Part shown: positions 1-64,000 of the stretch, piece by piece
Position numbering within the stretch: position 1 is the first letter of the stretch
How the letters are laid out: each line of letters starts with the position of its first letter
Origin: Candidatus Parcubacteria bacterium
GTDB lineage: Bacteria > Patescibacteriota > Patescibacteriia > Patescibacteriales > UBA12075
Direction of reading: 5' to 3'
Assembly (NCBI GenBank): GCA_963814275.1
Contig: CAWFCE010000001.1
Location: 67,307 to 131,306, forward strand
DNA length: 64,000 nucleotides
Position numbers and translations under genes: made by a program
The notes under the pieces: model-generated
The model's input: only the letters and a program-made list of their open reading frames with translations
Told to the model about the DNA's origin: nothing
The model's database searches: none

Positions 1-1
1 T

Positions 2-1143
2 GCTGCAGCTCTGGACACTGGTACTTCGTCGGTCTCCGACATCGTCACCACCGACATCGACGGCGATCCGATCCATACCTATGACATCGGCGCGGACGAT
101 GGTTCTCAGTATTTTGTATCTAGTATTAAGTATCAGGGAGTTGATGCCGAGTTCGGTACGCTCTCAACCTGGGAAGACGCCAATGACGTCGATCTGACCG
201 CGACCAATACGCTTGTGTTCAATTGTTCGAGCGCAGACGGCGGCGTCGCAGCCGGGACCGTGATGGCCGGTGAGACGAGCGGTGCCACCGGCAAGGCCAC
301 TGTCCTCGCCACCTCCTCGAACCAACTGCTCCTTTACGATATCACGGCCAGTTCGACCACGGGCGGTTATTTCCAGACCGGCGAGAAGATATATATCCAG
401 GGCGCCTCGTCCGCAACCAATTACTGCATAACCGCCAATTCCGGCAATTCCGCGATCGCGGTGGCTAAAATAGACGGCGCGTGGGCTGGGGCGGATACGA
501 ACACGGTGTATATCGACGGCTGGACGACCGGAAAATATAACTACATCAGGATCTATACGACTGATACAGCCCGGCATCAGGGGAAGTGGGACGAAAATAA
601 ATATAATTTGGCTCTGACGGGTGATTTTTGGAATACCAACATAACCGTTGTTTCGTCTTTCGTAAGGATTGACGGCCTGCAGATAAAATCCGCCTGGTCA
701 GGAAGCGGTTCAAGCAATTACTTAGTCGGCATTGACCTTTCCCCGTATTCTTCTGATAACGAAGTGCAAATCAGCAATAATATCATTCAGGGTGTTATAG
801 GCGATGGTACCGGTGATTACGGAATAGGCCATAACATCAGCTCTACTCTTTATACGCCGAATTGCCGGATATGGAACAATGTCATATACGGATATGCGAC
901 AGGCAATACCGGTTCTGAAAACGGCAATCCCTATCATGCCGGAATAAATCTTGGCTACTCGCTGGCTTCGGCAGGCGGGCAGGCCTTGGTGTATAATAAC
1001 ACTTTGTATGGGAATGATTTTGGAATCTATCTTCATAGTAATTTGCCGGCGACATTAAAAAATAATATTTCAAATAACAATGGTTACGATTATCATGATT
1101 ATGGAGGCGGTATTACATCGTCAGCAAACAATATTTCCGAAAC
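2..1143 (+). CDS. 5' part of a giant repetitive beta-helix surface protein. It enters from upstream of the window in frame 2 and continues in frame 1 after a 1-nt frameshift.
   Basis: Frame 2 is open from nt 2. Its translation (AALDTGTSSVSDIVTTDIDGDPIHTYDIGADDGSQYFVSSIKYQGVDAEFGTL...) is a near-copy of the modules at ~3655 and ~7455. Asn-rich beta-helix rungs run to ~1140, after which frame 2 turns into P/R/S-rich nonsense until its stop at 1501. Confidence 0.8.
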
Positions 1144-4100
1144 ACTTCTTCGCCTGATTCCGCCTTTCACGATAAAACAGTCACCTTCCTCGACGCGGCC
1201 AACAACGATTTCCATCTCTCATCCTCCGACACCGCCGCCCGTGATTCAGGCACTTCTACTGCCTATAGCCTATTGCCTACAGCCTATGATATCGACGGCA
1301 CTGCACGCGGAGGCGCGCCGGACATCGGCGCGGACGAGGTGCCGGTCGAATATGTTTCGACGATCTGCGAAAATACGTCCGCGGGGGGGAGTTGTTCGGA
1401 AATGGACTACAGCGACCTGTCCGACTGGGAGGACGCGGTCGAGGCCGATATCGTTTCCAGCGCCACCCGTATTTTCTCCGGCACCGGCACCGGCGAATTA
1501 AGCGAGAATGACAGCGTCTCGCTCTACTGGGGCGGCGCAACCGATTCCGGCATTGCCGGCACCGTGGTCGCCACCACCTCGGACCAGATCATGGTCGACT
1601 GGATAACCGGCACCACTTCGCCGGTAATCGCCCACGCTTCGGACACCTGGCGCAAGGACGCCTCGAACTACTGGACCATTTCCGGCACCGGCGACGACCT
1701 CGGCGCTTCGCCGATCGCGGTAGCCAAGATCGATGGGACGTGGAATGCGAGCGATACAGCACTCGTGACAATCGACGGTTGGACAACATCACGTGATGCA
1801 TATATTAAAGTATATTCAACCGATACCGCCCGGCATGATGGCACCTGGTCATATGATAAGTATCGAAACAGTGCCGGCATGAACAATTATGAACAATTTG
1901 TCAGAACTTCTGGGCTGCAAATGACCTATTTATATTCAGATCAGCATGGCGGTTTCGTAGTATATTCCGACAATCTTTTTCAAAATATTGACTCAAGTAG
2001 CGCTAAAGTAATATCTGCAGTAACAACCGATGCACCCAGCGGCGCGGCGACCATTGATACCTATACGATTTTTATAAATAACACAATATACAACGACCTG
2101 AACCCTACGGGTTATAGCCGCTTGATCGTACTTTCCGGGCGCACTAAGAATCATGTTTATTTCTATAATACCGATTGTATTAACAAGGATGACGGCAGCA
2201 ACAACGGCGGAGATGTAAACTGTTTCTATTACTCCCATACCAATACCGATGTCCACTATTGGAATACGATCGCCTATGTGCCCGATGGTGCCGATATAAA
2301 TAATGGTTCCGCTAGTGGGGATTATAATGTTACAACCGGCGACGGATTGCCGGGGAACAATACAGCCACCAATACTTCACCGGCTTTCGCTGAAATCGAT
2401 AACAATGATTTTCATCTCTCATCCAGTGATACAGTCGCTCGTGATCAGGGAATTGATCTTTCGGATAACCAGTTCCTTGCTTACACCGCAGATATTGACG
2501 GCGACACCCGGCCATTTAACGGTACCTGGGACATCGGTGCCGATGAATATGCGCTCTATACGATCTACCGCAGTGTCGGACCGGGTTCGACCGGCGCGCT
2601 CCTTTGCGCAACCAGCACGAATAACCTAAACATTTCCGGCTCTACCGCCACTTTCGACGGCGGCACGCTCGATAAGATCGGGGTAGGGGACGCGATCGTC
2701 TATAACGCGAGCTCGTCCATTGCCTTCATCTCCGGCCGCAACAATTCGAACTTCTCATATAGCGTTCAGAACGCGACCGGTGTTACTCCGGATACAGTTA
2801 CGGACGACACTGGCTGGTGTATTTTTAGGGCTTATACGTCATTAGCAAACGCTGAGTCCGGCACTACCAATACCAATATCCCAGTATCCTTCGATACCTG
2901 GTCGGATGGGCGTGACCTGGTCAGTAATAAGGAGCAGTGGAATATTGCCTGTTACGCTGATGCATCCGATGGCACAACGGTTGATATCGAAGGATGGACC
3001 ACAGGAATTTCCAATCATCTAAGGATTTTTACACCCAATTCATCCAGCGAAGTCGGTACCAGCCAACGGCATAATGGAGTTTGGTCGGCCAATGGTTATC
3101 GTCTGGAAGTTGATGGCGATACCTTGGACGTCTACGATGATTACGTTTGGATTGACGGATTACAGATCGATACCGCGCCCAACTCTTCCGGCACCAACAG
3201 AATGGGCATCCTGCTCTCAAATAATGAAACCGGCGGCGCTAAAATATCGAATAACATAATTAGATCATCGAATTACGGCGGCAGTGCTAACTATGGAATT
3301 TATGTAGGAGGTAATACTTCGGGAGCGGTAACCTATATATATAACAATATACTGGTGAGCCATAAAACCTATGGTATGTATATTAATGATTATGGCGACC
3401 GGGAAATAATCACCAATAACACTGTTTATAATTGTAATGTCGGTTTTTCGGTAAATTCAGGCCCTGGCCAGCCGGAAGCCTATAATAATATCGCAGCATC
3501 ATGCGATAGTGTTTGCTATGAAAATCTGTCTACCTTATCGGGTAATAATATATCTTCAGATGATACTGCCCCAGGCTCAAATTCGATTGTCAATGCAACC
3601 GTAAAGTTCTTTGACGAATTGAATGGTGATTACCATCTCTCTCCCGACGATACCGCCGCCCTTGACGCCGGCACTTCCTCGGTCTCCGACATCGTCACCA
3701 CCGACATCGACGGCGATCCCATCCATACCTATGACATCGGCGCGGACGATGGTTCTCAGTATTTTGTATCCAGTATCAAGTATCAAGGGGTGGACGCCGA
3801 ATTCGGCACTTTGGCGACCTGGGAAGACGCTAATGACGTTGACCTGACCGCCACGACCACCCTTGTTTTCGATATCGACACCACCACCGGCTATATCCCG
3901 TTCGGCGCCAGCGTGTACGGCACGTCTTCCTTCGCCGAAGCGTCGGTAACAGTAGTGGCTACGACTTCTAACCAGATATTGCTCTACAATATTGCCAGTT
4001 CGACTTTCCAGGACGGTGAATGGGTCTGCGTCGATGGCGCGCCAGCAAATTGCGTCCGACTGTCCGACGCGGGAAACCCGGCTATTGCCGTAGCCAGGAT

Positions 4101-7100
4101 CGACGGCGCCTGGGCCGGGGCGGATACGAGTGCGGTCGATATAGACGGTTGGACAACCGGGAAATATAATTATATCAAGATCTATACGACCGTTACGGCC
4201 CGGCACCAGGGAAAGTGGGATGATAATAAGTATAGAATCATGAAGTCGAATACTACGATCATCACTTCCGAAGAGGAATTTGTCCAAATTGACGGATTGC
4301 AAGTTGGATTCATCGCCGATACCGGCAGCGGAAACTATTTCGCTATTTGGGGTACGGCCGATGGAAGCGGAGAATTCTCAATTTCCAACAATATTGTCAG
4401 GGGAGTGGAAAATACCGGCGGCGGGTATCAGATAGGTATCGTTCCCGCTTATATCTCGGGACAGACAATATCCCGGGTATGGAATAATATCATTTATGAT
4501 TGTACCGGGCCTAACGCGGAAGGCATCGAACAGGATGATACGGATAGCACGACATATTTCTACAATAACACCGTTTATAACTGCAATATCGGTATTTTCT
4601 ATCATAATGGCGGGTCGTTTATTGCCAAAAATAATATTGCTTATAACAATACCGCAAACTATGGCAGTACACCGGGCTCGGAATCGGCTTATAATATGAC
4701 AAGCCAGACTCCTTCCAGTGCGATTGCCTGGGGCGTTGCCGCCGATAATGGCACCACCGATTCTGCCGCCGCGGGAAAACTTATCCAGTCCGGACAGGAT
4801 TTCCTGACGACGGTAAAAACCGGGATGGTAATAAAGAATACCTCCGATAATACTTATACATATGTCACAGCTGTTGATTCCGATATCCAGTTGTCAGTTA
4901 ACGACGACATCATGCTTTCCGGCAAGGTATATGTGATTTACACTAACATGTATGGCCTTCCTGATTTTGTGGATATAGCCAATAACGATCCCCATTTGGC
5001 CCAATTCGATACTGTGGCCAAGAACAAAGGAATAAATCTCTATTCTGATCCATATCTGGCGCTGAACACCGATATTGACGGCACGGCCCGGGGCGGGGCG
5101 ACCGATATCGGCGCGGACGAAGTCCCCGTGGAATTTGTATCTACGATCTGCGAAACCCCGGGAAGCGGGGGGGACTGCGGCAATATGGATTATAGTCATC
5201 TGGGCGGGACCGGCAATTGGGAAGACAAAGTGGAAAGCGACCTGACCGCCGCGGCCACCCGCGTGTTTTCCGGTACCGGTACCGGCGAGCTTGACGAGGA
5301 TGACACGGTCGAACTTTACTGGGGCGGCGCAACCGACTCCGGTATCGATGCCACGGTCGTAGCCACCACCGTGGCCGGACAGATTCTCGTTGACGGGGTT
5401 ACCGGGACGACCTCGCCTGTCGTAGCGCATTCCTCCGATACCTGGCGTAAGGATGCCTCTAATTATTGGACGATTTCCGGAACCGGCGACGACCTGGGGG
5501 CCAGCCCGATCGCGATAGCGAAGATAGACGGAACATGGAATGCTACCGATACGGTTTATCTCAGAATCAACGGTTGGGGGGCGGATTATGATAATTACGT
5601 TAAAATATATACAACCGATATGGCTCGCCACAATGGGGCTGCCGATTATGACGCTTATCGTATTTGGTATGATTATTCCGACGCGCAAAATTACGTTTCA
5701 ATTTCAATTTCCAATGCGGGAAATTATTATATAGAAGGTTTACAAATCTATCCGTCTGATAACTCCATTAGTTTGTCGGGCGGCATTAATTTAGCGAATG
5801 GATGCACTGTTTATGTTTATAATAATTTATTCTTTGGCGGTCCCAAAAGCAACGGCCAGAGAGGCATGTTCAGTATTTATGATCTAAGCGCTAAGGAATC
5901 GAATATATATAATAATATAATTTCCGGTTTAACCTTATGCATATTGGGCGGAGATTATGTCTATAATAATACGTTATATGACTGTAGTGATACCGGGATA
6001 TTAAGCGGTGCTACGATTGCCATAAATAATATCGTTGCCAGCACTACTGATCCTTTTGATGGTACATTCACTGACGGTACGACCAATAATTCAACCGATG
6101 CAGCCGATAGTCCGGGAATAGGCACTAATTATCAAAACCAGACTTTCAGCTTCGTCGACGCGGCTAATGGTGATTTTCATCTGACCAAGGACGATACCGG
6201 CGCCAAAGACAAAGGCGTTGATCTCTCGTCCACCTCCACTTTGTCCTTCAGCGACGACATCGACGGCGACGCCCGCCCGGCCTTTAATGCCTGGGATATC
6301 GGCGCCGACGAATACGCGCTCTATACGATCTACCGCAGTGTCGGTCCGGGCTCGACCGGAGCATTATTATGTGCCACATCCACCAATAACCTGAACATCT
6401 CCGGCTCCTCGGCCACCTTCGACGGCGGAACGCTTGATAATATCGGAGTCGGGGACGCGATCGTCTATAATGCGAGCTCGTCCATAGCCTTCATCTCCGG
6501 CCGCAGTTCCAACTTCGCTTATTCGGTACAAGACGCCGCCGGCGTTACACCGGACGCGGTTACTGATGATACCGGCTGGTGTATTTTCCGGGCGTATACG
6601 TCGCTTCAGAATGCTGTGGACGATGCGCTTGGCGGTACCGAAAACACGGGGATTCCGGCAGCAGTAAGAGATTTTGATACCTGGACCGGCGGGCAGGATC
6701 TGGTGGCCAATAAAGAACAGTGGAACGTAGCTTGTTATGCTGACGCAGCTGATACAGTCGGTTCAGGCGGAGTTGATATCAACGGTTGGACAACCAGTGA
6801 AACTAATTATATTAAAGTTTATACGCCGGTTTCCGCTTCCGAGGTAGGAGTTAGCCAGCGCCATAGCGGCAAATGGGATACGAACGGGTACCGGCTGGAA
6901 GCCACTGGCTACCCGAATCATCTCGATATTTATGACGATTACGTAAAAATCGACGGCTTGCAGGTGAGCATGACCCCCACCAATTCGAACCCCTACCGGG
7001 TAATTTATATCAGGCAAGACAGCGTCAAAGTATGGATTTCCAACTCTATAATAAAAGGGATCGGGGATGCTTCTTATAGCGTAAATTACGGAGTTTTCGC

Positions 7101-10029
7101 CAATGACGCTTATGACGGGACTGTTTATTTCTGGAATAATATCATATACGATGTTGGGGCGGGTATAATCGCCGATACTGGTTCGTCATTCTATGCTTAT
7201 AATAATACTTTTTATAACTGTGATTATGGTTTGAGTTCGGAATGGAAGGCTGGGGTGGGCGGATCCGTTCTGGCTATAAATAATATCGTGCAAAATTGCA
7301 CTGATGGGTTTGATAGTTCATTCAACACTGCTTCCGATTATAATATTTCCGATATTGCCGGCGACCAGCCGGCCAGCGGCGCTCACGACAAGATGGAAAC
7401 TGACGTGATTTTCTTCGATGAATTGAATAAAGATTTTCACATATCCCCGGACGACACCGCCGCTCTCGACGCCGGCACGTCGTCGGTATCGGATATCGTC
7501 ACTACCGACATCGACGGAGCGCCGATCCATACCTACGACATCGGCGCGGACGACGGCAGTCAGTATTTTGTATCTAGTATTAAGTATCAGGGGTTTGATG
7601 CTGAATTCGGCACTTTGGCGACCTGGGAAGACGCTAATGATGTCGATCTGACCGCGACCACCACGCTCGTCTTCGATATCGACGCCACCACCGGTTACAT
7701 CCCGTTCGGCTCATCGCTTTACGGCACGACTTCTTTTGCCGTGGCTTCGACCACGCTCGTGGCTACTTCGTCGAACCAGATACTTCTCTACAATATAGCG
7801 AGTTCCACCTTCCAGTCCGGCGAATGGGTCTGCCTGGAAGGCGCGCCCGCCAACTGCGTACGCCTGGCCAACGCCGGCAACCCGGCCATTGCCGTCGCCA
7901 AGATCGACGGAGCCTGGGCCGGGGCGGATACGAGCGCGGTAACTATAAATGGCTGGACGACTGGGAAATATAACTATATCAAGGTTTATACGACTGATAC
8001 GGCACGGCATCAGGGGAAGTGGGATGATAATAAGTATCGTTTAGTTAACAATGGGATTATATTTAATGAAAGCAATGCTATAGAATTTGACGGCATACAG
8101 TTTTATCGCACCGGAACAACAGGGGGGGGCGGAACTATACTATTTAACTATCTTTCAAGTGCTAATATTACTTTTTCAAATAATATTGTTAAAAGAGATT
8201 CATATTATGATTGTTTGAAAGTTTTTGGTAAGTCAACTAGCGTTTATAAAATTTATAATAATATTTTATACGATTGTGGCGGATCAGGAATAGTTTTAGA
8301 CAGCGGAGTAGGTGGTGGTGGATATATTTATAATAATACAGTCAGCGATTGTGGAAATGGTTTTTATTTTATCAATGCAAATTTGTTTACAATGAAAAAC
8401 AATATTTCCTATAACAATATAGACAATTACTCCGGCTCTTACAGTAATTTAACTGCCAGCCATAATCTTTCTGGACCGACACAGTCGAATGCTCCTGGGT
8501 CTAGTCCGGTAAATAATGCCACAGTAACTTTCCTGGATTCAGCTAATCAGGACTTCCGTCTAATGCCCGAGGATACGGCTGCGCGCGACGCGGGCACGAA
8601 TTTAAGTGCGGATGTGAACCTGCATTTCACGGACGACGCGCAGGGGAATGAGCGTTATGACGCCAAATGGGACATCGGCGCGCTCGAAGGGCCGACGATT
8701 ATTTACCGCAGCGTCGGCAACGACACGAGCAACCTGGCCGGAGCCGGCAATACCGTGACGATCACGAAAGTATCAGGCGGCAACGCGACCACGACCGCAG
8801 TTTTCGCCAATGAACTGCCGGATAATGTGGGCGTGGGGGATGTATTGCAATACGGCGGCAGCGGTTATTACCAATTAGCCTTCATCACCGCCCGCGCCTC
8901 CTCCACCCAGTACGAAGTCCAGGCACGCGACGGCACCCTGCCGGATGCCACCACCTCGGCCCCGGTCAGTATCTTTCGGGCGCACGAATTCCTGGATGAC
9001 TGGGAGGATCAACTTGAAGTTGATGTGAACGACGGGATTGACGGCAGTGTTGACGAGCTAGTTCTGTATCCCAAAGCGAGCCTTGATTTAACAGCTTCCA
9101 ATACCGCCATGTTCGTACCCTGCTACGCTTCGACAAGTCCTGACAATTTAGCAGTTAATATAGACGGATGGACGACTGCCACAACCAGCTATATAAAAAT
9201 ATATACACCGAAAGATACTAATGAAGTAGGCATAAGCCAACGCCATAATGGTTTATCGGGTAGCGGTTATGTTCTAAAAAATAGTTATGATCAGCAGATA
9301 CTAATAAATGATTCAAATGTTAAGTTGGTTGGGATTGAAAGCGATTGTAGTGATTCAACAACTGGAAGCTACTGTGTTCATATATGGGCAAATACTGGCC
9401 AGTCAAATACTAATTTAACAATCGATTCATGTTTATTGGATAATAGACGTAATGACACGACATTGGGATCGGGCATTAGGTTAAATAATGCTGGTACGAG
9501 TTCAACTTTTTATCTAACCAATAATATTATTATGACTGATAATCAAATAGGGATTTACTTAAGATTTGACGAAGGTGGTTCAAACGCTAGCATATATATT
9601 TATAACAACACAATATCGTCATCGACAACAGGCATCTCGTCCTATCCTGATGCATATGTAGTTGTTAAAAATAACGTAATTTTCAACACTTCCGATGATT
9701 TTTCTAGCTCTTTTGATATTCTCGACCACAACGCCTCCGACGACCTGGACGGGGACAATCCGATCGATATCAGTCCGGGGGCGAGTGAGGCGGACGGCTG
9801 GGCGGCGGCTTTCGTCGATTATGCCAATGGGGATTTCCGGATCAAGAGCATTTATTCGCCGCTCTATGACGCCGGTACGCCGATCACGCTCATAACCGAT
9901 GACATCGTGGGAACGGCCCGCCCGCAGAACAATGCTTATGACGTCGGCGCTTTCGAGTTCACCGGCGCGCCGAAATTCAAGATAAAGGGCGGGACGATCA
10001 AGATGCAGGGACACTTGGAATTTAAGTAA
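1141..10029 (+). CDS. Giant repetitive right-handed beta-helix surface protein or adhesin. The track ORF is 1273..10029 (2918 aa); the frame is open from 1099 and homology starts at 1141.
   Basis: A long ORF with repeated modules. Recurrent signatures are IDGWTT..YI(K/R)(I/V)YT..ARH.G.W, NNI/YNN rungs typical of parallel beta-helices, and D.DG..R..DIGADE caps of the kind seen at the ends of beta-helix surface proteins. Confidence 0.85.
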   Translation, partial: NTSSPDSAFHDKTVTFLDAANNDFHLSSSDTAARDSGTSTAYSLLPTAYDIDGTARGGAPDIGADEVPVEYVSTICENTSAGGSCSEMDYSDLSDWEDAVEADIVSSATRIFSGTGTGELSENDSVSLYWGGATDSGIAGTVVATTSDQIMVDWITGTTSPVIAHASDTWRKDASNYWTISGTGDDLGASPIAVAKIDGTWNASDTALVTIDGWTTSRDAYIKVYSTDTARHDGTWSYDKYRNSAGMNNYEQFVRTSGLQMTYLYSDQHGGFVVYSDNLFQNIDSSSAKVISAVTTDAPSGAATIDTYTIFINNTIYNDLNPTGYSRLIVLSGRTKNHVYFYNTDCINKDDGSNNGGDVNCFYYSHTNTDVHYWNTIAYVPDGADINNGSASGDYNVTTGDGLPGNNTATNTSPAFAEIDNNDFHLSSSDTVARDQGIDLSDNQFLAYTADIDGDTRPFNGTWDIGADEYALYTIYRSVGPGSTGALLCATSTNNLNISGSTATFDGGTLDKIGVGDAIVYNASSSIAFISGRNNSNFSYSVQNATGVTPDTVTDDTGWCIFRAYTSLANAESGTTNTNIPVSFDTWSDGRDLVSNKEQWNIACYADASDGTTVDIEGWTTGISNHLRIFTPNSSSEVGTSQRHNGVWSANGYRLEVDGDTLDVYDDYVWIDGLQIDTAPNSSGTNRMGILLSNNETGGAKISNNIIRSSNYGGSANYGIYVGGNTSGAVTYIYNNILVSHKTYGMYINDYGDREIITNNTVYNCNVGFSVNSGPGQPEAYNNIAASCDSVCYENLSTLSGNNISSDDTAPGSNSIVNATVKFFDELNGDYHLSPDDTAALDAGTSSVSDIVTTDIDGDPIHTYDIGADDGSQYFVSSIKYQGVDAEFGTLATWEDANDVDLTATTTLVFDIDTTTGYIPFGASVYGTSSFAEASVTVVATTSNQILLYNIASSTFQDGEWVCVDGAPANCVRLSDAGNPAIAVARIDGAWAGADTSAVDIDGWTTGKYNYIKIYTTVTARHQGKWDDNKYRIMKSNTTIITSEEEFVQIDGLQVGFIADTGSGNYFAIWGTADGSGEFSISNNIVRGVENTGGGYQIGIVPAYISGQTISRVWNNIIYDCTGPNAEGIEQDDTDSTTYFYNNTVYNCNIGIFYHNGGSFIAKNNIAYNNTANYGSTPGSESAYNMTSQTPSSAIAWGVAADNGTTDSAAAGKLIQSGQDFLTTVKTGMVIKNTSDNTYTYVTAVDSDIQLSVNDDIMLSGKVYVIYTNMYGLPDFVDIANNDPHLAQFDTVAKNKGINLYSDPYLALNTDIDGTARGGATDIGADEVPVEFVSTICETPGSGGDCGNMDYSHLGGTGNWEDKVESDLTAAATRVFSGTGTGELDEDDTVELYWGGATDSGIDATVVATTVAGQILVDGVTGTTSPVVAHSSDTWRKDASNYWTISGTGDDLGASPIAIAKIDGTWNATDTVYLRINGWGADYDNYVKIYTTDMARHNGAADYDAYRIWYDYSDAQNYVSISISNAGNYYIEGLQIYPSDNSISLSGGINLANGCTVYVYNNLFFGGPKSNGQRGMFSIYDLSAKESNIYNNIISGLTLCILGGDYVYNNTLYDCSDTGILSGATIAINNIVASTTDPFDGTFTDGTTNNSTDAADSPGIGTNYQNQTFSFVDAANGDFHLTKDDTGAKDKGVDLSSTSTLSFSDDIDGDARPAFNAWDIGADEYALYTIYRSVGPGSTGALLCATSTNNLNISGSSATFDGGTLDNIGVGDAIVYNASSSIAFISGRSSNFAYSVQDAAGVTPDAVTDDTGWCIFRAYTSLQNAVDDALGGTENTGIPAAVRDFDTWTGGQDLVANKEQWNVACYADAADTVGSGGVDINGWTTSETNYIKVYTPVSASEVGVSQRHSGKWDTNGYRLEATGYPNHLDIYDDYVKIDGLQVSMTPTNSNPYRVIYIRQDSVKVWISNSIIKGIGDASYSVNYGVFANDAYDGTVYFWNNIIYDVGAGIIADTGSSFYAYNNTFYNCDYGLSSEWKAGVGGSVLAINNIVQNCTDGFDSSFNTASDYNISDIAGDQPASGAHDKMETDVIFFDELNKDFHISPDDTAALDAGTSSVSDIVTTDIDGAPIHTYDIGADDGSQYFVSSIKYQGFDAEFGTLATWEDANDVDLTATTTLVFDIDATTGYIPFGSSLYGTTSFAVASTTLVATSSNQILLYNIASSTFQSGEWVCLEGAPANCVRLANAGNPAIAVAKIDGAWAGADTSAVTINGWTTGKYNYIKVYTTDTARHQGKWDDNKYRLVNNGIIFNESNAIEFDGIQFYRTGTTGGGGTILFNYLSSANITFSNNIVKRDSYYDCLKVFGKSTSVYKIYNNILYDCGGSGIVLDSGVGGGGYIYNNTVSDCGNGFYFINANLFTMKNNISYNNIDNYSGSYSNLTASHNLSGPTQSNAPGSSPVNNATVTFLDSANQDFRLMPEDTAARDAGTNLSADVNLHFTDDAQGNERYDAKWDIGALEGPTIIYRSVGNDTSNLAGAGNTVTITKVSGGNATTTAVFANELPDNVGVGDVLQYGGSGYYQLAFITARASSTQYEVQARDGTLPDATTSAPVSIFRAHEFLDDWEDQLEVDVNDGIDGSVDELVLYPKASLDLTASNTAMFVPCYASTSPDNLAVNIDGWTTATTSYIKIYTPKDTNEVGISQRHNGLSGSGYVLKNSYDQQILINDSNVKLVGIESDCSDSTTGSYCVHIWANTGQSNTNLTIDSCLLDNRRNDTTLGSGIRLNNAGTSSTFYLTNNIIMTDNQIGIYLRFDEGGSNASIYIYNNTISSSTTGISSYPDAYVVVKNNVIFNTSDDFSSSFDILDHNASDDLDGDNPIDISPGASEADGWAAAFVDYANGDFRIKSIYSPLYDAGTPITLITDDIVGTARPQNNAYDVGAFEFTGAPKFKIKGGTIKMQGHLEFK

Positions 10030-10061
10030 ATCCGCGGATTTAATGCAGATAAATATTCTAG

Positions 10062-10106
10062 AATTTTCAATTTTCAATAATCCAATAATCCAATCAATAT
10101 TTAATA
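10062..10106. repeat. Left arm of the long inverted repeat flanking the four-helix-bundle gene
   Basis: aattttcaattttcaataatccaataatccaatcaatatttaata is approximately the reverse complement of 10495-10546. The core ttttcaataatccaat recurs at 21697. Confidence 0.75.
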
Positions 10107-10124
10107 ATTAATTTTCAATTAGGT

Positions 10125-10493
10125 ATGACAAGGAGGAATAACTCATTCGGTTATGATCTTGAGGAAAGATTGGCTCTTTTTGGTGAACAAGTGATCGATT
10201 TAGCGAAAAAGTTGCCTCAGAATGCTATTAACCAAAGACTGGTCCCCCAAGCAGTCAGTTCGTCCGGTTCTGCCGGTGCCAACTATTGTGAAGCTTGCGA
10301 GGCGGAAAGTAAAAAGGATTTCCGCCATAAGATTGGCATTACCAAGAAAGAAATCAGAGAAAGTAAGCATTGGCTGAGGTTGATTGCCCGGGCCAACGAA
10401 CAATACGCCGACGACTGTCGCCGCCTCTGGAAAGAAGCACATGAACTGCTTCTGATATTTTCCAAAATACTCCAGACGAGCAAAGCCAATTAA
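10125..10493 (+). CDS. Four-helix-bundle protein (23S rRNA intervening-sequence protein family)
   Basis: 122 aa. The motif SSSGSAGANYCEACEAESKKDFRHKIGITKKEIRESKHWLRL matches the S.GANI.EG......DF...L.IA.GS..E family pattern. The gene is nested between inverted repeats. Confidence 0.75.
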   Translation: MTRRNNSFGYDLEERLALFGEQVIDLAKKLPQNAINQRLVPQAVSSSGSAGANYCEACEAESKKDFRHKIGITKKEIRESKHWLRLIARANEQYADDCRRLWKEAHELLLIFSKILQTSKAN

Positions 10494-10494
10494 A

Positions 10495-10546
10495 TATTAG
10501 ATATTTAATATTGATTGAAAATTGGATTATTGGATTATTGAAAATT
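10495..10546. repeat. Right arm of the inverted repeat flanking the four-helix-bundle gene
   Basis: The sequence ...attgattgaaaattggattattggattattgaaaatt is the reverse complement of the left arm apart from a small indel. Confidence 0.75.
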
Positions 10547-10611
10547 ATAAATCCGGTTTGCTTTTACCCAATCATTTTAGTATAATAATTATACATTTAA
10601 CCCGCAATCCC

Positions 10612-11562
10612 ATGTTTAATAAGGCTATCCATTTTATCCAATACAATAACCTGACACTGCTTATATTAGCGGTTATTTTGGTGGCTGGGACCGGCGCGTT
10701 CGCCGCTACCGATGCCGGGCAGGCCGTGATCGGCGGCAAGACCGTCAGTACCCAGGGAACCGACAATACCCTGCTCCTGGATACCGACCTGGACAATTTC
10801 GATATGGACTTCAAGATCGAGCGGGTCGAGCAGGATGACAGCTATTACTACATCGCCTATACCTATCTCGACCTGGACAAAAGAAGCGCTGCCTGGGAAT
10901 ACCAGCTCAAGGAAAACGTGCGCAAAGTCTCCCGAAAATCGAAAGTGGACCTGGGCCAGTATCTGGCGGCGGAATTGAAGGAAGAATACGAAGCCCGGAT
11001 CAAGGACCTGAAGGCCGAGCAGGCGCGGGCGGCAGAGAGCGGCGCCGCCACGCGCGTGGAAGTGACCGCATACTCCGGCCTGATCGGCGCCACCCTTGAC
11101 CTGGCCGGCCGAGTCTTTCCCGGCTATGAGCCGGTCCAGGTACGGACCCTTCCCTCGCCCAGCGTACCGCCATCAATGCTGGCGGCAGACCGCCCGGCAA
11201 GCGCGGGGCAGGCAGACAATCTGACCGATATTTATCAGGAATATGTCGCGGCCAACGACCCGGACGGTGATGATGCTTTCGGTATGCTGGATAATTGCCC
11301 GAATGATTACAATCCGCTTCAGGAAGACCGTGATGGCGACGGCATCGGCGACGCCTGCGACCAATATTTCACCTTAACGCCGGAGCCGGATGATCCGACC
11401 GCAACCGGAACGGACGTAACGGCGAGCAGTTCGGATGTGATCGCGACCACCACTCCCGATATCGCAACCGGGACTCCGGAGACCGCAACCGATACAGAGC
11501 CCGATGTGATAGTAGTCGATATCGATGAGGAAGAACGGAACTACGACGAACTGAATTTTTAA
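10612..11562 (+). CDS. Membrane-anchored secreted protein with a thrombospondin type-3-like Ca-binding repeat
   Basis: The ATG at 10612 gives the N-terminal anchor MFNKAIHFIQYNNLTLLILAVILVAGTGAFA; the track ORF start at 10522 lies inside the repeat arm. DPDGDDAFGMLDNCPNDYNPLQEDRDGDGIGDACD fits the TSP3 pattern. The tail is acidic and Thr-rich. Confidence 0.65.
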   Translation: MFNKAIHFIQYNNLTLLILAVILVAGTGAFAATDAGQAVIGGKTVSTQGTDNTLLLDTDLDNFDMDFKIERVEQDDSYYYIAYTYLDLDKRSAAWEYQLKENVRKVSRKSKVDLGQYLAAELKEEYEARIKDLKAEQARAAESGAATRVEVTAYSGLIGATLDLAGRVFPGYEPVQVRTLPSPSVPPSMLAADRPASAGQADNLTDIYQEYVAANDPDGDDAFGMLDNCPNDYNPLQEDRDGDGIGDACDQYFTLTPEPDDPTATGTDVTASSSDVIATTTPDIATGTPETATDTEPDVIVVDIDEEERNYDELNF

Positions 11563-11574
11563 ATAAATATCTCT

Positions 11575-11751
11575 AAATTTTAATTTTTTAATTTTTGAAT
11601 TTTATAAATAATTTCTTAATTTTTAATGTTTTAAACGGTCCCAATTCTCCTTGTTTAGAAATTAAGATTTAGAATTTATTTAAAAATTTAAAAATTACAA
11701 AATTAAAAATTATCTACGATTAATTTACAAAATTAAAAATTTAAAAATTAA
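11575..11751. repeat. AT-rich imperfect palindromic element, copy 1
   Basis: The arm ...ataaataatttcttaatttttaatgttttaaac pairs with gtttagaaattaagatttagaatttatttaaaaatttaaaaattacaaaattaaaaatt. It is homologous to 12503-12648. Confidence 0.7.
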
Positions 11752-11808
11752 GACAGCTTGCAAGTTTATAAGACCGTTTTTTAGAGTAAATATATTATTG
11801 ATTAAGCT

Positions 11809-12501
11809 ATGTCCAACAATTTCCAACAAACCGTCAATCTGAAAGAGCAGATGGAACGGGCGAAGCGGCCGGCCGAACCCGCGCCGAAGCCGGAACCCAA
11901 GCCGGAACCGATAGTCAAACCAACCCCGAAACCGGTGCCGAAGCCGGTCATCAAGGAAAGGCCGGTGATGAAGAAGAAGCCGTTGTCCCGGGCATCGTCG
12001 ATCGATGAAGTCTACCGCGATGAAGACAGGGAAGAAGAGAAGCGCAAGCGCGAATTCCAGACGATTGAACGCGCCAAAGAAAGCAATAATCCGGCCGGCA
12101 TATATAAGATCGCGACCATCATCCTGGCCCTGGCCCTGGTTGCGGCTTTTGCCTATTATTTCCTTTTCTCTTCCCGCAGTGAAACGCCAGCCCCACCGGC
12201 CGGCGGCGAAGCGGCTTGGTATAAGATCGAATTGACCAACGGCGAATCGTATTACGGCCAGGTGGTCGATACCACCGCCGACCCGATCGAGATCAAAAAC
12301 GTCTATTACGACTATGACCAGGCCAATAATACGGACGGCCAGCCGGAAGACAAGGGCGCGAACCTGAGGATCGTCAAAATGGGCAAAGAAACCTACGGCC
12401 CGAGCGGCACGATGCTGGTACCCCGGGCGCAGATCCTTAAATTCGACGTATTGGCGGATAATAGCAAAGTGTTGAAGGCGATATTGGATTATGAGAAATA
12501 G
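11809..12501 (+). CDS. Hypothetical bitopic membrane protein with a Pro/Lys-rich N-terminus
   Basis: 230 aa. It has a PKPEPKPEP low-complexity region, one hydrophobic helix (IYKIATIILALALVAAFAYYFLF) and a C-terminal globular part. I recognised no family. Confidence 0.55.
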   Translation: MSNNFQQTVNLKEQMERAKRPAEPAPKPEPKPEPIVKPTPKPVPKPVIKERPVMKKKPLSRASSIDEVYRDEDREEEKRKREFQTIERAKESNNPAGIYKIATIILALALVAAFAYYFLFSSRSETPAPPAGGEAAWYKIELTNGESYYGQVVDTTADPIEIKNVYYDYDQANNTDGQPEDKGANLRIVKMGKETYGPSGTMLVPRAQILKFDVLADNSKVLKAILDYEK

Positions 12502-12502
12502 T

Positions 12503-12648
12503 AATTTTAATTTTTAAATTTTTAATTTTATAATTTTATAAATAAATCTAAATTTTTAATGTTTTAAACCATTCTGTTTTTATAGTCGGTTTAGAGATTA
12601 AGATTTAAAATTTATTTAAAAATTAAAAATTACAAAATTTAAAAATTG
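12503..12648. repeat. AT-rich imperfect palindromic element, copy 2
   Basis: It shares taatttttaatgttttaaac and gtttagagattaagatttaaaatttatttaaaaattaaaaattacaaaatttaaaaatt with copy 1. Confidence 0.7.
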
Positions 12649-12681
12649 TAATTATTGATTTATTACAAATTTTATATTATA

Positions 12682-15600
12682 ATGGATAATCTTCTCGAAA
12701 ACCTAAACCCCGAGCAGCTGAAGGCCGTTACCCATAAGGACGGCCCTTTGTTGATAGTGGCCGGGGCGGGAACCGGGAAGACCACCGTGATCGCCCAGCG
12801 CATCGCCTACCTGATCGAGCAGGGCCGGGCCAGGCCGGAAGAGATCCTGGCCCTGACCTTCACCGAAAAGGCCGCCGGCGAGATGGAAGAGCGCGTCGAC
12901 CGGCTCCTGCCGATGGGCTATCTCGACCTCTGGATCTCCACTTTCCACGGCTTCGGCGAGCGGATCATCGGCGCCCACGGCCTCGATATCGGCCTGCCCG
13001 CCGGCGCCCGGCTCCTGAACGAGTTCGAACAGTGGGCTCTCATACGCAAGAACCTGGACAAGTTCGAGCTGGACTATTACCGCCCCCTGGGCAATCCGAC
13101 CAAATTCATCGGCGCCCTGGTCAGGCATTTTTCACGGCTTAAAGATGAGGATATTTCGCCGGCCGATTATCTGGTATACGCGGAAGAATTGCGGCAGAAT
13201 TTAGACCAGATGCTTAGTGGAAGCAAGGGAAAAAGAATCAAGAAACAAGATTCGGACAAGAAGAAACAAGATACAAGAAACAAGATACAAGAAAATTCCA
13301 AATCCCAAACCTCAAATTCCAAACAAATTACAAATTTATCAAATGCCGACGGCGAAGCGACCAAAGAGATTTTAGAGCAAGAAATATTACGCATCAGTGA
13401 AGTCGCTAATGCCTATCATGTTTATCAGCAGCTGCTGCTCGATAATGACGCGATCGATTTCGGCGACTTGATCAATTATACGCTGAAGCTGTTCCGCGAA
13501 CGGGCGGCTATCCTGGACAACTATCGCCGGCAGTTCAAATACATCCTGGTGGATGAGTTCCAGGATACCAATTGGGCGCAATACGAACTGATCAAATTGC
13601 TCGCCGCGCCGCAGGACAACCTGGTCGTGGTCGGCGACGATGACCAGAGCGTGTACAAGTTCCGCGGCGCCAGCATCTCCAATATCATGCAGTTCAAAAA
13701 GGATTTTCCGCGGGCGAAAGATATTGTTTTGACCAAGAATTACCGCAACCGGCAGAATATCCTGGACTTAAGCTATGAATTCATCCAGCTTAATAACCCG
13801 AACCGGCTGGAGTTTACTTTGAATGAGCAAAAGACGCAAAAAAAAGCGGATCGCCAGATTTTAAGCAAGAAGCTTGAGGCACAAGTTGAGGGGGAAGGGA
13901 TGATCGAGGTGATCAGGGGGGAGGACAACCAGGATGAGATACGGCAGGTGGTGGAGAAAATCGCCGACCTGAAGATCAAAGACAAAAAAGCGAGCTGGAA
14001 TGACTTCGCTATTCTGGTCCGGGCCAACGACAGCGCCAAGGAGATCTGCTCTTTCCTCGACAGCGCCGGCCTGCCCTATATCTATCTGGCTTCGCGCGGG
14101 CTATACACCAAGCCGGTGATAATGGATGTGATCGCTTATTTGAAACTGCTCGATGATTACCACGAAAGTCCGGCCGTATTCCGCATCCTCAATATGCCGC
14201 TCTTCGGCTTCACTCCCCAGGACCTGGTCAATTTCAATTATTGGGCCAAGAAAAAGACCTGGTCGCTCTATGAAGTTTTGAAAAGCATAAGAGAGTTTAG
14301 ACTTGGGGAGGAACTGGTGGCCAAAGTGAGCCGGGTGCTCGACCTGGTCGCCAGGCATTCCGCCCTGGCGCGCGGCAAGAGCGCGACAGAAGTGGTGATC
14401 GCGTTTCTCGCGGACAGCGGCTATCTCAAGTACCTGGGCGGACTGGAAGAAAGGGCGGCACAGGAGCAGACCGGTTATCTGAATAAATTCATCAAAAGGG
14501 TCGCCGCTTTCGAATCGGCCAGCGACGATAAGAGCGTCAAAGCATTCCTGGCCGAGCTTAATTTCGAGATCGAGGCCGGCGAACAAGGGTCGATCAGCCC
14601 CGATCCGGACAGCGGTCCGGAGGCGATCAAGGTGATGACCGTCCATGCCGCCAAGGGGCTCGAATTCGCATACGTGTTCCTGGCCGGCCTGGTCGACAAG
14701 CGCTTCCCGACGATCGAACGCAAAGAAGCGATCGAAATTCCGGACGCCTTGGTCAAAGAGATATTGCCCGCCGGGGACATCCATCTGGAAGAAGAGCGCC
14801 GGCTCTTCTACGTAGCCATGACGCGCGCCAAAAAAGGCTTATTCCTGTCCTGGGCGCCAGATTACGGCGGAATGCGCAAGAAGAAACCGTCCCGCTTCCT
14901 CGTAGAATCAGGATTGCAGATGGATGATTCCGGGGGCTACAAACAGGTCAGCTTGTTCCCGCTCTCCGATTCCCGCTCTCCGCTCTCCGAAAACGTTAAA
15001 GGCGCGCAGAAACCGGAATACAAACTTCCCAGTTTTTTTTCTTACACCCAATTGGCCGCTTTCCGCAATTGTCCGTACCAGTACCGCTTCGCCCATATCC
15101 TCAAGATCCCCCGTTACGGCCGGGCCAGCCTGAGCTACGGACAGACCATGCACCTGACATTGCAAAGGCTTTTCCAGCTTATTATGGAAAGAAAGAGCTT
15201 CGAGCAGGGCAGCTTGCTGGGGGCTTACGCCAAAAGCGCCAAACAACCTTCCGGCACGGCTCGGGGCGGGCGCCAAGACGCGCCAAAAGATAAAGACGGT
15301 AATAGCGGCGCTAATGGCCCGGAAGCCATAATATCGTTAGAGGAGGTTTTGAAGATTTACGAAGAAGCGTGGATCGATAGCTGGTATGAGACCAAGAAGC
15401 AGAAGGAAGAGTACCGGCAATTGGGCAAGAAAAGCCTGCAGGCTTTTTACGCTAAATACTCGGAAAATTGGCCGGTCACGGTTTCGCTCGAGCAAGGGCT
15501 TAATCTCAAGCTGGGCGGTTACCGGATCTTCGGCAAGATCGACCGGATCGATGACCTGGGCGAAGACGGCATCCGGATCGTCGATTACAAAACGGGCAAC

Positions 15601-15897
15601 CCCAAGAGCGAAGGCAAGATCACGCTTGAGGACAAGGAGCAATTGATGATCTACCAGATGGCCGCCCGGCAGGCCATGAACCGCCCTATTGCCGATCTCC
15701 AGTTCTATTACCTGAACGATAACAGCGAGATCAATTTTGTCGGCAGCGACCGGGACCTGACGGCGATGGAAAAGAAGATCATCAAGAATATCGAAGCGAT
15801 CGAAGCGGCTTTCACGGACGGCGTTTTCCCGCCCAAGCCGGGACCATTGTGCCGCTATTGCGACTTTTTCGATATTTGTGAATATAGGCAGGGATGA
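12682..15897 (+). CDS. UvrD/PcrA/AddA-type superfamily-1 helicase fused to a C-terminal PD-(D/E)XK (Cas4/AddB-like, 4-Cys) nuclease domain
   Basis: Walker A is AGAGTGKT. Helicase motifs DEFQDT, VGDDDQSVYKFRGA, TVHAAKGLEF and YVAMTRAK are present. The nuclease part shows GKIDRID...IVDYKTG and QLMIYQMA, plus Cys residues FRNCPY and CRYCDFFDIC (C-x2-C-x5-C). The ORF is open from 12655, but the ATG at 12682 (MDNLLENLNPEQ) is the more likely start. Confidence 0.85.
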   Translation: MDNLLENLNPEQLKAVTHKDGPLLIVAGAGTGKTTVIAQRIAYLIEQGRARPEEILALTFTEKAAGEMEERVDRLLPMGYLDLWISTFHGFGERIIGAHGLDIGLPAGARLLNEFEQWALIRKNLDKFELDYYRPLGNPTKFIGALVRHFSRLKDEDISPADYLVYAEELRQNLDQMLSGSKGKRIKKQDSDKKKQDTRNKIQENSKSQTSNSKQITNLSNADGEATKEILEQEILRISEVANAYHVYQQLLLDNDAIDFGDLINYTLKLFRERAAILDNYRRQFKYILVDEFQDTNWAQYELIKLLAAPQDNLVVVGDDDQSVYKFRGASISNIMQFKKDFPRAKDIVLTKNYRNRQNILDLSYEFIQLNNPNRLEFTLNEQKTQKKADRQILSKKLEAQVEGEGMIEVIRGEDNQDEIRQVVEKIADLKIKDKKASWNDFAILVRANDSAKEICSFLDSAGLPYIYLASRGLYTKPVIMDVIAYLKLLDDYHESPAVFRILNMPLFGFTPQDLVNFNYWAKKKTWSLYEVLKSIREFRLGEELVAKVSRVLDLVARHSALARGKSATEVVIAFLADSGYLKYLGGLEERAAQEQTGYLNKFIKRVAAFESASDDKSVKAFLAELNFEIEAGEQGSISPDPDSGPEAIKVMTVHAAKGLEFAYVFLAGLVDKRFPTIERKEAIEIPDALVKEILPAGDIHLEEERRLFYVAMTRAKKGLFLSWAPDYGGMRKKKPSRFLVESGLQMDDSGGYKQVSLFPLSDSRSPLSENVKGAQKPEYKLPSFFSYTQLAAFRNCPYQYRFAHILKIPRYGRASLSYGQTMHLTLQRLFQLIMERKSFEQGSLLGAYAKSAKQPSGTARGGRQDAPKDKDGNSGANGPEAIISLEEVLKIYEEAWIDSWYETKKQKEEYRQLGKKSLQAFYAKYSENWPVTVSLEQGLNLKLGGYRIFGKIDRIDDLGEDGIRIVDYKTGNPKSEGKITLEDKEQLMIYQMAARQAMNRPIADLQFYYLNDNSEINFVGSDRDLTAMEKKIIKNIEAIEAAFTDGVFPPKPGPLCRYCDFFDICEYRQG

Positions 15898-16201
15898 GAT
15901 TTGTCCCTCCGCTTCGCTTCAGGACGAAATTTGCGCCTGCGGCGCGAGATTCGGTCGCACGCTCCCTGAAATTTGTTCGCTAACGCCCGCGAGACTAAAG
16001 TCTCCATCAGTCTCGTCAGCCGCAGGCTGGCAAATCTCACGAGTCCGCCAGTGGCGGACGAGTATAATTTCGCTTCGAGCGATAGCGAGAAGCAAGTTTC
16101 TTCATCGTAATTATTAATAATTTGAATATTAATCGAACCGGTTAAAAAGTCTTTGACTTATAAAAAAAATACTGTTAAACTAACATTAGATAAAATAATT
16201 C

Positions 16202-16624
16202 ATGACACTGCGTTCTTACATCATAATCATGACCGTTTTGACCCTGGTTTGCTGGGGGGCATGGATTTTTATATTGTTTACCATCGACCCGCAAGTGACC
16301 AGCCTGGTCGGCTTGCTGCTCTTTTACTCCTCGCTGTTCCTGTCCCTGGTCGGAACCAGCGCCCTGATCGGCTTCCTGGTCCGTTTCGTCGCCATCCGGC
16401 AGGAGCTGGTCTGGCGCCATGTCAAAGAAGCCTTCCGCCAGTCGTTCCTTTTCGCCCTGCTTGTTGTCATCAGCCTGGTACTCTTGTCCAAAGGCCTTTT
16501 TACCTGGCTTAATCTCGTTATACTGGTGGTAGTACTGTCGATCTTGGAATTCTTTATGCTGGGAACGGAATTCAAGAGCCAAAGAGCAAAGGTCAAGAAT
16601 CAGGATAATAGAGATAATAGTTGA
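16202..16624 (+). CDS. Small polytopic membrane protein (hypothetical)
   Basis: 140 aa with about four hydrophobic helices. I preferred it over the overlapping Pro/Arg-rich ORF at 16153. Confidence 0.55.
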   Translation: MTLRSYIIIMTVLTLVCWGAWIFILFTIDPQVTSLVGLLLFYSSLFLSLVGTSALIGFLVRFVAIRQELVWRHVKEAFRQSFLFALLVVISLVLLSKGLFTWLNLVILVVVLSILEFFMLGTEFKSQRAKVKNQDNRDNS

Positions 16625-16627
16625 ATT

Positions 16628-16729
16628 AGTATTAAGTATCGAGTATTAAGTATTAAGTATTTATTTTTTCAGGGTAGGATATAAAGTATAATACTTAATA
16701 CTTAATACTTAATACATAATACTCGATAC
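16628..16729. repeat. Short-period AT-rich hairpin of the GTATTAAGTAT family
   Basis: The arm agtattaagtatcgagtattaagtattaagtat pairs with atacttaatacttaatacttaatacataatactcgatac. The same word family occurs at 39941-40015. Confidence 0.7.
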
Positions 16730-16736
16730 ATTATAT

Positions 16737-17789
16737 ATGAAAGATGAAATATTAAAATTAAAAAATAAGATTTTGAAAGAAATAATCGGCGTGGATGGCC
16801 TGAAATCGCTTGAGGAGCTGCAGACCAAATACCTGGGACGCAAGGGCGAATTGGCCGGGATGATGAAGCAACTTACCAGCCTGGAAGAAGGGAAAAAACG
16901 GGAAATCGGCCAGATCCTGAATGAAGCCAAAAAGGAGCTGATGGAAAAATTCAGGGCGGCCCGGGATAAATTTACCGCCGGCCCGGGACAGGAGTTCGTT
17001 GATGTTACTTTGCCGGGGACCAAGCCGCCTGCCGGCCACCTTCATCCGATCACCCAGATCCAGAACGAACTGGAAGACCTGTTCCGTTCGATGGGTTTCA
17101 TGATATTGGACGGCTCCGAATTGGAAAGCGAATACTATAATTTCGAGGCGCTCAATGTGCCCTATTGGCACCCGGCGCGCGATATGCAGGATACCTTTTA
17201 CGCGGAAGACATACCGGACCCTGCTACCACGAAAAACAGCAAAGATAAAAAAGGCAAAGGCCTGGTGATGCGGACGCAAACCTCGCCGGTCCAAGTGCGG
17301 GCGATGCAGAAATACGGCGTCCCCCTGCGCTGTGTCGTGCCGGGCCGGGTTTTCCGCAACGAAGCGACCGACGCGGTGCATGAAACCACTTTCTATCAGC
17401 TGGAAGGCTTGATGGTCGGTGAGGGAATATCATTGGCCAATCTGATATCAGTAATGAAAGAAATGCTTAATGGGATATTCGACCAAGAAGTAAAGATCCG
17501 CATCCGCCCCGGTTATTTTCCGTTCGTCGAACCCGGTTTGGAAGTGGATATGGCCTGCACCCAATGCGGCGGCGCCGGCTGTCCGGCCTGCAAGCATTCC
17601 GGCTGGCTGGAGATGATCGGCTCGGGCATGGTCCATCCCAATGTCCTCCGGGCGGGCGGTGTCGATCCGGAAAAATACTCCGGCTTTGCCTTCGGCCTGG
17701 GAGTGACCCGCTTGGCGATGATGCGGTACGGCATCGATGATATCAGATTGTTCAATAGTGGAGATATGAGGTTTTTGGAACAATTTTGA
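16737..17789 (+). CDS. pheS: Phenylalanine--tRNA ligase alpha subunit
   Basis: 350 aa. The C-terminal class II core is FPFVEPGLEVDM...GWLEMIGSGMVHPNVL...GFAFGLGVTRLAMMRYGIDDIRLF. Confidence 0.95.
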   Translation: MKDEILKLKNKILKEIIGVDGLKSLEELQTKYLGRKGELAGMMKQLTSLEEGKKREIGQILNEAKKELMEKFRAARDKFTAGPGQEFVDVTLPGTKPPAGHLHPITQIQNELEDLFRSMGFMILDGSELESEYYNFEALNVPYWHPARDMQDTFYAEDIPDPATTKNSKDKKGKGLVMRTQTSPVQVRAMQKYGVPLRCVVPGRVFRNEATDAVHETTFYQLEGLMVGEGISLANLISVMKEMLNGIFDQEVKIRIRPGYFPFVEPGLEVDMACTQCGGAGCPACKHSGWLEMIGSGMVHPNVLRAGGVDPEKYSGFAFGLGVTRLAMMRYGIDDIRLFNSGDMRFLEQF

Positions 17790-18075
17790 TAAATTCTACC
17801 GAACTTCAGTTCGGGTTCGCCGTATGATCCGGCGGACTAAAGTCCGCCAAACCCCGGTTAAAACCGGGTAGAAGATTAATTCTACCGAACTTCAGTTCGG
17901 GTTCGCCGTATGATCCGGCGGACTAAAGTCCGCCAAACCCCGGTTAAAACCGGGTAGAAGATTAATTCTACCGAACTTCAGTTCGGGTTCGCCGTATGAT
18001 CCGGCGGACTAAAGTCCGCCAAACCCCGGTTAAAACCGGGTAGAAGATTAATTCTACCGAACTTCAGTTCGGGTT
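17788..18075 (+). repeat. Tandem array (3 full copies plus 24 nt) of an 86-nt multi-hairpin REP/BIME-like unit
   Basis: Units start at 17794, 17880, 17966 and 18052. Each contains the hairpins CCGAAC-TTCA-GTTCGG, GGCGGAC-TAAA-GTCCGCC and CCCGGTT-AA-AACCGGG. A GGTAGAA/TTCTACC inverted repeat spans each unit junction. Confidence 0.9.
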
Positions 18076-18687
18076 TATAAAAGGAGGAAATGTTTAATGA
18101 CAACAAAAGCCAATTAACATGGCCGGATGATACAGTATATTTTCTTACAGATTCCGCGTATTTGCACTATCCATATTTTCGGACAGATGAACAAAAGCAA
18201 ATCGTTCTGGATCAATTCAAAAAATTACAATCGGAAATGAATGTATCGATAATGGCCTATAGCATCGCCATAAACCATTATCATATAATGTTCTATTTGC
18301 CTAAGGGCAAGAGAATGGATAATATAAAAAAATCGTTAAGGGGAGGGATATCATTCTTGTATAAGAAAAGATTTTCAGTTACGTATCCGGAAATGCGGCA
18401 AAGCAGAAAAATTTATAGGGTATGGGATGAAGATGCCAGTATAAAAATAAAAGGATATATTATTGGAAATTTGCTAAAACATAAAGAAGTCGGAACATTT
18501 AATGACTTAAGAGAAAATAAATTTTCAAGCTATTGGTATTATGCGGATAAATATGGCGATAATGAGGCGAAGGAACTCGTTTATCAGGTTATCGATGCGG
18601 ATGAAGACAGCTGGGGAGAAGTAAATATTAATAAATTAAGGAATATTCAAGCTAAAAAAACATAACCCGAACTGAAGTTCGGTAGAA
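18052..18687 (+). mobile_element. RAYT-type unit: a Y1/HUH transposase-like gene bounded by perfect 24-nt inverted hairpin repeats
   Basis: TTCTACCGAACTTCAGTTCGGGTT at 18052-18075 is the exact reverse complement of 18664-18687. The right repeat overlaps the stop codon. Confidence 0.7.
18090..18665 (+). CDS. IS200-like / REP-associated tyrosine transposase (RAYT)-like HUH protein
   Basis: 191 aa. VYFLTDSAY is a YF.T-type N-terminus, NHYHIMFYLP is an HUH motif, IYRVWDED resembles W...F.D, and YIIGNLLKH resembles the catalytic-Tyr motif YIH.NPVKH. AAGGAGG sits just upstream of the start. Confidence 0.65.
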   Translation: MFNDNKSQLTWPDDTVYFLTDSAYLHYPYFRTDEQKQIVLDQFKKLQSEMNVSIMAYSIAINHYHIMFYLPKGKRMDNIKKSLRGGISFLYKKRFSVTYPEMRQSRKIYRVWDEDASIKIKGYIIGNLLKHKEVGTFNDLRENKFSSYWYYADKYGDNEAKELVYQVIDADEDSWGEVNINKLRNIQAKKT

Positions 18688-18728
18688 ATACTTAGAAATT
18701 ATTATTTAGAACTTAGGAATTATAAAAT

Positions 18729-21173
18729 ATGTATCTCTCTCTAAACTGGTTAAAAGATTTCGTTTCCCTGCCCCGGTCGCTCAAGCCGGAAGAGCTGGCG
18801 GTCAAATTGACGATGCATACGGTCGAGATCGACGGCGTCACCCGGGAAGCGGAAAAATACAAGAACGTGGTTGTCGGCAGGATATTGGCGGTCAAACCCC
18901 ATCCCAATGCCGATAAATTGCAGCTGGCCGAAGTCGATGTGAAATCGGAAACTCTGGAAATAGTCTGCGGCGCGCCGAATATCGAAGCCGGCCAGCATGT
19001 GCCGGTCGCTTTGGTCGGCGCCGTCCTGCCCAACGGGCTTATGATCAAGGAAGCGGAGATACGCGGAATGAAATCGCGCGGCATGCTGTGCGCCGAAGAC
19101 GAACTGGGGCTGGGCGAAGACCACGCGGGAATCATGGTCCTCGGCGGCAAAGCCAAAATCGGACAGCCATTTGCCGATTATCTCGGAGTCAAAGACGTCG
19201 TATTCGAAGTAGACAACAAATCGATCACCCATCGGCCGGACCTCTGGAGCCATTACGGCATGGCACGCGAAATAGCCGCTTTCCTGGATTGCCCCTTCAA
19301 GGCCATTAGCCCCGCGCCCGTGAAGGTATCCGCCAAGAATAAGGACAAAAACCGCATTTCACTTACGGTGAAAGTCGATGACCACAAGCTTTGTCCCCGC
19401 TATATGGCCGTGGCCATCGGCAATATCAAGATCGAACCTTCTCCCCAGTGGCTGCAGGACCGCCTGGTCGCGGCCGGAACCAGGCCAATCAATAATATCG
19501 TCGATGTGACCAATTATGTGATGCTGGAGCTGGGACAGCCCCTGCATGCTTTTGGCGCCTCATTGATCACCCGCTCCAAAACCGATAACGGCCAAGCGAA
19601 TATTCTGGTCAGGAAGGCCAAGAAAGGGGAGAAGATAACTACCTTGGACGGAGTGAACAGGGATCTGCGCGAAGATATGCTTCTCATCACCGACGGCGAG
19701 CGGCCGATAGCGATTGCCGGCGTTATGGGCGGGGAAAACAGCGAAGTAAAAGAAGATACCGAGACAGTGATATTGGAGTCGGCCAATTTCGACCATGTGT
19801 CCATCCGCCTGACCTCGGCCGCGCTGGACCTGAAAACAGAAGCGGCCAAGCGCTACGAAAAATCCCTTGACCCCAATCTGGCCGAATTGGCCCTCTGCCG
19901 CGCCGTCGAACTTATCAAAAAGATCCTGCCGCAAGCGGCGGTAGTCAGCGAGATCGCCGATGTCAAACAATTCACGCTCAATCAGGGTCCGGTAAATATC
20001 GACTGGGACTGGCTTGGGAAATTCCTTGGCCAGGAATTGGATAGGGACCGGGTGCTTAAGACTTTGGCCGCTCTCGGCTTTACTGTCATTCAGGACGATA
20101 AGCTCCTCAAGGTATCGATACCGACCTGGCGCGCGACCAAAGACATTTCGATCCGCGAGGATATTGCCGAAGAAATTGCCCGCCTGTTCGGCTACGGTAA
20201 TTTCAAGCCATCCATGCCGCAGGTGGAAATGGCCACCCCGGAGATCAACCGGCCGCGTTTGCTCGAACGGCGCATAAAGACCATTTTAGCCGGCGCCGGA
20301 TTGGCCGAGGTATACAATTATTCTTTTGTCGGCGAGGACCAGCTCAAAAAAATGGGCATTGACCATCGCCGCCACTTGCGCCTGTTGAATCCGGTCAACC
20401 GCCACCAGGGCCTCCTAAGGCAATCGCTGGCGCCGAATCTGCTCTTAAATATTCCGACCAACCAGGCCCGTTACGGCAATATCCGCTTGTTCGAGGTCGG
20501 CAGCGTATTTTTGCCGATCGAGGGCGGGATCAATAGGGATGACCAGGGCGGCCATTTGCCCTACCAGGAAGACCGGCTGGGCGTATTGGCGGCCGGTGAT
20601 CCGGGCGATGATGTTTTCGGCACCGTTAAAGGGTTATTGGCTTTTCTGCTGGAAAGGCTTAACTTGGAGGTTGTTTATAATGCATTAGAACACGGACCGA
20701 ACTGGGCGGAACCGGGACAAAGCGCGGAAATCAGCGTCTTCAGCCAGTCGATCGGCACTGTCGCCAAGGCTGGTGTTGCCTGCGCCAAAAAATGCGGGAT
20801 AAAAAAGGCGGCCGCGGTCGCAGAGCTTAGCCTGCCCAAGCTTTTGAAATTGTATTCGCAATATAGCGCAAAGAAATTCCGGGAATTCGCCAAGTATCCG
20901 CCGCTAGTCAGGGATTTGGCTTTTATTGTCAGGGAAAACATAATATACAACGATATATTCCGTGAGATATCCGATTTTCACGAGTATATCCGCTCGGTGG
21001 AATTATTCGACGTATATCATGGGGAGAAATTGGGCAAAAGCAACAAGAGCCTGGCTTTTCACGTCGCCTATCAGGCGGACCGCACCCTGGCCGGGGATGA
21101 AGTAGACAAGATACAGGCCGGATTGGTCAAACATTTGGAAGACAAGTTCGAGGCGAAGGTGAGGAATTTTTAA
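18729..21173 (+). CDS. pheT: Phenylalanine--tRNA ligase beta subunit
   Basis: 814 aa. It starts MYLSLNWLKDFV, has the tRNA-binding domain VVGRILAVKPHPNADKLQLAEVDV, and shows B3/4, B5 and C-terminal anticodon-binding-like regions. Confidence 0.95.
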   Translation: MYLSLNWLKDFVSLPRSLKPEELAVKLTMHTVEIDGVTREAEKYKNVVVGRILAVKPHPNADKLQLAEVDVKSETLEIVCGAPNIEAGQHVPVALVGAVLPNGLMIKEAEIRGMKSRGMLCAEDELGLGEDHAGIMVLGGKAKIGQPFADYLGVKDVVFEVDNKSITHRPDLWSHYGMAREIAAFLDCPFKAISPAPVKVSAKNKDKNRISLTVKVDDHKLCPRYMAVAIGNIKIEPSPQWLQDRLVAAGTRPINNIVDVTNYVMLELGQPLHAFGASLITRSKTDNGQANILVRKAKKGEKITTLDGVNRDLREDMLLITDGERPIAIAGVMGGENSEVKEDTETVILESANFDHVSIRLTSAALDLKTEAAKRYEKSLDPNLAELALCRAVELIKKILPQAAVVSEIADVKQFTLNQGPVNIDWDWLGKFLGQELDRDRVLKTLAALGFTVIQDDKLLKVSIPTWRATKDISIREDIAEEIARLFGYGNFKPSMPQVEMATPEINRPRLLERRIKTILAGAGLAEVYNYSFVGEDQLKKMGIDHRRHLRLLNPVNRHQGLLRQSLAPNLLLNIPTNQARYGNIRLFEVGSVFLPIEGGINRDDQGGHLPYQEDRLGVLAAGDPGDDVFGTVKGLLAFLLERLNLEVVYNALEHGPNWAEPGQSAEISVFSQSIGTVAKAGVACAKKCGIKKAAAVAELSLPKLLKLYSQYSAKKFREFAKYPPLVRDLAFIVRENIIYNDIFREISDFHEYIRSVELFDVYHGEKLGKSNKSLAFHVAYQADRTLAGDEVDKIQAGLVKHLEDKFEAKVRNF

Positions 21174-21280
21174 CTGTTGATGTTTTTAATTATCAGCAAC
21201 CCAGTGACTCAATCAATTTTCTAATTGACTAATTGTCTAAATTATCCGTTTCTTGTTATTAGCCAATTAGAGAATTGATA

Positions 21281-21337
21281 ATTGATTGAAAACCTGCCTG
21301 CCGGCAGGCAGCTTGGATTATTGGATTAGTGAAAATT
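21281..21337. repeat. Solitary arm of the IVS-type hairpin, carrying a nested 20-nt GC-rich palindrome
   Basis: attgattgaaaa[cctgcctgccggcaggcagc]ttggattattggattagtgaaaatt equals 10510-10546 apart from the bracketed insertion (21293-21312) and one mismatch. Confidence 0.8.
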
Positions 21338-21366
21338 ATTTAAAGATTATATAAAATCTAAAAATT

Positions 21367-21651
21367 ATGTTTGAAAATTCCAAAGATTTATTGAACATTG
21401 CCATTGCCCTGTCCGTTTTCGGCTTTGCCGTTTTTTCCTGCTGGGCGATCTATTATCTGGCCCGGATCTTGGGTACGGTATTCGGCGCGGTCAAAGACAT
21501 GCGCGACCGCCTGCACAAGCTTGATGAGCTGATCAAAGCGATCAAGGACAAGATCGAACATTCAACCTCTTATCTTCTGCTTATCAGCGAAGGGGTCAAG
21601 AAACTGGTCGAGGTGATTAAGGAGCATACGGACAAAGGCAAGGATAAATGA
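21367..21651 (+). CDS. Small membrane/coiled-coil protein (hypothetical)
   Basis: 94 aa with one N-terminal hydrophobic hairpin (IAIALSVFGFAVFSCWAIYYLARILGTVFG) followed by a charged helix. Confidence 0.5.
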   Translation: MFENSKDLLNIAIALSVFGFAVFSCWAIYYLARILGTVFGAVKDMRDRLHKLDELIKAIKDKIEHSTSYLLLISEGVKKLVEVIKEHTDKGKDK

Positions 21652-21696
21652 TGCGACTTGTAAATTTCATGTTAATATCATGAATAGAGTTTTATT

Positions 21697-21827
21697 AATT
21701 TTCAATAATCCAATTATCCAAACAATATTAAATTTTCAATATCAAATATTTAAACTGTGCAATTTGAAAATTGGATATTAGATATTTGATATTTATTGAA
21801 AATTGGGTTACTGGATTATTGAAAATT
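21697..21827. repeat. Empty copy of the IVS-type hairpin: both arms are present with no ORF between them
   Basis: The left arm aattttcaataatccaattatccaaacaatatt resembles 10068-10100. The right arm attgaaaattgggttactggattattgaaaatt resembles 10515-10546. Confidence 0.7.
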
Positions 21828-21861
21828 AAAAAAGACGGTTATTTTAATTAACCGTCTTTTT
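21828..21861. terminator. Bidirectional rho-independent terminator; it serves topA on the minus strand
   Basis: The stem aagacggtta / taaccgtctt is flanked by an A-run and a T-run, 37 nt beyond the topA stop. Confidence 0.7.
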
Positions 21862-21897
21862 AAATACTATATTTTGATCTATAAATAATTCACGATC

Positions 21898-24135
21898 TTA
21901 GCCACTGCATTCCTTATTCGAGCATTTGGGGCCGGACTTGGCTTCGACCATCAGAGATCCGCAAACCGGGCATTTTTCTCCGGTCGGTTTTGCCCAAAAG
22001 GCTGTTTTGCAGTCAGGATAGCGGTTGCAGGCGTAGAATATGCCCCGCCGCGAACGCTTCTGGACGATATCGCCCTCACCGCATTTGGGGCACTTGATGC
22101 CGGTGGCGCCGCCGTTTTCCTGGATATTCTTGATATTTTTGCATTTGGGATAGGCCGAGCAGGCCAGGAAGGGCCCGAATTTCCCGTTTTTGATCGCCAT
22201 GTCGGCGCCGCATTTGTCGCATTTTTCGTCTTTGTATTTGTCCTGGAGTTTTTTCAGTTTTTCTTCCGTTTCCGGATCGGTATTCGCGCCATTACCGCCC
22301 ATTCCTTTGATGTTCTTGCATTCGGGATAGGCCGAGCAGGCCAGGAACTTGCCCCAGCGGCCGATCTTCACCACCATGGGGGCGCCGCATTTGTCGCATT
22401 TTTCTTCGGATTTTTCTTCAGGCATAATATCGGATTTATTTACTTCATTATATTTGATTTCCAGATTGGCGTGGAACGGGCTATAAAAGTCTTTGATGAC
22501 CGGGCGCCAGCTGTTTTCGCCGGCGGCGATCCGGTCAAAATCGGTCTCCATCAGGGCGGTGAATTCATAATCGATTATGCGCGGGAAATGATTGACCAAG
22601 AGGTCTACCACCACATAGGCGATATCGGTAGGGAAGAGTTTTTTGTTCTCATCGCGCTGGACATAGTTGCGTTCGATAATGGTCGCGATCGTAGGCGCAT
22701 AGGTGGAAGGACGGCCGATGCCGTATTTTTCCAGGATTTTGACCAGGCCGGCATCGCTGTACCTGCCCGGCGGCTTGGTGTAGTGTTCATCTTTGTCGAG
22801 GCGATGCAGTTCTAGGGCTTCCCCGTTATTTACCCGGGGCAAGACCACTTCAGTGGATTGTTCCGGATAGATCTTCAGGTAACCGTCGAATTCCATGGTC
22901 TGGCCGGTGGCGCGGAATTGATAGACGGTGTCGCGGGCTTCGATATCAACGGCGGTGGCGTTCATGACCGCTTCCGGCATCTGGCCGGCCAGGGCGCGCT
23001 GCCAGATCAGTTTGTAGAGCCGGTATTGGTTGCGTTCCAGTTTGCTTTCGAGTTTTTCCGGATCGAGTCCGGCATCGGTCGGCCGGACGGCTTCGTGGGC
23101 TTCCTGCGCTCCTTTGGCGGTGGTTTTGAACTGGCGCGGTTTTTTGAGGGCGTATTTTTCTCCCAGGGTTTCGTGCAGATAATCCCGGGCTTCGTTCAGG
23201 AATTTGCCAGCCAGGAATACGGAATCCGTACGCATATATGTGATATAGCCGTTTTCGTAGAGCTGTTGGGCGATTCTCATGGTCTGTTTGGCGCTCATGC
23301 CCAGCCAGCGGTTGGCGGTCTGCTGGAGGGTGGAGGTGGTAAATGGCCGGGGCGGGTTTTTCTTCAGCTGTTTCCTGTCGACGCTGGCGACAACATATTC
23401 GGCACCATTGAGATCGGCAGTGATCTTGTCGGCCTGGGCCTTGTTTTTGATCGCCAGCTTGTCCAGCGTCTTGCCTTCGATCCGGCTCAATTTGGCCCGG
23501 AATATTTCCTTTGCCTGGTCTTCGCTGATCGCGGCATTGTCAAGCCGGGAAAAATCCGCTTCGATCGTCCAATATTCCTCCGGCTGAAAAGCCTTGATCT
23601 CCCGCTCCCTTTCCACTACCAGTCGGACCGCGACGCTTTGCACCCGGCCGGCAGACAAGCCGCGGGAAACTTTTTTCCAGAGAAATGGCGATAGTTCGTA
23701 GCCAACCAGACGGTCGAGAATGCGGCGGGCCTGCTGGGCATCCACCAGCCCCATATCGATCGTGCGCGGCTTTTTCAGGGCGGCCAGAATGGCGTCTTTG
23801 GTGATTTCGTGGAAAACAATGCGGCCGGCGGTTTCCGGATTTATATCGAGCGCTTCGGCCAGATGCCAGGCGATTGCTTCTCCTTCGCGGTCTTCGTCAG
23901 TCGCCAGTATGACATTGTCGGCTTTTTGCGCCAAAGTCTTCAATTTGCTTACATTTTTGCGCGCCGCCGCCGGTATTTCATAAGTGGGCTCGAAATCGTT
24001 TTCGATATCGATCCCCATTACTTTCTTGGGCAGGTCGCGGATATGTCCGAAGGAGGATTCGATCTTGAACCCTTTACCCAGGAATTTGCCAAGCGTCTTG
24101 GCTTTGGTCGGACTTTCGACGATGATTAGATCCAT
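21898..24135 (-). CDS. topA: DNA topoisomerase I with C-terminal C4 zinc ribbons
   Basis: 745 aa. It starts MDLIIVESPTKAKTLGKFLG...GHIRDLP (Toprim) and contains YITYMRTDS (active-site Tyr region). The C-terminus has four C..C...C..C ribbons. Confidence 0.95.
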   Translation of the reverse strand: MDLIIVESPTKAKTLGKFLGKGFKIESSFGHIRDLPKKVMGIDIENDFEPTYEIPAAARKNVSKLKTLAQKADNVILATDEDREGEAIAWHLAEALDINPETAGRIVFHEITKDAILAALKKPRTIDMGLVDAQQARRILDRLVGYELSPFLWKKVSRGLSAGRVQSVAVRLVVEREREIKAFQPEEYWTIEADFSRLDNAAISEDQAKEIFRAKLSRIEGKTLDKLAIKNKAQADKITADLNGAEYVVASVDRKQLKKNPPRPFTTSTLQQTANRWLGMSAKQTMRIAQQLYENGYITYMRTDSVFLAGKFLNEARDYLHETLGEKYALKKPRQFKTTAKGAQEAHEAVRPTDAGLDPEKLESKLERNQYRLYKLIWQRALAGQMPEAVMNATAVDIEARDTVYQFRATGQTMEFDGYLKIYPEQSTEVVLPRVNNGEALELHRLDKDEHYTKPPGRYSDAGLVKILEKYGIGRPSTYAPTIATIIERNYVQRDENKKLFPTDIAYVVVDLLVNHFPRIIDYEFTALMETDFDRIAAGENSWRPVIKDFYSPFHANLEIKYNEVNKSDIMPEEKSEEKCDKCGAPMVVKIGRWGKFLACSAYPECKNIKGMGGNGANTDPETEEKLKKLQDKYKDEKCDKCGADMAIKNGKFGPFLACSAYPKCKNIKNIQENGGATGIKCPKCGEGDIVQKRSRRGIFYACNRYPDCKTAFWAKPTGEKCPVCGSLMVEAKSGPKCSNKECSG

Positions 24136-24136
24136 G

Positions 24137-24221
24137 GATTTGAAAATTTGAAATTAGAAATTTGAAATTAGAAATTCGGACATAAGCAAATAAACGAATT
24201 TCTAATTTCCAGTTTCCAATT
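24137..24221. repeat. Short-period AT-rich hairpin of the GAAATTAGAAAT family
   Basis: ggatttgaaaatttgaaattagaaatttgaaattagaaattcg pairs with cgaatttctaatttccagtttccaatt. Related words occur at 35285-35430 and 37027-37195. Confidence 0.65.
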
Positions 24222-25323
24222 ACCGCGTAATCACATACTCCATATTCCCCAAATTCCTTACCAATCCTTTCATTTCCATCATTGTCAATGTTGCATTAAT
24301 AGCAGACGGGGTTAGTTTTGTCAAGCGTATGAGGTCGTCTATGTGGCGCGGATCGCGCGCCAGGTGCTTGAGGAGAAGCGCCTCTTCCTCAGTGGCGGGA
24401 ATCAGCTTTTTGTTATCGATATGCTGGCAGGTCGTTTTTACGTCGAGCGTTTCCAGGATATCCATAATTTCCAACACAGCCATCGCGCCTTGGCGGATCA
24501 GCCGGTTTGTTCCTTTGGAAGTAGGTGAATAGATGCTGCCGGGAACGGCAAAAACTTCGCGGTTTTGCTCCAGGGCGTATCGGGCGGTAATCAGGGCGCC
24601 TGATCGTTCACCGGCTTCGACCACCAAAGTCCCCAGGGCCAGTCCGGCGATAATACGGTTCCGCTGGGGGAAGTTGGACCGCCAGGGAGGCGTATCAAGG
24701 GGGAATTCGGAAATTACCGCCCCTTGGGCGGAAATTATTTTTTGCGCCAAATATCGGTTCGACGATGGATACAGGGAATTATTGTTAACGCCGGTTCCGA
24801 GCACGGCAACAGTACGGCCGCCGGCCTTGATGCACGCGGCATGGGCTAGCGTATCCGTACCCAGGGCCAGGCCGCTTACGACCGTAAGGCTCTCCCGGGC
24901 CAGGCCAACGGCCATCTGTTCGGCTACCTGCCGGCCATAGGCGCTTACCATTCTCGTGCCGACTACGGCGACTGCCAGATCATCGCCATCCTCCATGATG
25001 CCTTTGGTATATAGTAATTGAGGGGGATTATAGATTTCCTTGAGGAGTGCCGGATAGCGTTCGTCGTGCAGGCCAATCACGTTTATTTCTTCCTGACCGA
25101 GCCGTTCCATGATCCGATCGGGAGTGATATCCGGCCTGAAGGCAACGAATTCGTCCGCCACTTTTGTCTCGATGCCCGCCGCAGCCAGATTTTTCGGGCC
25201 GGCATTAAAGGCCTCCTTGGCGCCGGGGAAATATTTCAGCAAAGCATTCAGGCGCCGCGGGCCGAATTTGGGAAAATGTGAAAGAGCAATCTCGTACTTG
25301 AGGTCGAGGTTGGAAAATCTCAT
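24220..25323 (-). CDS. dprA: DNA-processing protein DprA (Smf)
   Basis: 367 aa. It carries the Rossmann-like core VVSGLALGTDTLAHAACIKAGGRTVAVLGTGVN...PSSNRYLAQKI and a C-terminal winged-helix-like tail. Confidence 0.9.
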   Translation of the reverse strand: MRFSNLDLKYEIALSHFPKFGPRRLNALLKYFPGAKEAFNAGPKNLAAAGIETKVADEFVAFRPDITPDRIMERLGQEEINVIGLHDERYPALLKEIYNPPQLLYTKGIMEDGDDLAVAVVGTRMVSAYGRQVAEQMAVGLARESLTVVSGLALGTDTLAHAACIKAGGRTVAVLGTGVNNNSLYPSSNRYLAQKIISAQGAVISEFPLDTPPWRSNFPQRNRIIAGLALGTLVVEAGERSGALITARYALEQNREVFAVPGSIYSPTSKGTNRLIRQGAMAVLEIMDILETLDVKTTCQHIDNKKLIPATEEEALLLKHLARDPRHIDDLIRLTKLTPSAINATLTMMEMKGLVRNLGNMEYVITR

Positions 25324-25528
25324 TATTTATTCACGGAAAGGTATTGTTATTTTTTTAATATTGTTTATATGAATAACCGCATGATGGCAAGAATAGAAAA
25401 AAATAGATGTTAGATATTCGGTATTTATTTTAAATATCCAATTTTTAATCTCTGGCCCAAAATTACTCCCTAAGTTATTTGTATTATTGAATAATATTCA
25501 ATATATAATGTATATTATTTTACCCCCC

Positions 25529-25557
25529 TTGACATTACCGTGAATTTATGCTAACAT
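25529..25557 (+). promoter_or_regulatory. Candidate sigma70-type promoter with an extended -10
   Basis: TTGACA (25529-25534), a 17-nt spacer ending in TGc, then TAACAT (25552-25557). No plus-strand CDS lies downstream. Confidence 0.45.
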
Positions 25558-25564
25558 AATATGT

Positions 25565-25971
25565 TATTTAAAAAGCTGAATTTATAATCGGTTTTCGTGT
25601 CTGGCAGCCGGATTTCTGCTTGTCCTACGTGCGTATGTACAAACACTTGTCCTCCTTGGGTGTTTGCTATGTATAGTCGCGGACGGACAAGCAGTAATGC
25701 GTCGGACAGCCATATTATCAGTTGATAAATGTCGGATGAGAACAAAATAAGACGGTTGCAAAAAATCATAATTATGTTCTATAATAGCATATATCGCGTT
25801 TTTTATACAGACTTTATCGCCAAACGCATCCAGACCATTACCTAGGAGTGGGCTGAAGCGATCTCCCCTCCTTGATCGCGGAAGCCTTAATAGGGGGTTT
25901 TCCCCCTGCTTCTAGGTATTGGTCTGGATAGGAAAAACATCGAAAAAACCGCCCCGATCGGGGCGGTTTTT
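25565..25971 (+). ncRNA. Candidate structured non-coding RNA of unknown class; the strand is tentative
   Basis: It is bounded by the promoter above and a strong terminator. It contains an extended stem (CUGCUUGUCC/GGACAAGCAG plus UGGC/GCCA and CCGG/UCGG) and a Y-shaped element closed by a 21-bp stem (25828-25848 with 25909-25929). Two hairpin loops carry CCUCCUUG. Confidence 0.35.
25949..25971. terminator. Bidirectional rho-independent terminator
   Basis: The stem ccgcccc-gat-cggggcgg has an A6 run upstream and a T5 run downstream. It lies 13 nt beyond the pth stop on the minus strand. Confidence 0.8.
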
Positions 25972-25983
25972 CTATTATTATTT

Positions 25984-26535
25984 TTATAGGTTTTGTTCCT
26001 GGACCATCCGGGAAATAGCGCTTTTTATGGTTTCAAGCTCGCCAGCGGTGAATTTGGCCAGCACATAGTTCCGGGCCGGCATCCGGTCGGGTTTATCGCC
26101 CATGATGCCGATACGCCAGCGGCGGAAGTTCTTGGTTTTAAGATGGGCGATGATCGACTCGACGCCGCGGTGGCCCGCTGAACGCGAATCGACCGATAAT
26201 TTGTATTTTCCCAATGCGATATCGATATCGTCATTGATTACCGTCAAGGTCGGGGACAAGTCGGAATTCCTGGCGGTCAAAAGGGCGAATTTTTTCGGTA
26301 ATAATTTATAGTAATTCATGGCCAGGGCGGCCGCCACGCCGGAATTGTTCATAAAAGTCATTGGTTTAAGCAGGACGATATCATCGCCTTTCGCGATTTC
26401 GGATTTCAATTTTTTATTGGCCTCCCAGGATAATCCGTATTTTTCCGCCAAAGCATCAATCGCCATAAAACCGGCATTATGGCGGGTCTTTTCGTATTCT
26501 TTCCCCGGATTGCCCAAACCGACAATTATTTTCAT
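25984..26535 (-). CDS. pth: Peptidyl-tRNA hydrolase
   Basis: 183 aa starting MKIIVGLGNPGKEYEKTRHNAGF, which is the canonical N-terminus. Confidence 0.95.
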   Translation of the reverse strand: MKIIVGLGNPGKEYEKTRHNAGFMAIDALAEKYGLSWEANKKLKSEIAKGDDIVLLKPMTFMNNSGVAAALAMNYYKLLPKKFALLTARNSDLSPTLTVINDDIDIALGKYKLSVDSRSAGHRGVESIIAHLKTKNFRRWRIGIMGDKPDRMPARNYVLAKFTAGELETIKSAISRMVQEQNL

Positions 26536-26637
26536 ATCCGTATCTTATAAATCTTATTAATCCCTGCAAATAATTAAGCCATTTAGCCGTGTTCAAGATG
26601 GGCAGGGATTTATATGATTTATATGATTATTTTTTAT

Positions 26638-28127
26638 TTATTGAATGTTTTCCGTGGTATGCTTGCCGTGTATCTTTCGTTCCTTTTCGACATAGATCTT
26701 TATCGGGGTGCCCTCGAAGCCGAATTTTTCCCGCAAGCGGTTCTCGATAAAGCGAAGATACGAGTCAATGAGCGAATCGCGCGGTCCCACCCGGACCATG
26801 AAAGCCGGCGGGTTGACTCCGGTCTGCTTGATCTCATAGATGTGCGGCCGTTTATTTCCCGCCCGGGCCGGGGGAGAATGGCGTTTGATCAGCTGGCCCA
26901 GGAATTTGCCCAAAGAGCTGTCGCTGATCCGGTTCTCCCGGGCTGATGCGATTTCCAGCACCAGGGTAAACAATTTGTTGACCTTCGCGCCGGTCAATGC
27001 GGAAACGAATTGGATGGGAGTCCAGGTAGCGAAGGGAAAGTGGGAATAGATAAGCTCCGTATAGTGTTTCGTATTCCGGTCGGGGACAAGATCCCATTTG
27101 TTGGCGACGATCGCCAGGCCGACCCCGCGGGATACTACCGCCTCGAGCAGGCGCGTTTCCTGCCGAGTGATCGGTTCGTTTATGTCTATCACCAGGATGG
27201 CGATATCGGCCCGTTTGACCGCGGCCAGGGATTTCAGGATGCTGAATTTTTCCAGGGTTTCCCGGTAGGACCGGCGGCGGGCGGATTGCTGGCCGCGCCG
27301 GCTGATGCCGGCGGTATCGACCAGCGTAATCCTTCGGCCCTGGTAGGACAATTCGGTATCTATCGGTTCGCGGGTGGTGTGGGGAACCGGCGAAACGATC
27401 ACGCGGTCTTCTCCCAGGAGCGCGTTGACCAGGCTTGATTTGCCGACATTCGGCTTGCCGATGATCGATATGCGGATAGGGCCCGCCGGCTCCGTATCAT
27501 CTTTTTTGTCTTTTTCCGGAATGTCGGCCGGAAGACGCGTTGCTTTCCTCCCCCTTTTTTTGGCAGCTTGCTGACGAGCAGATCCAGGAGGTCGCCGGTA
27601 CCGGAGCCGTTGGCCGCGGATAGCGGCATCGGTTCGCCCAGCCCCAAGCGATTGAAATCCGCCGTTTGCAGCCTGAGTGATGGCTTGTCGGCCTTATTTG
27701 CCGCCAGAATAACGCGTTTTTCCGTTTGAGGTATGATCTTTTTGAGGTATAGGGCCAGTTCTTTGTCTATCGGCAGGGTCCCGGATTTGACATCGACCAG
27801 GAACAAAATCAAATCGGCCCGCTCGAGTAATCGGCGGGCTTGTTTTTGCGCCTGGGCGTCAATATCGACGGCTGTTCGATTCTGCCGCGGCCGGTGAAGG
27901 TCGATGATGCCGCCGGTATCGGCCAAATTCATGTCCCGGCCGTTCCAGGAAATGCGCCTGATACTGTAGTCGCGGGTCGTGCCGGGCGCGGCTGAAGTCA
28001 ACGCCTGCCGGCTTTCCGTGAGGCAGTTGAACAAAGTCGATTTGCCGACATTGGTCCGGCCGAAGATGACAACCAAGGGAAGTTTTTTTTCAGAATTAGA
28101 ATTAGTCATATCATATGCATATAACAC
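26638..28127 (-). CDS. der: Ribosome-biogenesis GTPase Der (EngA), interrupted by a 1-nt frameshift between GTPase domains 1 and 2
   Basis: ORF 27399..28127 gives GD1 (GRTNVGKSTLFN, DTGG, NKAD). The G1 motif of GD2 (IRISIIGKPNVGKSSLVNALLGEDRVIVSPVP) is in the frame of ORF 26638..27402, upstream of its annotated start. The frames switch at the A7G5 tract (plus-strand C5T7, 27550-27561). A KH-like C-terminal domain is present. Confidence 0.85.
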
Positions 28128-28210
28128 ATATCACATAGCACATAAAATGTAGCATGTATCACGTAACATGTAACGTCTAATATATTTGCACGTAAGCGTG
28201 CTGCGTGGAA

Positions 28211-29761
28211 TTATTGACTGGCCTCATTTTCCGGATTATCCGCGCCGGATCCGGTTTTGTCGGATTCCTGGCCGAGTATGATGATGAAATCCGGCTGGAT
28301 CGGGCTTTTTTCGAGTTTGTTTTCCTGGGCGATATCTTCGACCAGCCAGTCGGGCAGGGCGAGCGAAACATTAGCGCCGGTATGGAGGCGCAATATTTTG
28401 AGAGAATCGTTCTTTTCGCCGTAGCTAAGGTCGTAAATTACGGTTTTTTGGAAGTTTTGCCGGCTGCTGTTGCCGATCCGGACCACTACGAACCCCAGCT
28501 TTTCCAGATCAAGGGCGACCTGCGATGCCAATCCGTTTATCCAGGTGCCGTTCCTGACCTCGATTGTCGGACGCTCTTTGGTTACCTGGGTTTTGTCTTC
28601 GGCGGGCACGTCAGCGAATATATTCTTGACGTAGTATTGGATTTCGGCGAAATCACCGCTGCGCGGCGTCAGTACAAAAGCGCCCTGGTCATTATAGGAC
28701 TCGTATAATAAGCCGCCGGGGCTGCTATCGAGGACGCGGGTGATAATATCATCCTTGGATACGTCTTTGAGAATATCCCAGAGCTTCAGCATCTCCCAGA
28801 TTTTGAAGTTGGTGGCGACATGATCCTGGAATTCATTCAGGATCGACAGTAGCCGGTCGGGATTGAGCAGGGTCGATCGGGAGAGCAGCTTGTCTTTGGC
28901 GGCGGCCATAATGCGCTGCTGGCGGCGGGCGCGCGCGAAGTCGGAACCTTCGGCCCCGGCGGCGTGCCGGGAACGGGCGTATTTCAGGGCCAGTTCGCCG
29001 TCCATATGCTGCCATCCCTGGTCGACATGCAGATGCTCGAAGCGCGATTCATAATCCTCCGCGTCTTCCCTGCCCATAACCGGATAGCGGTAATCATCCA
29101 GGGTATTCTCGACATAGACATCGAGGCCGTCCAGTTCATTGACGATATTCACAAAACCCTCGAAGTCGACGCGGACGTAATAATCGATCGGAACGCCCAA
29201 GAGATCGCTCACCGCCTGGCTGATCGCCAGTCCGCCGCTGCCCTTGGCCGACATTTCCGCAAAGGCATTGATGCTGTTTATCTTCTGCATACCCATGTCT
29301 TCCACCGGAACGGTCAAATCGCGCGGTATCGAAACCAATGCCACTTTATTGGTGCTGGGTTCGATCGAAGCGAGCATGATCGTATCGGTCAGGTAGCCGC
29401 CATCGTGGGCAACTCCGCCCATGCCCAAAAGAAGGATGTTGATCCGGTCATCAGCTTCCCCTTTCAGGGACCGGTCGGCGCTTTCCGCCAGGTTTTTCAG
29501 CTGTTTAACGAGCGGCAGGCGGGTAAGCCATGATCCGGCGCTTTCTTCCGAAACCGATACACGGTTGCCGAAAACCAGCAGCGCGGTAAAAGCGAAAATG
29601 ACAAATACACCGAAAAGCTTCAGGACGAGCTTTCCGGTTCCTGATTTCCCCCCGGCCTTTGTTGCCGCTGCCGGTGTTATAATCGGGGCCGCGTCGGACT
29701 TACCCTTGGCCACGGTCCTGATATTAATTTTTTGTTCGTTTTGGTATGGATCAGCAGACAT
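28211..29761 (-). CDS. LytR-CpsA-Psr (LCP) family cell-envelope phosphotransferase with a LytR_C-like C-terminal domain
   Basis: 516 aa with an N-terminal TM segment. The LCP core is INILLLGMGG...GYLTDTIMLASIEPSTNKVALVSIPRDLTVPV. The C-terminus TIEVRNGTWINGLASQVALDLEKLGF is LytR_C-like. Confidence 0.85.
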   Translation of the reverse strand: MSADPYQNEQKINIRTVAKGKSDAAPIITPAAATKAGGKSGTGKLVLKLFGVFVIFAFTALLVFGNRVSVSEESAGSWLTRLPLVKQLKNLAESADRSLKGEADDRINILLLGMGGVAHDGGYLTDTIMLASIEPSTNKVALVSIPRDLTVPVEDMGMQKINSINAFAEMSAKGSGGLAISQAVSDLLGVPIDYYVRVDFEGFVNIVNELDGLDVYVENTLDDYRYPVMGREDAEDYESRFEHLHVDQGWQHMDGELALKYARSRHAAGAEGSDFARARRQQRIMAAAKDKLLSRSTLLNPDRLLSILNEFQDHVATNFKIWEMLKLWDILKDVSKDDIITRVLDSSPGGLLYESYNDQGAFVLTPRSGDFAEIQYYVKNIFADVPAEDKTQVTKERPTIEVRNGTWINGLASQVALDLEKLGFVVVRIGNSSRQNFQKTVIYDLSYGEKNDSLKILRLHTGANVSLALPDWLVEDIAQENKLEKSPIQPDFIIILGQESDKTGSGADNPENEASQ

Positions 29762-30217
29762 TGGTTTATTTTATCTCTTTGGCTTATGAGTTGACTTGAA
29801 TTTAAGTCAAATGTCAAAATGTAATATTATTATTTAATAACCAACAATCAAGTGATTTGGTATTCGATAAGCGGTAATCGGAAATTGCCTGTAACTTGTA
29901 TCTTGCGTCTCGTGTCTTGGGCATTTGTTGTTGACAGAATTTCAATATGCAGGGAGAAGCAAACAGAAATCGCAAAAATATGCGTATTACATATTATAGC
30001 CAATACCAAACAAACGCCGCTTTAAACGACTGAATAGATTATAACCTGAAGCGCAAAATAATGCAAGGATTTTTAGCCAATAAAAGCTAATTTTAATGGA
30101 TTGATTTTTTTAAAGAATGGTGTTATAGTTATAAAGATATTAAATAACGAAATAAAGCGAAAAATCGGTTATTGTGCATAGGAACTTAAGAATAATTTCA
30201 GTTATTCAAGTTTTTGG

Positions 30218-30811
30218 ATGCGAATTACCGTTTTTAACAATTTTCAAATGAAAAGCTTCTTTAATTTTATTCTTGAATTGGTCAAGATCGTGGTGATATC
30301 ACTGGTGATCATAATACCGGTGCGTTATTTCCTGATCCAGCCTTTTTACGTAAAAGGCGCGTCCATGGAACCGAATTTCTTCGACCATGAATATTTGATC
30401 ATTGATGAGATCACTTACCGTTTTAACGAGCCGCAGCGCGGCGATATCATCGTATTCCGTTATCCGCGCAACCCGCAGGAATTCTTCATTAAGCGCCTGA
30501 TCGGTTTACCCGGTGAGCAGGTGCAAATAAAAGAAGGCAGCGTATATATCTACAATCAGGAGCATCCGGACGGTTTCAAACTGGACGAACCGTATCTGGG
30601 CGAGGGGGTAAAAACCTATGGCCTGTCGGAAGATAAAGTCGTTTTGGGCGATAACGAGTTTTTTGTCCTGGGAGACAACCGTAATTCATCCAAAGACTCG
30701 CGCAGTTTCGGTCCTGTTAACAAAAGCTTCATTACCGGCCGGGTACTTTTGCGCGGCTGGCCTTTCGACCGGATCCATTTATTTTCCGCGCCGGATTATT
30801 CGATTAATTGA
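30218..30811 (+). CDS. lepB: Signal peptidase I
   Basis: It has VKGASMEPNF (catalytic Ser), GDIIVFRYP, IKRLIGLPGE (catalytic Lys box) and GDNRNSSKDSR. An alternative start at 30248 (MKSFFNF) is possible. Confidence 0.9.
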   Translation: MRITVFNNFQMKSFFNFILELVKIVVISLVIIIPVRYFLIQPFYVKGASMEPNFFDHEYLIIDEITYRFNEPQRGDIIVFRYPRNPQEFFIKRLIGLPGEQVQIKEGSVYIYNQEHPDGFKLDEPYLGEGVKTYGLSEDKVVLGDNEFFVLGDNRNSSKDSRSFGPVNKSFITGRVLLRGWPFDRIHLFSAPDYSIN

Positions 30812-30880
30812 TTATTGAAATACTTTGCGTGAGGGCTGGAATTGATAATTGAAATAGGCTATGAAGTAGATAGGCTATGA

Positions 30881-30970
30881 AACAATAAGCAATAAGACAT
30901 AAGTAATAAGCCTTCTTTTGAAGCTTATATTCTTGATTACAGGCTTATTGCTTATGTCTTATTGCTTGTT
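30881..30970. repeat. Short-period hairpin of the AATAAGC family
   Basis: aacaataagcaataagacataagtaataagcc pairs with ggcttattgcttatgtcttattgcttgtt. A related copy (aataagtaataagacataagcaataagtc) is at 55936-55970. Confidence 0.7.
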
Positions 30971-31097
30971 ACTATTTTTAAATTAGCGGGCGAACAAGGA
31001 TTATTTCGGCAAAACGCGTATTTTTTATAGATGTTGCTTTTTACGGATCAAAGCACTTTAACGCCTATTAATAAAGAATTTATCATAACATTTGTTT

Positions 31098-32495
31098 ATG
31101 CCAAAAACAGCCAACATGAGGCCGGCAGCCGGGGCTAACAGAAAAATGGCGCCAAAGCCGAAGGGGAGGACAGAAAATAAATTTTCCCGCCTAAGAGGAA
31201 TGCGGGATGTTTTATTTGATGAATATAAATATTATCAGTTGCTTGTCCAAAAAGCAGTCGATCTGGCCGCCACTTACGGTTTTCGCCGGATCGATACTCC
31301 AATCCTCGAGCGGACCGCGATGTACGAGCGGTCAACCGGCAAAGAGACGGATATCGTATCCAAGGAAATGTATTCCTTTGTCGACAAGAGCGGCGACAAA
31401 ATTTCCTTGAGGCCGGAAGCTACCCCCAGCCTGGTGCGCGCCTATATCGAGCACGGCATGTTCAACCTGCCCCAGCCGATAAAAATGTTCTGGATCGGAC
31501 CGGTATTCCGCCATGAGAAGCCGCAATCCGGCCGTTATCGGCAGCATACCCAGTTCGACCTTGAATTTTTCGGCGAATCGAATCCGGTTGCCGATACCCA
31601 GCTCATTTTGATCGCTTATAATTTTTTCAGCGAGCTGCAGCTCGATGTCCAGGTCCAGATAAACAGTATCGGCGATGAAGTCGACCGGGAAGAATACATC
31701 AACAAACTGACCGAATTCTATAAAGAGCGGGGGAAACGCTCCCGGCTTTGCCCCGATTGCAAGCGCCGTTTCCTGCGCAGTCCGCTGCGGCTGCTTGACT
31801 GCAAGGAGCCCGAATGCCAGGAGGTGCGGGAGGATGCGCCGCAGATAGTCGATTTTCTCGGCGATGAGTCGCGCGACCATTTCATCAAAGTGCTGGAATA
31901 TCTGGATGAACTCGAAATACCTTATAATCTGAACCCGTTCCTGGTACGCGGCCTCGATTATTATAACCGCACGGTATTTGAAATCACCCCGGTAGCGCAG
32001 GAAGAAGAGGGGGCGGGGAACGACGCGTCCGGCTCCGCCAAACGGCAATCTTCGCTTTGCGGCGGCGGCCGCTATGATATGCTGGTTGAGCGGATGGGTG
32101 GCCGGCCGACTCCGGGCTGCGGCTTCGGCCTCGGTCTGGAGAGGGTTATCCAGAAGATAAAAGAGAAGAACATTCCCCTAAAGGAAGACAATGACAATAT
32201 AGTGTTTATGGCTCAGCTGGGCGAACAGTCACGCCGGAAGATGATGGTGATGTTCGAAGATATGCGCCGCAAAGGATACCGCGTGCGCCAGGCATTTACC
32301 AAGGACAGCCTGAAGACCCAGCTGGATGAAGCCAACCAAATGAAGGCAAAGTATACTCTGATATTGGGCCAGAAAGAAATGCTGGACGGCACGATAATTA
32401 TCCGGGATATGGACTCCGGCACCCAGGAGGTTGTTGACCACAAAAAGATCAACCAGGAATTGTCCAAAAGATTGAATAACAACGGGAATAGTTAA
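31098..32495 (+). CDS. hisS: Histidine--tRNA ligase
   Basis: It carries RGMRDVLFDE, LRPEATPSLVRAY, GPVFRHEKPQSGRYRQHTQF, GGGRYD and a C-terminal anticodon-binding domain. The true start is uncertain (31098 or 31146), and there is a basic N-terminal extension. Confidence 0.92.
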   Translation: MPKTANMRPAAGANRKMAPKPKGRTENKFSRLRGMRDVLFDEYKYYQLLVQKAVDLAATYGFRRIDTPILERTAMYERSTGKETDIVSKEMYSFVDKSGDKISLRPEATPSLVRAYIEHGMFNLPQPIKMFWIGPVFRHEKPQSGRYRQHTQFDLEFFGESNPVADTQLILIAYNFFSELQLDVQVQINSIGDEVDREEYINKLTEFYKERGKRSRLCPDCKRRFLRSPLRLLDCKEPECQEVREDAPQIVDFLGDESRDHFIKVLEYLDELEIPYNLNPFLVRGLDYYNRTVFEITPVAQEEEGAGNDASGSAKRQSSLCGGGRYDMLVERMGGRPTPGCGFGLGLERVIQKIKEKNIPLKEDNDNIVFMAQLGEQSRRKMMVMFEDMRRKGYRVRQAFTKDSLKTQLDEANQMKAKYTLILGQKEMLDGTIIIRDMDSGTQEVVDHKKINQELSKRLNNNGNS

Positions 32496-32547
32496 TCCGT
32501 TAATATAAATAATAAATTTTGATAAATAAATCTATCTAGAAAGGAAG

Positions 32548-32793
32548 GTGTCTACCGTGGTTGAATTCAAAAGAAAAAAAGGCGAAAGTTTCGAAGCGTT
32601 TTTACGCCGCTTCAATAAGACTCTGCTGCGCAGCCGCAAGCTCAATGAAGTGCGCCGCCGGCGCTACATCCAGCCGAAGAAAAATAAGAACAAGCAGAAA
32701 GAATATGCGTTGATCGTAAAAGAAACTCGCGAAAAAAACGAATATCTGCGCAAGATCGGCAAACTTAAGGATGAGCCGAAAGGGCGCTGGTAA
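32548..32793 (+). CDS. rpsU: 30S ribosomal protein S21
   Basis: 81 aa and basic. ESFEAFLRRFNKTLLRSRKLNEVRRRRYIQPKKNKNKQK matches the S21 pattern. AGGAAGG lies upstream of the GTG start. Confidence 0.8.
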   Translation: MSTVVEFKRKKGESFEAFLRRFNKTLLRSRKLNEVRRRRYIQPKKNKNKQKEYALIVKETREKNEYLRKIGKLKDEPKGRW

Positions 32794-32864
32794 GGGGCGT
32801 AAACGCAGAATGACGAATGTCGAATGACGAATCCGGAACCTAATAATTAAAAAGTATTTTTATA

Positions 32865-33320
32865 ATGAGCAGTTTGGTGGAGAAAATACAAGATGATTTG
32901 AAGCTGGCCATGAAAAGCAAGAATAGCTTCGATTTGTCCGTTTTGCGGATGCTGATTACGGCGCTCAAGAACAAAAAAATAGAATTGGTGGCCAAAGACG
33001 GATTGGACGACGGCCAGGCGGTAGCGGTGGTCAAAAGCGAAGTTAAAAAACGGCAGGACGCCGCCGCACTCTATGACCAAGGCGGCCGTGCTGAGCTGGC
33101 TGAGAAGGAACGGGCCGAGATCGAAGTCCTTAAGCGCTATCTGCCCGAGCAAATGGACGAACAAACGATCGAAAAAATCGTCAAAGAAGTCGTGGCCGGA
33201 TTCGGCGAGGCCGGACCGGGCGATTTCGGCAAAGTAATGGGTTCTGCCATGGCCAAGCTTAAAGGCCGGGCAGACGGCAAGACGGTGCAGGATATCGTCA
33301 AACGGGTATTAGGAGCCTGA
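32865..33320 (+). CDS. yqeY: GatB/YqeY domain-containing protein
   Basis: 151 aa. It starts MSSLVEKIQDDLKLAMKSKN...LSVLRMLITALKNKKIE and ends ...GKVMGSAMAKLKGRADGKTVQDIVKRVL. Confidence 0.88.
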   Translation: MSSLVEKIQDDLKLAMKSKNSFDLSVLRMLITALKNKKIELVAKDGLDDGQAVAVVKSEVKKRQDAAALYDQGGRAELAEKERAEIEVLKRYLPEQMDEQTIEKIVKEVVAGFGEAGPGDFGKVMGSAMAKLKGRADGKTVQDIVKRVLGA

Positions 33321-33356
33321 TTTCCGTTAATCATAGATTGATTCTTTCCGTATATA

Positions 33357-33393
33357 CAAAAAGCGCCCCGGTAAAACCGGGGCGCTTTTTTGC
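33357..33393 (+). terminator. Rho-independent terminator after yqeY
   Basis: A 10-bp GC-rich stem, agcgccccgg / ccggggcgct, is followed by T6. Confidence 0.85.
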
Positions 33394-33560
33394 AGTTTGT
33401 TTTTTGGAATTTTTTTTGGTACAATATGCTTAAGGATCAATTGCTGGCATAACGAATAATACAACAATATTGTACAGTATTTCAGAAATATTTTGATATT
33501 TTCTCCCGATTTGTGGGTATTAAGATTTTTTTATTTAATAATGAAAATAATTTATTTTTT

Positions 33561-35213
33561 ATGAAAAAACATTTGTTAATATTGTCGCTTGCCGTCCTCG
33601 TCTTGTTCGGGGCGCTTTCGGCGGCCCGGGCGGCCGGTTTGGCCGAACGGCTAAGCGGTTGGATTCTCCTGCAAGTGGAAGCGCATGGCGAAGCCTGGTA
33701 CGTAAATCCCGCGAACCAAGAACGCTATTTTCTCGGACATCCGGCCGACGCGTTCCGTATCATGCGCGAATTGGGCCTGGGCATTACGAATCGTGATTTC
33801 GATTCCTACAACGGCATCGCTCCGGCGCGCCTTAAAGGAAAGATCATCATCAAGGTGGAGGATCTGGGCAAAGCGTATTATATCAACCCGGCCGATCTGG
33901 CCCTTCGCTATCTTGGCCGTCCATCGGACGCCTTCGCCGTAATGCGCGAATTGGGCCTGGGCATTACGAATGCCAGCCTGGAATCAATACCGGTCGCGGC
34001 CGGTTATGGCGTGCCGGAAACACCGCCAGAACCGGAACCGGAACCGGAACCGGGAGAACCGGTTGTCTGCCCGGAACCGGCGTGCGAAGGGAGTGTTTAC
34101 CGGCAATATGAGCTTGGCGACGATAATTCATGCGTGGCCATAGAAGACGACTGCAGCGATTGTTCCTGCTCCTGCGGGGGGTATGACCAAGCGGAAAATA
34201 CCGACAACGACAACTGCGGCGACGGGGCTGACAACGATTGTAACGGACTATTGGACGGCGAAGAAGCCAGCTGCCAGATAACCGGCACGGAAGTAAGCGG
34301 AAGCATCACCGCCAATACGGTATGGACAACGGATGGCAGCCCTTACCGGGTAACCGATACATTGACGGTTAATGCCGGCGCTGTTCTAAAAATCAATGCC
34401 GGTGTAATCGTAAATTTCGCGACTGCCTCCGGTATCGAAGATTTGGGCGGAGTCAGCATGATCGTAAACGGCGGATTGGAAGCGAACGGCACGCTTAGCC
34501 TGCCAGTAACCATCACTTCTTCGCAGGCTACTAGCAGTCCGGGCGATTGGGGGGCGATCGAAGTGGTAAATGGCGGTTCGCTCACGATGTCGCATGTCCG
34601 GCTATCCGGCGCCACCACGGGGATTCGGGCCGCCAACGCGCGCAGCCTGAACATTACTTCAAGTGAAATCAGCGACTGCCGGACAGCGATCTATGCTTCC
34701 GGTCCGGCGACGATAAGCGGCAACAGCCTAAACAACAATTATACCGGCGTGGTCTATAGCGGTACGATCGCCTCGCCCCGCGACAACGGCACATACGCCA
34801 ATTTTGACCGGATTGCGACCGTGGTGCACAACACCATAAGCCACAACCGGGGCGGCGACCCCGATACTGACGGCGGAATTATCATTTATGGGGTTACGGT
34901 CGGCGGTTTCCGGCTTGATTTTGAGTTCAACGACCTCAACGACAATACCAATGGAATCATTTTCCGGGATTCGGATTATTACGACCATATTACCATCGAA
35001 CAGAATAATATCACCGACAGCCAGTATTATAACGTCTTGGTAAAATCCCAGGGCGCCTCCCCCGCGGTGGAAGACAATTGGTGGGGGACGGACAACCTGG
35101 ATGAATTGGACGCGAAAGTATTCGACTATTTCGATGTCAATTACGCCCTGCCGCAGGTCGATTACAAGCCCTTCTTATACGCCCCGGTATTCGGCGCCGG
35201 CGCCGCTGGATGA
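33561..35213 (+). CDS. Secreted protein: two tandem ~55-aa repeats, a PE-repeat linker, a Cys-rich segment and a right-handed beta-helix (NosD/CASH-like)
   Basis: The signal peptide MKKHLLILSLAVLVLFGALSAARA starts at the ATG at 33561. The repeats are EAWYVNPANQERYFLGHPADAFRIMRELGLGITN and KAYYINPADLALRYLGRPSDAFAVMRELGLGITN, followed by PEPEPEPEPEPG. Beta-helix rungs run through ...ITSSEISDCRTAIYASGPATISGNSLNNNYTGV... Confidence 0.7.
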   Translation: MKKHLLILSLAVLVLFGALSAARAAGLAERLSGWILLQVEAHGEAWYVNPANQERYFLGHPADAFRIMRELGLGITNRDFDSYNGIAPARLKGKIIIKVEDLGKAYYINPADLALRYLGRPSDAFAVMRELGLGITNASLESIPVAAGYGVPETPPEPEPEPEPGEPVVCPEPACEGSVYRQYELGDDNSCVAIEDDCSDCSCSCGGYDQAENTDNDNCGDGADNDCNGLLDGEEASCQITGTEVSGSITANTVWTTDGSPYRVTDTLTVNAGAVLKINAGVIVNFATASGIEDLGGVSMIVNGGLEANGTLSLPVTITSSQATSSPGDWGAIEVVNGGSLTMSHVRLSGATTGIRAANARSLNITSSEISDCRTAIYASGPATISGNSLNNNYTGVVYSGTIASPRDNGTYANFDRIATVVHNTISHNRGGDPDTDGGIIIYGVTVGGFRLDFEFNDLNDNTNGIIFRDSDYYDHITIEQNNITDSQYYNVLVKSQGASPAVEDNWWGTDNLDELDAKVFDYFDVNYALPQVDYKPFLYAPVFGAGAAG

Positions 35214-35240
35214 AAAGTAAGTTGAATTAAATATAAAAAA

Positions 35241-35266
35241 GCCCGCTTTAAGGAGCGGGTTTTTTT
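35241..35266 (+). terminator. Rho-independent terminator
   Basis: The stem cccgct / agcggg has a 6-nt loop and is followed by T7. Confidence 0.75.
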
Positions 35267-35270
35267 AATA

Positions 35271-35438
35271 AAAACTAAATCCTAAACTCTAATTTCTAAA
35301 CAAATTCAAATGCTCCAAATTCAAAATTCAAAACTCGCGGAATATGCGGCAAGGGCATATTTAAATGACCCGTTTTGATTTTTTGGCCATTTGAATTTGG
35401 AATTTGTTTAGAATTTAGAAATTAGAGTTTAGGATTTT
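35271..35438. repeat. Long (~65-bp arms) imperfect AT-rich hairpin
   Basis: aaaaactaaatcctaaactctaatttctaaacaaattcaaatg...caaaattcaaaac pairs with gttttgatttt...catttgaatttggaatttgtttagaatttagaaattagagtttaggatttt. Confidence 0.75.
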
Positions 35439-35478
35439 AATTATTTTTTATTTGAATAACGTTTAAAATTCCTGACCA

Positions 35479-36945
35479 TTAAATACGGGGGATGATCCGC
35501 TTGATCTGTTCGAACCGTGATAGCTTGGTGGCTTGTTTGATCTTTTCGCGCGCACGCTGGGTTTTGACGAATTTAAGCCAGTCGCGGTTGGGGCTTTTGC
35601 GGTTTTTTTCTGTGATGATCTCGACCAGATCGCCGTTTTTGAGCTCCAGGTCCAGCGCCGCCATTTTATTGTTTACGAGCGCGCCCATGGCCTTGTTGCC
35701 CACCTCGGTATGGATCAGATAGGCGAAATCGACCGGGGTCGCCCCTTCCGGCAGGTCGAATACATCACCCTTGGGAGAGAATACGAATATCCGGTCATGA
35801 AAAACATCGAATTTCAGGTTGCTGATAAAATCGTTGGTATTGGTCGATTCGCGCTGGATGCGCAGGATTTCCTTGACCCAGGCGGGCTGGCGGTTAAAAG
35901 CGACCTCGGAGCCTTCTTTCTGCTTGTAGTACCAGTGGGCGGCAATACCGTAGAGCGCCTCTTCATGCATCTCCTGGGTACGGATCTGGAATTCGGTCGC
36001 TTTGTTGTCCGGACCGAATACGGTCGTATGAAGCGAGCGATAACCGTTGGGTTTGGGCACGGCGATATAATCCTTAATCCGGTCGGATTTCGGCTTCCAC
36101 AAGGAGTGGATGATGCCCAGCGTCCGGTAGCAATCGGAAATAGTGGGAACGATCACGCGCATCGCGAATACATCATAGATCTCATCGAATTTTCGGTCTT
36201 TGCGCTGCATTTTTTTGTATATCGAATAGAGATGCTTGAATCGGTCTTCGATCCGGTAGGGTACGCCCGCGGATTTCAGTTTTGCGCCCAGCATATTTTT
36301 GACCTTTTGCGAGTATTGGTTGCGCTCCATTTTCTTTTCCACTTCGTACTTATATTCCAGGGCTTTGTAGTCTTCCGGGTATAGATATTTGAAACAAATA
36401 TCCTCCATCTGCCATTTGAGGCGCCAGATGCCCAGCAGTCCGGCGATCGGTGCGTATATTTCCATGGTTTCCTGGGCGATGCGTAGGCGTTTTTCCGGCG
36501 GCAGGGCGTCCAGGGTGCGGAGATTATGGAGGCGGTCGGAAAATTTGATAAGGATTACGCGCAGGTCCTGGGCCATGGCGAGGAACATCTTTCGCAGGCT
36601 TTCCCGGTAGCGTTCTACGCCGCGGTATTTGATCTTGGACAGTTTGGTTATGCCCTCTACCAGTTTGGCGGTTTCGGACCCGAAATTCTTCTTTACATCT
36701 TCCAGCGTCAGTTCGGTGTCTTCGGGGACATCATGGAGCAGTCCGGCCATAACCGTGTTGAAGTCCGCCTTGATCTGGGCCAAGACGAACGCGGTATGGA
36801 GCGAATGCTGGATATACGGTTCGCCGGTGCGCCGTTTCTGGCCTTGGTGCGCTTTTTCCGCAAAATCATAAGCCAACCGTAAAAGGTCAAGATCAGCCTG
36901 CGGTTCGTTCTCTTTGACTCGGCTTATTACCTGGTCGATGGTCAT
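35479..36945 (-). CDS. rel: Bifunctional (p)ppGpp synthetase/hydrolase, RelA/SpoT family; a short form ending after the TGS domain
   Basis: The HD domain shows HSLHTAFVLAQ...LHDVPEDT. The synthetase domain shows RFKHLYSIYKKMQRK, DVFAMRVIV and GYRSLHTTV. The TGS domain is VFSPKGDVFDLPEGATPVDFAYLIHTEVG. Confidence 0.9.
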   Translation of the reverse strand: MTIDQVISRVKENEPQADLDLLRLAYDFAEKAHQGQKRRTGEPYIQHSLHTAFVLAQIKADFNTVMAGLLHDVPEDTELTLEDVKKNFGSETAKLVEGITKLSKIKYRGVERYRESLRKMFLAMAQDLRVILIKFSDRLHNLRTLDALPPEKRLRIAQETMEIYAPIAGLLGIWRLKWQMEDICFKYLYPEDYKALEYKYEVEKKMERNQYSQKVKNMLGAKLKSAGVPYRIEDRFKHLYSIYKKMQRKDRKFDEIYDVFAMRVIVPTISDCYRTLGIIHSLWKPKSDRIKDYIAVPKPNGYRSLHTTVFGPDNKATEFQIRTQEMHEEALYGIAAHWYYKQKEGSEVAFNRQPAWVKEILRIQRESTNTNDFISNLKFDVFHDRIFVFSPKGDVFDLPEGATPVDFAYLIHTEVGNKAMGALVNNKMAALDLELKNGDLVEIITEKNRKSPNRDWLKFVKTQRAREKIKQATKLSRFEQIKRIIPRI

Positions 36946-37292
36946 GGTCGTTATTTTATTCCGAAAGCGTTTTTAATATATTATTTCGTTTTTCACGCTT
37001 TTCTTTTAATGTGTTAGGGAATTGGTAATTGGAAATTAGAAATTAGAAATTTGGATTTAAATAATAAATATCCGTACATTAGCATCTGGAGGTATCAGCT
37101 CTCAGTATATGTTTAATGTTTTATTGATGAACGATTTTTCGAACAATAACTGGCGTTTACCATCATTCCTGATTTCCAGCCTCTAATTTCCAATTTCATC
37201 CGTTTAATTTGTATCAGAATACATTTTTATGTTATAATAATATTATATAACTGTGGATTAGTCAATCAGTAATTTTTTGCTAATTATTACCC

Positions 37293-39935
37293 ATGCGAAT
37301 CAGTAGGATGTTACTTTACGGAAAAAGTCTTATAAAACGGCGCCCGACCCTAATCATGGCAGGTGCGCTTTTTTTATTTTTTTCGATTTTTGCCTTTAGT
37401 TCCGTGGCTCAGGCTGTTGATTTAGGACTGAATACCGCAGCCAATATCGGTTTGCCGGTCGCACCCCAGAATGATATCCGGGAACTTTTGGTCGATATTA
37501 TCCGATATATTCTCGGTTTTTTGGGAATCATCGCCGTGGCCGTGATCATGTATGCCGGTTTCCTCTGGATGACCAGCGCCGGCGACCCGGCCCGGTTGGA
37601 GCGGGGCAAGAGAACCCTGATCAATGGGGTGGTCGGACTGATCATCATCCTGACTTCGTTCGCGATCGTGACCTTTATCGTCAACCTGTTCCACGACTCC
37701 ATATACGGACCGGGAACGAAGACGGGCCATACCAATTACGGCGGCGGGATCGGCGCGCTCGGCGCCTGCGCGGTCGAAAGCGTTTATCCCGAATACGGAC
37801 AGACCGACGTGGCCCGCAACACCCCGATCATGGTGACCTTCAAGGATCCGGTTAATCCGGTCGATATTTGCGGCAATTCCGCTTGCAGCGGCAACCCGAT
37901 CGTACCGGCCAATATCCGCATCTTCAAGTCTAATCAGGGCGATTCGTGCGAATGGGACGGCGGAGCCGGGGCTTGGATAAACTGCGATGCTTCCAATATA
38001 GTGAATGCCCTGGTCAGCCAGTCGGGAAACACTTTTGTCATTTCCCCGGCAGAATTCCTTGGTTCGCCTTCGGAAAATATCGAATATACTGTTTATTTTT
38101 CCAGTGATATCCGCGGCGAAGACGGCCGGAGCATATTGGCGACCTGCCGCAATACCGAATTCTTGTCCTGGAATTTCACTGTCAGCAACCGGGTTGACCT
38201 GGAGCCGCCGCAGGTACTCGCAAAAGGGGTTTTTCCGCCACCGGACGATTCTCCCGACAGTGAAGTAACTGCCGCAGCCGATTACGCCACTGGTTTGGCC
38301 ACGGTTGAAAAGCAGCCCCAGTTCGGTAGATCGGCCCGATTGGGCGCAGCCGGTGTGCAAAGGAGCCCTACTGCCGCTACCTGGAATAATGCCACTGCCG
38401 CGGTCAATCCCGCCTGCAGCCAAAATGGAGATATTTCCGTTTATGTCTCAGACGCTGATTCCGGGACAGTCACATTCAGTAAAGACTCTGGCGCCACTTT
38501 GCTTGGCAACGCGACAATGAGCGGCAGCCAGGTGACTTTTTCCGGTTGCTTTACCCTGACCGTTATTGGCGGATCGGGCACTCTTGCCCCCGGTGAATAT
38601 GAAACCGGCAATGCCTGGACGGTGCCGGTCGTCGGCATGGCGGTGTCCGATAATTTGCGCATCGGCAGCGTTACTTACCGATTTGTGGAAATCACGGCTA
38701 TCCCCGGGGATAATGAGATCGCCTTAGGCGGCACTGCCGCGGTAACAGCCTCTAATATTAGCTCCAAGATTAATACCAGCCATCCCCAGGTGACAAGTAC
38801 GGTGGGCGGTACCACTATCACGATAACTGCCAAGGTGCCCGGCGCCGCCGGCAACAGCATCGGCTTGTCCACAAACAACTCCGACGCTTTCAGCTTCACG
38901 CCCGCTAATCATCTGAGCGGGGGAGTGGATGCCGGAGTGACGCCGGTCAGAGAGGACGCCTGGGACCAGCCGATGAACGCCATAGTCCAGATCAATTTCA
39001 ACGAAGCGATCAACCCGATCGCGGTTTCCGGGCCGACTTCCCTGGTGGATGCCATTCGGGTTACCCGGGTCGGTTTCGGGGAAGTGGCGGGAAAGTTCGT
39101 CGTTTCCAACCAATACCGGACCGTCGAATTCATTCCCGATAACGAGTGCGGCCAGAATTCCTGCGGCGATCCGATCTATTGCCTGCCACCGGATAGCCAG
39201 ATCCAGGTTTGGCTGCACGCCGCCACCCTGGAAGCTTGCGTCAATTGTTCCGCCAAGACGCCCTATACGAGCTGCACAGCCGGCCATTGTTATGATGCTG
39301 CCGCCCTGAGAAATTATCCATTATCAAGCGCCGCGCTGGATGGGGTGATGGACGCGACCAGAAATTCCCTGGACGGTAACCGCGACAGTGACGCGGACGG
39401 TCCTGTTTCGGATTTTAGCGAAAACAACGATCCGCCTGATCCCGCGACCGGAGACAATTTCGTCTGGACATTCTATACCAATCACGATATCAATAACACT
39501 CCGCCGAGCATTTCCGTGACCGTACCGGCCAACCATCCGGCAAGCGAGAGACCGCTTGACCAGGAGATAACGATCCAGTTCGACAAGCCGATGCTTTCGA
39601 GCAGCCTGAAAACCGGCCGGACAACTATTACGCGCGACGGCGACCGGGTTACTCACCAGAATATCAATCTATGGAATATGGCCAACAGGCCGACCGGCTA
39701 CTGGATCTCTAAGGAGGATATTTATGACGGGAGCGGTTTCGTTATTTCCACCAACGCGACAATCAATCACGCCCAACTGGCCGAAACCGTAACATACCGC
39801 GTCCAGGCCGGCTCGGGGGTCAGGGATATATACCAGAATTGCTTCCGTCCTTCGGACGGCCCGGCCTGCTCGCTTAGCCCCAGCGATATTTCCTGTTGCA
39901 GCGGAACAGCCAGTACGGCAGAGACCTGTCCGTAG
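37293..39935 (+). CDS. Surface protein: a VirB2/TrbC-like two-helix pilin-type N-terminal domain fused to several SbsA/Big-like Ig domains
   Basis: After the signal peptide come LVDIIRYILGFLGIIAVAVIMYAGFLWMTSAGDPARLERGKRTLINGVVGLIIILTSFAIVTFIVNLF. Ig-like segments follow (NTPIMVTFKDPVNP..., MNAIVQINFNEAINP..., LDQEITIQFDKPMLSS...). Confidence 0.7.
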   Translation: MRISRMLLYGKSLIKRRPTLIMAGALFLFFSIFAFSSVAQAVDLGLNTAANIGLPVAPQNDIRELLVDIIRYILGFLGIIAVAVIMYAGFLWMTSAGDPARLERGKRTLINGVVGLIIILTSFAIVTFIVNLFHDSIYGPGTKTGHTNYGGGIGALGACAVESVYPEYGQTDVARNTPIMVTFKDPVNPVDICGNSACSGNPIVPANIRIFKSNQGDSCEWDGGAGAWINCDASNIVNALVSQSGNTFVISPAEFLGSPSENIEYTVYFSSDIRGEDGRSILATCRNTEFLSWNFTVSNRVDLEPPQVLAKGVFPPPDDSPDSEVTAAADYATGLATVEKQPQFGRSARLGAAGVQRSPTAATWNNATAAVNPACSQNGDISVYVSDADSGTVTFSKDSGATLLGNATMSGSQVTFSGCFTLTVIGGSGTLAPGEYETGNAWTVPVVGMAVSDNLRIGSVTYRFVEITAIPGDNEIALGGTAAVTASNISSKINTSHPQVTSTVGGTTITITAKVPGAAGNSIGLSTNNSDAFSFTPANHLSGGVDAGVTPVREDAWDQPMNAIVQINFNEAINPIAVSGPTSLVDAIRVTRVGFGEVAGKFVVSNQYRTVEFIPDNECGQNSCGDPIYCLPPDSQIQVWLHAATLEACVNCSAKTPYTSCTAGHCYDAAALRNYPLSSAALDGVMDATRNSLDGNRDSDADGPVSDFSENNDPPDPATGDNFVWTFYTNHDINNTPPSISVTVPANHPASERPLDQEITIQFDKPMLSSSLKTGRTTITRDGDRVTHQNINLWNMANRPTGYWISKEDIYDGSGFVISTNATINHAQLAETVTYRVQAGSGVRDIYQNCFRPSDGPACSLSPSDISCCSGTASTAETCP

Positions 39936-39940
39936 TTTTT

Positions 39941-40015
39941 AGTATCCAGTATTAAGTATTAGGTATTAAGCGGCTTGCTAATATACCTAATACTTAATAC
40001 CAGATACTTAATACT
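39941..40015. repeat. Short-period hairpin of the GTATTAAGTAT family
   Basis: agtatccagtattaagtattaggtattaag pairs with atacctaatacttaataccagatacttaatact. Confidence 0.7.
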
Positions 40016-40020
40016 ATTTA

Positions 40021-43000
40021 ATGAAAAGATTTCCCTATAAAATAGTAATATTTTTATTCGTCTTGACTCTTCTATCGGCAGGGTTTGCCGTCCTGCCGGT
40101 CCATGCTGCCGACCTGGGCTTGAACTATGCCGCCAATTTCGGTTTGCAGACGACCGGCACGACCGATGTCCGCGACCTGATCGTCAGTATCGTCCGGTAT
40201 TTCATCGGTTTTTTGGGCATTATCGCGGTCATTATCATCCTGTACGGCGGGTTTCTCTGGATGACTTCCGCCGGCAATGTCCAGAAAGTGGAAAAGGCCA
40301 AAAAAACATTGATTGCCGGAGTGATCGGATTGATCATAATTATGGCGGCTTTTGCCATCGTGACTTTTATCATCAACTTCGTTAACGATTCGCTCGAATC
40401 CACCTGCACCGCCGACTGTCCGGGCGGCAAATGCTGCCAGGGCGGACCGGATTACTGCTGTGATACGAGCCAGACATGCTGCAATAGCGCCGGTCCACAG
40501 TGCTGTGATGCCGGCCAGTATTGCTGCGCTACCGGTTGTTCGGCCACGCCTTGCGGCGGTATCGGTCCGGGAGAGCCGTTCCGGATCAATTCGACCAAGC
40601 CGCAAGACGCCAGCGCCAACGTCATTCAAAATGCCCGGATCCGCTTCGATTTCAATTATCGGGTCGATAGCGCGACGGTTGATGATGTTACTTTTGCCGT
40701 TAGCGGCAGCACCGGACCGATCGCCGGCATCACTACGGTAGATAGCAGCCGCATAATATTTACGCCCGCGGCCGGTTTATGCCCGGCCAATACCTGCGGG
40801 GCGGTAAATTGTTTTGCCGCCGGGGACACTGTGACAGTGGCAGCGCAGGAGATCAGGAGCTTAAGCGGCGATGAACTCGCCCAGATGATTAATCCTTTCA
40901 CCGGCTTGCCGGAAGGCTGCGGAACAGCGGCCAGTCCCTGCACCGTCACTTTCACGGTCGGGGATACCGTCGATTGCCAGGACCCGCAGGTCGGCCTCAG
41001 TTTCGACCAGGTATGCGTCGGTACCGACAATCCGCTTGACGCCTGGGCAAGCGACGACAGTTTGGTGACCAATATCGAATTATCTATCGACGGCACAATA
41101 GAAAGTGATGAGGTGAACAGCGCCAGCGACAATCCCTTTTTTGCCACTTTCCATTGGGACGGTGGCGGTTTTAGCGCCGGTGACAGCGTTACCTTCCGAG
41201 CCACCGCTTACGACCTGGACGACCACAGCAAGAGCGCTACGATCAGCCGGACCATGAGGCCGGCGCATTGCTGCGACGGACTTTTGAATATGGACGAAAC
41301 CGGCACCGATTGCGGCGGCAGCTGCGGCGCTTGCGATGGAGCGGCCTGCGGCGTGAACCTGGCGGATGATTGCGCGATTACGACAGGAGTGGATTGCAGC
41401 CTGAATAATAACCGTTGTTCATCTGATTTTTGTAGCTGTACTTCGGCCGGTACCGACTGCCAGGATGCCGGATACGACGGCGGAGTGGACGATTGCTGCC
41501 TCTGCCAGCGTCCGCCGGAAATTGACCGGATCACGCCGATGGGCGGATTTTGCCGGCAGGATGACGATTCGCCAACCAATAATCCCTGCCGCGAGGACGG
41601 CGATTGTTCCACCGGTTACTGTGATACCGATACCGCCAACGGCGCGGCCAACAATTTGATCACGATTGCCGGCCGCGGTTTCGGCACGGTTCCGGGCGCG
41701 GTGGAGATCGACGGGGAAAATGCGAGCTATTCTATTCCCGGCTGCGGCGTGACTTGGAATGACAAAGAGATCGTCGCGCAGATACCGGGTACGATCAGCT
41801 CCCCCCTCTTGAGCAATTTACTTATCCGGGTAACCGCGGATGACGGATACGAAGATACGACCGGCGCGGACGGCCGTGGTCCGGAACTTGATTTCATATA
41901 CAATTCGATAGAGCGGCCGGGATTGTGCTCTACTACTCCCGACCGCGGGCCGTTCAATACGCCGGTTAGCTACCAGGGGCTTAACATGGCCGGCGGCACC
42001 GCCTTTTTCGGCAGTTTTTCTTCGAATGTTACGGCGCTTAACTCGGTATTCGGCGGTACGAACGGTACCGCCAATGTGCCTAATATAAAAGAGGGCCAGA
42101 CTACGACATTTCTCGGCCGCGGACTGCTTAACAGTAATTTTCTCAGGTTTACGAAAACAGCTGAGCCGGTACTCGGCCCGGCCATTACCAACTTTGACCC
42201 TTCTGACGGCGCGCCGGGAACATATGTGACGATCTACGGCAACGGTTTCGGTCCGAACCGGACCGCCAGCCGCCATGTATATTTCGGGCCCGTGGGCGTG
42301 AATGAGGCCAGTTATGAATTCCCCGATGTCTGCGCCGGCGAGCTTTGGCGCGATACCCGGGTGATCGTCAAAGTGCCGGATGGACTGGTCGCGGGAAATT
42401 ATATCATAACCATGGATTTGGCCGGAACCGTGGTCGATAGCGGGGGAGACACTTTTACCGTCAACGACGTGATTCGTCCCAATCTCTGCCTGATCAAGCC
42501 GACCGTCGGTACGGTCGGTGATACGATATCGCTCTGGGGCGAGGATTTCGGCCCGGAATCGAGCGGTTCGGTATTATTTTATTCCGGTGTTAGCCAGGAT
42601 ATATTTTCTACATGGGAAAACGCGGCTGTTCCCAACAATATCATTACCACCATTCCCGATGACGCGATTACCGGACCGGTACGGGCCGTTCGTAGCGGTA
42701 ACGAAGGAAACAGCATCGATATCATTGTCGGCGAGTGCACCGGCGCGCCCGATCCGGACGCGGCTTGCGGCAGCCAGTTCTGCTGTCCGGCCGGCACATT
42801 CCGGGAAGGCCGCTGCGTCGATGATCCGGCCGATCCGGCAGACGGCTGCGATATCGGCCTGGGGTCATCGGTCTATGAATGGGAATTCAATACCAGCCTG
42901 GGTCTGGGCGGCGTCGGCGATCCCTGCCGTGATGCCTCTACTCCCAGTTGTCCGGATAATCCCGAATGTATGGACGGTTTGTTCTGTGATGCCGGCACTT

Positions 43001-46000
43001 GCCGCTGCCAGTTGTCCTGCGATTCCATTCCTTTGAATGGCCCGGGCGTATGTGATTGGTCGGATGATATGTGCTCTTCATTGGGGCCGGATTGGCAATG
43101 CAACCATGATACTTGTTTTTGCGAGGAGAACGTCGCCAATGACAGCTGCCGGGCGCGTTCGCTTCGAATCGGCAGCTGCGAGCCGTATCAGTGCCCCAAT
43201 ACCGCCGGTTTTTGCAGTCCGGACGCGCCTGAGACAGTCGATACCGGCATTGCCTGCGATTTTGACTGTAGCGGAGTTCCGGGCTGTGGCACGGGCTGCA
43301 GCAATACGGATGACCGTTGCGAGATCGATGGGTCCATTTGCTCGAAAACAGTTCAGGATTATTTCGGCAATGACGTAGTCGCCCGCTGCGAGCTTGTCGA
43401 TTCGACGGGCGAATACCGCTGGCATATCCGCACTAGCGCTTCTTGTCCCGATAGCGCATGGGAACGGACCACCAACAACCGCTGCGTCGAGGTCGGAAGC
43501 GGGGGCATATGCGAAATTTGTCCGGCCGGTTTCGGTTGTCAGGACCCGGACAAGGATGGACAAGGAAGCTGTGTTACATATAACGATCTTTGCGCCGGCG
43601 ACAGTGAATGCATTTCCGGCGATACCTGCGAATATGACGATCCGGGCGGCTGCGAATGCTGCTGCCGGATCGATTTTAGCGCCCAGGATTGCTGCCAGCC
43701 TCTGACCTGCGAAGGCAGCTGTGGTGAAGGCAGCGCCGATACCAACGGCGACGGCAGTCCGGAAGCGCTTGGCTATTGCAGCGGCTGCGCCTCCGCCGCC
43801 GACCCGACCGCGGCCTGTAATTGTGAAGGGCATACCGGACAATATTGCGACACAAGTACCAATCCGAACGGGATCTGTCTCGATTGCGCCGGCTTGTCGG
43901 CCGATCAGTGCCTTGGTCAGGACGGTTGCTGCCTTGATGCCAAACACGGCAATGTCTGCCACGGCGGCGAAAGCATCAGCGGCGGAGCGGACGATGGTTA
44001 TTGCGCTTACTTCAATTGCGATTCCGTAAATCCTTTGATCTGTGCAAGTACCGCTCCAGTGAGCGACGGAGCCTATGCAGATGTGGCCACTTGCGATACT
44101 CGCTGCCCGATAGATAATTCACCGACTACTATCGGCGCTGCCTGTATCCAGCCCAGCCTCGAAGCCTGCCATACCGGCGTCCCTGCCTGCACCAACGGCC
44201 TGGGGTGCGTTTCCAATACGGCAAATGCCGATTGCCGCTGCTGCTGCGACCCTTTTGACGCGGCCAGCTGCAATGCATTCAATCCGGCTAACCCGAATTT
44301 GGTCTGCCAGCCGGATAAATCCCCCTGTAGCGGAGACAATCGCGGCTTATGTTGCGGTTGCGGTGAAGATAATGACTGTGCGATTGACCCGCAGGATATC
44401 GGCTGCGGCACCGATACTTGCTGCCGCGCCCGGCCAAGCGTTACGGGCAATTATCCGGCGGACGGAGACGATAATGTCTGCCGCAATACGCCGATCGAAG
44501 CGGTTTTCAACCAGCCGATGGATATCGGCAGTCTGGATGGTAACGTGATAATCGTCGGCGAGTATGACGTGCCCTGCCCGGAAGGGACGGTTTATCTGGC
44601 CGTTTCCGGACGCGAGCCGGTGAGCTGGAGCCTTATGGGTCGATATTGGAATAAGTTTAAAACCGCCTGGCAGGGATTATGGGACCGCATCTCTCTGCGC
44701 GATTCCGCTTACGCCTATACCAGCCCCGGTACAGGCCATAATTATTGTGCAATATCGGTAAAAGTAAACGCCAGCAACTTGCCTGACGGCACCAGCCGGC
44801 TGGAAATATCGCCGAGCCGGCTGCTTGACGGGGATAAGCTGTATTATGCCATTGTCGGCGGTGATAAAAACCTGGACAGCCGTACAGGCGTAACAAGCCA
44901 ATGGGGAATCGGGCTTAATGCCGATTTGAGCGGACCGTACACGAGTCCGTCAGGCGGCAATAACGAATTCAACGGAATCGATTATACCCATGCCTATGTC
45001 TGGTCATTCCGTACCCTGGGCGACCAGGACCAGAATCAGGGCGTCTGTGAGATCGACCATGTGGGGATAACCCCCGTTTCCTATCTTTTTCAGACTAATA
45101 AGGACGATCCAGCGGAAAACGATAACGACATATACGATAAAAGTTTCGATACGGTCCGGGACGACGATAGGGTTTTTATCGCAACCGCCTATAATGCGAA
45201 TAATCAAAAAATAATCCCGGTTGACGGATATAAATGGGATTGGGATTGGTCGACCGATAATGCCAATATTGCGGTAATTTCCCACGAACCGACTGCCTAC
45301 ACCGCTGCTGGCGACCGGCAATTGGTCAAAGCCGCTACCTCCAGCGTGGAAGGCAATACCTATGTCAAAGCTGATATCAGTTTGACGGAAACCGGCTATT
45401 CATCGGCGGGCGACGGCAAAACCGGCGCGGCCCGGGTTTATGTCTTTATCTGTGCCAATCCCTGGCCCCCGGTAGACGGCGATGTCTGGAGCCCTTGGAT
45501 AGATGAAGGGAGCAATTGCTCGCCGGGACTTATGTTCAGTGGTTGCAGCGATACTCATTTTGAACTGTACTATTGCCGTGATAACGGCAAATACGGTACA
45601 TACGACGATTTGCCCGCAATCGTGAGCGGCGAAGACCAGATTATCCGCGGCAGGAATGGCGATATTTTGAAAGAGCTCTTCTTTCCGCGGGCGGCAGTGC
45701 CGAATTCGACCACGGAATTAACGGTGGTTAATACCGGGCAAGGCGGCAGCGCATCGACCACCTGGGCGGATATCACCAGCGACGCCAATATTGCCGGCTA
45801 TAAGCTGTATTGGGGAACTTCGTCCGGCACATATAATGATTATGCCACCATTAGAAATAACGGGACAACAAACAATGACAGCGTACTGTGCGTGAATGGT
45901 GAGCCGTCATTCAGCTGCCGGGTATCGGGACTGACCGATGGACGGACGTATTATTTTAATATGACAGCTTTTTACTCCGATCAGTCGGAAAGCGATTATT

Positions 46001-46596
46001 TCGGCGAGAAAACCGTCGAGAATATTTCCGATACGGCGGCGCCGGGCCAGCCTACGCTATATCCGGCGGTGGCGGGCGATAAGAAAGTGGATTTAACATG
46101 GTCAGCCGTTCCCGGGGCGGATAGCTATATCGTAATGTACGGCGTTCAAGACGGCGGACCTTACGGCTATACCGAAAATATCGGCAATTATACCGAGGTT
46201 AGCGTGACCGGCGCCGGTTTGGCCAATGGCAATGATTATTTTTTCCGGGTCAAAGCGGTTGACGGCGAAGGCAACGAAAGTACGCAGTCGAATCAGGTAA
46301 TTGGGATTCCCTTTGCCGCCCCCTACCAATTGAAAACATTCATTGTCGCCTCCACCACCGTATCCTTGGAATGGCAATTGGCCGCAGAGGGGGTAGGGCA
46401 GACCAGGATTAGCTGGGGTACGACACCGGCAGCCGACGCGAACAGTCAAACGCTGCCCGGCGTACAGCAAAACTATACTATTAGCAGCCTAACACCAAAT
46501 ACGCGTTATTATATCAAAGTCCAATCGTTAAATAGCGCTTCCGTTCCTAATATAAGTGAAGCCGCCGAGGTGCAGGCCGTTACTCTAACTAATTGA
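40021..46596 (+). CDS. Giant surface protein: a VirB2/TrbC-like pilin-type N-terminal domain, then Cys-rich linkers, Ig-like and IPT/TIG domains, a ~570-aa Cys-rich region and C-terminal Fn3 domains
   Basis: 2191 aa. The N-terminus is paralogous to the 880-aa neighbour (FLWMTSAGNVQKVEKAKKTLIAGVIGLIIIMAAFAIVTFI). The IPT-like segments are ITIAGRGFG and YVTIYGNGFG. The Fn3-like segments are KVDLTWSAVPGADSYIVMYG...YFFRVKAVDGEGNES and YKLYWGTSSGTYND. Confidence 0.75.
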   Translation: MKRFPYKIVIFLFVLTLLSAGFAVLPVHAADLGLNYAANFGLQTTGTTDVRDLIVSIVRYFIGFLGIIAVIIILYGGFLWMTSAGNVQKVEKAKKTLIAGVIGLIIIMAAFAIVTFIINFVNDSLESTCTADCPGGKCCQGGPDYCCDTSQTCCNSAGPQCCDAGQYCCATGCSATPCGGIGPGEPFRINSTKPQDASANVIQNARIRFDFNYRVDSATVDDVTFAVSGSTGPIAGITTVDSSRIIFTPAAGLCPANTCGAVNCFAAGDTVTVAAQEIRSLSGDELAQMINPFTGLPEGCGTAASPCTVTFTVGDTVDCQDPQVGLSFDQVCVGTDNPLDAWASDDSLVTNIELSIDGTIESDEVNSASDNPFFATFHWDGGGFSAGDSVTFRATAYDLDDHSKSATISRTMRPAHCCDGLLNMDETGTDCGGSCGACDGAACGVNLADDCAITTGVDCSLNNNRCSSDFCSCTSAGTDCQDAGYDGGVDDCCLCQRPPEIDRITPMGGFCRQDDDSPTNNPCREDGDCSTGYCDTDTANGAANNLITIAGRGFGTVPGAVEIDGENASYSIPGCGVTWNDKEIVAQIPGTISSPLLSNLLIRVTADDGYEDTTGADGRGPELDFIYNSIERPGLCSTTPDRGPFNTPVSYQGLNMAGGTAFFGSFSSNVTALNSVFGGTNGTANVPNIKEGQTTTFLGRGLLNSNFLRFTKTAEPVLGPAITNFDPSDGAPGTYVTIYGNGFGPNRTASRHVYFGPVGVNEASYEFPDVCAGELWRDTRVIVKVPDGLVAGNYIITMDLAGTVVDSGGDTFTVNDVIRPNLCLIKPTVGTVGDTISLWGEDFGPESSGSVLFYSGVSQDIFSTWENAAVPNNIITTIPDDAITGPVRAVRSGNEGNSIDIIVGECTGAPDPDAACGSQFCCPAGTFREGRCVDDPADPADGCDIGLGSSVYEWEFNTSLGLGGVGDPCRDASTPSCPDNPECMDGLFCDAGTCRCQLSCDSIPLNGPGVCDWSDDMCSSLGPDWQCNHDTCFCEENVANDSCRARSLRIGSCEPYQCPNTAGFCSPDAPETVDTGIACDFDCSGVPGCGTGCSNTDDRCEIDGSICSKTVQDYFGNDVVARCELVDSTGEYRWHIRTSASCPDSAWERTTNNRCVEVGSGGICEICPAGFGCQDPDKDGQGSCVTYNDLCAGDSECISGDTCEYDDPGGCECCCRIDFSAQDCCQPLTCEGSCGEGSADTNGDGSPEALGYCSGCASAADPTAACNCEGHTGQYCDTSTNPNGICLDCAGLSADQCLGQDGCCLDAKHGNVCHGGESISGGADDGYCAYFNCDSVNPLICASTAPVSDGAYADVATCDTRCPIDNSPTTIGAACIQPSLEACHTGVPACTNGLGCVSNTANADCRCCCDPFDAASCNAFNPANPNLVCQPDKSPCSGDNRGLCCGCGEDNDCAIDPQDIGCGTDTCCRARPSVTGNYPADGDDNVCRNTPIEAVFNQPMDIGSLDGNVIIVGEYDVPCPEGTVYLAVSGREPVSWSLMGRYWNKFKTAWQGLWDRISLRDSAYAYTSPGTGHNYCAISVKVNASNLPDGTSRLEISPSRLLDGDKLYYAIVGGDKNLDSRTGVTSQWGIGLNADLSGPYTSPSGGNNEFNGIDYTHAYVWSFRTLGDQDQNQGVCEIDHVGITPVSYLFQTNKDDPAENDNDIYDKSFDTVRDDDRVFIATAYNANNQKIIPVDGYKWDWDWSTDNANIAVISHEPTAYTAAGDRQLVKAATSSVEGNTYVKADISLTETGYSSAGDGKTGAARVYVFICANPWPPVDGDVWSPWIDEGSNCSPGLMFSGCSDTHFELYYCRDNGKYGTYDDLPAIVSGEDQIIRGRNGDILKELFFPRAAVPNSTTELTVVNTGQGGSASTTWADITSDANIAGYKLYWGTSSGTYNDYATIRNNGTTNNDSVLCVNGEPSFSCRVSGLTDGRTYYFNMTAFYSDQSESDYFGEKTVENISDTAAPGQPTLYPAVAGDKKVDLTWSAVPGADSYIVMYGVQDGGPYGYTENIGNYTEVSVTGAGLANGNDYFFRVKAVDGEGNESTQSNQVIGIPFAAPYQLKTFIVASTTVSLEWQLAAEGVGQTRISWGTTPAADANSQTLPGVQQNYTISSLTPNTRYYIKVQSLNSASVPNISEAAEVQAVTLTN

Positions 46597-46738
46597 TTAA
46601 TTGGCAAATAGACGATAAGCTGTTAAGATAAGTATTGTAATTTTTTATAAATAATTAATTCATCCCGTACTTATTAGTTGCATAGCGGTAATTACCGTTA
46701 TGTATGGGTCGGGCGCGGGATTAATTTTGTACAATAAT

Positions 46739-47545
46739 ATGTTTGATGATCTTGACCCCCAAGTAAATAAAGAAATAACAGGCAATATGCCGGCGGAACA
46801 TTCCGTTCCGGCTCCGGCAGCGAACGAAAACGCGTCGCCGGTATCTGCCCCAAATACCAGCGAACCTCCGGTTGCCGCTCCAGAAAACGGATTGGAAGAC
46901 ATATTTTCCGGTACCGATACCGGTTCGGTAGCGGAGACAACGAAACCGGAGGTATTCCAACCTAAGGAGCCGACGCCGGGAGCGGCTGGGCCGGATCTGC
47001 CGCCGCCCGCGACCAGCGGCAAGCTGCGCCGGATCCTGATGCCGGTAATATTGCTCGCCGGATTGGGCATTTTCGTAGCCGGCGGCGTATTCGGCTACCA
47101 GTACGTGATCCGGCTGATCGGCGGAAATAATGCCGTTATTGACGAGCCAATGAATGCGGAAAATACTGATTTAACGGCGATACCGGAAGAAAACGGCGGC
47201 ACAACGGAGACAAAAACCGAAAACGGCGCGTTAGAGGAAACAGATGACGCGAATTCCGCTGCCAACGTACAGCCGGTTGAACCGGTGATGACCGATTCCG
47301 ATGAGACTGTTTTAACCGACAGCGACAATGACGGCTTGTCCGACCAGGAAGAAGTCGAACTGGGCACGAACATGAACAGCGTCGACAGCGACAATGACGG
47401 TCTCTTCGATCGGGAAGAGGTAAAAGTCTATAAGACCGATCCCAATAAGGCCGATACGGACGGCGACGGTTATACTGACGGCGAAGAAGTAAGACAAGGT
47501 TATAATCCGGGCGGGGAAGGAAGGCTGTATGACCTGGACCAGTAG
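46739..47545 (+). CDS. Single-pass membrane protein with an acidic linker and TSP3-type Ca-binding repeats
   Basis: The start MFDDLDPQ parallels the paralog at 47708; the ORF is open from 46700. The TM segment is ILMPVILLAGLGIFVAGGVFGY. The repeats are DSDNDGLSDQEE, DSDNDGLFDREE and DTDGDGYTDGEE. Confidence 0.65.
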   Translation: MFDDLDPQVNKEITGNMPAEHSVPAPAANENASPVSAPNTSEPPVAAPENGLEDIFSGTDTGSVAETTKPEVFQPKEPTPGAAGPDLPPPATSGKLRRILMPVILLAGLGIFVAGGVFGYQYVIRLIGGNNAVIDEPMNAENTDLTAIPEENGGTTETKTENGALEETDDANSAANVQPVEPVMTDSDETVLTDSDNDGLSDQEEVELGTNMNSVDSDNDGLFDREEVKVYKTDPNKADTDGDGYTDGEEVRQGYNPGGEGRLYDLDQ

Positions 47546-47707
47546 GTTAAAAATACGTTTACCGATAAATCGTTATTCCATTGATAAATTTCGAAATTAG
47601 CAAAAAAATTGGATGTTTGTTAATGGATAATTCGTCGGTTTATGTGTTATAACGATAATATATAATTTTTTTGAATTCCTAATTCCAATATTTCCAATTA
47701 TCCAATT

Positions 47708-48790
47708 ATGTTCGATAAGAAAAAACCTGCCGACAAAGGACAGGACGCGATAAAGCCCGGTAACCCGGCCATAGAAGAACACGACCAGGCAGTGATCCAT
47801 TCTATGCCTAAGCGTTATCTGCATGTCGTAAAAAAAACCTCGGGCGGACACAAAAAAACCGGCCTCCTGATATTATCTCTGGGAGCCGCTTTACTGGTGG
47901 CGGCATTTGGCGTTGCTTATTATTATTTGTCGGTTAGCAAGCCGGCGCCGGCAGAAGACAATGTGCCGCTGGATGAAATGCTGGATCAGCCGATCATCCC
48001 CGTTTCTCCGCCGCCCCCCCAAGAATCGAATAATAATCCTACCGTTAGCCAGCCGCTTAATTCCGGAACTGAAGACGCGCCAACCGACGGTAAGGAAACG
48101 ACAGATGTAAACGGCGATAAGCCCCGTATTGATAGCGCGCCCGATCTTATAATTGCTTCCGGTACCGCCGAAACGGCAAGCAGCAGTATGGCGGAGGATG
48201 CCCCGGCAGAGGCCACCTCTACCCCGGCCAAAACGTTTATTCCGGCTTCTGACGCCGACCAGGATGGGTTGAGCGACTTGGAAGAGATCCTGCTTAGCAC
48301 CAATATGAACGAGGCGGACAGCGATAACGACGGTTATTCCGATTCTTCTGAGCTTATGAATCTTTACAATCCCGCCGGCAGCGGCACGATCATTACCAAC
48401 CCCGGGATCAATAAATATTCGAATAGCACCTATCAATACTCGCTTTATTACCCGTCATCTTGGCCGGTTAGCGCGGCGGGCGGCGATGATTCGATAATAT
48501 TCAAGCCGGATAACAGCCAGTTCGTCCAAGTGATCGTAAGCGATGAAGGCGGAAACACGGATATCGAGGATTGGTACAAAGAGCAATTCAACGCGCCGTT
48601 TATCCGGCCGGAACAGATAATCTACAAAGCCGGCTGGAGCGGCGTCATGAGCGATGATGGCTTGATCGCATATTTGAAGAAACCGGGCGGGGATAAAATC
48701 TACACCGTATCATATAACGCCGGCCTGACCAGCGTCATTGGCTATAAGAGCATTTTTAATATGATGATAAAAAGCCTGACTGCGTCTTAA
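47708..48790 (+). CDS. Single-pass membrane protein with TSP3-type repeats and a C-terminal globular domain; paralogous in architecture to 46739..47545
   Basis: It starts MFDKKKP and has the TM segment GLLILSLGAALLVAAFGVAYYYL, a Pro-rich linker, and the repeats DADQDGLSDLEE and DSDNDGYSDSSE. Confidence 0.65.
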   Translation: MFDKKKPADKGQDAIKPGNPAIEEHDQAVIHSMPKRYLHVVKKTSGGHKKTGLLILSLGAALLVAAFGVAYYYLSVSKPAPAEDNVPLDEMLDQPIIPVSPPPPQESNNNPTVSQPLNSGTEDAPTDGKETTDVNGDKPRIDSAPDLIIASGTAETASSSMAEDAPAEATSTPAKTFIPASDADQDGLSDLEEILLSTNMNEADSDNDGYSDSSELMNLYNPAGSGTIITNPGINKYSNSTYQYSLYYPSSWPVSAAGGDDSIIFKPDNSQFVQVIVSDEGGNTDIEDWYKEQFNAPFIRPEQIIYKAGWSGVMSDDGLIAYLKKPGGDKIYTVSYNAGLTSVIGYKSIFNMMIKSLTAS

Positions 48791-48795
48791 CGGTT

Positions 48796-49242
48796 ATGAT
48801 CGAGATAAACAACAAAACCCGCAAAGAACTGCCAAACCGGCAGCTGAAGAAAATTATTGAATGTTTTCTGGGGAGAAACGATAAGACCGGTTATAATGTA
48901 TCTATCGCTTTTGTGGGGGATGCGACCATTAAGCGCTTGAACCGGCAGTACCGCGGGATCGACCGGGTTACCGATGTTCTGTCCTTTTCGGGTGAAGATG
49001 ATTTTTTGGGCGAGATCATCATCGATCCGGCCCAGATCGAAAGGCAGGCTAAGCGGTTTCGATCGAGTACGTATGAGGAGCTGGTGTTCATCCTGGTCCA
49101 CGGCCTCTTGCATCTGCTCGGTTATCGGGATGATACGGACAAAGGAAAAAAGGAAATGATCGCTTTGGGAGAGGAATTTATCAGTAGCTTGAAAATGGAA
49201 ATTGGAAATTCGGACCGACTTTATGGGGCGGCAAGACATTAA
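48796..49242 (+). CDS. ybeY: rRNA maturation endoribonuclease YbeY
   Basis: 148 aa. It has the motif HGLLHLLGYRDD (canonical form H..LHL.GYDH). VTDVLSF is upstream of it. Confidence 0.85.
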   Translation: MIEINNKTRKELPNRQLKKIIECFLGRNDKTGYNVSIAFVGDATIKRLNRQYRGIDRVTDVLSFSGEDDFLGEIIIDPAQIERQAKRFRSSTYEELVFILVHGLLHLLGYRDDTDKGKKEMIALGEEFISSLKMEIGNSDRLYGAARH

Positions 49243-49305
49243 TGGCCCAACCGTATCAAAAGTAACAGCCAAATTTCAATTTTCCAGTTGCTAATTACAT
49301 AAAAA

Positions 49306-49665
49306 ATGATCAGATTCAAACGTTTATTCAAAAGTTTCCGCTACGCCGTAAAAGGGCTAATTACGGTTTTTCGGGAAGAGCAGAATCTGCTTATCCAAAG
49401 CATTGTCGGCGTATTGATCATATTTCTTGGTTTATATGTCGGCTTAAGCCAGATGGAGTGGGCGGTTATCGTAATGATGATCGGTTTGGTTTTGCTTGTA
49501 GAAATCATCAACAGCGCGGTCGAGCGGGTATCGGATGTATTGAAACCGCGGATAAACAGCTATGTCAAGGAAATAAAGGATGTAATGGCCGCCGCCGTTA
49601 TGTTAGCGTCGGTTATCGCGGTAATTGTCGGTTTGATCGTCTTTGTGCCGCACCTATTCGATTGA
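49306..49665 (+). CDS. dgkA: Diacylglycerol kinase / undecaprenol kinase family (DgkA)
   Basis: 119 aa with 3 TM segments. It carries FREEQN, EIINSAVERVSD and KDVMAAAV. Confidence 0.85.
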   Translation: MIRFKRLFKSFRYAVKGLITVFREEQNLLIQSIVGVLIIFLGLYVGLSQMEWAVIVMMIGLVLLVEIINSAVERVSDVLKPRINSYVKEIKDVMAAAVMLASVIAVIVGLIVFVPHLFD

Positions 49666-49995
49666 ATGAGCGATATTCATCCTAATATTCCGAATACTGA
49701 TACAACCCGAGTAAAAGATAAGGACACAAAATAACCAACAATCAAACGGCTTGGTCATTTGGTGATTGGTTATTCAAGATTTGTTTGGTTACCTGCTTGC
49801 CCTGCCTACCGGCAGGCAGGCGGCAGGCAGCTTGTGTCTTGCAGCTTGGTTATTATATTTTTTATAGCAAAAGCTTAAATTGCGAATTTTTGGTTTATAA
49901 TATCAACACAATTGGCATTGGCATCCAACAGGGGTTGGCTAATATGCAAAAATAGTATATAATACTAACATTGGTAAATATCATATTATTCCATT

Positions 49996-51258
49996 ATGAA
50001 AGATGAAATAATCGCCGGGCTGGATATCGGCACCAGCGCTATCCGGTTGGTTGTCGGCCAGCGAAGCCAGGGCCGGGAAAACGAGGATAAACTGCAGATA
50101 ATCGGCGCGGTTACGGTACCGGCTAACGGCATCAATAAAGGGGCGGTAAAATCCATCGAGGACGTTACGTCCTCGATTTCCGCATGCCTGGAACGGTCAG
50201 AGCGCATCGTGGGCGTACCGATCGAAAGCGCCTGGGTTTCCATCAATAGCCCCCATATCAAATGTGAAAAAAGCCGAGGGGTGGTTGCGATAGCCAGAAG
50301 CGACGGTGAAATAACCCAGGACGATATCGAACGGGCGCTGGAAGCGGCCCGGGCATTGTCGGTGCCGCCGAATTACGAGATTCTCCATGTTATTCCGGTC
50401 AGATTTACCGTCGATAACCAGGAAGACATCAAGGATCCGATCGGCATGACCGGGGTGCGTTTGGAAGTGGAGACGCTGATCATCCAGGGGCTCTCCAGTC
50501 AGATCAAGAACCTGACCAAGGCGATATTCCGTACCGGTCTCGATATTGAAGATTTGGTATTGTCGCCGCTGGCCGCCGCGGAAGCGGTAATCGGCGCCAA
50601 GCAAAAAGAGCTGGGGGCCGCCCTGGTGAATATCGGCGCCAGCACGACCAGCTTGGCGGTATTCGAGGAAGGCGAACTTTTACACACCGCTGTCATTCCG
50701 ATCGGATCCGAGCATATTACCGCTGATGTAGCGATCGGCCTGCGCTGTCCGATAAATCTGGCGGAAAAAGTGAAGCTGGAGCACGGCAGCGCTTTGCCGG
50801 AAAAATACAATAAGAAAGAAGAGCTTGATTTGGGGGATTTGGCCGGCGATGGATCCGATCCGGATGATTTGCCGAAAGTCTCCCGCAAATACGTGGCGGA
50901 AATCATCGAAGCCAGAGTCGAGGAAATGTTCGAAAAGATCGACGAGGAATTGAAGAAGATCGAGCGCTCGGGGATGCTGCCCGGAGGAGTATTTTTGATC
51001 GGCGGTGGTACCAAGCTGAACGGTATAGTCGAAGTAGGGAAAAGAAAGCTGCGGCTGCCGGTGGCACTTGGAGTCAATAGCAATATATCTACTGTTATCG
51101 ATAAAGTTAATGATACCGAATTCTTGAATGCCCTGGGATTGGTTGCCTGGGGCAGCCATGTATCCGTTTCGCACCGGGGGCTGAAGCTTCCCGGGGGCGC
51201 TTCCCTGGGACAGGCATTCGGGAAGGTCAAAAAATGGTTTTCATCCTTGGCGCCATAG
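49996..51258 (+). CDS. ftsA: Cell division protein FtsA
   Basis: 420 aa. Actin-like motifs are GLDIGTSAIRLVVG, LVNIGASTTSLAVF and GGVFLIGGGTKLNG. Confidence 0.93.
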   Translation: MKDEIIAGLDIGTSAIRLVVGQRSQGRENEDKLQIIGAVTVPANGINKGAVKSIEDVTSSISACLERSERIVGVPIESAWVSINSPHIKCEKSRGVVAIARSDGEITQDDIERALEAARALSVPPNYEILHVIPVRFTVDNQEDIKDPIGMTGVRLEVETLIIQGLSSQIKNLTKAIFRTGLDIEDLVLSPLAAAEAVIGAKQKELGAALVNIGASTTSLAVFEEGELLHTAVIPIGSEHITADVAIGLRCPINLAEKVKLEHGSALPEKYNKKEELDLGDLAGDGSDPDDLPKVSRKYVAEIIEARVEEMFEKIDEELKKIERSGMLPGGVFLIGGGTKLNGIVEVGKRKLRLPVALGVNSNISTVIDKVNDTEFLNALGLVAWGSHVSVSHRGLKLPGGASLGQAFGKVKKWFSSLAP

Positions 51259-51284
51259 TATTTTCAAAGGATAGCGAGCATAGT

Positions 51285-51313
51285 AAAGCTGTATAAATTT
51301 TTTATACAGCTTT
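51285..51313 (+). terminator. Hairpin after ftsA; a possible terminator or attenuator
   Basis: The stem aaagctgtataaa / tttatacagcttt is followed by a T-rich tract. Confidence 0.5.
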
Positions 51314-51430
51314 ATTTGAAATTTTTTGCATTCTCTTGCTAAATATATAATAATATATTACAATTATAGTAATTAAATATTCATATACTAAGCCCAAAAT
51401 TTTTTAATTATTATTAGCGATAATTCTCAT

Positions 51431-52609
51431 ATGGCAGAAGTAAAACCGGCTATAGAAACTTTCGCCAAAATTAAGGTCGTCGGCGTCGGCGGCGGCGGAG
51501 GCGCGGCAGTTAATCGAATGGTGGATACGGGAATCAGGGGAGTTGATTTTATTGCCGTAAATACTGATGTCCAGGCGCTGCATTATAATAAGGCGGGCAA
51601 AAAGCTGCATATTGGCAAAACCATCACCCGCGGATTAGGGGCCGGGATGAACCCGGAGCTGGGGCGCCAAGCGGCTGAAGAGTCGCAAAACGAGATCAGG
51701 GACGCGCTGAAGGATGCCGATATGGTGTTCGTAACCTGCGGCATGGGAGGAGGCACCGGTTCCGGCGCTTCTCCGGTCGTCGCGGAAATCGCTCGTGACC
51801 TGGGGGCATTGACGGTTGCCGTCGTGACCAAGCCGTTTTCCTTCGAGGGCGCCCAGCGCCGCAATATCGGCGAGCGCGGGCTGACCGATCTGGCGGATAA
51901 GGTGGACACTATCATTACCATTCCTAACGATAAATTACTTCAGGTGATCGACAAGAAAACATCGCTTCTGGATGCTTTCCGGGTGGTCGACGAGGTGCTC
52001 CAACAGGGGGTGCAGGGGATCGCGGAATTGATCACAATCCCGGGCCTCATCAATGTCGATTTTGCCGACGTAAAGGCGGTAATGGCCAACGCCGGTTCGG
52101 CGCTTATGGGAATAGGCGTCGCCAGCGGCGAGAATAAAGCGATCGAAGCGGCCAAGACGGCAATCAGTTCACCGCTTCTGGAGATGTCGATCGAGGGCGC
52201 GCGCGGTATATTATTCACCATCACCGGCGGCGAGTCGCTCGGTATGAGCGACGTGAACGAAGCGGCCAAGATCATCACTGCTTCGGCTGATGAGGATGCC
52301 AAGATCATATTTGGCGCGGCAATCGACCATAAGATGAAAGACGAATTGAAGATCACCGTAGTCGCTACCGGCTTTGACGGCCGGATCGGGGGAGGGGAGC
52401 GTCTTACGAGCGAAAACAGCTATTCACCCAATAAATATATTACGGAAAAAGAAAAAGAAGAAAAAGAAAAAGTCAGCCGATTCAAGTCCAAACCCTCTCC
52501 GCTTAAAGCCGCCCAAGCCGAACCGGCCAAGAAAAAACCGACCGCTACCGAATCCGACGAAGACGATGAATTGGGGATCCCGGCTTTTATTAGGAAGAAA
52601 ATGCAGTAG
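51431..52609 (+). CDS. ftsZ: Cell division protein FtsZ
   Basis: 392 aa. It has [15 protein letters not shown], the tubulin signature [13 protein letters not shown], and the C-terminal peptide [15 protein letters not shown]. Confidence 0.97.
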
Positions 52610-52735
52610 GCATTTGCGCATTCGGACGTGCCGAATTCGTAGTCCGGCGTCTATCGCTAAGAAAATGCAGTAGGCATTTGCGCATTCGGACGTGCCGAAT
52701 TTGTAGTCCGGCGCCTATCGCAAAGAAAATAATGC
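52595..52735 (+). repeat. 64-bp tandem repeat (2 copies plus a partial third) starting inside the last codons of ftsZ
   Basis: aagaaaatgcagtaggcatttgcgcattcggacgtgccgaatt.gtagtccggcg.ctatcgc starts at 52595 and at 52659, with a partial copy at 52723. Each copy carries the hairpin ATTCGG-ACGTG-CCGAAT. Confidence 0.9.
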
Positions 52736-52900
52736 GGTGTTTTGCCAGAGGCGACCCGCCCCTACGGACGCGGGACATCCGAATTAATGTTACAACAGGT
52801 ATATAACTTATTTATATAAAATGGGGCCGCATGGTCTCATTTTTTAAATAAAAGGTTTGTTGAGACGAAGATCTATACAAATAATAATTGTAGAAATAAT

Positions 52901-55831
52901 ATGGAAAATCAAAAAATAAAACCGGGACAAATCATCCATGGCTGGCAGGTTTTAAGAAAAAACCCGCTGAAGCCCAGGCCAACGGTATTTTATGAGCTTA
53001 AGCATCTCGCTACCGGGGCGCGTTACGTTCATTTGGCCGATGGGGAGAAGAATAATGTCTTTTGCGTCGCTTTTAAGACCATATCCCATGATAATACCGG
53101 TATCGCGCATATTTTGGAGCATACGGTATTGACCGGTTCGGGCAAATACCCTGTCCGCGATCCGTTTTTTTCCATGCTCCGGCGCAGTTTGCAAACTTTC
53201 ATGAATGCTTTTACTTCAGAGGACTGGACCGCCTACCCTTTCGCGACACAAAACCACAAGGATTTTTTCAATCTGCTGAAGGTTTATCTGGACGCGGCGT
53301 TCCACCCCCTGCTTAAGGAAATGAATTTTCTCCAGGAAGGCCATCGCCTGGAATTAGACGGCGACAAGCTGGTGGTCAAAGGAGTGGTCTACAACGAAAT
53401 GAAGGGCTCGCTGTCTTCTCCCGAACGTTTGATGTGCGAGGGGATAAAACAAGCTATCTTCCCGTCTGGCAATTATCGCTTCAATTCCGGGGGCGATCCG
53501 GAATATATACCGCGGTTGACCCACCAGGACCTAGTGCGGTTCCATGAACGATATTACCATCCCAGCAATGCATATTTCTACAGCTCGGGGCAGTTGCCTT
53601 TAAAAGAGCTGCTCAGGGTGATTGAGCAGGAGGTGCTCGGCGTATACAGCGCCAAGAAGATCGCCGTTCAAATCAAAAATGAAAAGCGCTGGAAGCGTTC
53701 GCGGCGGATAACGGATTATTACCCGGTCGAAAGCCTTTCGAAAAAAACCGGACAGCACCAAGCCGCAATGGCCTGGCTAACGGCCCCTATCACGGATACG
53801 GACGCACAGCTGGCCCTTGAATTGATGGAAGAAGTGCTACTGGGCAACCAGGCGTCCCCGCTCAAGAAAGAATTGATCGGTTCCGGATTGGGTGCGGATA
53901 TGGCCGACATGAGCGGCCTGACCAGCGAATATCAGGAATCGATTTTTGTCTGCGGCCTCAAGGGATTGAAACCGGCCGCCGTACCCGCGGTATTCCGGCT
54001 GATCGATCGAACCTTGCGGCGGATCGTGGACGAGGGGATAGAACCGGATCTGATCACCGCGGCTCTCAATAAACAGGAATTCGGCAAGCGTGAAATCAGC
54101 AATCATCCATACCCCTATGGACTTAAATTGTGGTTCGATTTGATCGAACCCTGGATCCACGGCGGCGACCCATATGACGAACTGGCTATCGAGCCGCGTC
54201 TGGCCAGGATCCGCCGCCAGGCCGTGTCCGGAAAATTAGTCGAAAGAACCATCAAACGTTATCTGCTGGATAATAAACATTTTCTCGAATATCATTTCGC
54301 CCCGAATACCGCTATCTTCGATCGTCGGGAACGCGCGGCCGCGGCGCATCTTGATAAGCAGTATAAGGGCTTGTCCGCAGCAGATGCCAGGACGATAAAA
54401 CATCGGGCAGAGGCGCTTAGATCCTGGCAGAAAAAAGAAGGAGATGATTCCTGCCTGCCCAATCTTATGCGCCGGGATATCCCGCGGCGCGTGGAGCACG
54501 TAAATTCCCGATTCGTTTCACGCAAGTCTTCTTTATATTCCTATGAAATGCCGACGAACGGGATCGTGTATGTCGATATCGCTTTTTCCCTCGATAAGGT
54601 TGCCGGCGAATTGTTGCCCTATATCCCCTTGCTTTGCTTCGTATTGCCGCAAAATAACACCCGGAAACGCCCATACAGCTCATTGGTAAGGGAAATAGAC
54701 GCCTATACCGGGGGAATAACCTTCACGCCTGTCATCCAAAACGGATACGGCAGATATAAAGGCGCACGTTCCCTATTGCTCGTCCAGGGAAAATGTCTGG
54801 ATACTAAATTGCGAAGACTTCTTTCGTTATTGAAAGAATTGCTGGCGGCTTATGATTTTTCCGACGCGGAACGGCTGCGGATATATTTGGCGGAAATGTC
54901 GGCCCAAATGGAAAACAGCATAATGAGCGAAGGCCATAACTACGCCCTGTCGCTGTCGGCCAGCGGTTTATCGCCCGTTAAGGCGCAGCAAGAGGAGTGG
55001 TACGGATTAAGACAGTACGAACACCTTAGATCAATATCAACAAGATCCTCTATGATTTCCGTTGGCGCCGGTTTGGCCCGCCTGGCAGAACAGGTGTTTA
55101 CCGTTGACAATGTAGCTGCCGGTTCGATAATCGGAGAACGATCGATAGCAGCTTCCGCCGCCTCTGGACTGGACAGCCTAATCGGGTCATTGGCGGGCAA
55201 GCCGGCCGCTAAAAATAAAAAAGAGTTTATTCCGAAGCGATATTTCGCAGGCCGTTTTACTGCCACCGCCGTTTCGTTCGTTGCCGCCAGCTTGCCGGTT
55301 CCGGCCATCACGGAGAAGGCGGCTCCGGCCATACTGGCGGCCGGCAAGATCCTTTCCCGGCAGTTTTTGCACAATCTGATCCGCGAGCAGGGCGGCGCAT
55401 ACGGCGCTTTTTCCCGCTATGATGCGGGCGAAGGGATATTCCAGTTCGGATCTTATCGCGACCCTCATATTGAGTCCACCCTGAAAGCTTTTAACCGTGC
55501 CGTGCAAATGCTGGCTGGCGGCAAATTCAGCGAGGAGGACGTAACCGGGGCGATCCTGATGGCGGTTGCCGATACGGAGAAACCGAATACGCCGGCGGAA
55601 GCGGCGGAAAAAGATTATCTGCGCCGCTTGTACGGTATAACCGATAAACAGCGCCAAAACTTCAAAAACCACTTGCTAAAAGTCAGCAAGCGCGAAATCG
55701 CGGACGCGGCCAAACACTATCTGGCCAATCCCCTGAAGAATGGTTCGATCGTGGTTGTCAGTAATCGGGAAAAGCTTTCCCGGTATAACGCAAAACATCC
55801 GAAACGGCCATTGGAGATTGAAGAGATATAA
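52901..55831 (+). CDS. M16-family (pitrilysin/PreP-like, M16C) zinc metallopeptidase
   Basis: 976 aa. The inverted zinc motif HILEH (GIAHILEHTVLTGS) is followed by a downstream E (YNEMKG). The length and layout are typical of presequence-protease-like enzymes. Confidence 0.85.
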   Translation: MENQKIKPGQIIHGWQVLRKNPLKPRPTVFYELKHLATGARYVHLADGEKNNVFCVAFKTISHDNTGIAHILEHTVLTGSGKYPVRDPFFSMLRRSLQTFMNAFTSEDWTAYPFATQNHKDFFNLLKVYLDAAFHPLLKEMNFLQEGHRLELDGDKLVVKGVVYNEMKGSLSSPERLMCEGIKQAIFPSGNYRFNSGGDPEYIPRLTHQDLVRFHERYYHPSNAYFYSSGQLPLKELLRVIEQEVLGVYSAKKIAVQIKNEKRWKRSRRITDYYPVESLSKKTGQHQAAMAWLTAPITDTDAQLALELMEEVLLGNQASPLKKELIGSGLGADMADMSGLTSEYQESIFVCGLKGLKPAAVPAVFRLIDRTLRRIVDEGIEPDLITAALNKQEFGKREISNHPYPYGLKLWFDLIEPWIHGGDPYDELAIEPRLARIRRQAVSGKLVERTIKRYLLDNKHFLEYHFAPNTAIFDRRERAAAAHLDKQYKGLSAADARTIKHRAEALRSWQKKEGDDSCLPNLMRRDIPRRVEHVNSRFVSRKSSLYSYEMPTNGIVYVDIAFSLDKVAGELLPYIPLLCFVLPQNNTRKRPYSSLVREIDAYTGGITFTPVIQNGYGRYKGARSLLLVQGKCLDTKLRRLLSLLKELLAAYDFSDAERLRIYLAEMSAQMENSIMSEGHNYALSLSASGLSPVKAQQEEWYGLRQYEHLRSISTRSSMISVGAGLARLAEQVFTVDNVAAGSIIGERSIAASAASGLDSLIGSLAGKPAAKNKKEFIPKRYFAGRFTATAVSFVAASLPVPAITEKAAPAILAAGKILSRQFLHNLIREQGGAYGAFSRYDAGEGIFQFGSYRDPHIESTLKAFNRAVQMLAGGKFSEEDVTGAILMAVADTEKPNTPAEAAEKDYLRRLYGITDKQRQNFKNHLLKVSKREIADAAKHYLANPLKNGSIVVVSNREKLSRYNAKHPKRPLEIEEI

Positions 55832-56044
55832 CCAGCAAGAGTTAATTGCATGTTATAAATTTTGTATAATCAGGACTTACACATGCCGGTTTTAACAGTT
55901 AGCGGGTCCATCTGGCAAAATTTCTCGGCAAACGTAATAAGTAATAAGACATAAGCAATAAGTCTTATGTAAAGTTAAACGCAATGCATTTCTGGCAATT
56001 CGGCATATTCGTAAATGGGATATAACTATGTTATAATATAAAGT

Positions 56045-57643
56045 ATGCAATATTCTTATCGTCCGGTGGTATTGGTGGTGCTAGACGGTTGGGGCGAATG
56101 GGAGACCAAGATGGGCAATCCGATGTCCTGCGCCAAAATGCCAACCATCGATCAATTGAACCAATATTATCCCAAGCTTTTATTGGAAGCCTCAGGTCTG
56201 GCGGTCGGTTTGCCTTGGGGCGTATTCGGTAATTCCGAAGTCGGCCACCAAACCCTGGGTTCAGGCCAGATAATTTACCACTACTTGCCGACTATCACGG
56301 CCGCCATCCAGAGCCGGCGTTTTTTCAATAATGAAATATTACTTAAGGTTTTTGCCAAGGCGAAAAAAAGAGGTTCAAAATTGCACATTATGGGCCTTTT
56401 AAGCGACGGGGGAGTACATTCTCATATCGACCACGCAGTCGCTTTGCTGCAAATGGCGAAAGAACAGGGTATTAACGAAATATATGTCCATGCCATTACC
56501 GACGGCCGCGATACCCCGCCTCAATCGAGTTTGCGGTATATTCCATATCTGTTAGAGCAATTCAAGAAGATCGGTATCGGCCGACTGGCCACGATCGTCG
56601 GCCGTTATTATACCATGGACCGCAATCGTAACTGGGACCGGGTAGAAAGGGGTTTTCTGGCCATGGTGGACGGCGACGGCGAGCAGACTAGCGACCCCAT
56701 CAAAGCAATCATGCGCCAGCATGGTGAAAATAAAACCGACGAATATCTGGAACCGATCGTGATGGTCGATGAGAACAATGGTCCGGCCGGTTTGGTGGGA
56801 GAAAACGATGTCATAATCAATTTTAATTTCCGGGCCGACCGGGCGCGGCAAATATCATACGCTTTTGCCGACCCTGGTTTCGATAATTTTAAGCATGCCA
56901 AAGTTCCGCCGCATATATACTATGTCGGCTTTTCCGAATATTCCGAGGATTTGAAAATACCGGCCATTTTTCCGGCGCAAAAAATCACCTCCCGGATCGG
57001 GGATATTCTGGCCAAGCACCACAAGAAGCAATTGCGCATCGCCGAAACGGAAAAATACGCCCACGTCACTTATTTTTTTAATGGCGGTATGCCTGATCCC
57101 TTTCCCGGGGAAGACCGTATTTTTGTCCCTTCCAAGAACGCCCCTTCCTATGCGACGGTTCCGGAGATGAGCGCGGCAGAAATAAACGCCAAGCTGATCG
57201 CAGCCATAAAAAGCAACAAATATGATTTTATTCTGGTAAATTACGCCAATACCGATATGGTAGGCCATACGGGGGATTTTCGGGCGGGAATCAAAGCCCT
57301 GGAAGTCGTGGACGGTTGTCTGAAAGAGCTGGTCGAGACCACTCTGTCAATGAACGGTTGCCTGTTGATTACCGCTGATCATGGCAATATCGAAGAAATG
57401 ATCAATCTGGAAACCGGCCAGATCGACACACAGCATTCTACCAACCCGGTTCCTTTTTGGTATGTTTCCCCGGACAGCAAAACAAAAGACCCCCACAAAG
57501 AGGGCCTAATGGAAATACATGGCATGATCGCAGACGTGTCGGCAACGATTTTGACGCTGTTTAACCTGAAAAAACCGGAACAGATGATCGGAAACTGCCT
57601 ATTTGACCGTTTGTATCCCAAGAAAAAAGACAGCGATAAATAG
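56045..57643 (+). CDS. gpmI: 2,3-bisphosphoglycerate-independent phosphoglycerate mutase
   Basis: 532 aa. It has VVLVVLDGWGE, GNSEVGHQTLGSG, DGRDTPP, NYANTDMVGHTG and ITADHGN. Confidence 0.95.
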   Translation: MQYSYRPVVLVVLDGWGEWETKMGNPMSCAKMPTIDQLNQYYPKLLLEASGLAVGLPWGVFGNSEVGHQTLGSGQIIYHYLPTITAAIQSRRFFNNEILLKVFAKAKKRGSKLHIMGLLSDGGVHSHIDHAVALLQMAKEQGINEIYVHAITDGRDTPPQSSLRYIPYLLEQFKKIGIGRLATIVGRYYTMDRNRNWDRVERGFLAMVDGDGEQTSDPIKAIMRQHGENKTDEYLEPIVMVDENNGPAGLVGENDVIINFNFRADRARQISYAFADPGFDNFKHAKVPPHIYYVGFSEYSEDLKIPAIFPAQKITSRIGDILAKHHKKQLRIAETEKYAHVTYFFNGGMPDPFPGEDRIFVPSKNAPSYATVPEMSAAEINAKLIAAIKSNKYDFILVNYANTDMVGHTGDFRAGIKALEVVDGCLKELVETTLSMNGCLLITADHGNIEEMINLETGQIDTQHSTNPVPFWYVSPDSKTKDPHKEGLMEIHGMIADVSATILTLFNLKKPEQMIGNCLFDRLYPKKKDSDK

Positions 57644-57645
57644 CT

Positions 57646-57831
57646 CTATTCTTCAACAAAAATCGCTTCCACCGGACATTCATCAGCTGCCCGGACGGCA
57701 CATTTGCCGTTATCGGTATCGGTGGTAAAAACCTCCGATTTGCCGTTGGCGTTTAAACGGAATATATTCGGACATATTTCCGTGCAGCGCCCGCAACCGA
57801 TGCATTTATTTTGGTCAACCGTTATTTTCAT
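57646..57831 (-). CDS. Small [4Fe-4S] ferredoxin
   Basis: 61 aa with CIGCGRCTEICP and ...ECPVEAI. Confidence 0.85.
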   Translation of the reverse strand: MKITVDQNKCIGCGRCTEICPNIFRLNANGKSEVFTTDTDNGKCAVRAADECPVEAIFVEE

Positions 57832-58008
57832 ATAATTTCTAATAAAAATTATAACACATAAAATAATAATTGTTAACAGTTTTAATTTATAAAAAAGTTA
57901 TCCACTTTTTGTAACTTTTCCACAGTAAATACGGGCTTGTTTTTTTTCTCTTACGTGATATGCTGAGTAAGTAAAACAGCTGTCCTAAAATTAGGCCAAT
58001 AAGCAGGC

Positions 58009-58063
58009 TTGACTTATCCATATATTGTGGTATAATGGATATAGTGGATACAAGATATAGTGT
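58009..58063 (+). promoter_or_regulatory. Strong sigma70-type promoter overlapped by three NrdR-box-like half-site repeats, upstream of nrdR-nrdD-nrdG
   Basis: TTGACT (58009-58014), a 16-nt spacer ending in TGg, then TATAAT (58031-58036). ATAT(T/A)GTG(G/T) occurs at 58022, 58039 and 58055. ATACAAGATATAGTGT (58048-58063) matches the NrdR-box consensus ACAC.ATATAT.GTGT at 13 of 16 positions. Confidence 0.5.
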
Positions 58064-58330
58064 TTGGAGGAAATTTCGATTAAACACCATTTTTGCCCCT
58101 TATACCCCTTATAAGCGAGCGACTGGAAAGCGGTGTTTTTTTATTGCCTTTAAAAGATGCCGATTTTCCGGGCAGTTACGGGCAGAACCTTGATCGTGCT
58201 GGGGCAGTCCATAGTATGATCGAAGTTTTATGGGTACCGGCCCGGCTTTAATAAGCGGCAAAACAGTTTATAAATAATGTAAATAGAAATTGAAGGAACA
58301 GCCTAGCAAATTCACCGAATATTTCATCAT

Positions 58331-58801
58331 ATGAAGTGCCCCGCCTGCCATTATCAAGATACCAAGGTCGTCGATTCCCGGGTAGCCAGTGACGGATTAT
58401 CGATACGCCGCCGCCGCGAATGTTTAAAATGCGGATTTCGCTTTTCCACATATGAAGAAATGGAAATCCTCGACCTGTCGATAATGAAGCGGGACGGGCG
58501 CAAAGAAGTATATAGCCGGGACAAAATGGTGCGGGGACTGAAAAAATCACTGGAAAAGCGACCGGTTACCGACGATAAGTTCAAAAAACTGGTCAATTCA
58601 ATCGAAAGAGATATCCAGGTAATGCGGAAAAATGAGATTACCAGCATGGAGATCGGACAGGTTATTATGAAGCATCTTAAGAAAACCGACCAGATCGCTT
58701 TTATCCGTTTTGCCAGCGTTTACCAACAGTTCAAAGACGTACAAACCTTTCAGAGGGAACTTAACAAGCTTTTAAAAAATAAAAAAGGAAAGACGAAATA
58801 A
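58331..58801 (+). CDS. nrdR: Transcriptional repressor NrdR
   Basis: 156 aa. It starts MKCPACHYQDTKVVDSR...RRRECLKCGFRFSTYE (zinc ribbon) and continues into an ATP-cone. Confidence 0.95.
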   Translation: MKCPACHYQDTKVVDSRVASDGLSIRRRRECLKCGFRFSTYEEMEILDLSIMKRDGRKEVYSRDKMVRGLKKSLEKRPVTDDKFKKLVNSIERDIQVMRKNEITSMEIGQVIMKHLKKTDQIAFIRFASVYQQFKDVQTFQRELNKLLKNKKGKTK

Positions 58802-58823
58802 GCGGTCTTTCCCATATCATCCC

Positions 58824-60962
58824 ATGCCGCCTACTATCACCCAAATAAGAAAACGTAACGGCGAAATCGTCGATTTTGACACAAAGAATATCGCCAAAGC
58901 CATTTATAAAGCCACAGAGGGGGTCGGTCAGCCGGACCAGTATTTAGCCGAAAAATATACCGAGGAAGTCGTCGGTAAAATCAACGAAAAATTCCATTCC
59001 CGTTCGATCCCGGCGGTCGAAGAGATCCAGGATATCGTGGAGGAAGTTTTGATAGCGAACCGCCAAATTAAAACCGCCAAGGCCTATATCCTTTATCGCG
59101 ATCAGCGCGCGCGCCTGAGGGAGATGCGGTTGATGGTCAATTCGGTCGATATAATGGAAGATTACCTTAAGCAATCCGATTGGCGGGTAAAAGAGAACTC
59201 TAATATGAGCTTCTCGCTCCAGGGGCTTAATAACCATCTGGCTTCGATCATATCTTCCAATTATTGGCTCAACAAAGTATATACGGCCAATATCCGCGAA
59301 GCCCACCAAAGCGGCGAGATCCATATTCACGACCTGCAAATGCTGGCCGCATATTGCGCCGGCTGGGACTTGAAAGACCTTTTACTCAGGGGTTTCGGCG
59401 GCGTGTCGGGAAAAATCGAATCCAAACCGCCCAAGCATTTCCGCACCGCCCTGGGCCAAATTATAAATTTTTTCTATACCCTTCAGGGCGAAGTGGCGGG
59501 AGCGGAGGCTTTTTCCAGCTTTGATACCTATTTGGCGCCGTTTATCCGCTATGACAATCTGAGCTATGAAGAAGTCAGGCAGAGCATGCAGGAATTCCTT
59601 TTTAATATCAATGTACCGACGCGGGTCGGGTTTCAGACCCCGTTTACCAATATTACGCTAGATATCGTTACGACCGGAACCTTGGCAGAGGACCACGTAA
59701 TAATCGGGGGCCAGCCGCAACAGGAAAAGTACAAGGATTTTCAGCCGGAAATGGACATGCTCAACCTGGCCTTCGCCGAATGCATGATGTCGGGCGATGC
59801 TAAAGGACGGGTGTTCACATTTCCCATCCCCACTTACAACATCACCAAGGAGTTCGACTGGGATAGTCCGGTAGCGTCAAAGATTTTTGAAATGACCGCC
59901 AAATACGGCATCCCGTATTTTTCCAACTTTATTAATTCCGATATGAGCCCGGAAGACGCGCGTTCGATGTGCTGCCGCCTGCGGCTCGATAACCGGGAGC
60001 TTAGGAAACGAGGCGGCGGGCTATTCGGCGCCAATCCGCTGACCGGTTCGATCGGCGTGGTCACGGTAAATTTGCCGCGGGTCGGATATTTGTCGAAGAC
60101 CAAGGAAGAATTTTACGACCGGCTCCTGAGTCTCATGCAGATCGCCCGCGAAAGCCTGGAAACGAAGCGCAAAATACTGGAAGACCTGACCGATGCCGGG
60201 CTTTATCCTTATGCCAAGTATTATCTATCGAATATCAAAGAGCGCTTCGGTGAATATTGGAAGAACCATTTTTCAACTATAGGAATAATCGGCATGAACG
60301 AAGCCTTATTGAACTTCGCACCGGTCGGACAGGATATTACGACCACTGACGGTAAGCGATTTGCCCTCGAGGTGCTGGATTTCATGCGGGAAAAGATGAT
60401 GGATTATCAGAATGATACCAATAACCTGTACAACCTGGAAGCAACCCCGGCCGAAGGAACTACGCGCCGCCTGTCGCGCGCCGACATCGACCGTTACCCG
60501 GATATGATCGTCGCCAATATGGAAGCCTATAAAAGCGGCCAGGCGTCGCCGTATTATACCAATTCCAGCCAGCTTCCCGCCAACTTCACCGATGACCTGT
60601 TCGAAGCACTGGATCTGCAGGATGATATCCAGACGAAATATACCGGCGGTACCGTATTGCACGCCTATATCGGCGAGGCTCTGCCATCATCCGAGGCGGT
60701 CAAGAAATTGGTCAAGTCGATATCTTACCGCTACACTCTGCCGTACTTTACGATCACTCCGACATTTTCGATCTGCCCCAAGCACGGCTATTTGTCCGGT
60801 GAGCACCGCTATTGTCCGAAATGCGACGAAGAGCTTGGCTATCAGGAAGAAGGCGAAATGAGCGGCGACCGCGAAAGTCTGGAAACGGTGCAAGTCAGGC
60901 ACATGGCCAGCGAGAAGGATATCGCCGACCTGGAGCGGGACTTGATCCAATCGATCGCGTAG
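58824..60962 (+). CDS. nrdD: Anaerobic ribonucleoside-triphosphate reductase (class III) large polypeptide; it lacks the glycyl-radical tail
   Basis: 712 aa with an N-terminal ATP-cone, a catalytic core (for example SMCCRLRLD) and the zinc ribbon FSICPKHGYLSGEHRYCPKC. After CPKCDEE the sequence diverges and stops without the R(V/I).GY motif. Confidence 0.9.
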   Translation: MPPTITQIRKRNGEIVDFDTKNIAKAIYKATEGVGQPDQYLAEKYTEEVVGKINEKFHSRSIPAVEEIQDIVEEVLIANRQIKTAKAYILYRDQRARLREMRLMVNSVDIMEDYLKQSDWRVKENSNMSFSLQGLNNHLASIISSNYWLNKVYTANIREAHQSGEIHIHDLQMLAAYCAGWDLKDLLLRGFGGVSGKIESKPPKHFRTALGQIINFFYTLQGEVAGAEAFSSFDTYLAPFIRYDNLSYEEVRQSMQEFLFNINVPTRVGFQTPFTNITLDIVTTGTLAEDHVIIGGQPQQEKYKDFQPEMDMLNLAFAECMMSGDAKGRVFTFPIPTYNITKEFDWDSPVASKIFEMTAKYGIPYFSNFINSDMSPEDARSMCCRLRLDNRELRKRGGGLFGANPLTGSIGVVTVNLPRVGYLSKTKEEFYDRLLSLMQIARESLETKRKILEDLTDAGLYPYAKYYLSNIKERFGEYWKNHFSTIGIIGMNEALLNFAPVGQDITTTDGKRFALEVLDFMREKMMDYQNDTNNLYNLEATPAEGTTRRLSRADIDRYPDMIVANMEAYKSGQASPYYTNSSQLPANFTDDLFEALDLQDDIQTKYTGGTVLHAYIGEALPSSEAVKKLVKSISYRYTLPYFTITPTFSICPKHGYLSGEHRYCPKCDEELGYQEEGEMSGDRESLETVQVRHMASEKDIADLERDLIQSIA

Positions 60963-61178
60963 ACACCCGAATTTACAGGTTTATTTACAAATCTACAAAT
61001 TATAAATTGTAATATTAGGTTCAATAGAATATTTGTAATTCGTATATTTGTAGCCGATTTGTACATTTGCGTATACCGTGTACAATGATATTAATAATCG
61101 AATAATATATAAAATAATCCTTAGTTTATACCTTGCCCCCATGCTTGTCGGTAAGAAACATAAACTAACACAAAAATT

Positions 61179-61328
61179 ATGAGTCCGATCAAAACAAAAC
61201 GCCAGGAGTGCGAAGTGTACAGCCGGGTTACCGGTTATCTGCGGCCGGTAAAACAATGGAATGACGCCAAAACGGCCGAACATGACCACAGGATAAAATT
61301 TAAAGTTGATAATTGCCGCTGTTCGTAA
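61179..61328 (+). CDS. 49-codon ORF encoding the NrdD C-terminal glycyl-radical motif; it is too short to be listed in the ORF track
   Basis: It encodes MSPIKTKRQECEVYSRVTGYLRPVKQWNDAKTAEHDHRIKFKVDNCRCS. EVYSRVTGYLRPV..WN matches the class III RNR glycyl-radical signature, with the Gly codon at 61233-61235. It is in the same reading frame as nrdD. Confidence 0.75.
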   Translation: MSPIKTKRQECEVYSRVTGYLRPVKQWNDAKTAEHDHRIKFKVDNCRCS

Positions 61329-61349
61329 AACCGGCAAAAACCCAGGAGT

Positions 61350-62102
61350 ATGATAATCGGCGGTTTGCAAAAATTCAGCTTGCTTGACTATCCGGAACAC
61401 ATTGCCGCCATCATCTTTACCCAGGGCTGCAATTTCCGCTGTCAGTTTTGTTATAACCCTATGCTTGTCTGGCCGAACGCAACTGGCCAGCCAGCTTCAA
61501 ATAAGAACAAGCCCGGCGCTGCCGGCGACCAGTACCAAAAAGGCCATCCGACCATTAGCGAGGATGACCTTTTTGATTTTCTCAAATCCCGGCGGGGCCG
61601 CTTGGACGCGGTAGTGATCACCGGCGGAGAACCGACCATCCATTCCGATCTGCCCGAATTCATAACCGCGGTCAAAAAACAGGGCTTTAAGATTAAATTG
61701 GATACGAATGGCACGCATCCGGAAACGCTCAGGCTTCTCATCGGAAAACGGTTGATCGATTATATCGCCATGGATATTAAGGGGCCGGCGGAAAAGTACG
61801 ATCTGATAACCGGTATCCAGCCGGATTTGAACAAGATCAAGGAAAGCGTTAAAATAATAATGGACAGCGGGTTGCCTTATGAATTCCGCACCACGCTGGT
61901 TCCGGAATTGATCCTGCCGGCAGAGGTCAGGCGGGTAGGAAATTTGATCAGGGGGGCGGCTAAGTGGTATCTGCAGGCGTTCAAGACCGATACCGAACTG
62001 ATAAATCCAAGCTTTCAGAATGTCGGAACTTATACCGGCAAACAAATGGAGAAGATGCGCGAAATCGGCAGCGAGTATGTGGAGCATTGTGCCATTAGAT
62101 AA
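61350..62102 (+). CDS. nrdG: Anaerobic ribonucleoside-triphosphate reductase activating protein (radical SAM)
   Basis: 250 aa. It has SLLDYPEHIAAIIFTQGCNFRCQFCYNP (CxxxCxxC) and VVITGGEP. Confidence 0.9.
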   Translation: MIIGGLQKFSLLDYPEHIAAIIFTQGCNFRCQFCYNPMLVWPNATGQPASNKNKPGAAGDQYQKGHPTISEDDLFDFLKSRRGRLDAVVITGGEPTIHSDLPEFITAVKKQGFKIKLDTNGTHPETLRLLIGKRLIDYIAMDIKGPAEKYDLITGIQPDLNKIKESVKIIMDSGLPYEFRTTLVPELILPAEVRRVGNLIRGAAKWYLQAFKTDTELINPSFQNVGTYTGKQMEKMREIGSEYVEHCAIR

Positions 62103-62203
62103 GATTACGAGCCAACAAATTATTTAATAAATATTACGATTACTGTATTTTTGGGCATAGACACTTCTTGTTTCCCGGTTTTAATATAATTTAATATAAA
62201 ATT

Positions 62204-62605
62204 ATGGCGGTTAACCAAAATTTGAACAAAGATAATCAGGACGCGAAAAAGGAAGAAAATTCTCGCGACGGGGACACGGATGCGGTTATAAAAAAGAATC
62301 TGGAAGTCAGCGAAGAAATTTTGAAAATTACGAAAAAGATCCGGTCCTACCTTTTTTGGCAGCGGATCTTCGGCCTGGTCAAGATCTTTATAATAGTTAT
62401 GCCGATAATAATTGCCTGGATATATATCCCGCGGATTTTGGACGATTTAAAGAACAACCCGACTGAATTTTGGGGAAATGCCTGGCTCAACAGTTATATC
62501 AATAATTTCGTCGAAGGCGCGACGAAAAATATCAATACGAATACAGTTGATGTCAACAAAATTTCGCCTGAGTTATTGAACCAAATCAGGCAGCAGCTAA
62601 AATGA
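62204..62605 (+). CDS. Hypothetical membrane protein
   Basis: 133 aa with a charged N-terminus and one hydrophobic segment (IFGLVKIFIIVMPIIIAWIYI). Its stop overlaps the ogt start (ATGA). Confidence 0.5.
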   Translation: MAVNQNLNKDNQDAKKEENSRDGDTDAVIKKNLEVSEEILKITKKIRSYLFWQRIFGLVKIFIIVMPIIIAWIYIPRILDDLKNNPTEFWGNAWLNSYINNFVEGATKNINTNTVDVNKISPELLNQIRQQLK

Positions 62606-62913
62606 AGACAATTACGAAATTCGAACAAGCGGTATATGACAAGCTGAGAGAAGTGCCGCGCGGACGGGTGACGACCTACGGCATGCTGGCCCGGGCCGTT
62701 CAAAGGCCGCACTCCGCGCGGGCGGTCGGTAATGCCCTGAACAAAAATCCATTCGCTCCCCGCGTACCCTGCCATCGCGTGGTAAAAAGCAATGGTTTTT
62801 TGGGCGGGTTTGCCACCGGTCCCGTCGCCAAAAGCCGGCTGCTTAAAAAAGAGGGAGTTATGGTAAAAAAAGGCAGAATTGAGGATTTTAATGCTGTTTT
62901 ATACAAATTTTAA
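62602..62913 (+). CDS. ogt: Methylated-DNA--protein-cysteine methyltransferase (MGMT/Ogt DNA-binding domain only)
   Basis: 103 aa. It has the active-site motif VPCHRVV, preceded by TTYGMLARAV and NALNKNPFAP. Confidence 0.88.
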   Translation: MKTITKFEQAVYDKLREVPRGRVTTYGMLARAVQRPHSARAVGNALNKNPFAPRVPCHRVVKSNGFLGGFATGPVAKSRLLKKEGVMVKKGRIEDFNAVLYKF

Positions 62914-63147
62914 TATAATCGCAGTAAAATTAAACAATAATAGCGGCAACGCTGTTTTTTTATACTTGAAATATTATAATGAGGTTTTGCGTATTGTATA
63001 TATAGAATTTAACGGCAAGGGCTCTTCTCGCCATTAAGTTTGGCAAAATGACGGCCGGATTATAATAAATTATATTTTTAGGCAATTAAAAAACCTAACA
63101 TTAGTTAAATCGTAACTTAAATAAATACAATTAATAAGAAAAAATTT

Positions 63148-64000
63148 ATGGACAATAACTTTAAAAAATCATTTATTACTGTTTTGGTCGTTTCGATAAT
63201 CGTCAGTACAAGCGTCGGTTCCGTGATGGGGTTTTGGGCCGGAAGTTTGGCGATCAGTAATAACAGTTTTGCCGCCTGGTTCAACCGGGCGGTATTCGGA
63301 GGGGCGCCGCAACTGGCTTCATATTCCCCGTCAGGCAACAGCGTCATCAATGTCGAAGAGAATTCGGCGGTTATCGACGTCGCGGACAAAACCAGGCCGG
63401 CGGTAGTTTCGATTATCGTTTCAAAGGACCTGCCGATAGTCGAACGTTATTATTCACTGCCGAACGGCGGATCGGATTTTTTCCGCCAGTTTTTCGGTGA
63501 TAATTTCGGCGGTATTCTCGACCCCAACGCACAGCAGAACCAACAACAGAATGGCACCCAAAAACAGGAGATCGGCGGCGGCAGCGGATTTCTGATCAAT
63601 TCGGATGGTTATATTCTGACCAATAAGCACGTCGTGTCCGACGAACAAGCGGATTATACCGTATTAATGAACGATGAGTCGAAGCACGAAGCCAAAGTAA
63701 TCGGGCGCGATCCGGTTAATGACCTGGCGATCCTGAAGATCGACGGGCAGAATTTGCCCTATTTGGACCTGGGCGACAGCTCTTCGGTCAAGATCGGGCA
63801 ATCGGTCGTAGCGATCGGCAACGCTTTGGGCGAATTCAATAATACGGTTTCCACCGGCGTCATTTCCGGCTTGTCCCGTTCGGTAGTGGCGGGGGGCGGC
63901 GGACTGGGAGCGGAACAATTGACAGGAGTGATCCAAACCGACGCTTCGATCAATCCGGGCAATTCCGGCGGCCCGCTTCTCAATCTTGCCGGACAGGTAA
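63148..64000 (+). CDS. htrA: HtrA/DegP-family trypsin-like serine protease; 3'-partial, running off the window end
   Basis: The ATG at 63148 is followed by a TM anchor. The catalytic triad context is present: TNKHVV (His), NDLAILKI (Asp) and GNSGGPL (Ser). It is absent from the ORF track because there is no stop inside the window. Confidence 0.88.
   Translation, partial: MDNNFKKSFITVLVVSIIVSTSVGSVMGFWAGSLAISNNSFAAWFNRAVFGGAPQLASYSPSGNSVINVEENSAVIDVADKTRPAVVSIIVSKDLPIVERYYSLPNGGSDFFRQFFGDNFGGILDPNAQQNQQQNGTQKQEIGGGSGFLINSDGYILTNKHVVSDEQADYTVLMNDESKHEAKVIGRDPVNDLAILKIDGQNLPYLDLGDSSSVKIGQSVVAIGNALGEFNNTVSTGVISGLSRSVVAGGGGLGAEQLTGVIQTDASINPGNSGGPLLNLAGQV

Follow-up and report, generated by a model that had tools for sequence, protein, structure and literature searches.

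A four-helix-bundle gene between inverted arrays of short tandem repeats in a Parcubacteria genome

Proteins of the S23p type, encoded in the intervening sequences (IVSs) of 23S rRNA, are numerous and their structures have been solved, and we know of no role for them outside diversity-generating retroelements (DGRs). Tandem heptanucleotide arrays have been noted in cyanobacteria since 1990 and later in Xanthomonas, Geobacter and Beggiatoa; to our knowledge, no binding partner has been assigned to them. The 23S rRNA IVS of Coxiella carries three to four copies of the heptamer GACAGAT just upstream of its S23p ORF and has a 28-bp terminal stem, with excision by RNase III (PMC4990558). Published heptamer arrays often form inverted pairs 20-70 nt apart in operon spacers, and some abut start codons; the papers that describe them draw no tie to genes of family PF05635 (PMC4692102, PMC2700814, PMC4679880). 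Repeat #15 of Xanthomonas, (GGGAATC)x4, lies over the start codon of XCC0516 (product PDB 2GSC), 6 nt after bccP, and the XCC0516 array is tabulated without an inverted partner (PMC4692102). Our literature search found no paper tying PF05635 to heptamer arrays.

We analyzed a 64-kb stretch of Candidatus Parcubacteria DNA (the window), whose core genes include pheST, topA, dprA, hisS, relA, ftsAZ and uvrD. A gene at 10125-10493 (+ strand) encodes a 122-aa protein that the sequence-only reading had placed in the four-helix-bundle (23S-IVS-type) family. Both profile scores exceed the curated cut-offs, with PF05635 at 47.3 bits (cut-off 33.8, E = 2.6e-12) and TIGR02436 'four helix bundle protein' at 65.9 bits (cut-off 24, E = 3.2e-18), and these are the sole family matches of the ORF, which is S23p/Avd-like. 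The AlphaFold2 monomer (pLDDT 92.9) has helices at residues 12-29, 34-58, 63-90 and 92-121, and Foldseek matched it to 2RLD (TM 0.75-0.84), to 2GSC (TM 0.79-0.86) and also to the Avd structures 4DWL (bAvd) and 8UBE (DGR ribonucleoprotein); a phmmer search of the PDB returned 2RLD at E = 1.5e-8. The product is thus modelled as the four-helix fold found in BT_0352, Xcc0516 and DGR Avd. From the five chains each in 2RLD and 2GSC we infer a homopentameric ring for the family protein. The product is basic (pI 9.2), as is the family as a whole (median pI 9.3), and a median dN/dS of 0.12 shows purifying selection on the protein in this clade; together these values suggest that it is functional. It is the only PF05635-type protein encoded in the window. 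An identical database entry exists (P0001), and a paralogue with 89% identity (P0002) is recorded on the same contig.

The gene lies between two inverted arms, which together with it form a cassette of about 490 bp. The left arm (10063-10119, + strand) was delimited by repeat search and TRF and is kept in the closest relatives (L001, L084-L087, L012); the right arm (10496-10552, + strand), its complement, was delimited in the same ways and by its match to an ORF-less copy. The arms are 57 nt each, 77% complementary and 376 nt apart, close to the inverted repeats first proposed at 10062-10106 and 10495-10546, and the start codon falls 5 nt past the end of the left arm. Both arms contain a perfect 20-nt core, CAATAATCCAATAATCCAAT, at 10075-10094 and 10521-10540. 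In the outer block of the left arm, TRF detected AATTTTC x2.4 at 10062-10078 and CAATAATC x2.5 at 10075-10094, with CAATCAATATTTAAT and then a final TTTTCAAT lying inward of the tandem units; the tandem unit of the right arm is ATTGGATT x2.5 at 10521-10540. By TRF each arm in the window combines a 7-nt unit x2.4 with an 8-nt unit x2.5, and each cassette arm consists of about 4-5 tandem units of 7-8 nt and an irregular inner part. That the arms are tandem arrays of 7-8-nt units is the most informative feature of the locus, and it was missed in the sequence-only reading. Folding of the RNA of 10050-10560 closes the arms as a stem with the ORF in the loop, as had been expected (−143.4 kcal/mol, z = −5.2); none of 100 shuffles folded equally well.

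The placement of the cassette between protein-coding genes and outside rRNA also held. Upstream lies the gene of a 2918-aa beta-helix protein and downstream that of a conserved 316-aa Patescibacteria protein. No rRNA or known RNA family reached the Rfam gathering score anywhere in the window, and BLAST with E. coli 16S and 23S rRNA gave no match to it. A promoter scan revealed no sigma-70-like site upstream of 10125-10493 on its strand. Elsewhere in the window, a RAYT-like Y1 transposase gene at 18090-18665 is flanked by repeats that differ from the cassette arms; the region 17788-18690 is a probable true REP/RAYT example.

The arms recur in the window without the ORF. We found six occurrences of the arm core at ≤3 mismatches, compared to 0.01 expected. 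The clearest ORF-less copy is a hairpin at 21691-21833 (59-nt arms, 76% complementary, 25-nt loop), located between a 94-aa ORF at 21367-21651 (+) and topA (−). Its left arm is identical to the filled copy at 42 of 47 positions and its right arm at 57 of 64 (89% for both), and on the right side the homology begins at 10488 and so takes in the last codons and the stop codon of the filled copy. A partial, degenerate arm copy with core matches occupies approximately 21210-21340; its right-arm core (21313-21339) is identical to the filled copy at 26 of 27 positions, and the GC palindrome CTGCCTGCCGGCAGGCAG at 21294-21311 interrupts it. A weak core match with 3 mismatches at 30798-30817 (− strand) is of uncertain membership in the arm family. 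Copies of the filled-cassette arm family without an ORF number only one to three in the 64 kb. The sequence-only reading had staked the cassette idea on a family match of the ORF and on recurrence of the arms; the ORF has an unambiguous HMM match, and ORF-less copies of the arms were found.

At least nine long ORF-less hairpins of other unit sequences also lie in the window, and many of them exactly fill intergenic spacers. At the nearest syntenic locus (L163), where the neighbouring gene has about 58% amino acid identity, the four-helix-bundle ORF is absent and the orthologous spacer holds an ORF-less hairpin with 62-nt arms of a sequence unrelated to the window arms; this locus is too distant to tell insertion from deletion. 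Because ORF-less hairpins of unrelated units occur both in the window and at L163, such hairpins exist independently of the four-helix-bundle gene.

We surveyed 163 related genes at about 160 loci from many bacterial phyla, with 484 other genes of the same loci as controls. Arms were scored by local alignment against shuffles and against the other genes of the same loci, which replaced a control of RNAduplex energy against displaced windows that was confounded by AT-rich flanks. Significant inverted repeats flank 128 of the 163 related genes (79%) compared to 2.7% of the controls (Mann-Whitney p = 2e-38), and about 20% of the related genes have no detectable arms. Measured at its inner end, the left arm is a median of −0.5 nt from the start codon, and the right arm begins a median of 11 nt past the stop codon. 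BLAST with E. coli 16S and 23S rRNA placed none of the 160 related loci inside rRNA. In 129 of 137 cases (94%, baseline 74%, p = 1e-9) the gene upstream has the same orientation, at a median gap of 56 nt, and the cassette thus sits directly behind a co-oriented host gene. No gene neighbourhood is conserved, as the 150 neighbouring proteins fall into 148 different Pfam families, and the cassette gene is accordingly no functional partner of the genes around it; neither a reverse transcriptase nor a transposase family is among the 25 commonest of these families.

The short tandem units are a family-wide property. Autocorrelation of the arms reaches 0.60 at lag 7, a lag that scores best in 74 of 102 arms. 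With tandem arrays scored by TRF, cassettes show a 6-fold enrichment of period-7 arrays. Units keep the consensus AATnnCA across phyla while their remaining positions vary, and the commonest array length is four units. A recurring layout consists of four heptamers, a 4-nt spacer and more heptamers; the spacer measures 4 nt in 25 of 39 phase-broken arms. In finished sequences the arms of Planktothrix read (AATCCCC)4-6(AATCGTA)3-4, Nostoc flagelliforme has a perfect (AATTCAA)4 inverted repeat, and finished cyanobacterial plasmids share this architecture. The finished sequence of Nostoc TCL26-01 contains the cassette, yet antisense to both neighbours, and in Bernardetia the flanking arrays are direct, not inverted. 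The cassette anatomy is therefore conserved across phyla and in finished genomes, and the package of gene and arms ties the PF05635 family to heptamer repeats. A geometry of five repeats for five subunits was considered and dropped because the commonest array, of four units, is at odds with the five-fold symmetry inferred for the protein.

Thirteen pairs of unrelated loci share 78-90% nucleotide identity over the ORF and arms, after which homology stops; one pair (L120/L129) reaches 90% over 521 nt. The cassette thus occurs as a single unit, together with its arms, where the surroundings are unrelated. The arm sequence is conserved among the closest relatives from different metagenomes, and the synonymous rate is about twice that at which the arms evolve. 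The arms at most family genes, the absence of the related genes from rRNA and the 13 shared pairs strongly support the proposal of a discrete cassette with no specific tie to rRNA. It had further been called mobile or RNase III-processed. The sharing of ORF and arms between 13 pairs of unrelated loci supports mobility indirectly, but the flanks of 117 cassettes showed no target-site duplication beyond chance (longest direct repeat 4.18 nt, 4.04 nt in permutations), and no recombinase was found with the cassette.

The explanation to which we give slightly more credence than doubt is a promoter-less cassette of the IVS type that is read through, cut by RNase III at its paired arms and spread as a unit, and whose protein binds repeat arrays. 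The cassette would be transcribed by read-through from the upstream gene, a step favoured because 129 of 137 upstream genes are co-oriented and no promoter-like site was found in the window. In the read-through transcript the arms would pair over about 45-57 bp and hold the ORF in their loop, and host RNase III would cut the resulting duplex, as in the 23S rRNA IVSs with the same gene. The cut would free a small mRNA and leave the host transcript or rRNA functional; because the host transcript is proposed to tolerate this excision, the cassette could sit in operons as well as in rRNA genes. The arm duplex is probably cut by RNase III, given the 94% co-orientation, the lack of a promoter-like site and the excision of the rRNA versions by this enzyme (PMC4990558). 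At the DNA level the cassette would have spread as a unit that leaves no target duplication, with recombination between similar repeat arrays the likeliest route, and the ORF-less hairpins may be landing pads or deletion derivatives of the filled cassette. The four-helix-bundle protein would, most likely, bind the repeat arrays. Counting against this explanation are the roughly 20% of related genes with no detectable arms, the antisense cassette of Nostoc TCL26-01, the direct arrays of Bernardetia, the lack of target-site duplications and of a recombinase, the ORF-less hairpins of unrelated units, and the commonest array length of four.

Mismatches in the stems are not biased towards G-U when read as sense RNA (133 G-U, 135 A-C), and RNAalifold on 11 close relatives found no compensatory pairs, so that neither test lends support to an RNA stem or to its processing by RNase III; the conserved arm columns of these relatives are invariant CAAT cores, which neither favour nor oppose a stem. 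With invariant cores and no compensatory pairs, the constraint on the arms looks sequence-specific and binding-site-like, not purely structural. The same data speak for a different reading, which we regard as possible and rather doubt: the arms are operator or binding-site arrays, in DNA or single-stranded RNA, for the four-helix-bundle pentamer or another factor, and their pairing is secondary. Through such binding the gene would be autoregulated, or the factor would work on the genome's many arrays that lack an ORF, much like the 'unidentified global regulator' proposed for Geobacter, and it may coexist with the RNase III model. Besides invariant cores and variable positions that lack covariation and G-U bias, it would account for an AATnnCA kept across phyla while the other unit positions vary, for the layout of four heptamers, 4-nt spacer and heptamers in 25 of 39 phase-broken arms, and for a left arm that overlaps the start-codon region. 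The four-heptamer arrays of Xanthomonas and Geobacter, often inverted pairs in operons (PMC4692102, PMC2700814), and the heptamer arrays of Beggiatoa, whose commonest end point is 1 nt ahead of a start codon (PMC4679880), point the same way, as do a basic, conserved protein and its structural relatives, which include the Avd inside a DGR ribonucleoprotein. Against it stand the commonest array of four units for a presumably pentameric protein and the wide differences in unit sequence among the ORF-less hairpins of a window that encodes one such protein; binding alone also leaves unexplained why the arrays are inverted and 75-90% complementary.

Three further readings are improbable to differing degrees. 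The gene might have been captured in the loop of an ordinary host hairpin, the arms being host sequence and not part of a cassette, and AT-rich spacer hairpins acting as terminators, processing sites or stabilisers. The nine or more ORF-less long hairpins of the window, many exactly filling spacers, the hairpin with 62-nt arms in the orthologous spacer of L163, and rRNA helices 9, 25 and 45, which insertion at a hairpin apex would fit too, are in its favour. We nevertheless consider capture improbable: the arm sequences move with the ORF between genomes and contexts, the closest relatives in other metagenomes share them, and inverted repeats flank 79% of family genes but 2.7% of others at the same loci. 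Still less probable is that the cassette moves as a DNA transposon of the classical kind, or like a MITE, by terminal inverted repeats (TIRs) and a transposase in trans. Inverted terminal arms, ORF-less arm copies, unrelated contexts and a RAYT-like Y1 transposase gene in the window (18090-18665) would suit such an element, but that gene carries its own, different flanking repeats, the 117 cassettes lack target-site duplications, and the arms are internally repetitive arrays with no conserved terminal sequence. In addition, the four-helix bundle is the only ORF of the element, no transposase is among the 25 commonest neighbour families, and a symmetrical TIR element would not be expected to be so strongly biased in its orientation to the gene upstream. 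We find it very hard to believe that the gene encodes the Avd accessory protein of a DGR, even though its fold is like that of bAvd (4DWL) and of the Avd in DGR ribonucleoprotein structures, and no family is commoner than PF05635 near DGR reverse transcriptases (PMC10053308). Among the window's annotated proteins are core, housekeeping gene products but no reverse transcriptase, no RVT family is among the 25 commonest of the 150 neighbours, and no template/variable repeat pair was seen.

The cassette connects two puzzles that have been open for decades, that of the S23p proteins and that of the heptamer arrays. Should gene and arrays be one unit, what both of them do could be tested directly with two proteins already at hand, Xcc0516 and BT_0352. 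A wider reading, offered tentatively and with more doubt than confidence, is that PF05635 pentamers are the cognate proteins of the tandem-heptamer arrays and hairpins dispersed in the operon spacers of many bacteria (among them the STRR-type repeats of cyanobacteria, GGGAATC in Xanthomonas, the 'global regulator' sites in Geobacter and the CPR hairpins of the window), with the rRNA IVS as one special insertion site. Gene and arms would then be the autonomous form, and the hundreds of ORF-less arrays non-autonomous or regulatory targets, as RAYT is to REP. The promoter-less IVS-type cassette would itself make the rRNA intervening sequence just one of the places where a general, operon-tolerated element can land, and would explain why S23p genes are met in cas, DISARM/BREX, ATP synthase and other operons, in all of which they have been taken for functional partners. 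For annotators, inverted heptamer arms could serve as the DNA signature of the element.

Among described systems, DGR Avd resembles the cassette protein as a four-helix bundle and is a basic pentamer that binds nucleic acid (Foldseek 4DWL, 8UBE), but identity is 11-14%, and the cassette has neither a reverse transcriptase nor template/variable repeats. As in REP/REPIN elements with RAYT, a single small gene of the cassette sits between inverted repeat copies, and the repeat is scattered elsewhere as intergenic hairpins that lack the gene. The cassette protein differs from RAYT in being a four-helix bundle that lacks the HUH/Y1 motif and any other known catalytic motif; tandem-repeat arrays form the cassette arms, where REP has short GC-rich palindromes, and, in a further difference from REP/RAYT, the ORF-less hairpins in the window are mostly of other unit sequences. 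The dispersed tandem-heptamer arrays (Xanthomonas GGGAATC, cyanobacterial STRR-type, Geobacter, Beggiatoa TAACTGA) match the arms in having a 7-nt unit and about four units, and resemble the many ORF-less hairpins of the window; the cassette differs in that a gene lies between the paired arrays and in its unit, AATnnCA. The 23S rRNA IVSs with an S23p ORF (Leptospira, Coxiella, Xanthomonas, Brucella) differ in location, since the cassette lies between protein-coding genes with no rRNA in the 64 kb, and its ORF is under purifying selection whereas the Coxiella IVS ORF is reported to be decaying and untranslated. They have the same protein family as the cassette and, like it, carry their ORF in the loop of a long terminal-repeat stem, co-oriented with the host transcript.

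The ORF at 10125-10493 (forward strand) encodes a 122-aa protein that exceeds the curated cut-offs of two profiles, PF05635 '23S_rRNA_IVP' from Pfam (47.3 bits, E 2.6e-12) and TIGR02436 'four helix bundle protein' from NCBIfam (65.9 bits, E 3.2e-18), consistent with the family assignment made in the sequence-only reading. Its sequence matches BT_0352 (E 1.5e-8), a solved pentameric protein (PDB 2RLD), and an AlphaFold2 model built from 50 homologues (pLDDT 92.9) has four long helices. The top Foldseek matches of this model are 2RLD, Xcc0516 (2GSC) and Avd (4DWL, 8UBE), the accessory protein of diversity-generating retroelements (DGRs). A second four-helix-bundle copy, at 89% identity to the window's protein, is on record for a contig equal in length (457,738 bp) to the one that carries the latter. 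Proteins of this type are under purifying selection (median dN/dS 0.12, 38 pairs) and are uniformly basic (median pI 9.3, 10th-90th percentile 8.8-9.6). A promoter scan of the window found no sigma-70-like site upstream of the ORF.

An inverted-repeat search revealed a left arm at 10063-10119 and a right arm at 10496-10552, each 57 nt long with a perfect 20-nt core, that are 77% complementary. The RNA fold of 10050-10560 closes the arm stem with the ORF in the loop (z = -5.2). Both the flanking repeats and the fold had been proposed from sequence alone, as had a position outside any rRNA gene; an Rfam search of the 64-kb window found no rRNA, tRNA or any other Rfam family. The window is a core chromosomal region encoding a UvrD-type helicase, pheS/pheT, topA, dprA, hisS, relA/spoT, ftsA and ftsZ, and the best hits of its proteins are to Parcubacteria/Patescibacteria. 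The arm core motif occurs 6 times in the window (0.01 expected), and the arms recur without the ORF, as had also been claimed, in a hairpin at 21691-21833 (42/47 and 57/64 identical to the arms of the filled copy). A GC-rich perfect palindrome, CTGCCTGCCGGCAGGCAG, is present in two copies (21294-21311 and 49802-49819; 0 expected), the former lying within a degenerate copy of the right arm, as if inserted.

We surveyed 80 loci from species-representative genomes and 80 from metagenomes, encoding relatives of 53-84% identity and labelled as Patescibacteria, Thermodesulfobacteriota/Deltaproteobacteria, Planctomycetota, Verrucomicrobiota, Ignavibacteria, Dehalococcoidia, Zixibacteria and others. 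The flanking inverted repeat scored higher than every shuffle at 128 of 163 usable genes (79%), compared with 2.7% of 484 other genes of the same loci at the same score (Mann-Whitney p = 2e-38), and several of these scoring controls are mere neighbours of a cassette. Arms of median length 41 nt lie tight against the ORF: the inner end of the left arm is at a median of -0.5 nt from the start codon, and a median of 11 nt separates the stop from the right arm. An rRNA search placed none of the surveyed genes inside an rRNA gene (rRNA is present only in loci L005 and L095, 5 kb and 2.7 kb away), so that for this clade the family's name is an accident of history. The closest relative among species-representative genomes (L001, 279-749; 84% identity to the window's protein) has a near-identical left arm, no right arm and an ORF extended to 156 aa, and may be a decaying or fused copy; its contig bears the label Campylobacterales, apparently through a binning error, the sequence being of Patescibacteria type.

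The arms autocorrelate most strongly at lag 7 (0.60) and lag 14 (0.51), versus 0.21-0.41 at the other lags tested, and lag 7 is best in 74 of 102 arms. The unit consensus, read inward from either end, is A-A-T-n-n-C-A; 55 of 146 TRF units in the cassette zones fit all five fixed positions, where 6 are expected with unit letters shuffled. Arrays most commonly hold four units, and many arms consist of 4-5 heptamers, a 4-nt spacer and further heptamers (25 of the 39 arms having a phase break have a spacer of this length). The window's arms fit this pattern loosely (AATTTTC x2.4, the 8-nt unit CAATAATC x2.5, then CAATCAATATTTAAT), in a layout shared nearly base for base with the closest relatives from other metagenomes. 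Within 150 nt of the genes, 109 kb hold 149 period-7 arrays, a density ~6x that in the rest of the loci (215 arrays in 997 kb). Period 7 is also the commonest period outside the cassette zones, where 82 of 279 period-7 and period-14 arrays have an inverted partner within 600 nt. In cassettes with AATGnCA units (locus L120, ~2960-3000, and similar loci), the heptamers contain ATG and the predicted start codon lies inside the array; one unit gained or lost would shift the upstream ATGs by one frame, so phase variation is a possibility in these copies.

The gene upstream of the cassette is co-oriented with it in 129 of 137 cases (94%), against a baseline of 74% for adjacent genes of the same loci (p = 1e-9), while downstream co-orientation (77%) is at baseline. 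The median gap between upstream gene and ORF is 56 nt, only slightly longer than the arm. Unrelated housekeeping genes make up the neighbourhood, with 150 neighbouring proteins falling into 148 different Pfam families. Among loci with 400 nt or more of flanking sequence on every side, 13 pairs share 78-90% nucleotide identity confined to the ORF and arms (the ORF with ~25-75 nt upstream and 40-110 nt downstream) between unrelated flanks, the clearest case being loci L120 and L129 (90% over 521 nt). Arm divergence is about half the synonymous rate. With arms at most of the surveyed genes and none of these genes inside rRNA, these pairs strongly support the inference of the sequence-only reading that repeats and ORF form a discrete cassette that is not rRNA-specific.

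The window contains at least nine other long hairpins of 7-8-nt units with unrelated unit sequences, most without an ORF between the arms. Long AT-rich ORF-less hairpins lie at 11574-11712/11751, 12502-12654, 16628-16735, 24152-24221, 30884-30970, 35270-35437 and 39933-40027, each with its own unit (TAATTTT, AGTATTA, ATTTGAA/AATTTCC, CAATAAG, ATTTAGA and others), and several window hairpins occupy the spacer between consecutive genes nearly to the base. The gene at 11809-12501 is flanked on both sides by hairpins of one family. The syntenic Parcubacteria locus L163 has the order giant surface protein, 316-aa protein orthologue, 206-aa protein, UvrD/PD-(D/E)XK, 125-aa protein and pheS. Its spacer syntenic to that of the cassette (4818-4988) lacks the ORF and holds an unrelated hairpin (62-nt arms, 82% complementary, 47-nt loop, roughly 15-nt periodicity). 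At this distance (~58% amino-acid identity in the neighbouring gene), the comparison is compatible both with an ORF inserted into a hairpin and with a hairpin left over from a cassette. Hairpins of such architecture, found without the ORF in both L163 and the window, thus exist independently of the four-helix-bundle gene.

The window holds other repeats as well. A probable REP/RAYT-type element (REP-associated tyrosine transposase; 17788-18690) lies between pheS (16737-17789) and pheT (18729-21173). It comprises an 86-nt unit x3.3 at 99% identity (17788-18075), each unit containing the palindrome CCGAACTTCAGTTCGG, an inverted partial copy (18664-18690) and a 191-aa ORF (18090-18665) with weak matches to NF047646 'REP-associated tyrosine transposase' (E 1.4e-9, below cut-off) and Y1_Tnp (PF01797, E 1e-4). 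A 64-nt unit x2.1 (95% identity, 52595-52730) overlaps the end of ftsZ (51431-52609) and runs beyond it. Giant ORFs span 1273-10029 (2918 aa) and 40021-46596 (2191 aa), the former matching a right-handed beta-helix and showing in its translation large duplications within the protein, with near-identical blocks of several hundred residues.

The best-supported reading is an IVS-type cassette, a promoter-less basic four-helix-bundle gene flanked by inverted heptamer arrays. It is carried as one unit and inserted directly behind a co-oriented gene, and would be expressed by read-through transcription; its anatomy, distribution, orientation bias and transfer as a unit, and the selection on its protein, are demonstrated by the comparisons above. 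By analogy with rRNA-borne relatives, the arms may then pair and RNase III may excise the cassette from the host transcript, which would explain its tolerance in operons and rRNA. The main rival, which could hold alongside this reading, casts the arrays first and foremost as binding sites for the pentamer. The excess of G-U over A-C mismatches expected if a sense-strand RNA stem were selected is absent (133 vs 135). In 11 aligned close relatives the paired columns are near-invariant CAAT/ATTG cores with 0 compensatory changes, a pattern that is neutral as to a stem but shows a constraint on sequence. Some variable units match in both arms (AATAATCC in the window, AATTATC in the related locus L086), which suggests that the arms evolve in concert. 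The data are thus compatible with a binding-site array whose inversion is incidental and also with a long duplex tolerating single mismatches. No target-site duplication was found flanking the cassettes, and the 25 most frequent Pfam families of the 150 neighbours include no reverse transcriptase, transposase or integrase. One or more tests contradict each of three other readings: simple capture of the gene by a host hairpin, a transposon with terminal inverted repeats, and a role as DGR accessory protein.

A tblastn search of complete plasmids identified distant relatives (33-39% identity) from cultured organisms. Plasmids p1 of two Planktothrix agardhii strains (L165 and L166) carry (AATCCCC)4-6 (AATCGTA)3-4 and its complement at ~1360-1480 and 1845-1990 (inverted-repeat scores 58 and 53), between drmD and pglX (a pglX/MmeI-type gene) of a defence operon. 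Numbers of both units differ between the strains, and the left array recurs once more, in direct orientation, after the right arm. Nostoc flagelliforme has a perfect 31-nt inverted repeat, (AATTCAA)4 / (TTGAATT)4, between hypothetical genes (score 62), and Bernardetia has a weak inverted signal (score 31) with direct arrays instead, between a fabH-type synthase and an M20 hydrolase. On a Nostoc sp. TCL26-01 plasmid (L168, 1492-1848), the cassette lies on the opposite strand between cas2 and cas1, with (AAGTAAA)3 and more (score 59). This copy and the published family case at cmr3/cmr2 (PMC3936711) suggest that the reported CRISPR-locus association of the family reflects insertion into operons, not Cas function.

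Similar arrays have been published. In the part of S2 Table A of PMC4692102 that was covered, Xanthomonas arrays mostly have four units and many are inverted pairs within operons (gltB-gltD, groES-groEL and atpA-atpG among them). The same source places the four-unit, GGGAATC-type array #15 of Xanthomonas campestris 6 nt past bccP with a 17-nt overlap with the start codon of XCC0516, whose product is the protein crystallised as pentamer 2GSC. In Geobacter metallireducens, 49 elements of 'four tandem heptanucleotide repeats' are described together with sites of four or five tandem units that are paired across the two strands, and these were ascribed to an 'unidentified global regulator' (PMC2700814). 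Beggiatoa TAACTGA arrays most commonly end 1 nt ahead of a start codon (PMC4679880). In the papers cited here on these arrays and the other literature covered, we found no stated tie of PF05635 to heptamer arrays or to the heptamer repeats dispersed in Xanthomonas, Geobacter and cyanobacteria, and no prior report of systematic cross-phylum bracketing of non-rRNA PF05635 genes by inverted arrays of about four tandem heptamers as a moving unit. PF05635 proteins were already known outside rRNA, as were the stems that flank rRNA IVSs; the Coxiella 23S IVS has 3-4 tandem heptamers ahead of the S23p ORF and a 28-bp terminal stem, and is excised by RNase III (PMC4990558). Among the heptamer-armed non-rRNA cassettes, the copy in the window is an ordinary one.

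Follow-up and report, generated by a model that had tools for sequence, protein, structure and literature searches.

A probable REPtron between pheS and pheT in a Patescibacteria genome

Introduction

What are the hairpin array and the small open reading frame (ORF) that lie between pheS and pheT in this 64-kb stretch of DNA (the window, meaning the whole stretch analysed), and did they arrive recently or have they resided there for long? A preliminary description, made from the sequence alone, had reported that the two genes are split by a tandem array and a 191-aa ORF, and had interpreted these as REP/BIME-like hairpins and a RAYT-like HUH/Y1 protein in a CPR genome. Its coordinates and sequences all proved correct when rechecked on the window sequence, and the gene order stands as described (Table 1). 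Our analyses indicate that the locus is probably a REPtron, with a single-copy, chromosomally fixed RAYT gene bracketed by inverted REPs that are predicted to be its cognates. REP-RAYT systems are of a known kind, and what is new here is the bacterial group, Patescibacteria. To our knowledge, nearly all work on such systems has concerned Proteobacteria, and we found no description of one from Patescibacteria in the literature searched.

Results

The element starts 4 nt 3' of the pheS TGA. Its two anchor genes resemble those of the related locus L001, with 62% identity for pheS and 56% for pheT, and the pheS of L001 carries the Pfam domain tRNA-synt_2d. The short distance between the Shine-Dalgarno-like motif and the start codon of the RAYT gene recurs in L074 and L075, and the overlap between the ORF end (the stop codon TAA is at 18663-18665) and the right REP is common to the whole RAYT family; in L001, the TAG of the GTAG is itself the stop codon. 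The public record gives the gene wrongly, in a 142-aa version only (P0001); the N-terminal 49 residues of the protein contain invariant family positions. Many members of the family are annotated there as 'hypothetical'.

Table 1. Features of the pheS-pheT interval, in window coordinates
Feature	Position	Strand	Remarks
pheS (350 aa)	16737-17789	+	upstream anchor gene; ORF list
tandem array, three 86-nt units and a fourth left REP	17788-18075	+	TRF
unit 1, 80-nt REP doublet	17794-17873	+	sequence; DNA fold
unit 1, left REP TTCTACCGAACTTCAGTTCGGGTT	17794-17817		
unit 1, inner hairpin GGCGGACTAAAGTCCGCC	17831-17848		
unit 1, inverted variant right REP AACCCCGGTTAAAACCGGGTAGAA	17850-17873		followed by spacer GATTAA
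unit 2, identical to unit 1	17880-17959	+	
unit 3, identical to unit 1	17966-18045	+	
fourth left REP, TTCTAC-hairpin-GTT	18052-18075	+	bounds the RAYT gene cassette on the left
AGGAGG, Shine-Dalgarno-like motif	18082-18087	+	2 nt 5' of ATG
putative RAYT-family HUH/Y1 nuclease gene (191 aa)	18090-18665	+	HUH = H63-Y-H65; predicted catalytic Tyr = Y123; GC 0.33
right REP AACCCGAACTGAAGTTCGGTAGAA	18664-18687	+	overlaps RAYT stop codon by 2 nt
pheT (814 aa)	18729-21173	+	downstream anchor gene; ORF list

The array is by far the strongest tandem repeat of the window (TRF: period 86, 3.3 copies, 99% matches, score 569). Each unit contains the perfect hairpins CCGAAC/GTTCGG, GGCGGAC/GTCCGCC and CCCGGTT/AACCGGG, and an inverted repeat, GGTAGAA..TTCTACC, runs across the unit junctions. 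DNA folding of the 80-nt unit returns exactly those three hairpins at -19.6 kcal/mol (z = -3.9), a value matched by none of 200 shuffles. The three perfect hairpins had been recognised in the preliminary description, but they are not unrelated structures: the third hairpin together with TAGAA is an inverted variant of the REP, so that the 86-nt unit is a REP doublet made of a left REP, an inner hairpin and an inverted right REP. The array thus resembles a BIME or REPIN cluster, in which two inverted REPs with a short spacer form a repeated unit; here, both REPs fall inside 80 nt. Doublets in related genomes, 87-96 nt long, can be aligned with the window units, which represent a form without inner hairpin 2. 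The RAYT ORF is in turn bracketed by a perfect 24-nt inverted repeat, the 24-mer at 18052-18075 being the exact reverse complement of 18664-18687. This 24-mer occurs five times where none would be expected by chance, always inside the RAYT locus, and we found no REP copies outside that locus within the 64-kb window.

Two other readings of the unit were considered and dropped. RNAalifold draws the doublets with TTCTACC and GGTAGAA closing a multiway junction, as in a tRNA-like cloverleaf, which we rejected as the closing pairs never vary and the minimum free energy fold of a single unit omits them; ARAGORN found no tRNA in the array, and a comparison with Rfam gave no match. The TTCTACC and GGTAGAA termini are the outward tails of inverted REPs and not a junction closure. 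A CRISPR-like array was dismissed, since identical units adjoin one another directly and CRISPR-type spacers are lacking.

The protein encoded between the REPs is predicted to be a divergent RAYT-type HUH/Y1 nuclease. The preliminary description had made its interpretation depend on a profile match to such proteins, and two families provide one. Pfam Y1_Tnp (PF01797) matches at E = 1e-4, with 22.7 bits against a gathering cut-off of 23.0, and is matched by 52 of 53 relatives at E <= 0.01 (best 2.4e-8). The best NCBIfam family is REP_Tyr_transpos (NF047646; E = 1.4e-9, residues 14-133), and since its score of 38 bits falls below the equivalog cut-off of 80, the protein is a divergent relative of the curated RAYT set rather than an equivalog. 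Both alignments span the HUH metal-binding motif and the region of the single catalytic Tyr. The NHYHIMF and YIIGNLLKH motifs pointed out earlier are present, and none of 53 sequences departs from H63, H65, Y123 and G126-N-L-L-K-H131. A sequence search of the PDB with the family profile returned chance matches only and was uninformative, so a comparison of folds was needed. With the AF2 model of the protein (pLDDT 88.4, pTM 0.85), the top Foldseek match is the E. coli RAYT in complex with its REP hairpin (4er8_A; E = 5e-8, 179 columns), and TnpA structures of ISDra2, IS608 and IS200 come next; matches 1-25 are all RAYT or IS200/IS605 TnpA structures, and the model has the Y1 transposase fold. 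The window contains one gene of the family, while L004 has a second Y1_Tnp-like ORF and QIIF01 two family copies.

Orthologs of 58-66% identity are surrounded by the same hairpin and TAGAA tail, with compensatory changes in the stem. Flanking hairpins are found at 48 of the 58 loci retrieved with the protein, and at 31 of the 58 they stand in the canonical arrangement, with tails outward. The strength of the pairing was evaluated on 34 distinct 24-mers, 33 of them picked solely by their unpaired ends and the last being the window's own. In this set, 95.1% of the cells in the stem alignment pair, compared with 56.6% after shuffling and 34-47% when the register is slid, and double changes are seen in all six stem pairs. 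Two-sided changes of stem pairs outnumber one-sided ones by 81 to 5; G-U intermediates are few, as expected of DNA hairpins able to form on both strands, and nearly all changes lead from one Watson–Crick pair to another. Hairpin structure is under selection, with invariant tails: judged from the aligned sequences, hairpin and tail are conserved around homologous genes across Patescibacteria, and the stem covariation is very strong. The conserved tag reads 5'-hairpin-(G)TAGAA-3', that is, 5'-TTCTA(C)-hairpin on the opposite strand.

The elements are also dispersed, as seen in related genomes and not within the 64-kb window. A scan of the GTDB representatives (596 Gb, the source genome not among them) gave 68 loci, nearly all from Patescibacteria, and at 65 of them the flanking sequence retrieved contains no RAYT gene. 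By a rough estimate assuming uniform base composition, some 17 random matches could be expected in 596 Gb; only L032 and L053 look random, both lying within genes and without the AACC prefix or a partner, and the other matches show family features that the search left unconstrained. Four metagenome-assembled genomes (MAGs) carry 9-16 exact matches each, on separate contigs. Doublets of about 91 nt make up 55 of the 79 elements (modal length 91-92 nt); 66 of the 79 lie outside long ORFs, 45 of 52 between co-directional genes and mostly close to stop codons. Four hairpins make up the doublet consensus, 19 of whose 28 pairs show compensatory changes, and the inner hairpins keep a CTAAAG-type loop. 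In the related genomes, the same elements adjoin many unrelated genes, and between two genomes 86-94% identical in DNA, doublets are present at some sites and absent from the orthologous ones. The junctions of such presence/absence pairs are not clean enough to define a target site.

At pheS, the RAYT gene is a long-term resident. An ortholog stands directly after pheS in at least nine other genomes, and its identity to the window copy falls with that of the adjacent pheS: the pheS and RAYT values are 75 and 62% for L075, 74 and 60% for L077, 62 and 60% for L001, 53 and 51% for L035, 50 and 52% for L086, and 45 and 48% for both L092 and L095. The orthologs thus co-diverge with pheS, and the position is old, not that of a fresh insertion; the picture of an element newly 'wedged' into the operon, as drawn earlier, has to be given up. 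We found no relatives of the RAYT gene on IMG/VR viral contigs, PLSDB plasmids or INPHARED GenBank phages. The features used by Bertels et al. 2017 (few copies, vertical inheritance, no occurrence on plasmids or phages) are all seen here, some relatives carrying two copies. With one copy in the window, divergence tracking pheS and no mobile carriers found, the pattern is domestication-like. A neighbour-joining tree (without support values) interleaves pheS-linked and other RAYT copies. The GC3 of the gene, 0.33 against 0.6-0.7 in its neighbours, looks foreign and fits awkwardly with a long vertical residence; low GC relative to the host is seen at 43 of 43 family loci.

Discussion

The composition of the gene and the perfection of its surroundings could be taken as signs of an autonomous IS200/IS605-type insertion sequence, with tnpA only, that jumped recently into the pheS-pheT spacer and left the 86-nt units as miniature derivatives. 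The Y1_Tnp homology, the structural likeness to IS608, ISDra2 and IS200 TnpA, the identity of the tandem units, the perfect terminal repeats and the additional family genes of L004 and QIIF01 are all compatible with such an origin. The foreign-looking GC3 loses its force, however, as low GC is a family-wide trait and thus no sign of a single recent arrival, and the shared position after pheS, with its parallel divergence, speaks directly against a recent jump. The ends in the window are true inverted repeats, whereas the LE and RE hairpins of IS200/IS605 elements are non-inverted. Multiple near-identical copies and a frequent tnpB are further marks of that group, while the window has one copy and the ORF list no adjacent tnpB-like ORF; in relatives, the hairpin elements are far more numerous than the genes, the searches of PLSDB, IMG/VR and INPHARED found no copies on plasmids or viruses, and the best structural match is a RAYT and not an IS TnpA. 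We regard a recent IS insertion as very unlikely. Also unlikely is that the threefold array is an artefact of assembly, a collapsed or expanded repeat whose true copy number is other than three. Short-read assemblies are interrupted at the array, whose units are 100% identical; in ERR11571143, an independent Logan assembly from the same organism, the breaks fall at the array edges. Of its contigs, the first ends in ...pheS-TGATAAA-TTCTACC..GGGTTCGCC and the second starts with GATTAA-TTCTACC..GGGTT-TATAAAAGGAGG-RAYT, and the left REPs differ in context both upstream (GATAAA or GATTAA) and downstream (CGCC or TATAAAA). The left hairpin must therefore exist in at least two copies, as the array predicts, which requires at least one full unit. 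Tandem doublets are also present in the unrelated assemblies L077, L004, L015 and L047, and tandem reiteration is documented for REP dimers (PMC3733652).

A different question is whether the main function of the array is a host one, regulatory or structural, within the pheST operon, where it would stabilise the mRNA, cause a pause or partial termination or bind a protein, with the nuclease gene incidental. Influences of REPs on mRNA stability and termination have been reported (PMC3733652, PMC3479197), the doublets mostly lie between co-directional genes near stop codons, and no + strand terminator was found in the array, which would thus be transcribed with pheS. The inner hairpins, moreover, keep both their pairing, through compensatory changes, and their loop, which suggests selection beyond recognition by a transposase. 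Against this, nothing was found that links the array to phenylalanine or tRNA sensing, it has no Rfam match, the stems change from Watson–Crick to Watson–Crick pairs, two-sided far more often than one-sided, the same elements sit beside many unrelated genes and, in pheS-linked relatives, the copy number of the array ranges between 0 and 3. As the main explanation of the locus, regulation is very unlikely; as a secondary role, it could coexist with a REPtron and would then be no true rival.

E. coli TnpAREP and IS608 TnpA offer a model of how the proposed REPtron might work. The REPs around the gene are oriented 5'-TTCTAC-hairpin ... hairpin-GTAGAA-3', and the three tandem REP doublets clustered on the pheS side are BIME/REPIN-like and, on this reading, non-autonomous elements. 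When DNA becomes single stranded, for example at the replication fork, a REP may fold into its 6-bp hairpin, and the RAYT protein would read the hairpin foot and the invariant unpaired tail, cleave nearby with Tyr123 and an HUH-bound metal and rejoin the strands, such that REP doublets could be excised, copied or rearranged. Such events, or alternatively slippage or recombination among its repeats, may have given rise to the tandem array. That the protein binds and cleaves REPs, on which strand it would act and whether the host gains from it are matters of inference. The same applies to current activity in the source genome: the preliminary description considered the system active or recently active, which the identical tandem units no more than suggest, and the 64-kb window has no dispersed copy.

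A well-defined REP-RAYT system across Patescibacteria shows that the hairpin repeats and the nuclease are retained even where the genome measures only ~0.5-1 Mb, which is relevant to the debate over REPINs and RAYTs as selfish or co-opted. The loci form a useful comparative data set, in which the tail is invariant, the stems covary freely and the gene is fixed beside the universal marker pheS, which can serve as a built-in clock. The mirrored tag makes the reading of guide sequences by Y1 nucleases a concrete problem for biochemistry. In practice, the repeats cause short-read assemblies of CPR genomes to break. One may go further and propose a Patescibacteria-wide, vertically inherited RAYT lineage that has stood after pheS since before the split of pheS lineages now 45-60% identical, with TAGAA invariant and stems co-evolving, a tag mirrored relative to every biochemically studied Y1 system and implying a different guide and cleavage geometry, and four-hairpin doublets, with inner hairpins dispensable for flanking the gene, that are kept by selection in some of the smallest genomes of bacteria and are beneficial to the host instead of selfish. 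That combination is conceivable, though we find it rather doubtful.

Among known systems, the IS200/IS605 TnpA proteins (IS608, ISDra2) and their miniature derivatives share the HUH/Y1 chemistry and the recognition of single-stranded DNA hairpins that we predict here, and their core folds are similar to the window protein (Foldseek E about 1e-5 to 1e-4). The structural alignment with them covers ~114 columns, however, against 179 for the RAYT, and the elements are multicopy and mobile, with ends that are not inverted repeats and often with tnpB, whereas the window locus has inverted ends, a single copy and conserved synteny. The REPIN-RAYT systems of Pseudomonas and Neisseria (Bertels and Rainey 2011, PMC3116915; Bertels et al. 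2017, PMC5581495) resemble the present one in having two inverted REPs in a dispersed, non-autonomous intergenic unit of ~90 nt and a low-copy RAYT that keeps its chromosomal position, is inherited vertically and is absent from plasmids. They reach hundreds of copies, compared with tens per fragmented MAG here (exact matches, in related genomes only), and the window-type RAYT gene, unlike theirs, consistently exceeds its host in AT content.

The GTAG-tagged REP families, together with the HH dimers and clusters that they form (Di Nocera et al. 2013, PMC3733652), likewise have a stem-loop that is short and perfect and ends in a GTAG-like tag, the tags facing outward in dimers, tandem reiteration, locations between unidirectional genes and a RAYT 3' end that may overlap the flanking REP. 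Here the tail is extended to TAGAA and the tag polarity appears mirrored, as compared with the E. coli REP only; Patescibacteria are not among the eight phyla reported for these families (PMC3733652). The nearest likeness in structure is the E. coli REPtron with TnpAREP (RayT/YafM; PDB 4ER8; PMC3479197; Ton-Hoang et al. 2012) and its flanking BIMEs: a small HUH/Y1 protein of the same fold, a single-copy chromosomal gene between inverted REP hairpins, an unpaired tag that does not vary at the foot of the hairpin, and two REP subtypes in inverted pairs and tandem reiteration as in BIME clusters. The proteins differ in length (191 aa in the window, 165 aa in E. coli) and share only ~18% sequence identity, and the Patescibacteria doublets have one or two additional inner hairpins, apart from the host being a different one. 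The E. coli REP has a ~10-bp bulged stem with GTAG on its 5' side, while the window REP has a perfect 6-bp stem, a 4-nt loop and GTAGAA on its 3' side. The preliminary description was right to see GTAG/CTAC at the hairpin foot, but the side is not equivalent to that of enterobacterial REPs, and as E. coli TnpAREP needs its GTAG 5' of the hairpin, the geometry of recognition is not simply transferable from one system to the other.

The pheS-pheT locus

pheS ends and pheT begins where the preliminary description had placed them, and Tandem Repeats Finder recovers the array that it had reported in the gap, with a period of 86, 3.3 copies, 99% matches and a score of 569, the highest of any tandem repeat in the window. 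The three perfect hairpins that it had seen are present in every unit, and in DNA folding a single 80-nt unit forms exactly these three (-19.6 kcal/mol, z = -3.9). The 24-nt exact inverted repeat enclosing the ORF was likewise reproduced; its 24-mer occurs five times in the window, against 0 expected, and all five lie at the RAYT locus. In Logan ERR11571143, an independent short-read assembly of the same organism, contigs break at both edges of the array, and the left hairpin stands in two differing sequence contexts, so at least one full unit lies between pheS and the RAYT ORF. The split falls exactly at the REP array (end of L156, start of L157); many loci of the RAYT family are contigs of 1-2 kb, and REP repeats may be a general source of contig breaks in CPR MAGs.

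Repeat and gene features of the locus and of other repeats (window positions unless a retrieved locus, L, is named)
Feature	Position	Strand	Source or remark
pheS end	17789	+	ORF list
Tandem array	17788-18075	+	Tandem Repeats Finder
Fourth left REP	18052-18075	+	exact reverse complement of 18664-18687
RAYT ORF, 191 aa	18090-18665	+	ORF list; 3' of array
Right REP	18664-18687	+	overlaps RAYT TAA stop
pheT start	18729	+	ORF list
AGTATTA/TAATACT arrays	16628-16662, 16689-16729; 39941-39968 / 39988-40015; 108-135; 3772-3785; 7562-7589		window
64-nt tandem repeat	52595-52730		2.1 copies, TRF score 251; starts at 3' end of ftsZ-like ORF
GGRTRCTTTTTGGACAGTCTG-like sequence	L016 2715-2735; L027, L036, L038, L050, L056, L057, L012, L073, L048, L064, L043, L052, L055		just 3' of doublet

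The RAYT protein

The assignment of the 191-aa product to the HUH/Y1 type, made earlier from motifs, is supported by profile matches: Pfam Y1_Tnp matches with E = 1e-4, 0.3 bits below the cut-off, and the best NCBIfam model, REP_Tyr_transpos, reaches E = 1.4e-9 with 38 bits, far under the equivalog cut-off of 80. A database search returned 172 homologs of about 190 aa, nearly all from Patescibacteria; their source annotation is in some cases transposase or RayT, and many family members carry the label "hypothetical protein". Among the 53 homologs that we aligned, 52 match Y1_Tnp, and the HUH histidines H63 and H65, Y123 and the G-N-L-L-K-H that follows are invariant. A confident AlphaFold model built on this alignment (pLDDT 88.4, pTM 0.85) has as its closest PDB match 4ER8, in which the E. 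coli RAYT is complexed with a REP hairpin (E = 5e-8 over 179 aligned columns), with IS200/IS605 TnpA structures ranking after it at about 114 aligned columns; a PDB search with the protein sequence alone gave no match. The public protein record P0001 gives a 142-aa version from an internal Met start (window 18237-18665), and since the 49 N-terminal residues that it drops include positions invariant in the family, the 191-aa reading is right.

REP doublets and hairpin covariation

Comparison with relatives refines the picture of three hairpins per unit: the first, with its 5' TTCTAC, is the left REP, the third, which has TAGAA on its 3' side (AACCCCGGTTAAAACCGGGTAGAA), is an inverted variant REP, and the middle one is an inner element, so that the 86-nt unit consists of an 80-nt REP doublet and a 6-nt spacer. 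As assembled, the locus therefore reads as three doublets, a fourth left REP, the RAYT gene and the right REP. Orthologs 58-66% identical carry the same flanking hairpin and tail, and their stems differ by compensatory changes, for example GAAC/GTTC to GAGC/GCTC. Protein similarity alone was used to retrieve 58 family loci, of which 48 are flanked by hairpin-GTAGA and 31 show the canonical arrangement with tails outward. For an unbiased test of covariation, we took 24-mers near RAYT genes with the unpaired ends (AAC, 16 nt, TAGAA) as the sole criterion, which gave 52 matches against about 4 expected by our estimate. In the resulting set of 34 (33 distinct 24-mers and the window's own right REP), 95.1% of stem cells are paired, compared with 56.6% after shuffling and 34-47% when the register is slid, and double compensatory changes occur at all six stem pairs. 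Conservation of hairpin structure and tail is what would be expected of a protein reading a folded single strand.

Dispersal in related genomes

Scanning 185,579 species-representative genomes with CGARCTNAAGYTCGGTAGAA yielded 68 loci, nearly all in Candidatus Falkowbacteria, Kuenenbacteria and other Patescibacteria, and four MAGs have 9-16 exact matches apiece on separate contigs; a RAYT-like gene lies in the fetched flanks of just 3 of the 68. The orphan elements are uniform in build: 55 of the 79 are doublets, most often 91-92 nt long, with the layout TTCTACC-hairpin, two inner hairpins with CTTTAG/CTAAAG loops, and hairpin-GGTAGAA. The orphans mostly lie outside ORFs of at least 80 aa (66/79) and between co-directional genes (45/52). 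The RNAalifold consensus of 25 doublets folds into four hairpins, and 19 of its 28 pairs show compensatory changes, among them pairs of the left and inner hairpins, which the search had left unconstrained; the window unit, one of the 25, aligns as a shorter variant without one of the inner hairpins. Two Falkowbacteria genomes (86-94% DNA identity) share some doublets at orthologous sites and each has others that are absent from its partner, which indicates that the elements turn over; the junctions in this pair are too divergent for a target site to be defined.

Elsewhere in the 64-kb window no REP-like hairpins were found, an absence that says little given the density of about one exact match per 50-100 kb that we estimate for the relatives. 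In several Patescibacteria MAGs, a conserved GGRTRCTTTTTGGACAGTCTG-like sequence stands immediately 3' of many of the orphan doublets; it might mark a favoured target site, or else belong to a longer subtype of the element. Typical doublets of the Patescibacteria type also occur on short contigs (L025, L039, L043) in MAGs that carry the labels Elusimicrobia, Bacteroidetes and Gammaproteobacteria; mis-binning of CPR contigs is the probable cause, and the repeat could thus serve as a lineage marker.

The window also has other repeats. The heptamer AGTATTA and its complement TAATACT form arrays, which are inverted around a spacer of about 27 nt in two AT-rich gaps, one immediately before pheS and the other before the gene that begins at 40021; with at most two mismatches, AGTATTAAGTATTA has 16 matches in the window against 0.48 expected, and the arrays are a separate intergenic repeat family. 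The 64-nt tandem unit forms the hairpins AATGC-AGTAG-GCATT and ATTCGG-ACGTG-CCGAAT, the second followed by TC-GTAG, and may represent a second GTAG-tagged REP-like family, here with no RAYT gene nearby.

Age of the cassette and its base composition

A fresh insertion between pheS and pheT is contradicted by the relatives, as a family member directly follows the pheS stop in the retrieved loci L001, L035, L074/L076, L075, L077, L086/L087, L092 and L095, and a frameshifted remnant does so in L023; the next gene downstream is mostly pheT, and NIF3 in two cases. Identities of pheS and RAYT to the window fall in parallel (75/62, 74/60, 62/60, 53/51, 50/52, 45/48 and 45/48%), and in L001 the trend is similar for pheT (56%) and for the small ORF after it (65%). 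In a crude neighbor-joining tree, built without support values, the pheS-linked copies form two clusters interleaved with copies from other sites, a topology compatible with mainly vertical descent and occasional relocation. The pheS-side site of the cassette is ancient. The array is the dynamic part of the locus, as close relatives differ in how many doublets separate pheS from the RAYT gene: none in L074, one in L075, two in L077 and three in the window. The window has a single RAYT gene; a second, more distant Y1_Tnp-like ORF (202 aa, L004 944-1552), which shares a contig with the RAYT homolog P0007 and lies 4.4 kb upstream of it, indicates several family genes in some genomes. Candidatus Falkowbacteria SZUA-104 has, between pheS and pheT, a copy broken across three frames (L023 852-1359, QIIF01000152.1), likely a pseudogene, and an intact paralog on another contig (L018, QIIF01000053.1).

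Base composition might suggest a recent arrival, the window RAYT gene having a GC of 0.33 and a GC3 of 0.33 against a GC3 of about 0.5-0.7 in credible window genes and 0.63-0.70 in its immediate neighbours. Low GC is, however, a trait of the RAYT family: the gene has a lower GC than its flanks in 43 of 43 family loci (L076-L154 and others; mean 0.32 vs 0.40, r = 0.68), and in the AT-rich L001 the GC3 of the RAYT gene equals that of its host. AT-richness persists even where position and divergence point to long vertical residence. We did not find the family on IMG/VR viral contigs, PLSDB plasmids or GenBank phages, and, together with the co-divergence with pheS, this makes a simple recent transfer a poor explanation. 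As a hypothesis, the low GC might instead reflect a gene-specific constraint, such as selection for low nuclease expression, or an AT mutational bias brought to light by weak codon selection.

Comparison with known REP-RAYT systems

Overall, our analyses support the earlier reading of the locus as a REP-RAYT system, with the refinements that its units are REP doublets, its site is ancient, its tag is mirrored and its activity in this genome is no more than possible; further copies were not found in the 64-kb window. Our literature search for RAYTs or REPs in Patescibacteria/CPR returned nothing bar one passing KEGG match, and the locus would thus be a known kind of system in a phylum for which we found no earlier description of it. 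The likeness to the REPtron and REPIN-RAYT concepts (PMC3479197, PMC3116915, PMC5581495, PMC3733652) extends from the Y1 HUH protein and its inverted flanking REPs to the invariant unpaired tag, the tandemly reiterated REP dimers with tags outward, the overlap of the RAYT gene's 3' end with a REP, the extragenic elements between unidirectional genes and the low-copy, vertically inherited gene. On the other hand, the protein shares about 18% identity with E. coli TnpAREP in structural alignment and falls below curated cut-offs, as a divergent subfamily, and the stems are short and perfect, in doublets with extra inner hairpins. Two points deserve further work, the polarity of the tag and the persistent AT-richness. 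In E. coli REPs the tag precedes the hairpin (5'-GTAG-hairpin), and both binding and cleavage require this 5' tag, whereas here the tag is on the opposite side, 5'-hairpin-GTAGAA-3', which reads 5'-TTCTAC-hairpin when the complementary strand is taken. Either TTCTAC marks the active strand, and the guide-like tag just has a different sequence, or the geometry differs.

Follow-up and report, generated by a model that had tools for sequence, protein, structure and literature searches.

We report that positions 25529-25971 of the window, by which we mean the whole 64,000-nucleotide stretch of Candidatus Parcubacteria DNA that was analyzed, hold two adjacent structured non-coding RNA modules on the plus strand, here called H1 and Y, which together represent one RNA family of Patescibacteria that has not previously been catalogued. 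We regard it as nearly certain that the locus is a real and conserved gene for a plus-strand structured RNA. In both modules, a hairpin loop carries the same short motif, a copy of the anti-Shine-Dalgarno (anti-SD) tail of the host's own 16S rRNA, and it is this motif that guides our reading of what the RNA may do.

A preliminary description of this DNA, made from the sequence letters, had proposed a single locus of about 400 nt running from a plus-strand promoter to a strong bidirectional terminator. The promoter and the terminator were both found as described (Table 1), the latter with a stem of 12-13 bp, of which seven are G-C, a loop of 4 nt, and a T run on each strand. However, the idea of a single unit has to be revised. 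The locus consists of two modules, since a second promoter-like site, P2, lies directly before Y; moreover, Y occurs without H1 in most lineages, and H1 is accessory. P2 had been overlooked in the preliminary description. Related loci also carry a P1-type sequence (TTGACA-17-TGCTAAnnT) 5' of H1, and their equivalents of P2 read TTGCGC-17-TATAAT or TTGACA-17-TAACAT. In the lineages that have Y only, a TTGAC-N16-18-TAnnnT promoter was present at the P2 position, on the RNA strand, in 26/30 class and phylum loci. Y is served by a near-consensus sigma-70 promoter of its own, and its 3' end is formed either by a terminator or by its closing helix with a U tract behind it. In four related loci (L021, L024, L045, and L049), the linker between the modules is too short for a promoter, so that H1 and Y must share a transcript there.

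Table 1. Features of the H1-Y locus and its flanking genes (positions refer to the window)
Feature	Position	Strand	Remarks
dprA	24220..25323	-	Divergent neighbor upstream of the RNA locus; 367-aa ORF
Promoter P1, TTGACA-17-TG-c-TAACAT, extended -10	25529-25557	+	Drives H1; matches 10/12, TG present
H1, long irregular hairpin	~25598-25716	+	Predicted fold, alignment, and covariation
H1-to-P2 linker	25717..25755	+	No terminator found within it by terminator scan
P2, promoter-like TTGCAA-18-TATAAT	25756-25785	+	Immediately 5' of Y RNA; matches 10/12
Y RNA core	25818..25934	+	Covariance-model match
Bidirectional intrinsic terminator	25944-25971	both	Common to the RNA (+) and pth (-)
pth, peptidyl-tRNA hydrolase	25984..26535	-	183-aa ORF; convergent neighbor downstream of the RNA

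The plus strand of 25560-25975 has a predicted fold of -160 kcal/mol (z = -9.0), with 0/100 shuffles as good. Y forms a three-way junction whose closing stem (25828-25848 with 25909-25929) spans 21 bp and is interrupted by a single U-U mismatch. Its arm 1 (25851-25886) bears the loop UCCCCUCCUU at 25864-25873, including CCCUCCUU at 25866-25873, while arm 2 is the hairpin AGGGGG-UUUU-CCCCCU (25892-25907). In H1, the apical stem CAAACAC (25640-25646)/GUGUUUG (25660-25666) surrounds UUGUCCUCCUUGG, and the apical loop displays UCCUCCUUG, with CCUCCUUG at 25651-25658. Both the extended stem carrying this hairpin and the junction with its one-mismatch stem and two arm hairpins had been read from the sequence beforehand, and sequence and fold bear them out. 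H1 is about 120 nt long; Y measures about 117 nt here and about 117-150 nt across the family, in which the closing helix has 21-27 bp, the apical loop of arm 1 has 9-12 nt, the second arm is a plain hairpin, and a GGYGAA...AGUAGCC frame recurs at the foot of arm 1.

The earlier remark that the loops resemble the anti-SD tail of 16S rRNA proved apt: the host's own 16S rRNA 3' end is GAUCACCUCCUUUCU, and its core, CCUCCU, is the same as the loop motif, which the predicted folds place in the apical loop. At the family level, CCCUCC-U was unchanged in 16/16 Y sequences, and among the 32 aligned class and phylum sequences, all contained CCUCCU and 29 contained CCCUCCU. H1 has kept this motif of Y as well. 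The loop motif of Y stays fixed while its stems drift by compensatory change.

Three covariance models built in this analysis (R1, R2, and R3) scored the Y locus at 133.8, 110, and 89.9 bits. Y model matches were present in 16/25 genomes of the family, in 83/151 and 93/151 genomes of the order sample (two scans), in 57/151 genomes of the class sample, and in 15/151 genomes of the phylum sample. Beyond the order, the Y RNA was found in 55/147 genomes from the other orders of the class and in 14 genomes that belong to other classes of Patescibacteria. Covariation across related loci next to pth or dprA, which the preliminary description had proposed to look for, was strong: two Y alignments had 93.8% and 92.8% of cells paired, with compensatory changes in 31/36 and 33/36 pairs, respectively, and a 26-sequence alignment of H1 had 92.8% of cells paired, with compensatory changes in 20/22 pairs. 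Among the controls for the Y and H1 alignments, 0/500 shuffles were as good, and slid controls reached at most 51%. Two further alignments (A5 and A9), which contain reverse-strand or H1 rows, were left out of the counts and models.

H1 was found at 31/37 order loci. Y is the ancient core of the family, and H1 is an accessory module, specific to this order, that was gained upstream of Y, probably by duplication of Y followed by divergence. Of 36 loci fetched via dprA, 35 were searched, and the Y RNA was seen in only five of them (L071-L073, L075, and, weakly, L077); L071-L073 and L075 are the four closest relatives. Those labeled Magasanik-, Falkow-, or Uhrbacteria in the same set had no CCUCC-loop hairpin upstream of dprA.

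The distribution of Y also bears on whether the locus might be a mobile palindrome of the MITE or REP kind, itself functionless, given that its inverted arms of 21 bp look like terminal inverted repeats. However, the element is single-copy in its own genome, where the other matches were to the terminator only; a genome usually has it at one locus, which keeps its syntenic position from class to class; and its arms covary instead of staying identical. We rejected this assignment, the chance of which we consider negligible.

The preliminary description had left the strand uncertain, and it can now be assigned. G-U pairs far outnumber A-C pairs when the alignments are read on the plus strand (64:7 and 139:23, and 65:10 for H1), and a promoter of the form TTGACA-17-TGnTAnnnT is conserved on the same strand; for these two reasons, we place the RNA on the plus strand. 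Canonical pairs on the plus versus the minus strand numbered 470 versus 413 of 501, 531 versus 476 of 572, and 1036 versus 920 of 1134, such that 10-11% of pairs would be lost on the minus strand. In view of these counts and of the conserved plus-strand promoters, we find it barely credible that the functional strand is the minus strand, be it as a pth-dprA intergenic or UTR element, a CsrB-like sponge with AAGGAGG/GGA loops, or a small ORF. The minus strand does fold well (-131 kcal/mol, z = -5.5), it would show A(A)GGAGG in the loops, and it holds both a 72-aa ORF (25551-25769) and the TGCTATTAT motif that had been pointed out before, which lies at 25781-25789, one base away from the position first given. 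Yet GGA loops of the CsrB/RsmZ type occur on the minus strand only, so that such a sponge is rejected by the G-U/A-C test, and a search for CsrA found none. The small ORF was rejected too: no ORF of at least 60 aa was conserved in the intergenic regions of the two genomes compared (G020 and G022).

Of the genes around the RNA gene, pth is the best-conserved companion, nearly always lying tail-to-tail with it. A convergent pth was found downstream of the RNA in 34/37 order loci, 14/20 class loci, and 11/11 other-class loci, one of which (L129) is doubtful, amounting to 59/68 overall. Relatives of dprA, detected by tblastn, were located upstream on the opposite strand in 37/37 order, 13/20 class, and 4/11 other-class loci, and the upstream gene that runs in the same direction as pth is either dprA or mfd-like. 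Such an arrangement, with some 17-300 nt between the RNA 3' end and the stop of pth and a bidirectional terminator in common, would suit a cis-antisense RNA or transcriptional insulator, whose transcription collides with read-through pth-dprA/mfd transcripts or which pairs to them. However, an RNA acting purely by antisense or interference has no need of a conserved fold or an invariant loop, whereas in Y, 31-33 of the 36 pairs covary and the motif is fixed; furthermore, in the window, the RNA overlaps the coding region of neither flanking gene. We therefore consider this reading improbable.

Comparison with known RNA families gave no identity for the locus. Rfam 15 returned 0 matches at gathering score in the 64-kb window and, in 20 related loci, matched only three tRNAs; relaxing the E-value cut-off to 10 or 5 added only matches on or overlapping the terminators or at chance level, all far below the gathering score. 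A full-text literature search yielded no paper describing this RNA. The preliminary description, which had recognized no tmRNA, RNase P, SRP, or 6S identity by eye and had offered "unclassified structured RNA" as one label, agrees with this outcome: Rfam likewise had no match for these families, and the fold covaries across the order, the class, and other classes.

Several housekeeping RNAs were considered individually and rejected. The 6S RNA model (RF00013) reached 12.8 bits on the terminator only, and the fold is a three-way junction, not a rod with a central bubble. For SRP RNA (RF00169 and RF01854), the locus gave no match and has no GNRA-capped helix-8-like element. A genuine 5S rRNA (RF00001) is encoded at G000:C2:362765-362879 (102.7 bits), with no 5S match in the window, and RNase P RNA and tmRNA are both located elsewhere in the genome. 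A search for the Ro60 protein (PF05731, TROVE), with which a bacterial Y RNA would form an RNP, gave 0 candidates. It could still be argued that the locus encodes a divergent SRP, 6S, 5S, or bacterial Y RNA missed by the Rfam models, because its size, copy number, and promoter strength are compatible with such a role and two slots look empty: neither 6S RNA nor SRP RNA was found in the own genome, and SRP RNA was found in none of 25 family genomes. However, SRP proteins were also undetected (PF02978 and PF00448 profiles; motif scan), and SRP RNA is thus not expected; together with the rejections above, this makes a missed housekeeping RNA very unlikely. 6S RNA itself is abundant, usually single-copy, and widely conserved, and it mimics an open promoter to bind the RNA polymerase holoenzyme. 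By analogy, our RNA may be likened to it as a usually single-copy, widely conserved mimic of a nucleic acid to which the core expression machinery binds, but what it mimics would be the 16S tail rather than an open promoter.

Closer in their loops are two kinds of small RNA. According to passages in PMC4615179, the cuckoo RNAs of Alphaproteobacteria (RSs0680/CcsR, SmelC397/C14, and RcsR1) have anti-SD-like hairpin loops that are thought to occlude ribosome-binding sites. As far as they are described there, these RNAs share with ours one conserved anti-SD-like loop motif, stems that vary by compensatory change, and a conserved gene neighborhood. Their motif is CCUCCUCCC, set in two to four simple adjacent hairpins of 24-50 nt, and they are multi-copy, Hfq-bound, and poorly conserved past the genus, whereas here CCCUCCU(U) is displayed by an RNA built on a three-way junction, with 21-27 bp in its closing helix, and by a long hairpin of 120 nt, and the RNA is usually single-copy and spread across classes. 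We rejected the cuckoo family (RF02552), whose model scored 17.9 bits on the terminator only; the loops here are UCCUCCUUG and CCCUCCUU, in a long hairpin and a three-way junction. An Hfq-dependent sRNA was rejected because a search for Hfq found none. For Staphylococcus aureus RNAIII, passages of the same source describe exposed C-rich (UCCC) loops that start pairing with the SD regions of target mRNAs (PMC4615179). Our RNA resembles such C-rich-loop sRNAs of Firmicutes in its exposed C-rich hairpin loops, but those of the RNAIII type use a short UCCC seed against defined virulence mRNAs within one genus, while here a 7-nt anti-SD copy occurs phylum-wide.

The sole invariant sequence of Y copies the site at which mRNA docks on the ribosome, and this points to translation initiation. 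Since the loops copy CCUCCUU, seven bases of the cell's own 16S anti-SD tail, the RNA offers either one such mimic (Y) or two (H1 and Y), which would be presented to AAGGAGG-type SD regions of mRNAs by a rigid helical scaffold. Judged from sequence, the most likely role is that of an sRNA pairing with ribosome-binding sites. The mechanism as a whole, to which we assign a probability of roughly 0.4, would be that of a trans-acting, Hfq-independent RNA that pairs with SD regions and so occludes ribosome-binding sites or tunes initiation; as a full SD leads only a minority of genes, pairing would act on that subset.

Genomes that carry the RNA use SD pairing for a minority of genes only. The host, a bacterium with a tiny genome, is itself SD-poor, with a 5-mer SD before 3.4-4.4% of ORFs of at least 150 aa versus a background of 1.4%, and 88 of its ORFs are preceded by the full AAGGAGG. 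Across 26 families of the order, those with a greater excess of AAGGAGG-N4-9-ATG per Mb tend to have a larger fraction of RNA-positive genomes (rho 0.52, p 0.006), and the same holds across the 14 families with at least three genomes (rho 0.79, p 0.0008), although these tests overstate the correlation because the families are related. The link vanishes within families (24 versus 33 per Mb in f1; 40 versus 50 in f16), and in f3 the RNA is present in 14/19 genomes despite low SD density, with f13 behaving likewise. Moreover, a 7-nt seed gives no specificity, since it matches every strong SD. When both loops were run by RNAduplex against 237 GGAGG-led ORF starts, spurious G-rich ORFs came out on top, and the loops did no better than the 16S tail. 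The AAGGAGG-led genes (24 proteins, three clusters) gave no coherent regulon or prophage signal, and comprised Pfam-less small proteins, purB, a purC/purE fusion, and a glucoamylase; SDs were absent from the neighbors pth, dprA, topA, and lytR.

Conservation of base-pairing sRNAs does not usually reach beyond a genus or family, and a long helix, a junction, and a recurrent internal frame kept over classes are more typical of protein-bound housekeeping RNAs. The main competitor of the pairing mechanism is a protein decoy or RNP, in which the loop mimics the 16S tail to titrate or deliver bS21, an Era- or KH-type protein, S1, IF3, or an RNase. We think this unlikely but worth serious attention. 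It would account for an RNA that is phylum-wide, usually single-copy, driven by near-consensus promoters, and rigid in its scaffold, with an internal-loop frame recurring at the foot of arm 1, and the correlation with SD density would be no less expected from an RNA that binds an anti-SD-recognizing protein. In addition, many genomes have a bS21-like gene 6-7 kb off, in a conserved block. However, pth is the only protein gene that is tightly linked to the RNA, and bS21 (PF01165) does not track the RNA by family, its matches being near threshold, with 11/151 over the cut-off: family f8 has the RNA in 9/9 genomes but S21 in 1/9, and f10 has the RNA in 5/18 but S21 in 17/18, figures that reflect weak S21 detection. 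Era reads GAUCA, which is absent from the loops.

A precedent for the protein decoy is OLE RNA, in which, according to passages in PMC12054373, a CCUCCU mimic of the host 16S anti-SD in P6 is bound by bS21, and mutations abolish binding. OLE is thus, like our RNA, a conserved structured non-coding RNA with an exact CCUCCU copy of the anti-SD, and in OLE this copy is described as needed for function (PMC12054373). In OLE, however, the mimic is paired to an SD-like strand, within a membrane-associated RNP of Bacillota with an RNA of about 600 nt, whereas the mimic in Y and H1 is predicted to be an open, unpaired apical loop in an RNA of 120-150 nt. OLE itself was rejected as an identity for the locus, its Rfam model being unmatched and the size here being 117-150 nt.

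A large part of bacterial diversity belongs to the Patescibacteria (CPR), which are mostly uncultivated, and to our knowledge almost no regulatory RNAs have been described from them. With a consensus of closing helix, CCCUCCU-loop arm, and second hairpin, and with a fixed address by pth, the Y family is now open to annotation in thousands of genomes and to searches of metatranscriptomes. We put forward, as a speculative idea that is more doubtful than the pairing mechanism, that it acts throughout the phylum as a housekeeping-type regulator of translation initiation found only in Patescibacteria. In this view, the RNA is abundant and, by displaying its copy of the 16S anti-SD tail, competes with ribosomes for the small and mostly accessory group of mRNAs bearing a full AAGGAGG, or else it titrates a factor that handles the anti-SD tail. 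If this is true, the RNA could be called a "6S RNA of translation," one that sets the expression of SD-led, possibly new or foreign genes in cells whose core genes start without an SD, and its fixed tail-to-tail site with pth would tie RNA dose to the gene for peptidyl-tRNA recycling. Should it regulate access to the SD, it would be the second natural RNA, after OLE, that copies the anti-SD tail; and, by competing for or regulating that access, it would provide minimal cells with a simple global switch for a special subset of their genes.

The 660-nt gap between dprA and pth stands out by its length in a genome of 1.73 Mb, and it carries two structured modules, a long hairpin (H1) and, 3' of it, a three-way-junction RNA (Y). 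The promoter, the terminator and both hairpin elements claimed in the preliminary description were all found there. The first arm of Y ends in the loop UCCCCUCCUU, and its second arm reads GGGGG-UUUU-CCCCC. Folding energy was -160 kcal/mol (z = -9.0) on the plus strand and -131 kcal/mol (z = -5.5) on the minus strand. Beyond pth, a frameshift interrupts der (engA) in an A/G-rich run of the linker that joins the two GTPase domains, and the second P-loop, GKPNVGKSSLVNALLGEDR, is read in a different frame; der may be a pseudogene, the shift may be programmed, or the assembly may be in error here.

Features of the dprA-pth locus and its surroundings (window positions)
Feature	Position	Strand
dprA	24220-25323	-
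Promoter P1, TTGACA-17-TG-c-TAACAT	25529-25557	+
H1 long hairpin, apical loop UUGUCCUCCUUGG	~25598-25716	+
Promoter-like site TTGCAA-18-TATAAT, just 5' of Y	25756-25785	+
Y closing stem, 21 bp	25828-25848 with 25909-25929	+
Bidirectional terminator	25944-25971	
pth	25984-26535	-
der (engA)	26638-28127	-
der frameshift site	~27400-27520	-
bS21-like match	~32575-32709	+

The fold was supported by covariation in pair counts and shuffle controls. Two Y alignments, both fitted to the model and so biased toward the structure, had 93.8% (A7, 14 sequences) and 92.8% (A10, 23 sequences) of cells paired, with compensatory changes in 31/36 and 33/36 pairs; the H1 alignment (A8, 26 sequences) reached 92.8%, with 20/22. 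None of 500 shuffles did as well in any of the three, and the best slid controls paired 51%, 50% and 50% of cells, respectively. An independent MAFFT and RNAalifold analysis of 16 sequences recovered compensatory changes in 29 of 35 pairs.

The strand, which had been left uncertain, could be assigned: the plus strand is favored and the minus strand disfavored. Standard pairs filled 470 of 501 cells for Y when read on the plus strand and 413 on the minus strand, with corresponding values of 531/572 and 476 for H1 and of 1036/1134 and 920 for Y in the class and phylum samples, and G-U cells outnumbered A-C cells throughout (64:7, 65:10 and 139:23). Moreover, 26 of 30 class and phylum loci have a TTGAC-N16-18-TAnnnT promoter, often with an extended TG, in the 90 nt upstream of the RNA and on its strand; in the order, such a promoter also precedes H1. 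No common ORF of at least 60 aa was present in the homologous gaps of two related genomes (G020 and G022).

We then compared the element with known RNAs. Rfam 15 gave no match at gathering score across the entire window, and with E allowed up to 10 the matches near the locus were centered on the terminator, all far below that score, so the unclassified status holds. Twenty related loci yielded no Rfam match except three tRNAs, and two class-level representatives nothing beyond noise with E allowed up to 5. ARAGORN found nothing, and the RNase P RNA, tmRNA and 5S rRNA genes sit elsewhere in the genome. Literature searches returned no description of the pth-dprA Y RNA. SRP RNA (RF00169, RF01854), the Ffh M domain (PF02978) and an SRP54-type GTPase (PF00448) were not found in this genome either, as searched in a 96% complete assembly of two contigs. 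RF00169 was likewise missing from all 25 genomes of the family; for PF00448, matches in 41 relatives did not go beyond the P-loop level, and a phylum sample had 0/151 at E <= 1e-10. A six-frame scan of the genome for GTPase motifs was negative. Ffh and FtsY are considered near-universal, and these absences reflect either a notable loss or a search blind spot.

A BLAST-level search detected Y at 77-79% identity between pth and dprA in two genomes of another genus, complete with the same arrangement of both promoters and both modules. Successive covariance models widened this range. R1, built from three sequences, matched 16/25 genomes and 13/18 genera of the family sample; R2 (14 sequences) matched 83/151 genomes, 50/83 genera and 19/26 families of the order sample; and R3 (23 sequences, seven from other orders) matched 93/151 genomes of the order sample, 57/151 of the class sample (55/147 outside the order) and 15/151 of the phylum sample, 14 of them in other classes. 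Even under R3, family f5 (0/11) and family f12 (one weak match in 18) lacked Y. There is usually one locus per genome, with tandem or double copies in a few (G171, G175, G238). In these two-copy genomes of other orders (L118, G175:C8:9987-11401 and L066) the copies are in tandem or 1.2 kb apart; L066 and L118 each have a shorter second copy, with CCUCC motifs arranged differently.

The loop is the sole near-invariant sequence (CCUCCU in 32/32 and CCCUCCU in 29/32 aligned class and phylum sequences), and a GGYGAA...(A)GUAGCC frame, which may resemble a loop-E/sarcin-ricin internal loop, was repeatedly found at the base of arm 1. Outside the order, Y occurs without H1, measures ~135-150 nt, has a larger second arm and lies directly 3' of a promoter, with a terminator or U tract after the closing helix. 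Of the 37 order loci, 31 carry H1; in the other six, the promoter directly precedes Y. Since H1 abuts Y in four loci, leaving no room for a second promoter, the two modules are co-transcribed there. The Y models match H1 weakly (34 bits in L033), and R3 found a second same-strand match 5' of Y in 11 genomes of the order sample, which makes it probable that H1 arose by duplication of Y and then diverged while retaining the loop motif. Inserts of ~110-180 nt separate H1 and Y in L030 (a G+C-rich hairpin with a further CCCUCC) and L041 (a long palindrome), so the linker tolerates extra elements.

The genomic address is also conserved. With the RNA oriented plus, a convergent pth lies downstream in 34/37 order, 14/20 class and 11/11 other-class loci (one of the 11, L129, is doubtful, as it lies within the pth match), and a divergent dprA lies upstream in 37/37, 13/20 and 4/11. 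An mfd-like gene is upstream in 7 of 13 loci without dprA. The RNA gene thus occupies the space behind pth, on the other strand, regardless of which gene comes next. A cis-antisense or insulator role at pth would account for this address but leaves the covarying fold unexplained, and we consider it improbable. Just downstream of Y on the same strand lie three tRNAs by Rfam in L117 and a tRNA-like sequence read by eye in L026, with which the RNA may be co-transcribed. At class-level locus L064, smpB and infC (IF3 N-terminal domain), translation factors like pth, are upstream of Y. The window also holds a bS21-like match that is weak (PF01165, E 7e-4, below cut-off); in many order genomes the equivalent gene shares a contig with the RNA gene at a distance of 6-10 kb, as part of a conserved gene block.

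Both loops share CCUCCUU with the organism's own 16S rRNA 3' end, GGAUCACCUCCUUUCU. SDs are scarce in this genome: none precedes topA, dprA, pth or lytR, and the first start codon has a 5-mer SD in front of it in only 3.4-4.4% of ORFs of at least 150 aa vs. a 1.4% background, an underestimate because first starts may be wrong. Yet a full AAGGAGG stands 3-10 nt ahead of 88 ORFs of at least 50 aa, among them many small proteins with no match in Pfam, purB, a purC/purE fusion and a glucoamylase. The small ORFs cluster, e.g., at G000:C2:252-258 kb, C2:504-518 kb and C1:294-307 kb, in regions where housekeeping genes (sigma-70, class II tRNA synthetase, GH3 enzyme) lack an SD. Across 151 order genomes, the median excess of AAGGAGG-N4-9-ATG over a reversed control was 25.6-27.8 per Mb in RNA-positive vs. 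15.7 in RNA-negative genomes. By family, this excess correlated with the RNA-positive fraction (rho 0.52, 26 families, p 0.006; rho 0.79, p 0.0008 for the 14 families with at least three genomes), although these p-values overstate the case because families are related; within families there was no consistent difference by RNA status.

Our leading but tentative reading (probability about 0.4) is that the Y and H1 loops would base-pair with SD sequences in the minority of mRNAs that carry one and thereby tune their translation initiation, a mode likened to that of cuckoo RNAs and RNAIII-type C-rich loops (PMC4615179). The chief rival, that the RNA is a protein decoy or RNP, seems less likely. 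OLE RNA, with its anti-SD mimic and bS21, offers a precedent (PMC12054373), and the breadth of conservation and rigid scaffold favor such a role, but the genomes in which bS21 is detected are not those that carry the RNA in any consistent way. Searches of the genome for CsrA, Hfq and Ro60 were negative.

Together, these results go beyond the preliminary description and establish a real finding: a conserved plus-strand gene, as a rule present once per genome, for a structured RNA with an exposed loop that reproduces the anti-SD core. Defined by three covariance models, it is a new RNA family spanning several Patescibacteria classes, belonging to no described family and grouped in kind with hairpin-loop anti-SD RNAs; its putative function points to SD-dependent initiation.

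Follow-up and report, generated by a model that had tools for sequence, protein, structure and literature searches.

Gene content of the locus

The window, by which we mean the whole 64,000-nt stretch of DNA that was analyzed, contained nrdR, nrdD, a small ORF and nrdG in that order on the + strand. The nrdR gene (58331–58801, 156 aa) encoded a zinc ribbon and ATP-cone repressor of nrd genes, with Pfam matches to Zn_ribbon_NrdR (E 1.4e-21) and ATP-cone (E 1.8e-17). Upstream of it lay the region's strongest sigma-70-like promoter (58009–58036, + strand; TTGACT-16-TATAAT with TG), which matched the consensus at 11 of 12 positions and was the best within 58000–62400. Just 3′ of its -10 hexamer was an NrdR-box-like palindrome, ATACAAGATATAGTGT (58048–58063, + strand), with two mismatches to ACACWATATATWGTGT, which we take to be the NrdR-box consensus. 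The window held two such matches against 0.43 expected, and the consensus search returned none in the spacer between nrdD and the small ORF. No terminator-like site was found on the + strand from nrdR to nrdG. The promoter likely drives the entire unit, and nrdR, nrdD, the small ORF and nrdG would probably be co-transcribed from it under NrdR control.

The large subunit encoded by nrdD (58824–60962, + strand, 712 aa) was readily recognized by models of class III ribonucleotide reductase (RNR). Specifically, it matched Pfam NRDD (PF13597) over model positions 1–529 of 562 (E 5.4e-180), NCBIfam NF006126 over positions 2–651 of 684 with 1052 bits (cut-off 548), and TIGR02487 with 506 bits. It comprised an ATP-cone (residues 7–96) and the catalytic barrel, followed by a zinc ribbon, C651-P-K-H654...C664-P-K-C667 (60774–60824); the finger-loop, MCCRL, was read directly in the translation. 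The Cys codons that the first-pass annotation of this DNA had placed at 60813 and 60822 are those of C664 and C667. Beyond the ribbon, the chain continued for 45 residues (about 42 in that annotation) and ended at a TAG codon (60960–60962). This acidic tail, D668–A712 (60825–60959), closed the subunit with the residues ERDLIQSIA and was unrelated to canonical NrdD. The glycyl-radical motif was absent from the large subunit of the window.

Between nrdD and the small ORF lay the AT-rich spacer of 216 nt that had been described previously (60963–61178, + strand). It carried an imperfect hairpin private to this genome (about 60968–61075), and the reported inverted repeat was real, with arms at 60986–61007 and 61031–61052 that were 86% complementary, while its folding was weakly better than that of shuffled sequences (z -1.5). 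A candidate promoter proposed to precede the small ORF (TTGTAC-16-TACAAT) matched 8 of 12 consensus positions and fell under the scan threshold; promoter-like sites in the region numbered 11 against 7.6 ± 2.6 expected, no excess over chance.

The small ORF (61179–61328, + strand) encoded a 49-aa peptide, MSPIKTKRQECEVYSRVTG19YLRPVKQWNDAKTAEHDHRIKFKVDNCRCS, in which the radical glycine, Gly19 (codon 61233–61235), was located in the motif SRVTG19Y and a C-x-C pair was present at the C-terminus. It matched Pfam NRDD over model positions 530–562 (E 5.9e-10) and NF006126 over positions 648–683; PF13597 was its sole Pfam match at E ≤ 0.1, and Gly_radical was not matched. When the two chains were aligned to the NrdD of T. 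maritima (4coi), the large one covered residues 102–609 and the small one residues 613–645. The NrdD models were partitioned exactly between both ORFs, and the 49-codon ORF bore the class III glycyl-radical signature first read in it. As regards membership of class III RNR, RVxGY was not on the barrel polypeptide and was present in trans only, on the separate 49-aa ORF. As initially described, the small ORF adjoined nrdG on the upstream side; nrdG (61350–62102, + strand, 250 aa) began 21 nt past it and encoded a radical-SAM activase of the NrdG2 type (Radical_SAM, E 2e-22; TIGR02495 NrdG2, E 3e-59, 199.6 bits, cut-off 131). No second RNR was found among 9 of the 12 other window ORFs of at least 450 aa (two giant ORFs and 56045–57643 were left out).

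Distribution of the split in Patescibacteria, archaea and phages

We compared the locus with those of 77 further Patescibacteria genomes (Falkowbacteria, Parcubacteria or other Patescibacteria) that were 65–82% identical, using only loci that extended far enough. The survey of split versus fused nrdD that had been recommended showed all 77 relatives to be split, and the split was identical in 78/78 loci, the window included. The zinc ribbon was present in each of these loci, and the small ORF had an ATG start at the homologous codon in 78/78, with nrdG downstream of it in all related loci reaching far enough. Likewise, among the 120 closest homologs of the large subunit, the zinc ribbon was kept in 120 and the Gly motif occurred in none. 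Large-chain tails were as short as 9 aa among relatives, and the spacers ranged from 11 to 311 nt, were unconserved and had a mean GC content of 21%, versus 43% for the small ORF. That the small ORF shares the frame of nrdD, as had been pointed out, is true in the window; this carries no meaning, however, and is a coincidence, because relatives used all three frames (offsets of 31/23/24 over the 78 loci). Shine-Dalgarno-like motifs preceded 14/78 small ORFs and 11/78 nrdG genes, and their scarcity looks like a lineage trait, since nrdG fared no better than the small ORF.

The peptide was constrained. Comparison of the small ORFs of two of the closest relatives, L001 and L002, gave a dN of 0.056 and a dS of 0.62, and other comparisons gave pN values of 0.05–0.28 with a saturated pS of ~0.8. 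Residues S15, R16, G19, P23, N28, K31 and E34 were invariant in 121 peptide homologs. Judged from these alignments, purifying selection acts on the peptide, and translation of the small ORF initiates independently, at an ATG of its own.

A profile search recovered 2257 peptide clusters (50% identity) at E ≤ 1e-10. Stand-alone proteins of 48–116 aa made up 149 of the best 150 profile matches, and the best 120 matches of a second search were all 46–91 aa long. In Thermoplasmatota and DPANN archaea the gene order was nrdR-nrdD-peptide-nrdG, as in the window, and in a DPANN locus nrdD and the peptide gene overlapped at TAATG, with a Shine-Dalgarno sequence, GGAGGTGA, just before. In a midpoint-rooted neighbor-joining tree, the split Patescibacteria loci formed one clade with fused forms placed outside it. 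In P0198, the closest relative with a fused chain, the sequence was CPKC-AIEQP-CEVYSRVVGY, and one outgroup locus (L084) had a fused nrdD plus an extra radical mini-protein of 99 aa. Larger mini-proteins that bear a zinc ribbon themselves included this one and one of the ANME-1 virus ANMV-1.

Many phage contigs had the peptide gene and no nrdD nearby. One phage copy, 82% identical to the peptide of the window, sat in a phage replication module, and others adjoined terminase or portal genes; one phage peptide (L085/L157) had 45 aa. A viral scan with very specific large-subunit patterns returned five loci, and a tblastn search of GenBank phages with the peptide, whose shortness as a query limited sensitivity, returned two matches. 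The peptide-only phage contigs suggest action in trans.

Alternative explanations for the interrupted gene

The palindromic element in the spacer had been advanced as the cause of the split, through recent insertion into an intact nrdD. The window spacer does contain the imperfect inverted repeat, and about 100 nt of it are missing from the nearest relatives. However, those closest relatives (L001–L003, with spacers of 48–123 nt) lack this insert and, together with the 74 other relatives, are split at the same codon without a palindrome, across spacers of down to 11 nt; the split in archaea also speaks against a recent insertion, which we regard as very unlikely. Because L001–L003 are split without the insert, other spacers are as short as 11 nt and the DPANN genes overlap, the palindrome is a later insertion into a pre-existing gap. 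As far as the compared loci indicate, it is an incidental insertion specific to the genome of the window and no conserved part of the system. Decay into a pseudogene, in which nrdD would have lost its radical domain and left the small ORF as a functionless remnant, was another earlier proposal and would account for a large ORF that lacks the essential glycine and ends in 45 residues that are not NrdD-like. Yet such decay is very improbable given the strong purifying selection on the peptide with its seven invariant residues, the 1052-bit match of the large subunit to NF006126, the intact nrdR and nrdG, and an arrangement that has been retained through deep divergence in the genomes of bacteria, archaea and viruses alike.

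Production of one fused protein, whether by intron removal at the RNA level, as the first-pass annotation had also considered, or by ribosomal bypassing or recoding, has a precedent in the group I intron of phage T4 nrdD (PMC3653736), and both window ORFs happen to be in one frame. Against this, no intron, ribozyme or riboswitch was matched in Rfam, either across the whole window at the gathering threshold or within 60600–61500 at E ≤ 10; three weak matches were due to chance. Homologous spacers of 11–50 nt are too short for an intron, and spacers that are unconserved and occur in all three frames also weigh against splicing. The nrdD frame over 58824–61325 contained eight stop codons, and these, with the universal ATG and the Shine-Dalgarno sequence and overlap of the DPANN locus, make splicing or bypassing exceedingly unlikely. 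Joining of the chains by a split intein through protein trans-splicing was suggested by marginal matches of the small-ORF profile to Npu DnaE intein structures in the PDB (E 0.02–0.04), and a true intein is present elsewhere in the chain of some archaeal large subunits. These matches covered 31 profile positions (34 chain residues) with few shared residues and were treated as chance, no intein Pfam domain was found on either window ORF, and large-chain tails of as little as 9 aa, with only ~10 peptide residues ahead of the radical motif, offer no space for intein halves, which renders protein splicing vanishingly improbable. Finally, an assembly or sequencing artefact might be suspected in what is evidently a genome of the metagenome type, but the large-subunit sequence was unchanged in two public sources, on a contig of 457,738 bp (P0269), and independent assemblies from dozens of studies had the same architecture, so that we attach a practically negligible probability to error.

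A probable two-chain class III reductase and its counterparts

The comparative data strongly favored the remaining proposal of the first-pass annotation, namely that the gene works as two polypeptides. The window very probably encodes a genuine and ancient two-gene class III (anaerobic) RNR, an obligate two-chain enzyme in which the radical loop would dock in trans. As the large chain carries no radical site, the only one would be that of the peptide. The large chain would contribute its ATP-cone and zinc ribbon as well as the catalytic barrel, which bears the finger-loop cysteines, and the peptide would supply the glycyl-radical loop and the short helix that follows it. In the proposed mechanism, the peptide binds the large chain non-covalently such that Gly19 is placed in the barrel beside the finger-loop cysteine, NrdG would abstract the Gly19 hydrogen, and from there the radical would cycle to the cysteine in the manner of fused NrdD. 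The acidic tail of the large chain and the mildly basic N-terminus of the peptide may help docking. The order of activation versus docking is likewise something that we infer. The activase of pyruvate formate-lyase (PFL-AE) activates a free 7-mer peptide, and a glycyl radical on a free peptide is short-lived (PMC10665898); therefore, activation must be coupled to docking somehow. An AlphaFold2 model of a chimera of the large chain and the peptide had a mean pLDDT of 55.6 and a pTM of 0.40, with the barrel below 50, from a shallow alignment of 147 rows that were all at least 64% identical.

A replaceable spare part, akin to GrcA, is plausible by analogy as the role of the peptide, with the possible rationale that cleavage by O2 at the glycyl radical would require replacement of only the 5.7-kDa peptide and not of the 80-kDa enzyme. 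The stand-alone copies borne by phages lend this idea some indirect support. The arrangement could equally be an obligate split that arose as neutral fission. It is possible, though we hold it doubtful, that the peptide acts as a diffusible and consumable radical cartridge, charged by NrdG, inserted into the large chain, destroyed by O2 at Gly19 and replaced, with phages of these hosts bringing the cartridge gene alone and the larger mini-proteins of ANMV-1 and L084 serving as GrcA-like spare parts. Phages without their own nrdD or nrdG would, on the cartridge account, raise the dNTP synthesis of the host or commandeer it. Were it correct, the most fragile part of the enzyme would be a cheap, separately supplied cofactor and spare-part repair would extend beyond PFL. 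Spare parts have been validated for PFL only, and the published question of repair beyond PFL (PMC8683613) becomes directly testable with this system.

Among the closest parallels are two autonomous glycyl radical cofactors that act as spare parts of PFL, GrcA/YfiD from E. coli and Y06I from phage T4 (PMC8683613). They are similarly small, separate polypeptides with a radical loop, on which the cognate radical-SAM activase acts and which complete the active site in trans in a large enzyme, as the peptide of the window is predicted to do, and both systems have phage-encoded versions, Y06I for GrcA (PMC8683613) and the stand-alone phage copies for our peptide. However, GrcA is a ~14-kDa homolog of the PFL radical domain (Gly_radical / IPR011140), whereas the peptide is NrdD-type with no PFL-type homology, and GrcA serves as a back-up for full-length PFL, itself equipped with a radical domain, whereas the peptide would be the sole radical site, since the large chains of the window and of all close relatives lack that domain. 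Stand-alone genes with a conserved Gly were observed for the peptide; its action in trans is deduced from necessity and from the phage-only copies.

Split RNR genes are also known from class II, where NrdJa/NrdJb of Pseudomonas aeruginosa and Thermus phage phiYS40 (PMC9669993; PMC3653736) likewise place the catalytic subunit in two consecutive ORFs. That class is B12-dependent and has another break point, detaching a C-terminal module that contains a zinc finger, whereas the window keeps its zinc ribbon on the large chain and detaches the radical loop only. Phage RNR genes in pieces, including T4 nrdD with its group I intron, nrdA of Aeromonas phage Aeh1, and phiAS4 nrdD, resemble the locus in that the gene is interrupted and, in the phages, a working enzyme is still made (PMC3653736). 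Those cases are recent and lineage-specific, with introns, inteins or homing endonucleases as the interruption. By contrast, the split described here is conserved between phyla, involves no mobile element or ribozyme, and leaves a gap that can shrink to 11 nt or give way to an overlap. Canonical fused NrdD (T4, 1h79; T. maritima, 4coi/4u3e; NF006126) has the same domains in the same order, with the zinc ribbon, radical motif and nrdG partner. Relative to it, the chain in the window is broken within the ~5 residues that link the last zinc ligand to the radical loop; a conserved DEEIGY motif and the acidic tail are additions to the large chain, as is an MSPIxTKRQ leader to the peptide.

To our knowledge, characterized glycyl-radical enzymes always carry the radical glycine on the barrel chain, except for the PFL back-up GrcA/Y06I, and searches of the open literature turned up no account of an NrdD whose radical peptide is detached (subscription journals were outside the scope). 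On the genomic evidence, an essential enzyme would have its only radical site on a peptide of ~50 residues across a large clade of bacteria and in some archaea and phages, which may offer a natural minimal substrate for studying recognition and activation by NrdG and the entry and exit of the glycyl loop from the barrel. Annotation pipelines miss the small ORF or call both halves 'anaerobic ribonucleoside-triphosphate reductase', which can lead metabolic reconstructions of Patescibacteria and DPANN genomes astray and hide what may be a new class of phage auxiliary genes.

The nrdD locus and the position of the break

The locus (58331-62102, all on the forward strand) was arranged as nrdR, nrdD, a 216-nt gap, a 49-codon ORF and nrdG. 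NrdD (58824-60962; 712 aa) comprised an ATP-cone, the NRDD barrel and a zinc ribbon (C651, H654, C664, and C667), followed by 45 residues unlike canonical NrdD and a stop at 60960-60962; the Cys codons at 60813 and 60822 were positioned as in the first-pass annotation. That annotation had also located the glycyl-radical tail of NrdD on the separate small ORF (61179-61328, forward strand; product MSPIKTKRQECEVYSRVTGYLRPVKQWNDAKTAEHDHRIKFKVDNCRCS), and this was confirmed by family models, which divided cleanly across the two ORFs. Specifically, positions 1-529 of Pfam NRDD (562 positions) fell on the large ORF and 530-562 on the small one, with corresponding divisions at 2-651 and 648-683 for NCBIfam NF006126 (684 positions), and at residues 102-609 and 613-645 for Thermotoga maritima NrdD (4coi). 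The nearest fused relative found, protein P0198, reads CPKC-AIEQP-CEVYSRVVGY, placing the break within the linker of about five residues that joins the last zinc ligand to the radical loop.

The only strong promoter (TTGACT-16-TATAAT with a TG; 58009-58036) was upstream of nrdR, and an NrdR-box-like palindrome (58048-58063) overlapped or abutted it, which suggests autoregulation of the nrdR-nrdD-peptide-nrdG unit. A degenerate half-site was also seen near 58018-58030. The weak promoter previously proposed before the small ORF matched 8 of 12 consensus positions when counted from the sequence and fell under the scan threshold, and promoter-like sites were no commoner than chance across the region. 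From the single strong promoter upstream of nrdR, and from a scan that found no forward-strand terminator-like site between nrdD and nrdG, we infer co-transcription of the four genes as one unit. Elsewhere in the window were two giant ORFs, 1273-10029 (2918 aa) and 40021-46596 (2191 aa).

Conservation of the split and competing explanations

The first-pass annotation had called for a survey of related genomes. A scan of GTDB limited to a single genome for each species yielded 80 loci (65-82% identity), all labeled as Falkowbacteria, Parcubacteria, Patescibacteria, or with placeholder names, and the same split architecture was present in 78/78 loci that extended far enough (77 plus the window). 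In these, the large ORF ended 9-54 residues past the ribbon, the spacer measured 11-311 nt (median 80), and an ATG always occupied the homologous codon of the small ORF. The frame of the small ORF relative to nrdD was 0, 1, and 2 in 31, 23, and 24 loci, respectively, so that the shared frame in the window, noted earlier, is a coincidence. Mean GC was 21% in the spacers and 43% in the small ORF. Among the 120 closest large subunits all had the ribbon and none the Gly motif, while seven peptide residues (S15, R16, the radical glycine G19, P23, N28, K31, and E34) were invariant among 121 homologs. Between loci L001 and L002 the peptide gave a dN of 0.056 and a dS of 0.62; other comparisons gave a pN of 0.05-0.28 at a saturated pS of ~0.8. 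Judged by these substitution patterns, the peptide is under purifying selection.

Three accounts had been put forward: a gene split by a palindrome and now working as two polypeptides, an intron, and a pseudogene. The two polypeptides stood, and the rest did not. Purifying selection on the peptide and the architecture kept in all 78 loci rejected a pseudogene. An intron was excluded because spacers of 11-50 nt cannot hold one, spacers were unconserved, and an Rfam search found none. As for the palindrome, the window spacer aligned to those of L001-L003 at both ends only, leaving ~100 nt of mid-spacer that only this genome has. The inverted repeat (60986-61007 / 61031-61052) lies within this stretch, and its fold bettered shuffled sequences only marginally (z -1.5). 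Since relatives are split and this insert is private, the element entered an existing intergenic gap and was not the cause of the split.

Mis-assembly, stop-codon read-through, and frameshifting were excluded by the same comparative facts. A split intein was likewise discarded, as intein domains were absent and its two halves would not fit. Marginal PDB matches of the small-ORF profile did fall on the N-fragment of a split intein, that of Npu DnaE (4lx3, 4qfq, 4kl5, and 2keq; E 0.02-0.04; pattern KRxECxVYS…PVxQWxD), a curious likeness for a peptide at a split site, which is best read as chance. The locus thus very probably encodes a functional two-chain class III RNR. On comparative sequence grounds, the only radical glycine available to this enzyme belongs to a conserved peptide that has its own translation start and is encoded beside the activase.

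Proposed working of the two chains

In fused NrdD, the Gly loop enters the barrel beside the finger-loop cysteine, and O2 cuts glycyl-radical enzymes at the radical glycine. The activase of pyruvate formate-lyase (PFL-AE) can activate a free 7-mer, the free peptide radical being short-lived (PMC10665898), and GrcA/Y06I act in trans as spare parts that repair PFL, the one enzyme for which such parts have been validated (PMC8683613). Here, the peptide would dock non-covalently on the large chain, perhaps steered by the acidic large-chain tail and its own mildly basic MSPIxTKRQ leader, and its activation by NrdG would take place on the complex or close to it. Splitting would allow the cell to swap a 5.7-kDa piece following oxygen damage.

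The large-chain tail began with a conserved DEEIGY and was net negative in 75 of the 78 loci (mean -5.1). In one subclade (L001-L010, L012, L015, L017, L020, L021, L023, L024, and L059), this otherwise variable acidic tail ended in (E)RD(L/I)Ixx(I/L)A, at 60930-60959 in the window, as did many of the 120 closest homologs; the motif may serve in docking of the peptide or NrdG. Additionally, a C-terminal Cys pair (CC, CxC, or CxxC) was present in 19/78 loci, on the small peptide in 13 (window 61311-61325, NCRCS), on the large-chain tail in seven, and on both in one, recalling the redox-shuttle cysteine pairs that end class I and II RNRs. Loci L159 and L161 had a thioredoxin-reductase-like gene downstream.

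A 61-aa 4Fe-4S ferredoxin-like ORF (…CIGCGRCTEICP…; 57646-57831, reverse strand) was oriented divergently some 180 nt ahead of the nrdR promoter, and its product could supply the electrons for reducing the NrdG cluster. NrdG (61350-62102) matched TIGR02495 in two stretches, with an apparent insertion of ~35 residues (WPNATGQPASNKNKPGAAGDQYQKGHPTISEDD; residues ~40-75) that is missing from that model and might bear on how a free peptide is handled.

The peptide would work much as GrcA does, as an autonomous radical cofactor, but it had no PFL-type radical-domain homology and no full-length partner with its own radical domain, and hence does not belong to that family. NrdJa/NrdJb of class II RNR is likewise a two-ORF catalytic subunit; here, however, the class and breakpoint are different and the radical site itself is detached. 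In the full-text literature searched, which takes in few subscription journals, a detached NrdD radical peptide is nowhere described, and earlier notice is possible.

Distribution, mini-protein types and phage copies

The small-ORF profile, searched against 1.84 billion representative proteins, had 4897 matches at E<=1e-3, of which 2257 reached E<=1e-10. Stand-alone proteins of 48-116 aa made up 149 of the best 150, and nearly all of these began with Met. A second profile, built from those diverse proteins, gave a best 120 that were all small (46-91 aa) and whose source names included Thermoplasmatota and Diapherotrites archaea. The order nrdR-nrdD-peptide-nrdG recurred around such proteins in two loci, L159 from a Thermoplasmatota MAG and L161 from a contig of 560 kb. 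In L160, from a DPANN archaeon, the order was nrdD-peptide-nrdG and the surrounding 5 kb had no called nrdR; its junction was a TAATG gene overlap after GGAGGTGA, by its sequence a classic coupled-translation junction.

Two types of mini-protein were distinguished. Type A, the kind in the window, was ~45-60 aa without its own zinc ribbon, which was kept on the large chain. Type B was 80-145 aa, with its own four-Cys ribbon preceding the radical motif (L084 7120-7419; P0156, P0254, P0259, and P0268; L158 3686-4120). In L084, a type B gene was placed between a fused nrdD and nrdG. Over ~95 nt, the two copies of the radical domain there were nearly identical in DNA, which could reflect gene conversion or recent re-fusion. 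In L081-L083 and the ANMV-1 archaeal virus (L158; AJP62049.1, 144 aa, labeled 'anaerobic ribonucleoside triphosphate reductase'), type B occurred without a nearby nrdD. By analogy, type B resembles a spare part, in the style of GrcA, for class III RNR.

In IMG/VR, the small-ORF alignment picked out 67 loci, 59 of which lacked NrdD-like sequence in their 4-kb flanks; an nrdD may lie farther out on the same contigs. Stand-alone phage copies without flanking nrdD/nrdG included L085/L157, L087, L093, L094, L099, L113, and L129. A 45-aa copy on a 101-kb contig (L085), 82% identical to the window peptide, sat in a replication module (DnaD-like initiator, DnaB helicase, primase, and RecA/UvsX-like recombinase), with no NRDD or radical-SAM gene within 10 kb. 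The L093 copy lay between terminase and portal genes, others were beside a portal or tail lysozyme gene, and a 90-kb contig held two differing copies (L087 and L099). The stand-alone gene may represent an unrecognized phage auxiliary gene.

Some large phage contigs encoded their own split nrdD, namely those of L153 (1444-3762) and L154 (1471-3499), of 261 and 329 kb, as did L156 (2939-4805). The tail (…YREKLTELENKKKAILEE…) and peptide leader (…IEKIDEQIQQITAKLND…) of the phage version were heptad-helix-like, and may form a coiled-coil clasp holding both chains. In an NJ tree built from the large subunits, rooted at its midpoint and indicative at best, all split Patescibacteria loci formed one clade with the fused L084 and L131 outside it, and the separately split phage lineage (L153 and L154) was placed far off, suggesting at least two independent fissions. 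The archaeal-type split nrdD large subunits of L159 (1687-4992; 1101 aa) and L161 (1553-4996; 1147 aa) carried a barrel intein containing a LAGLIDADG endonuclease, such that the gene was both intein-interrupted and split.
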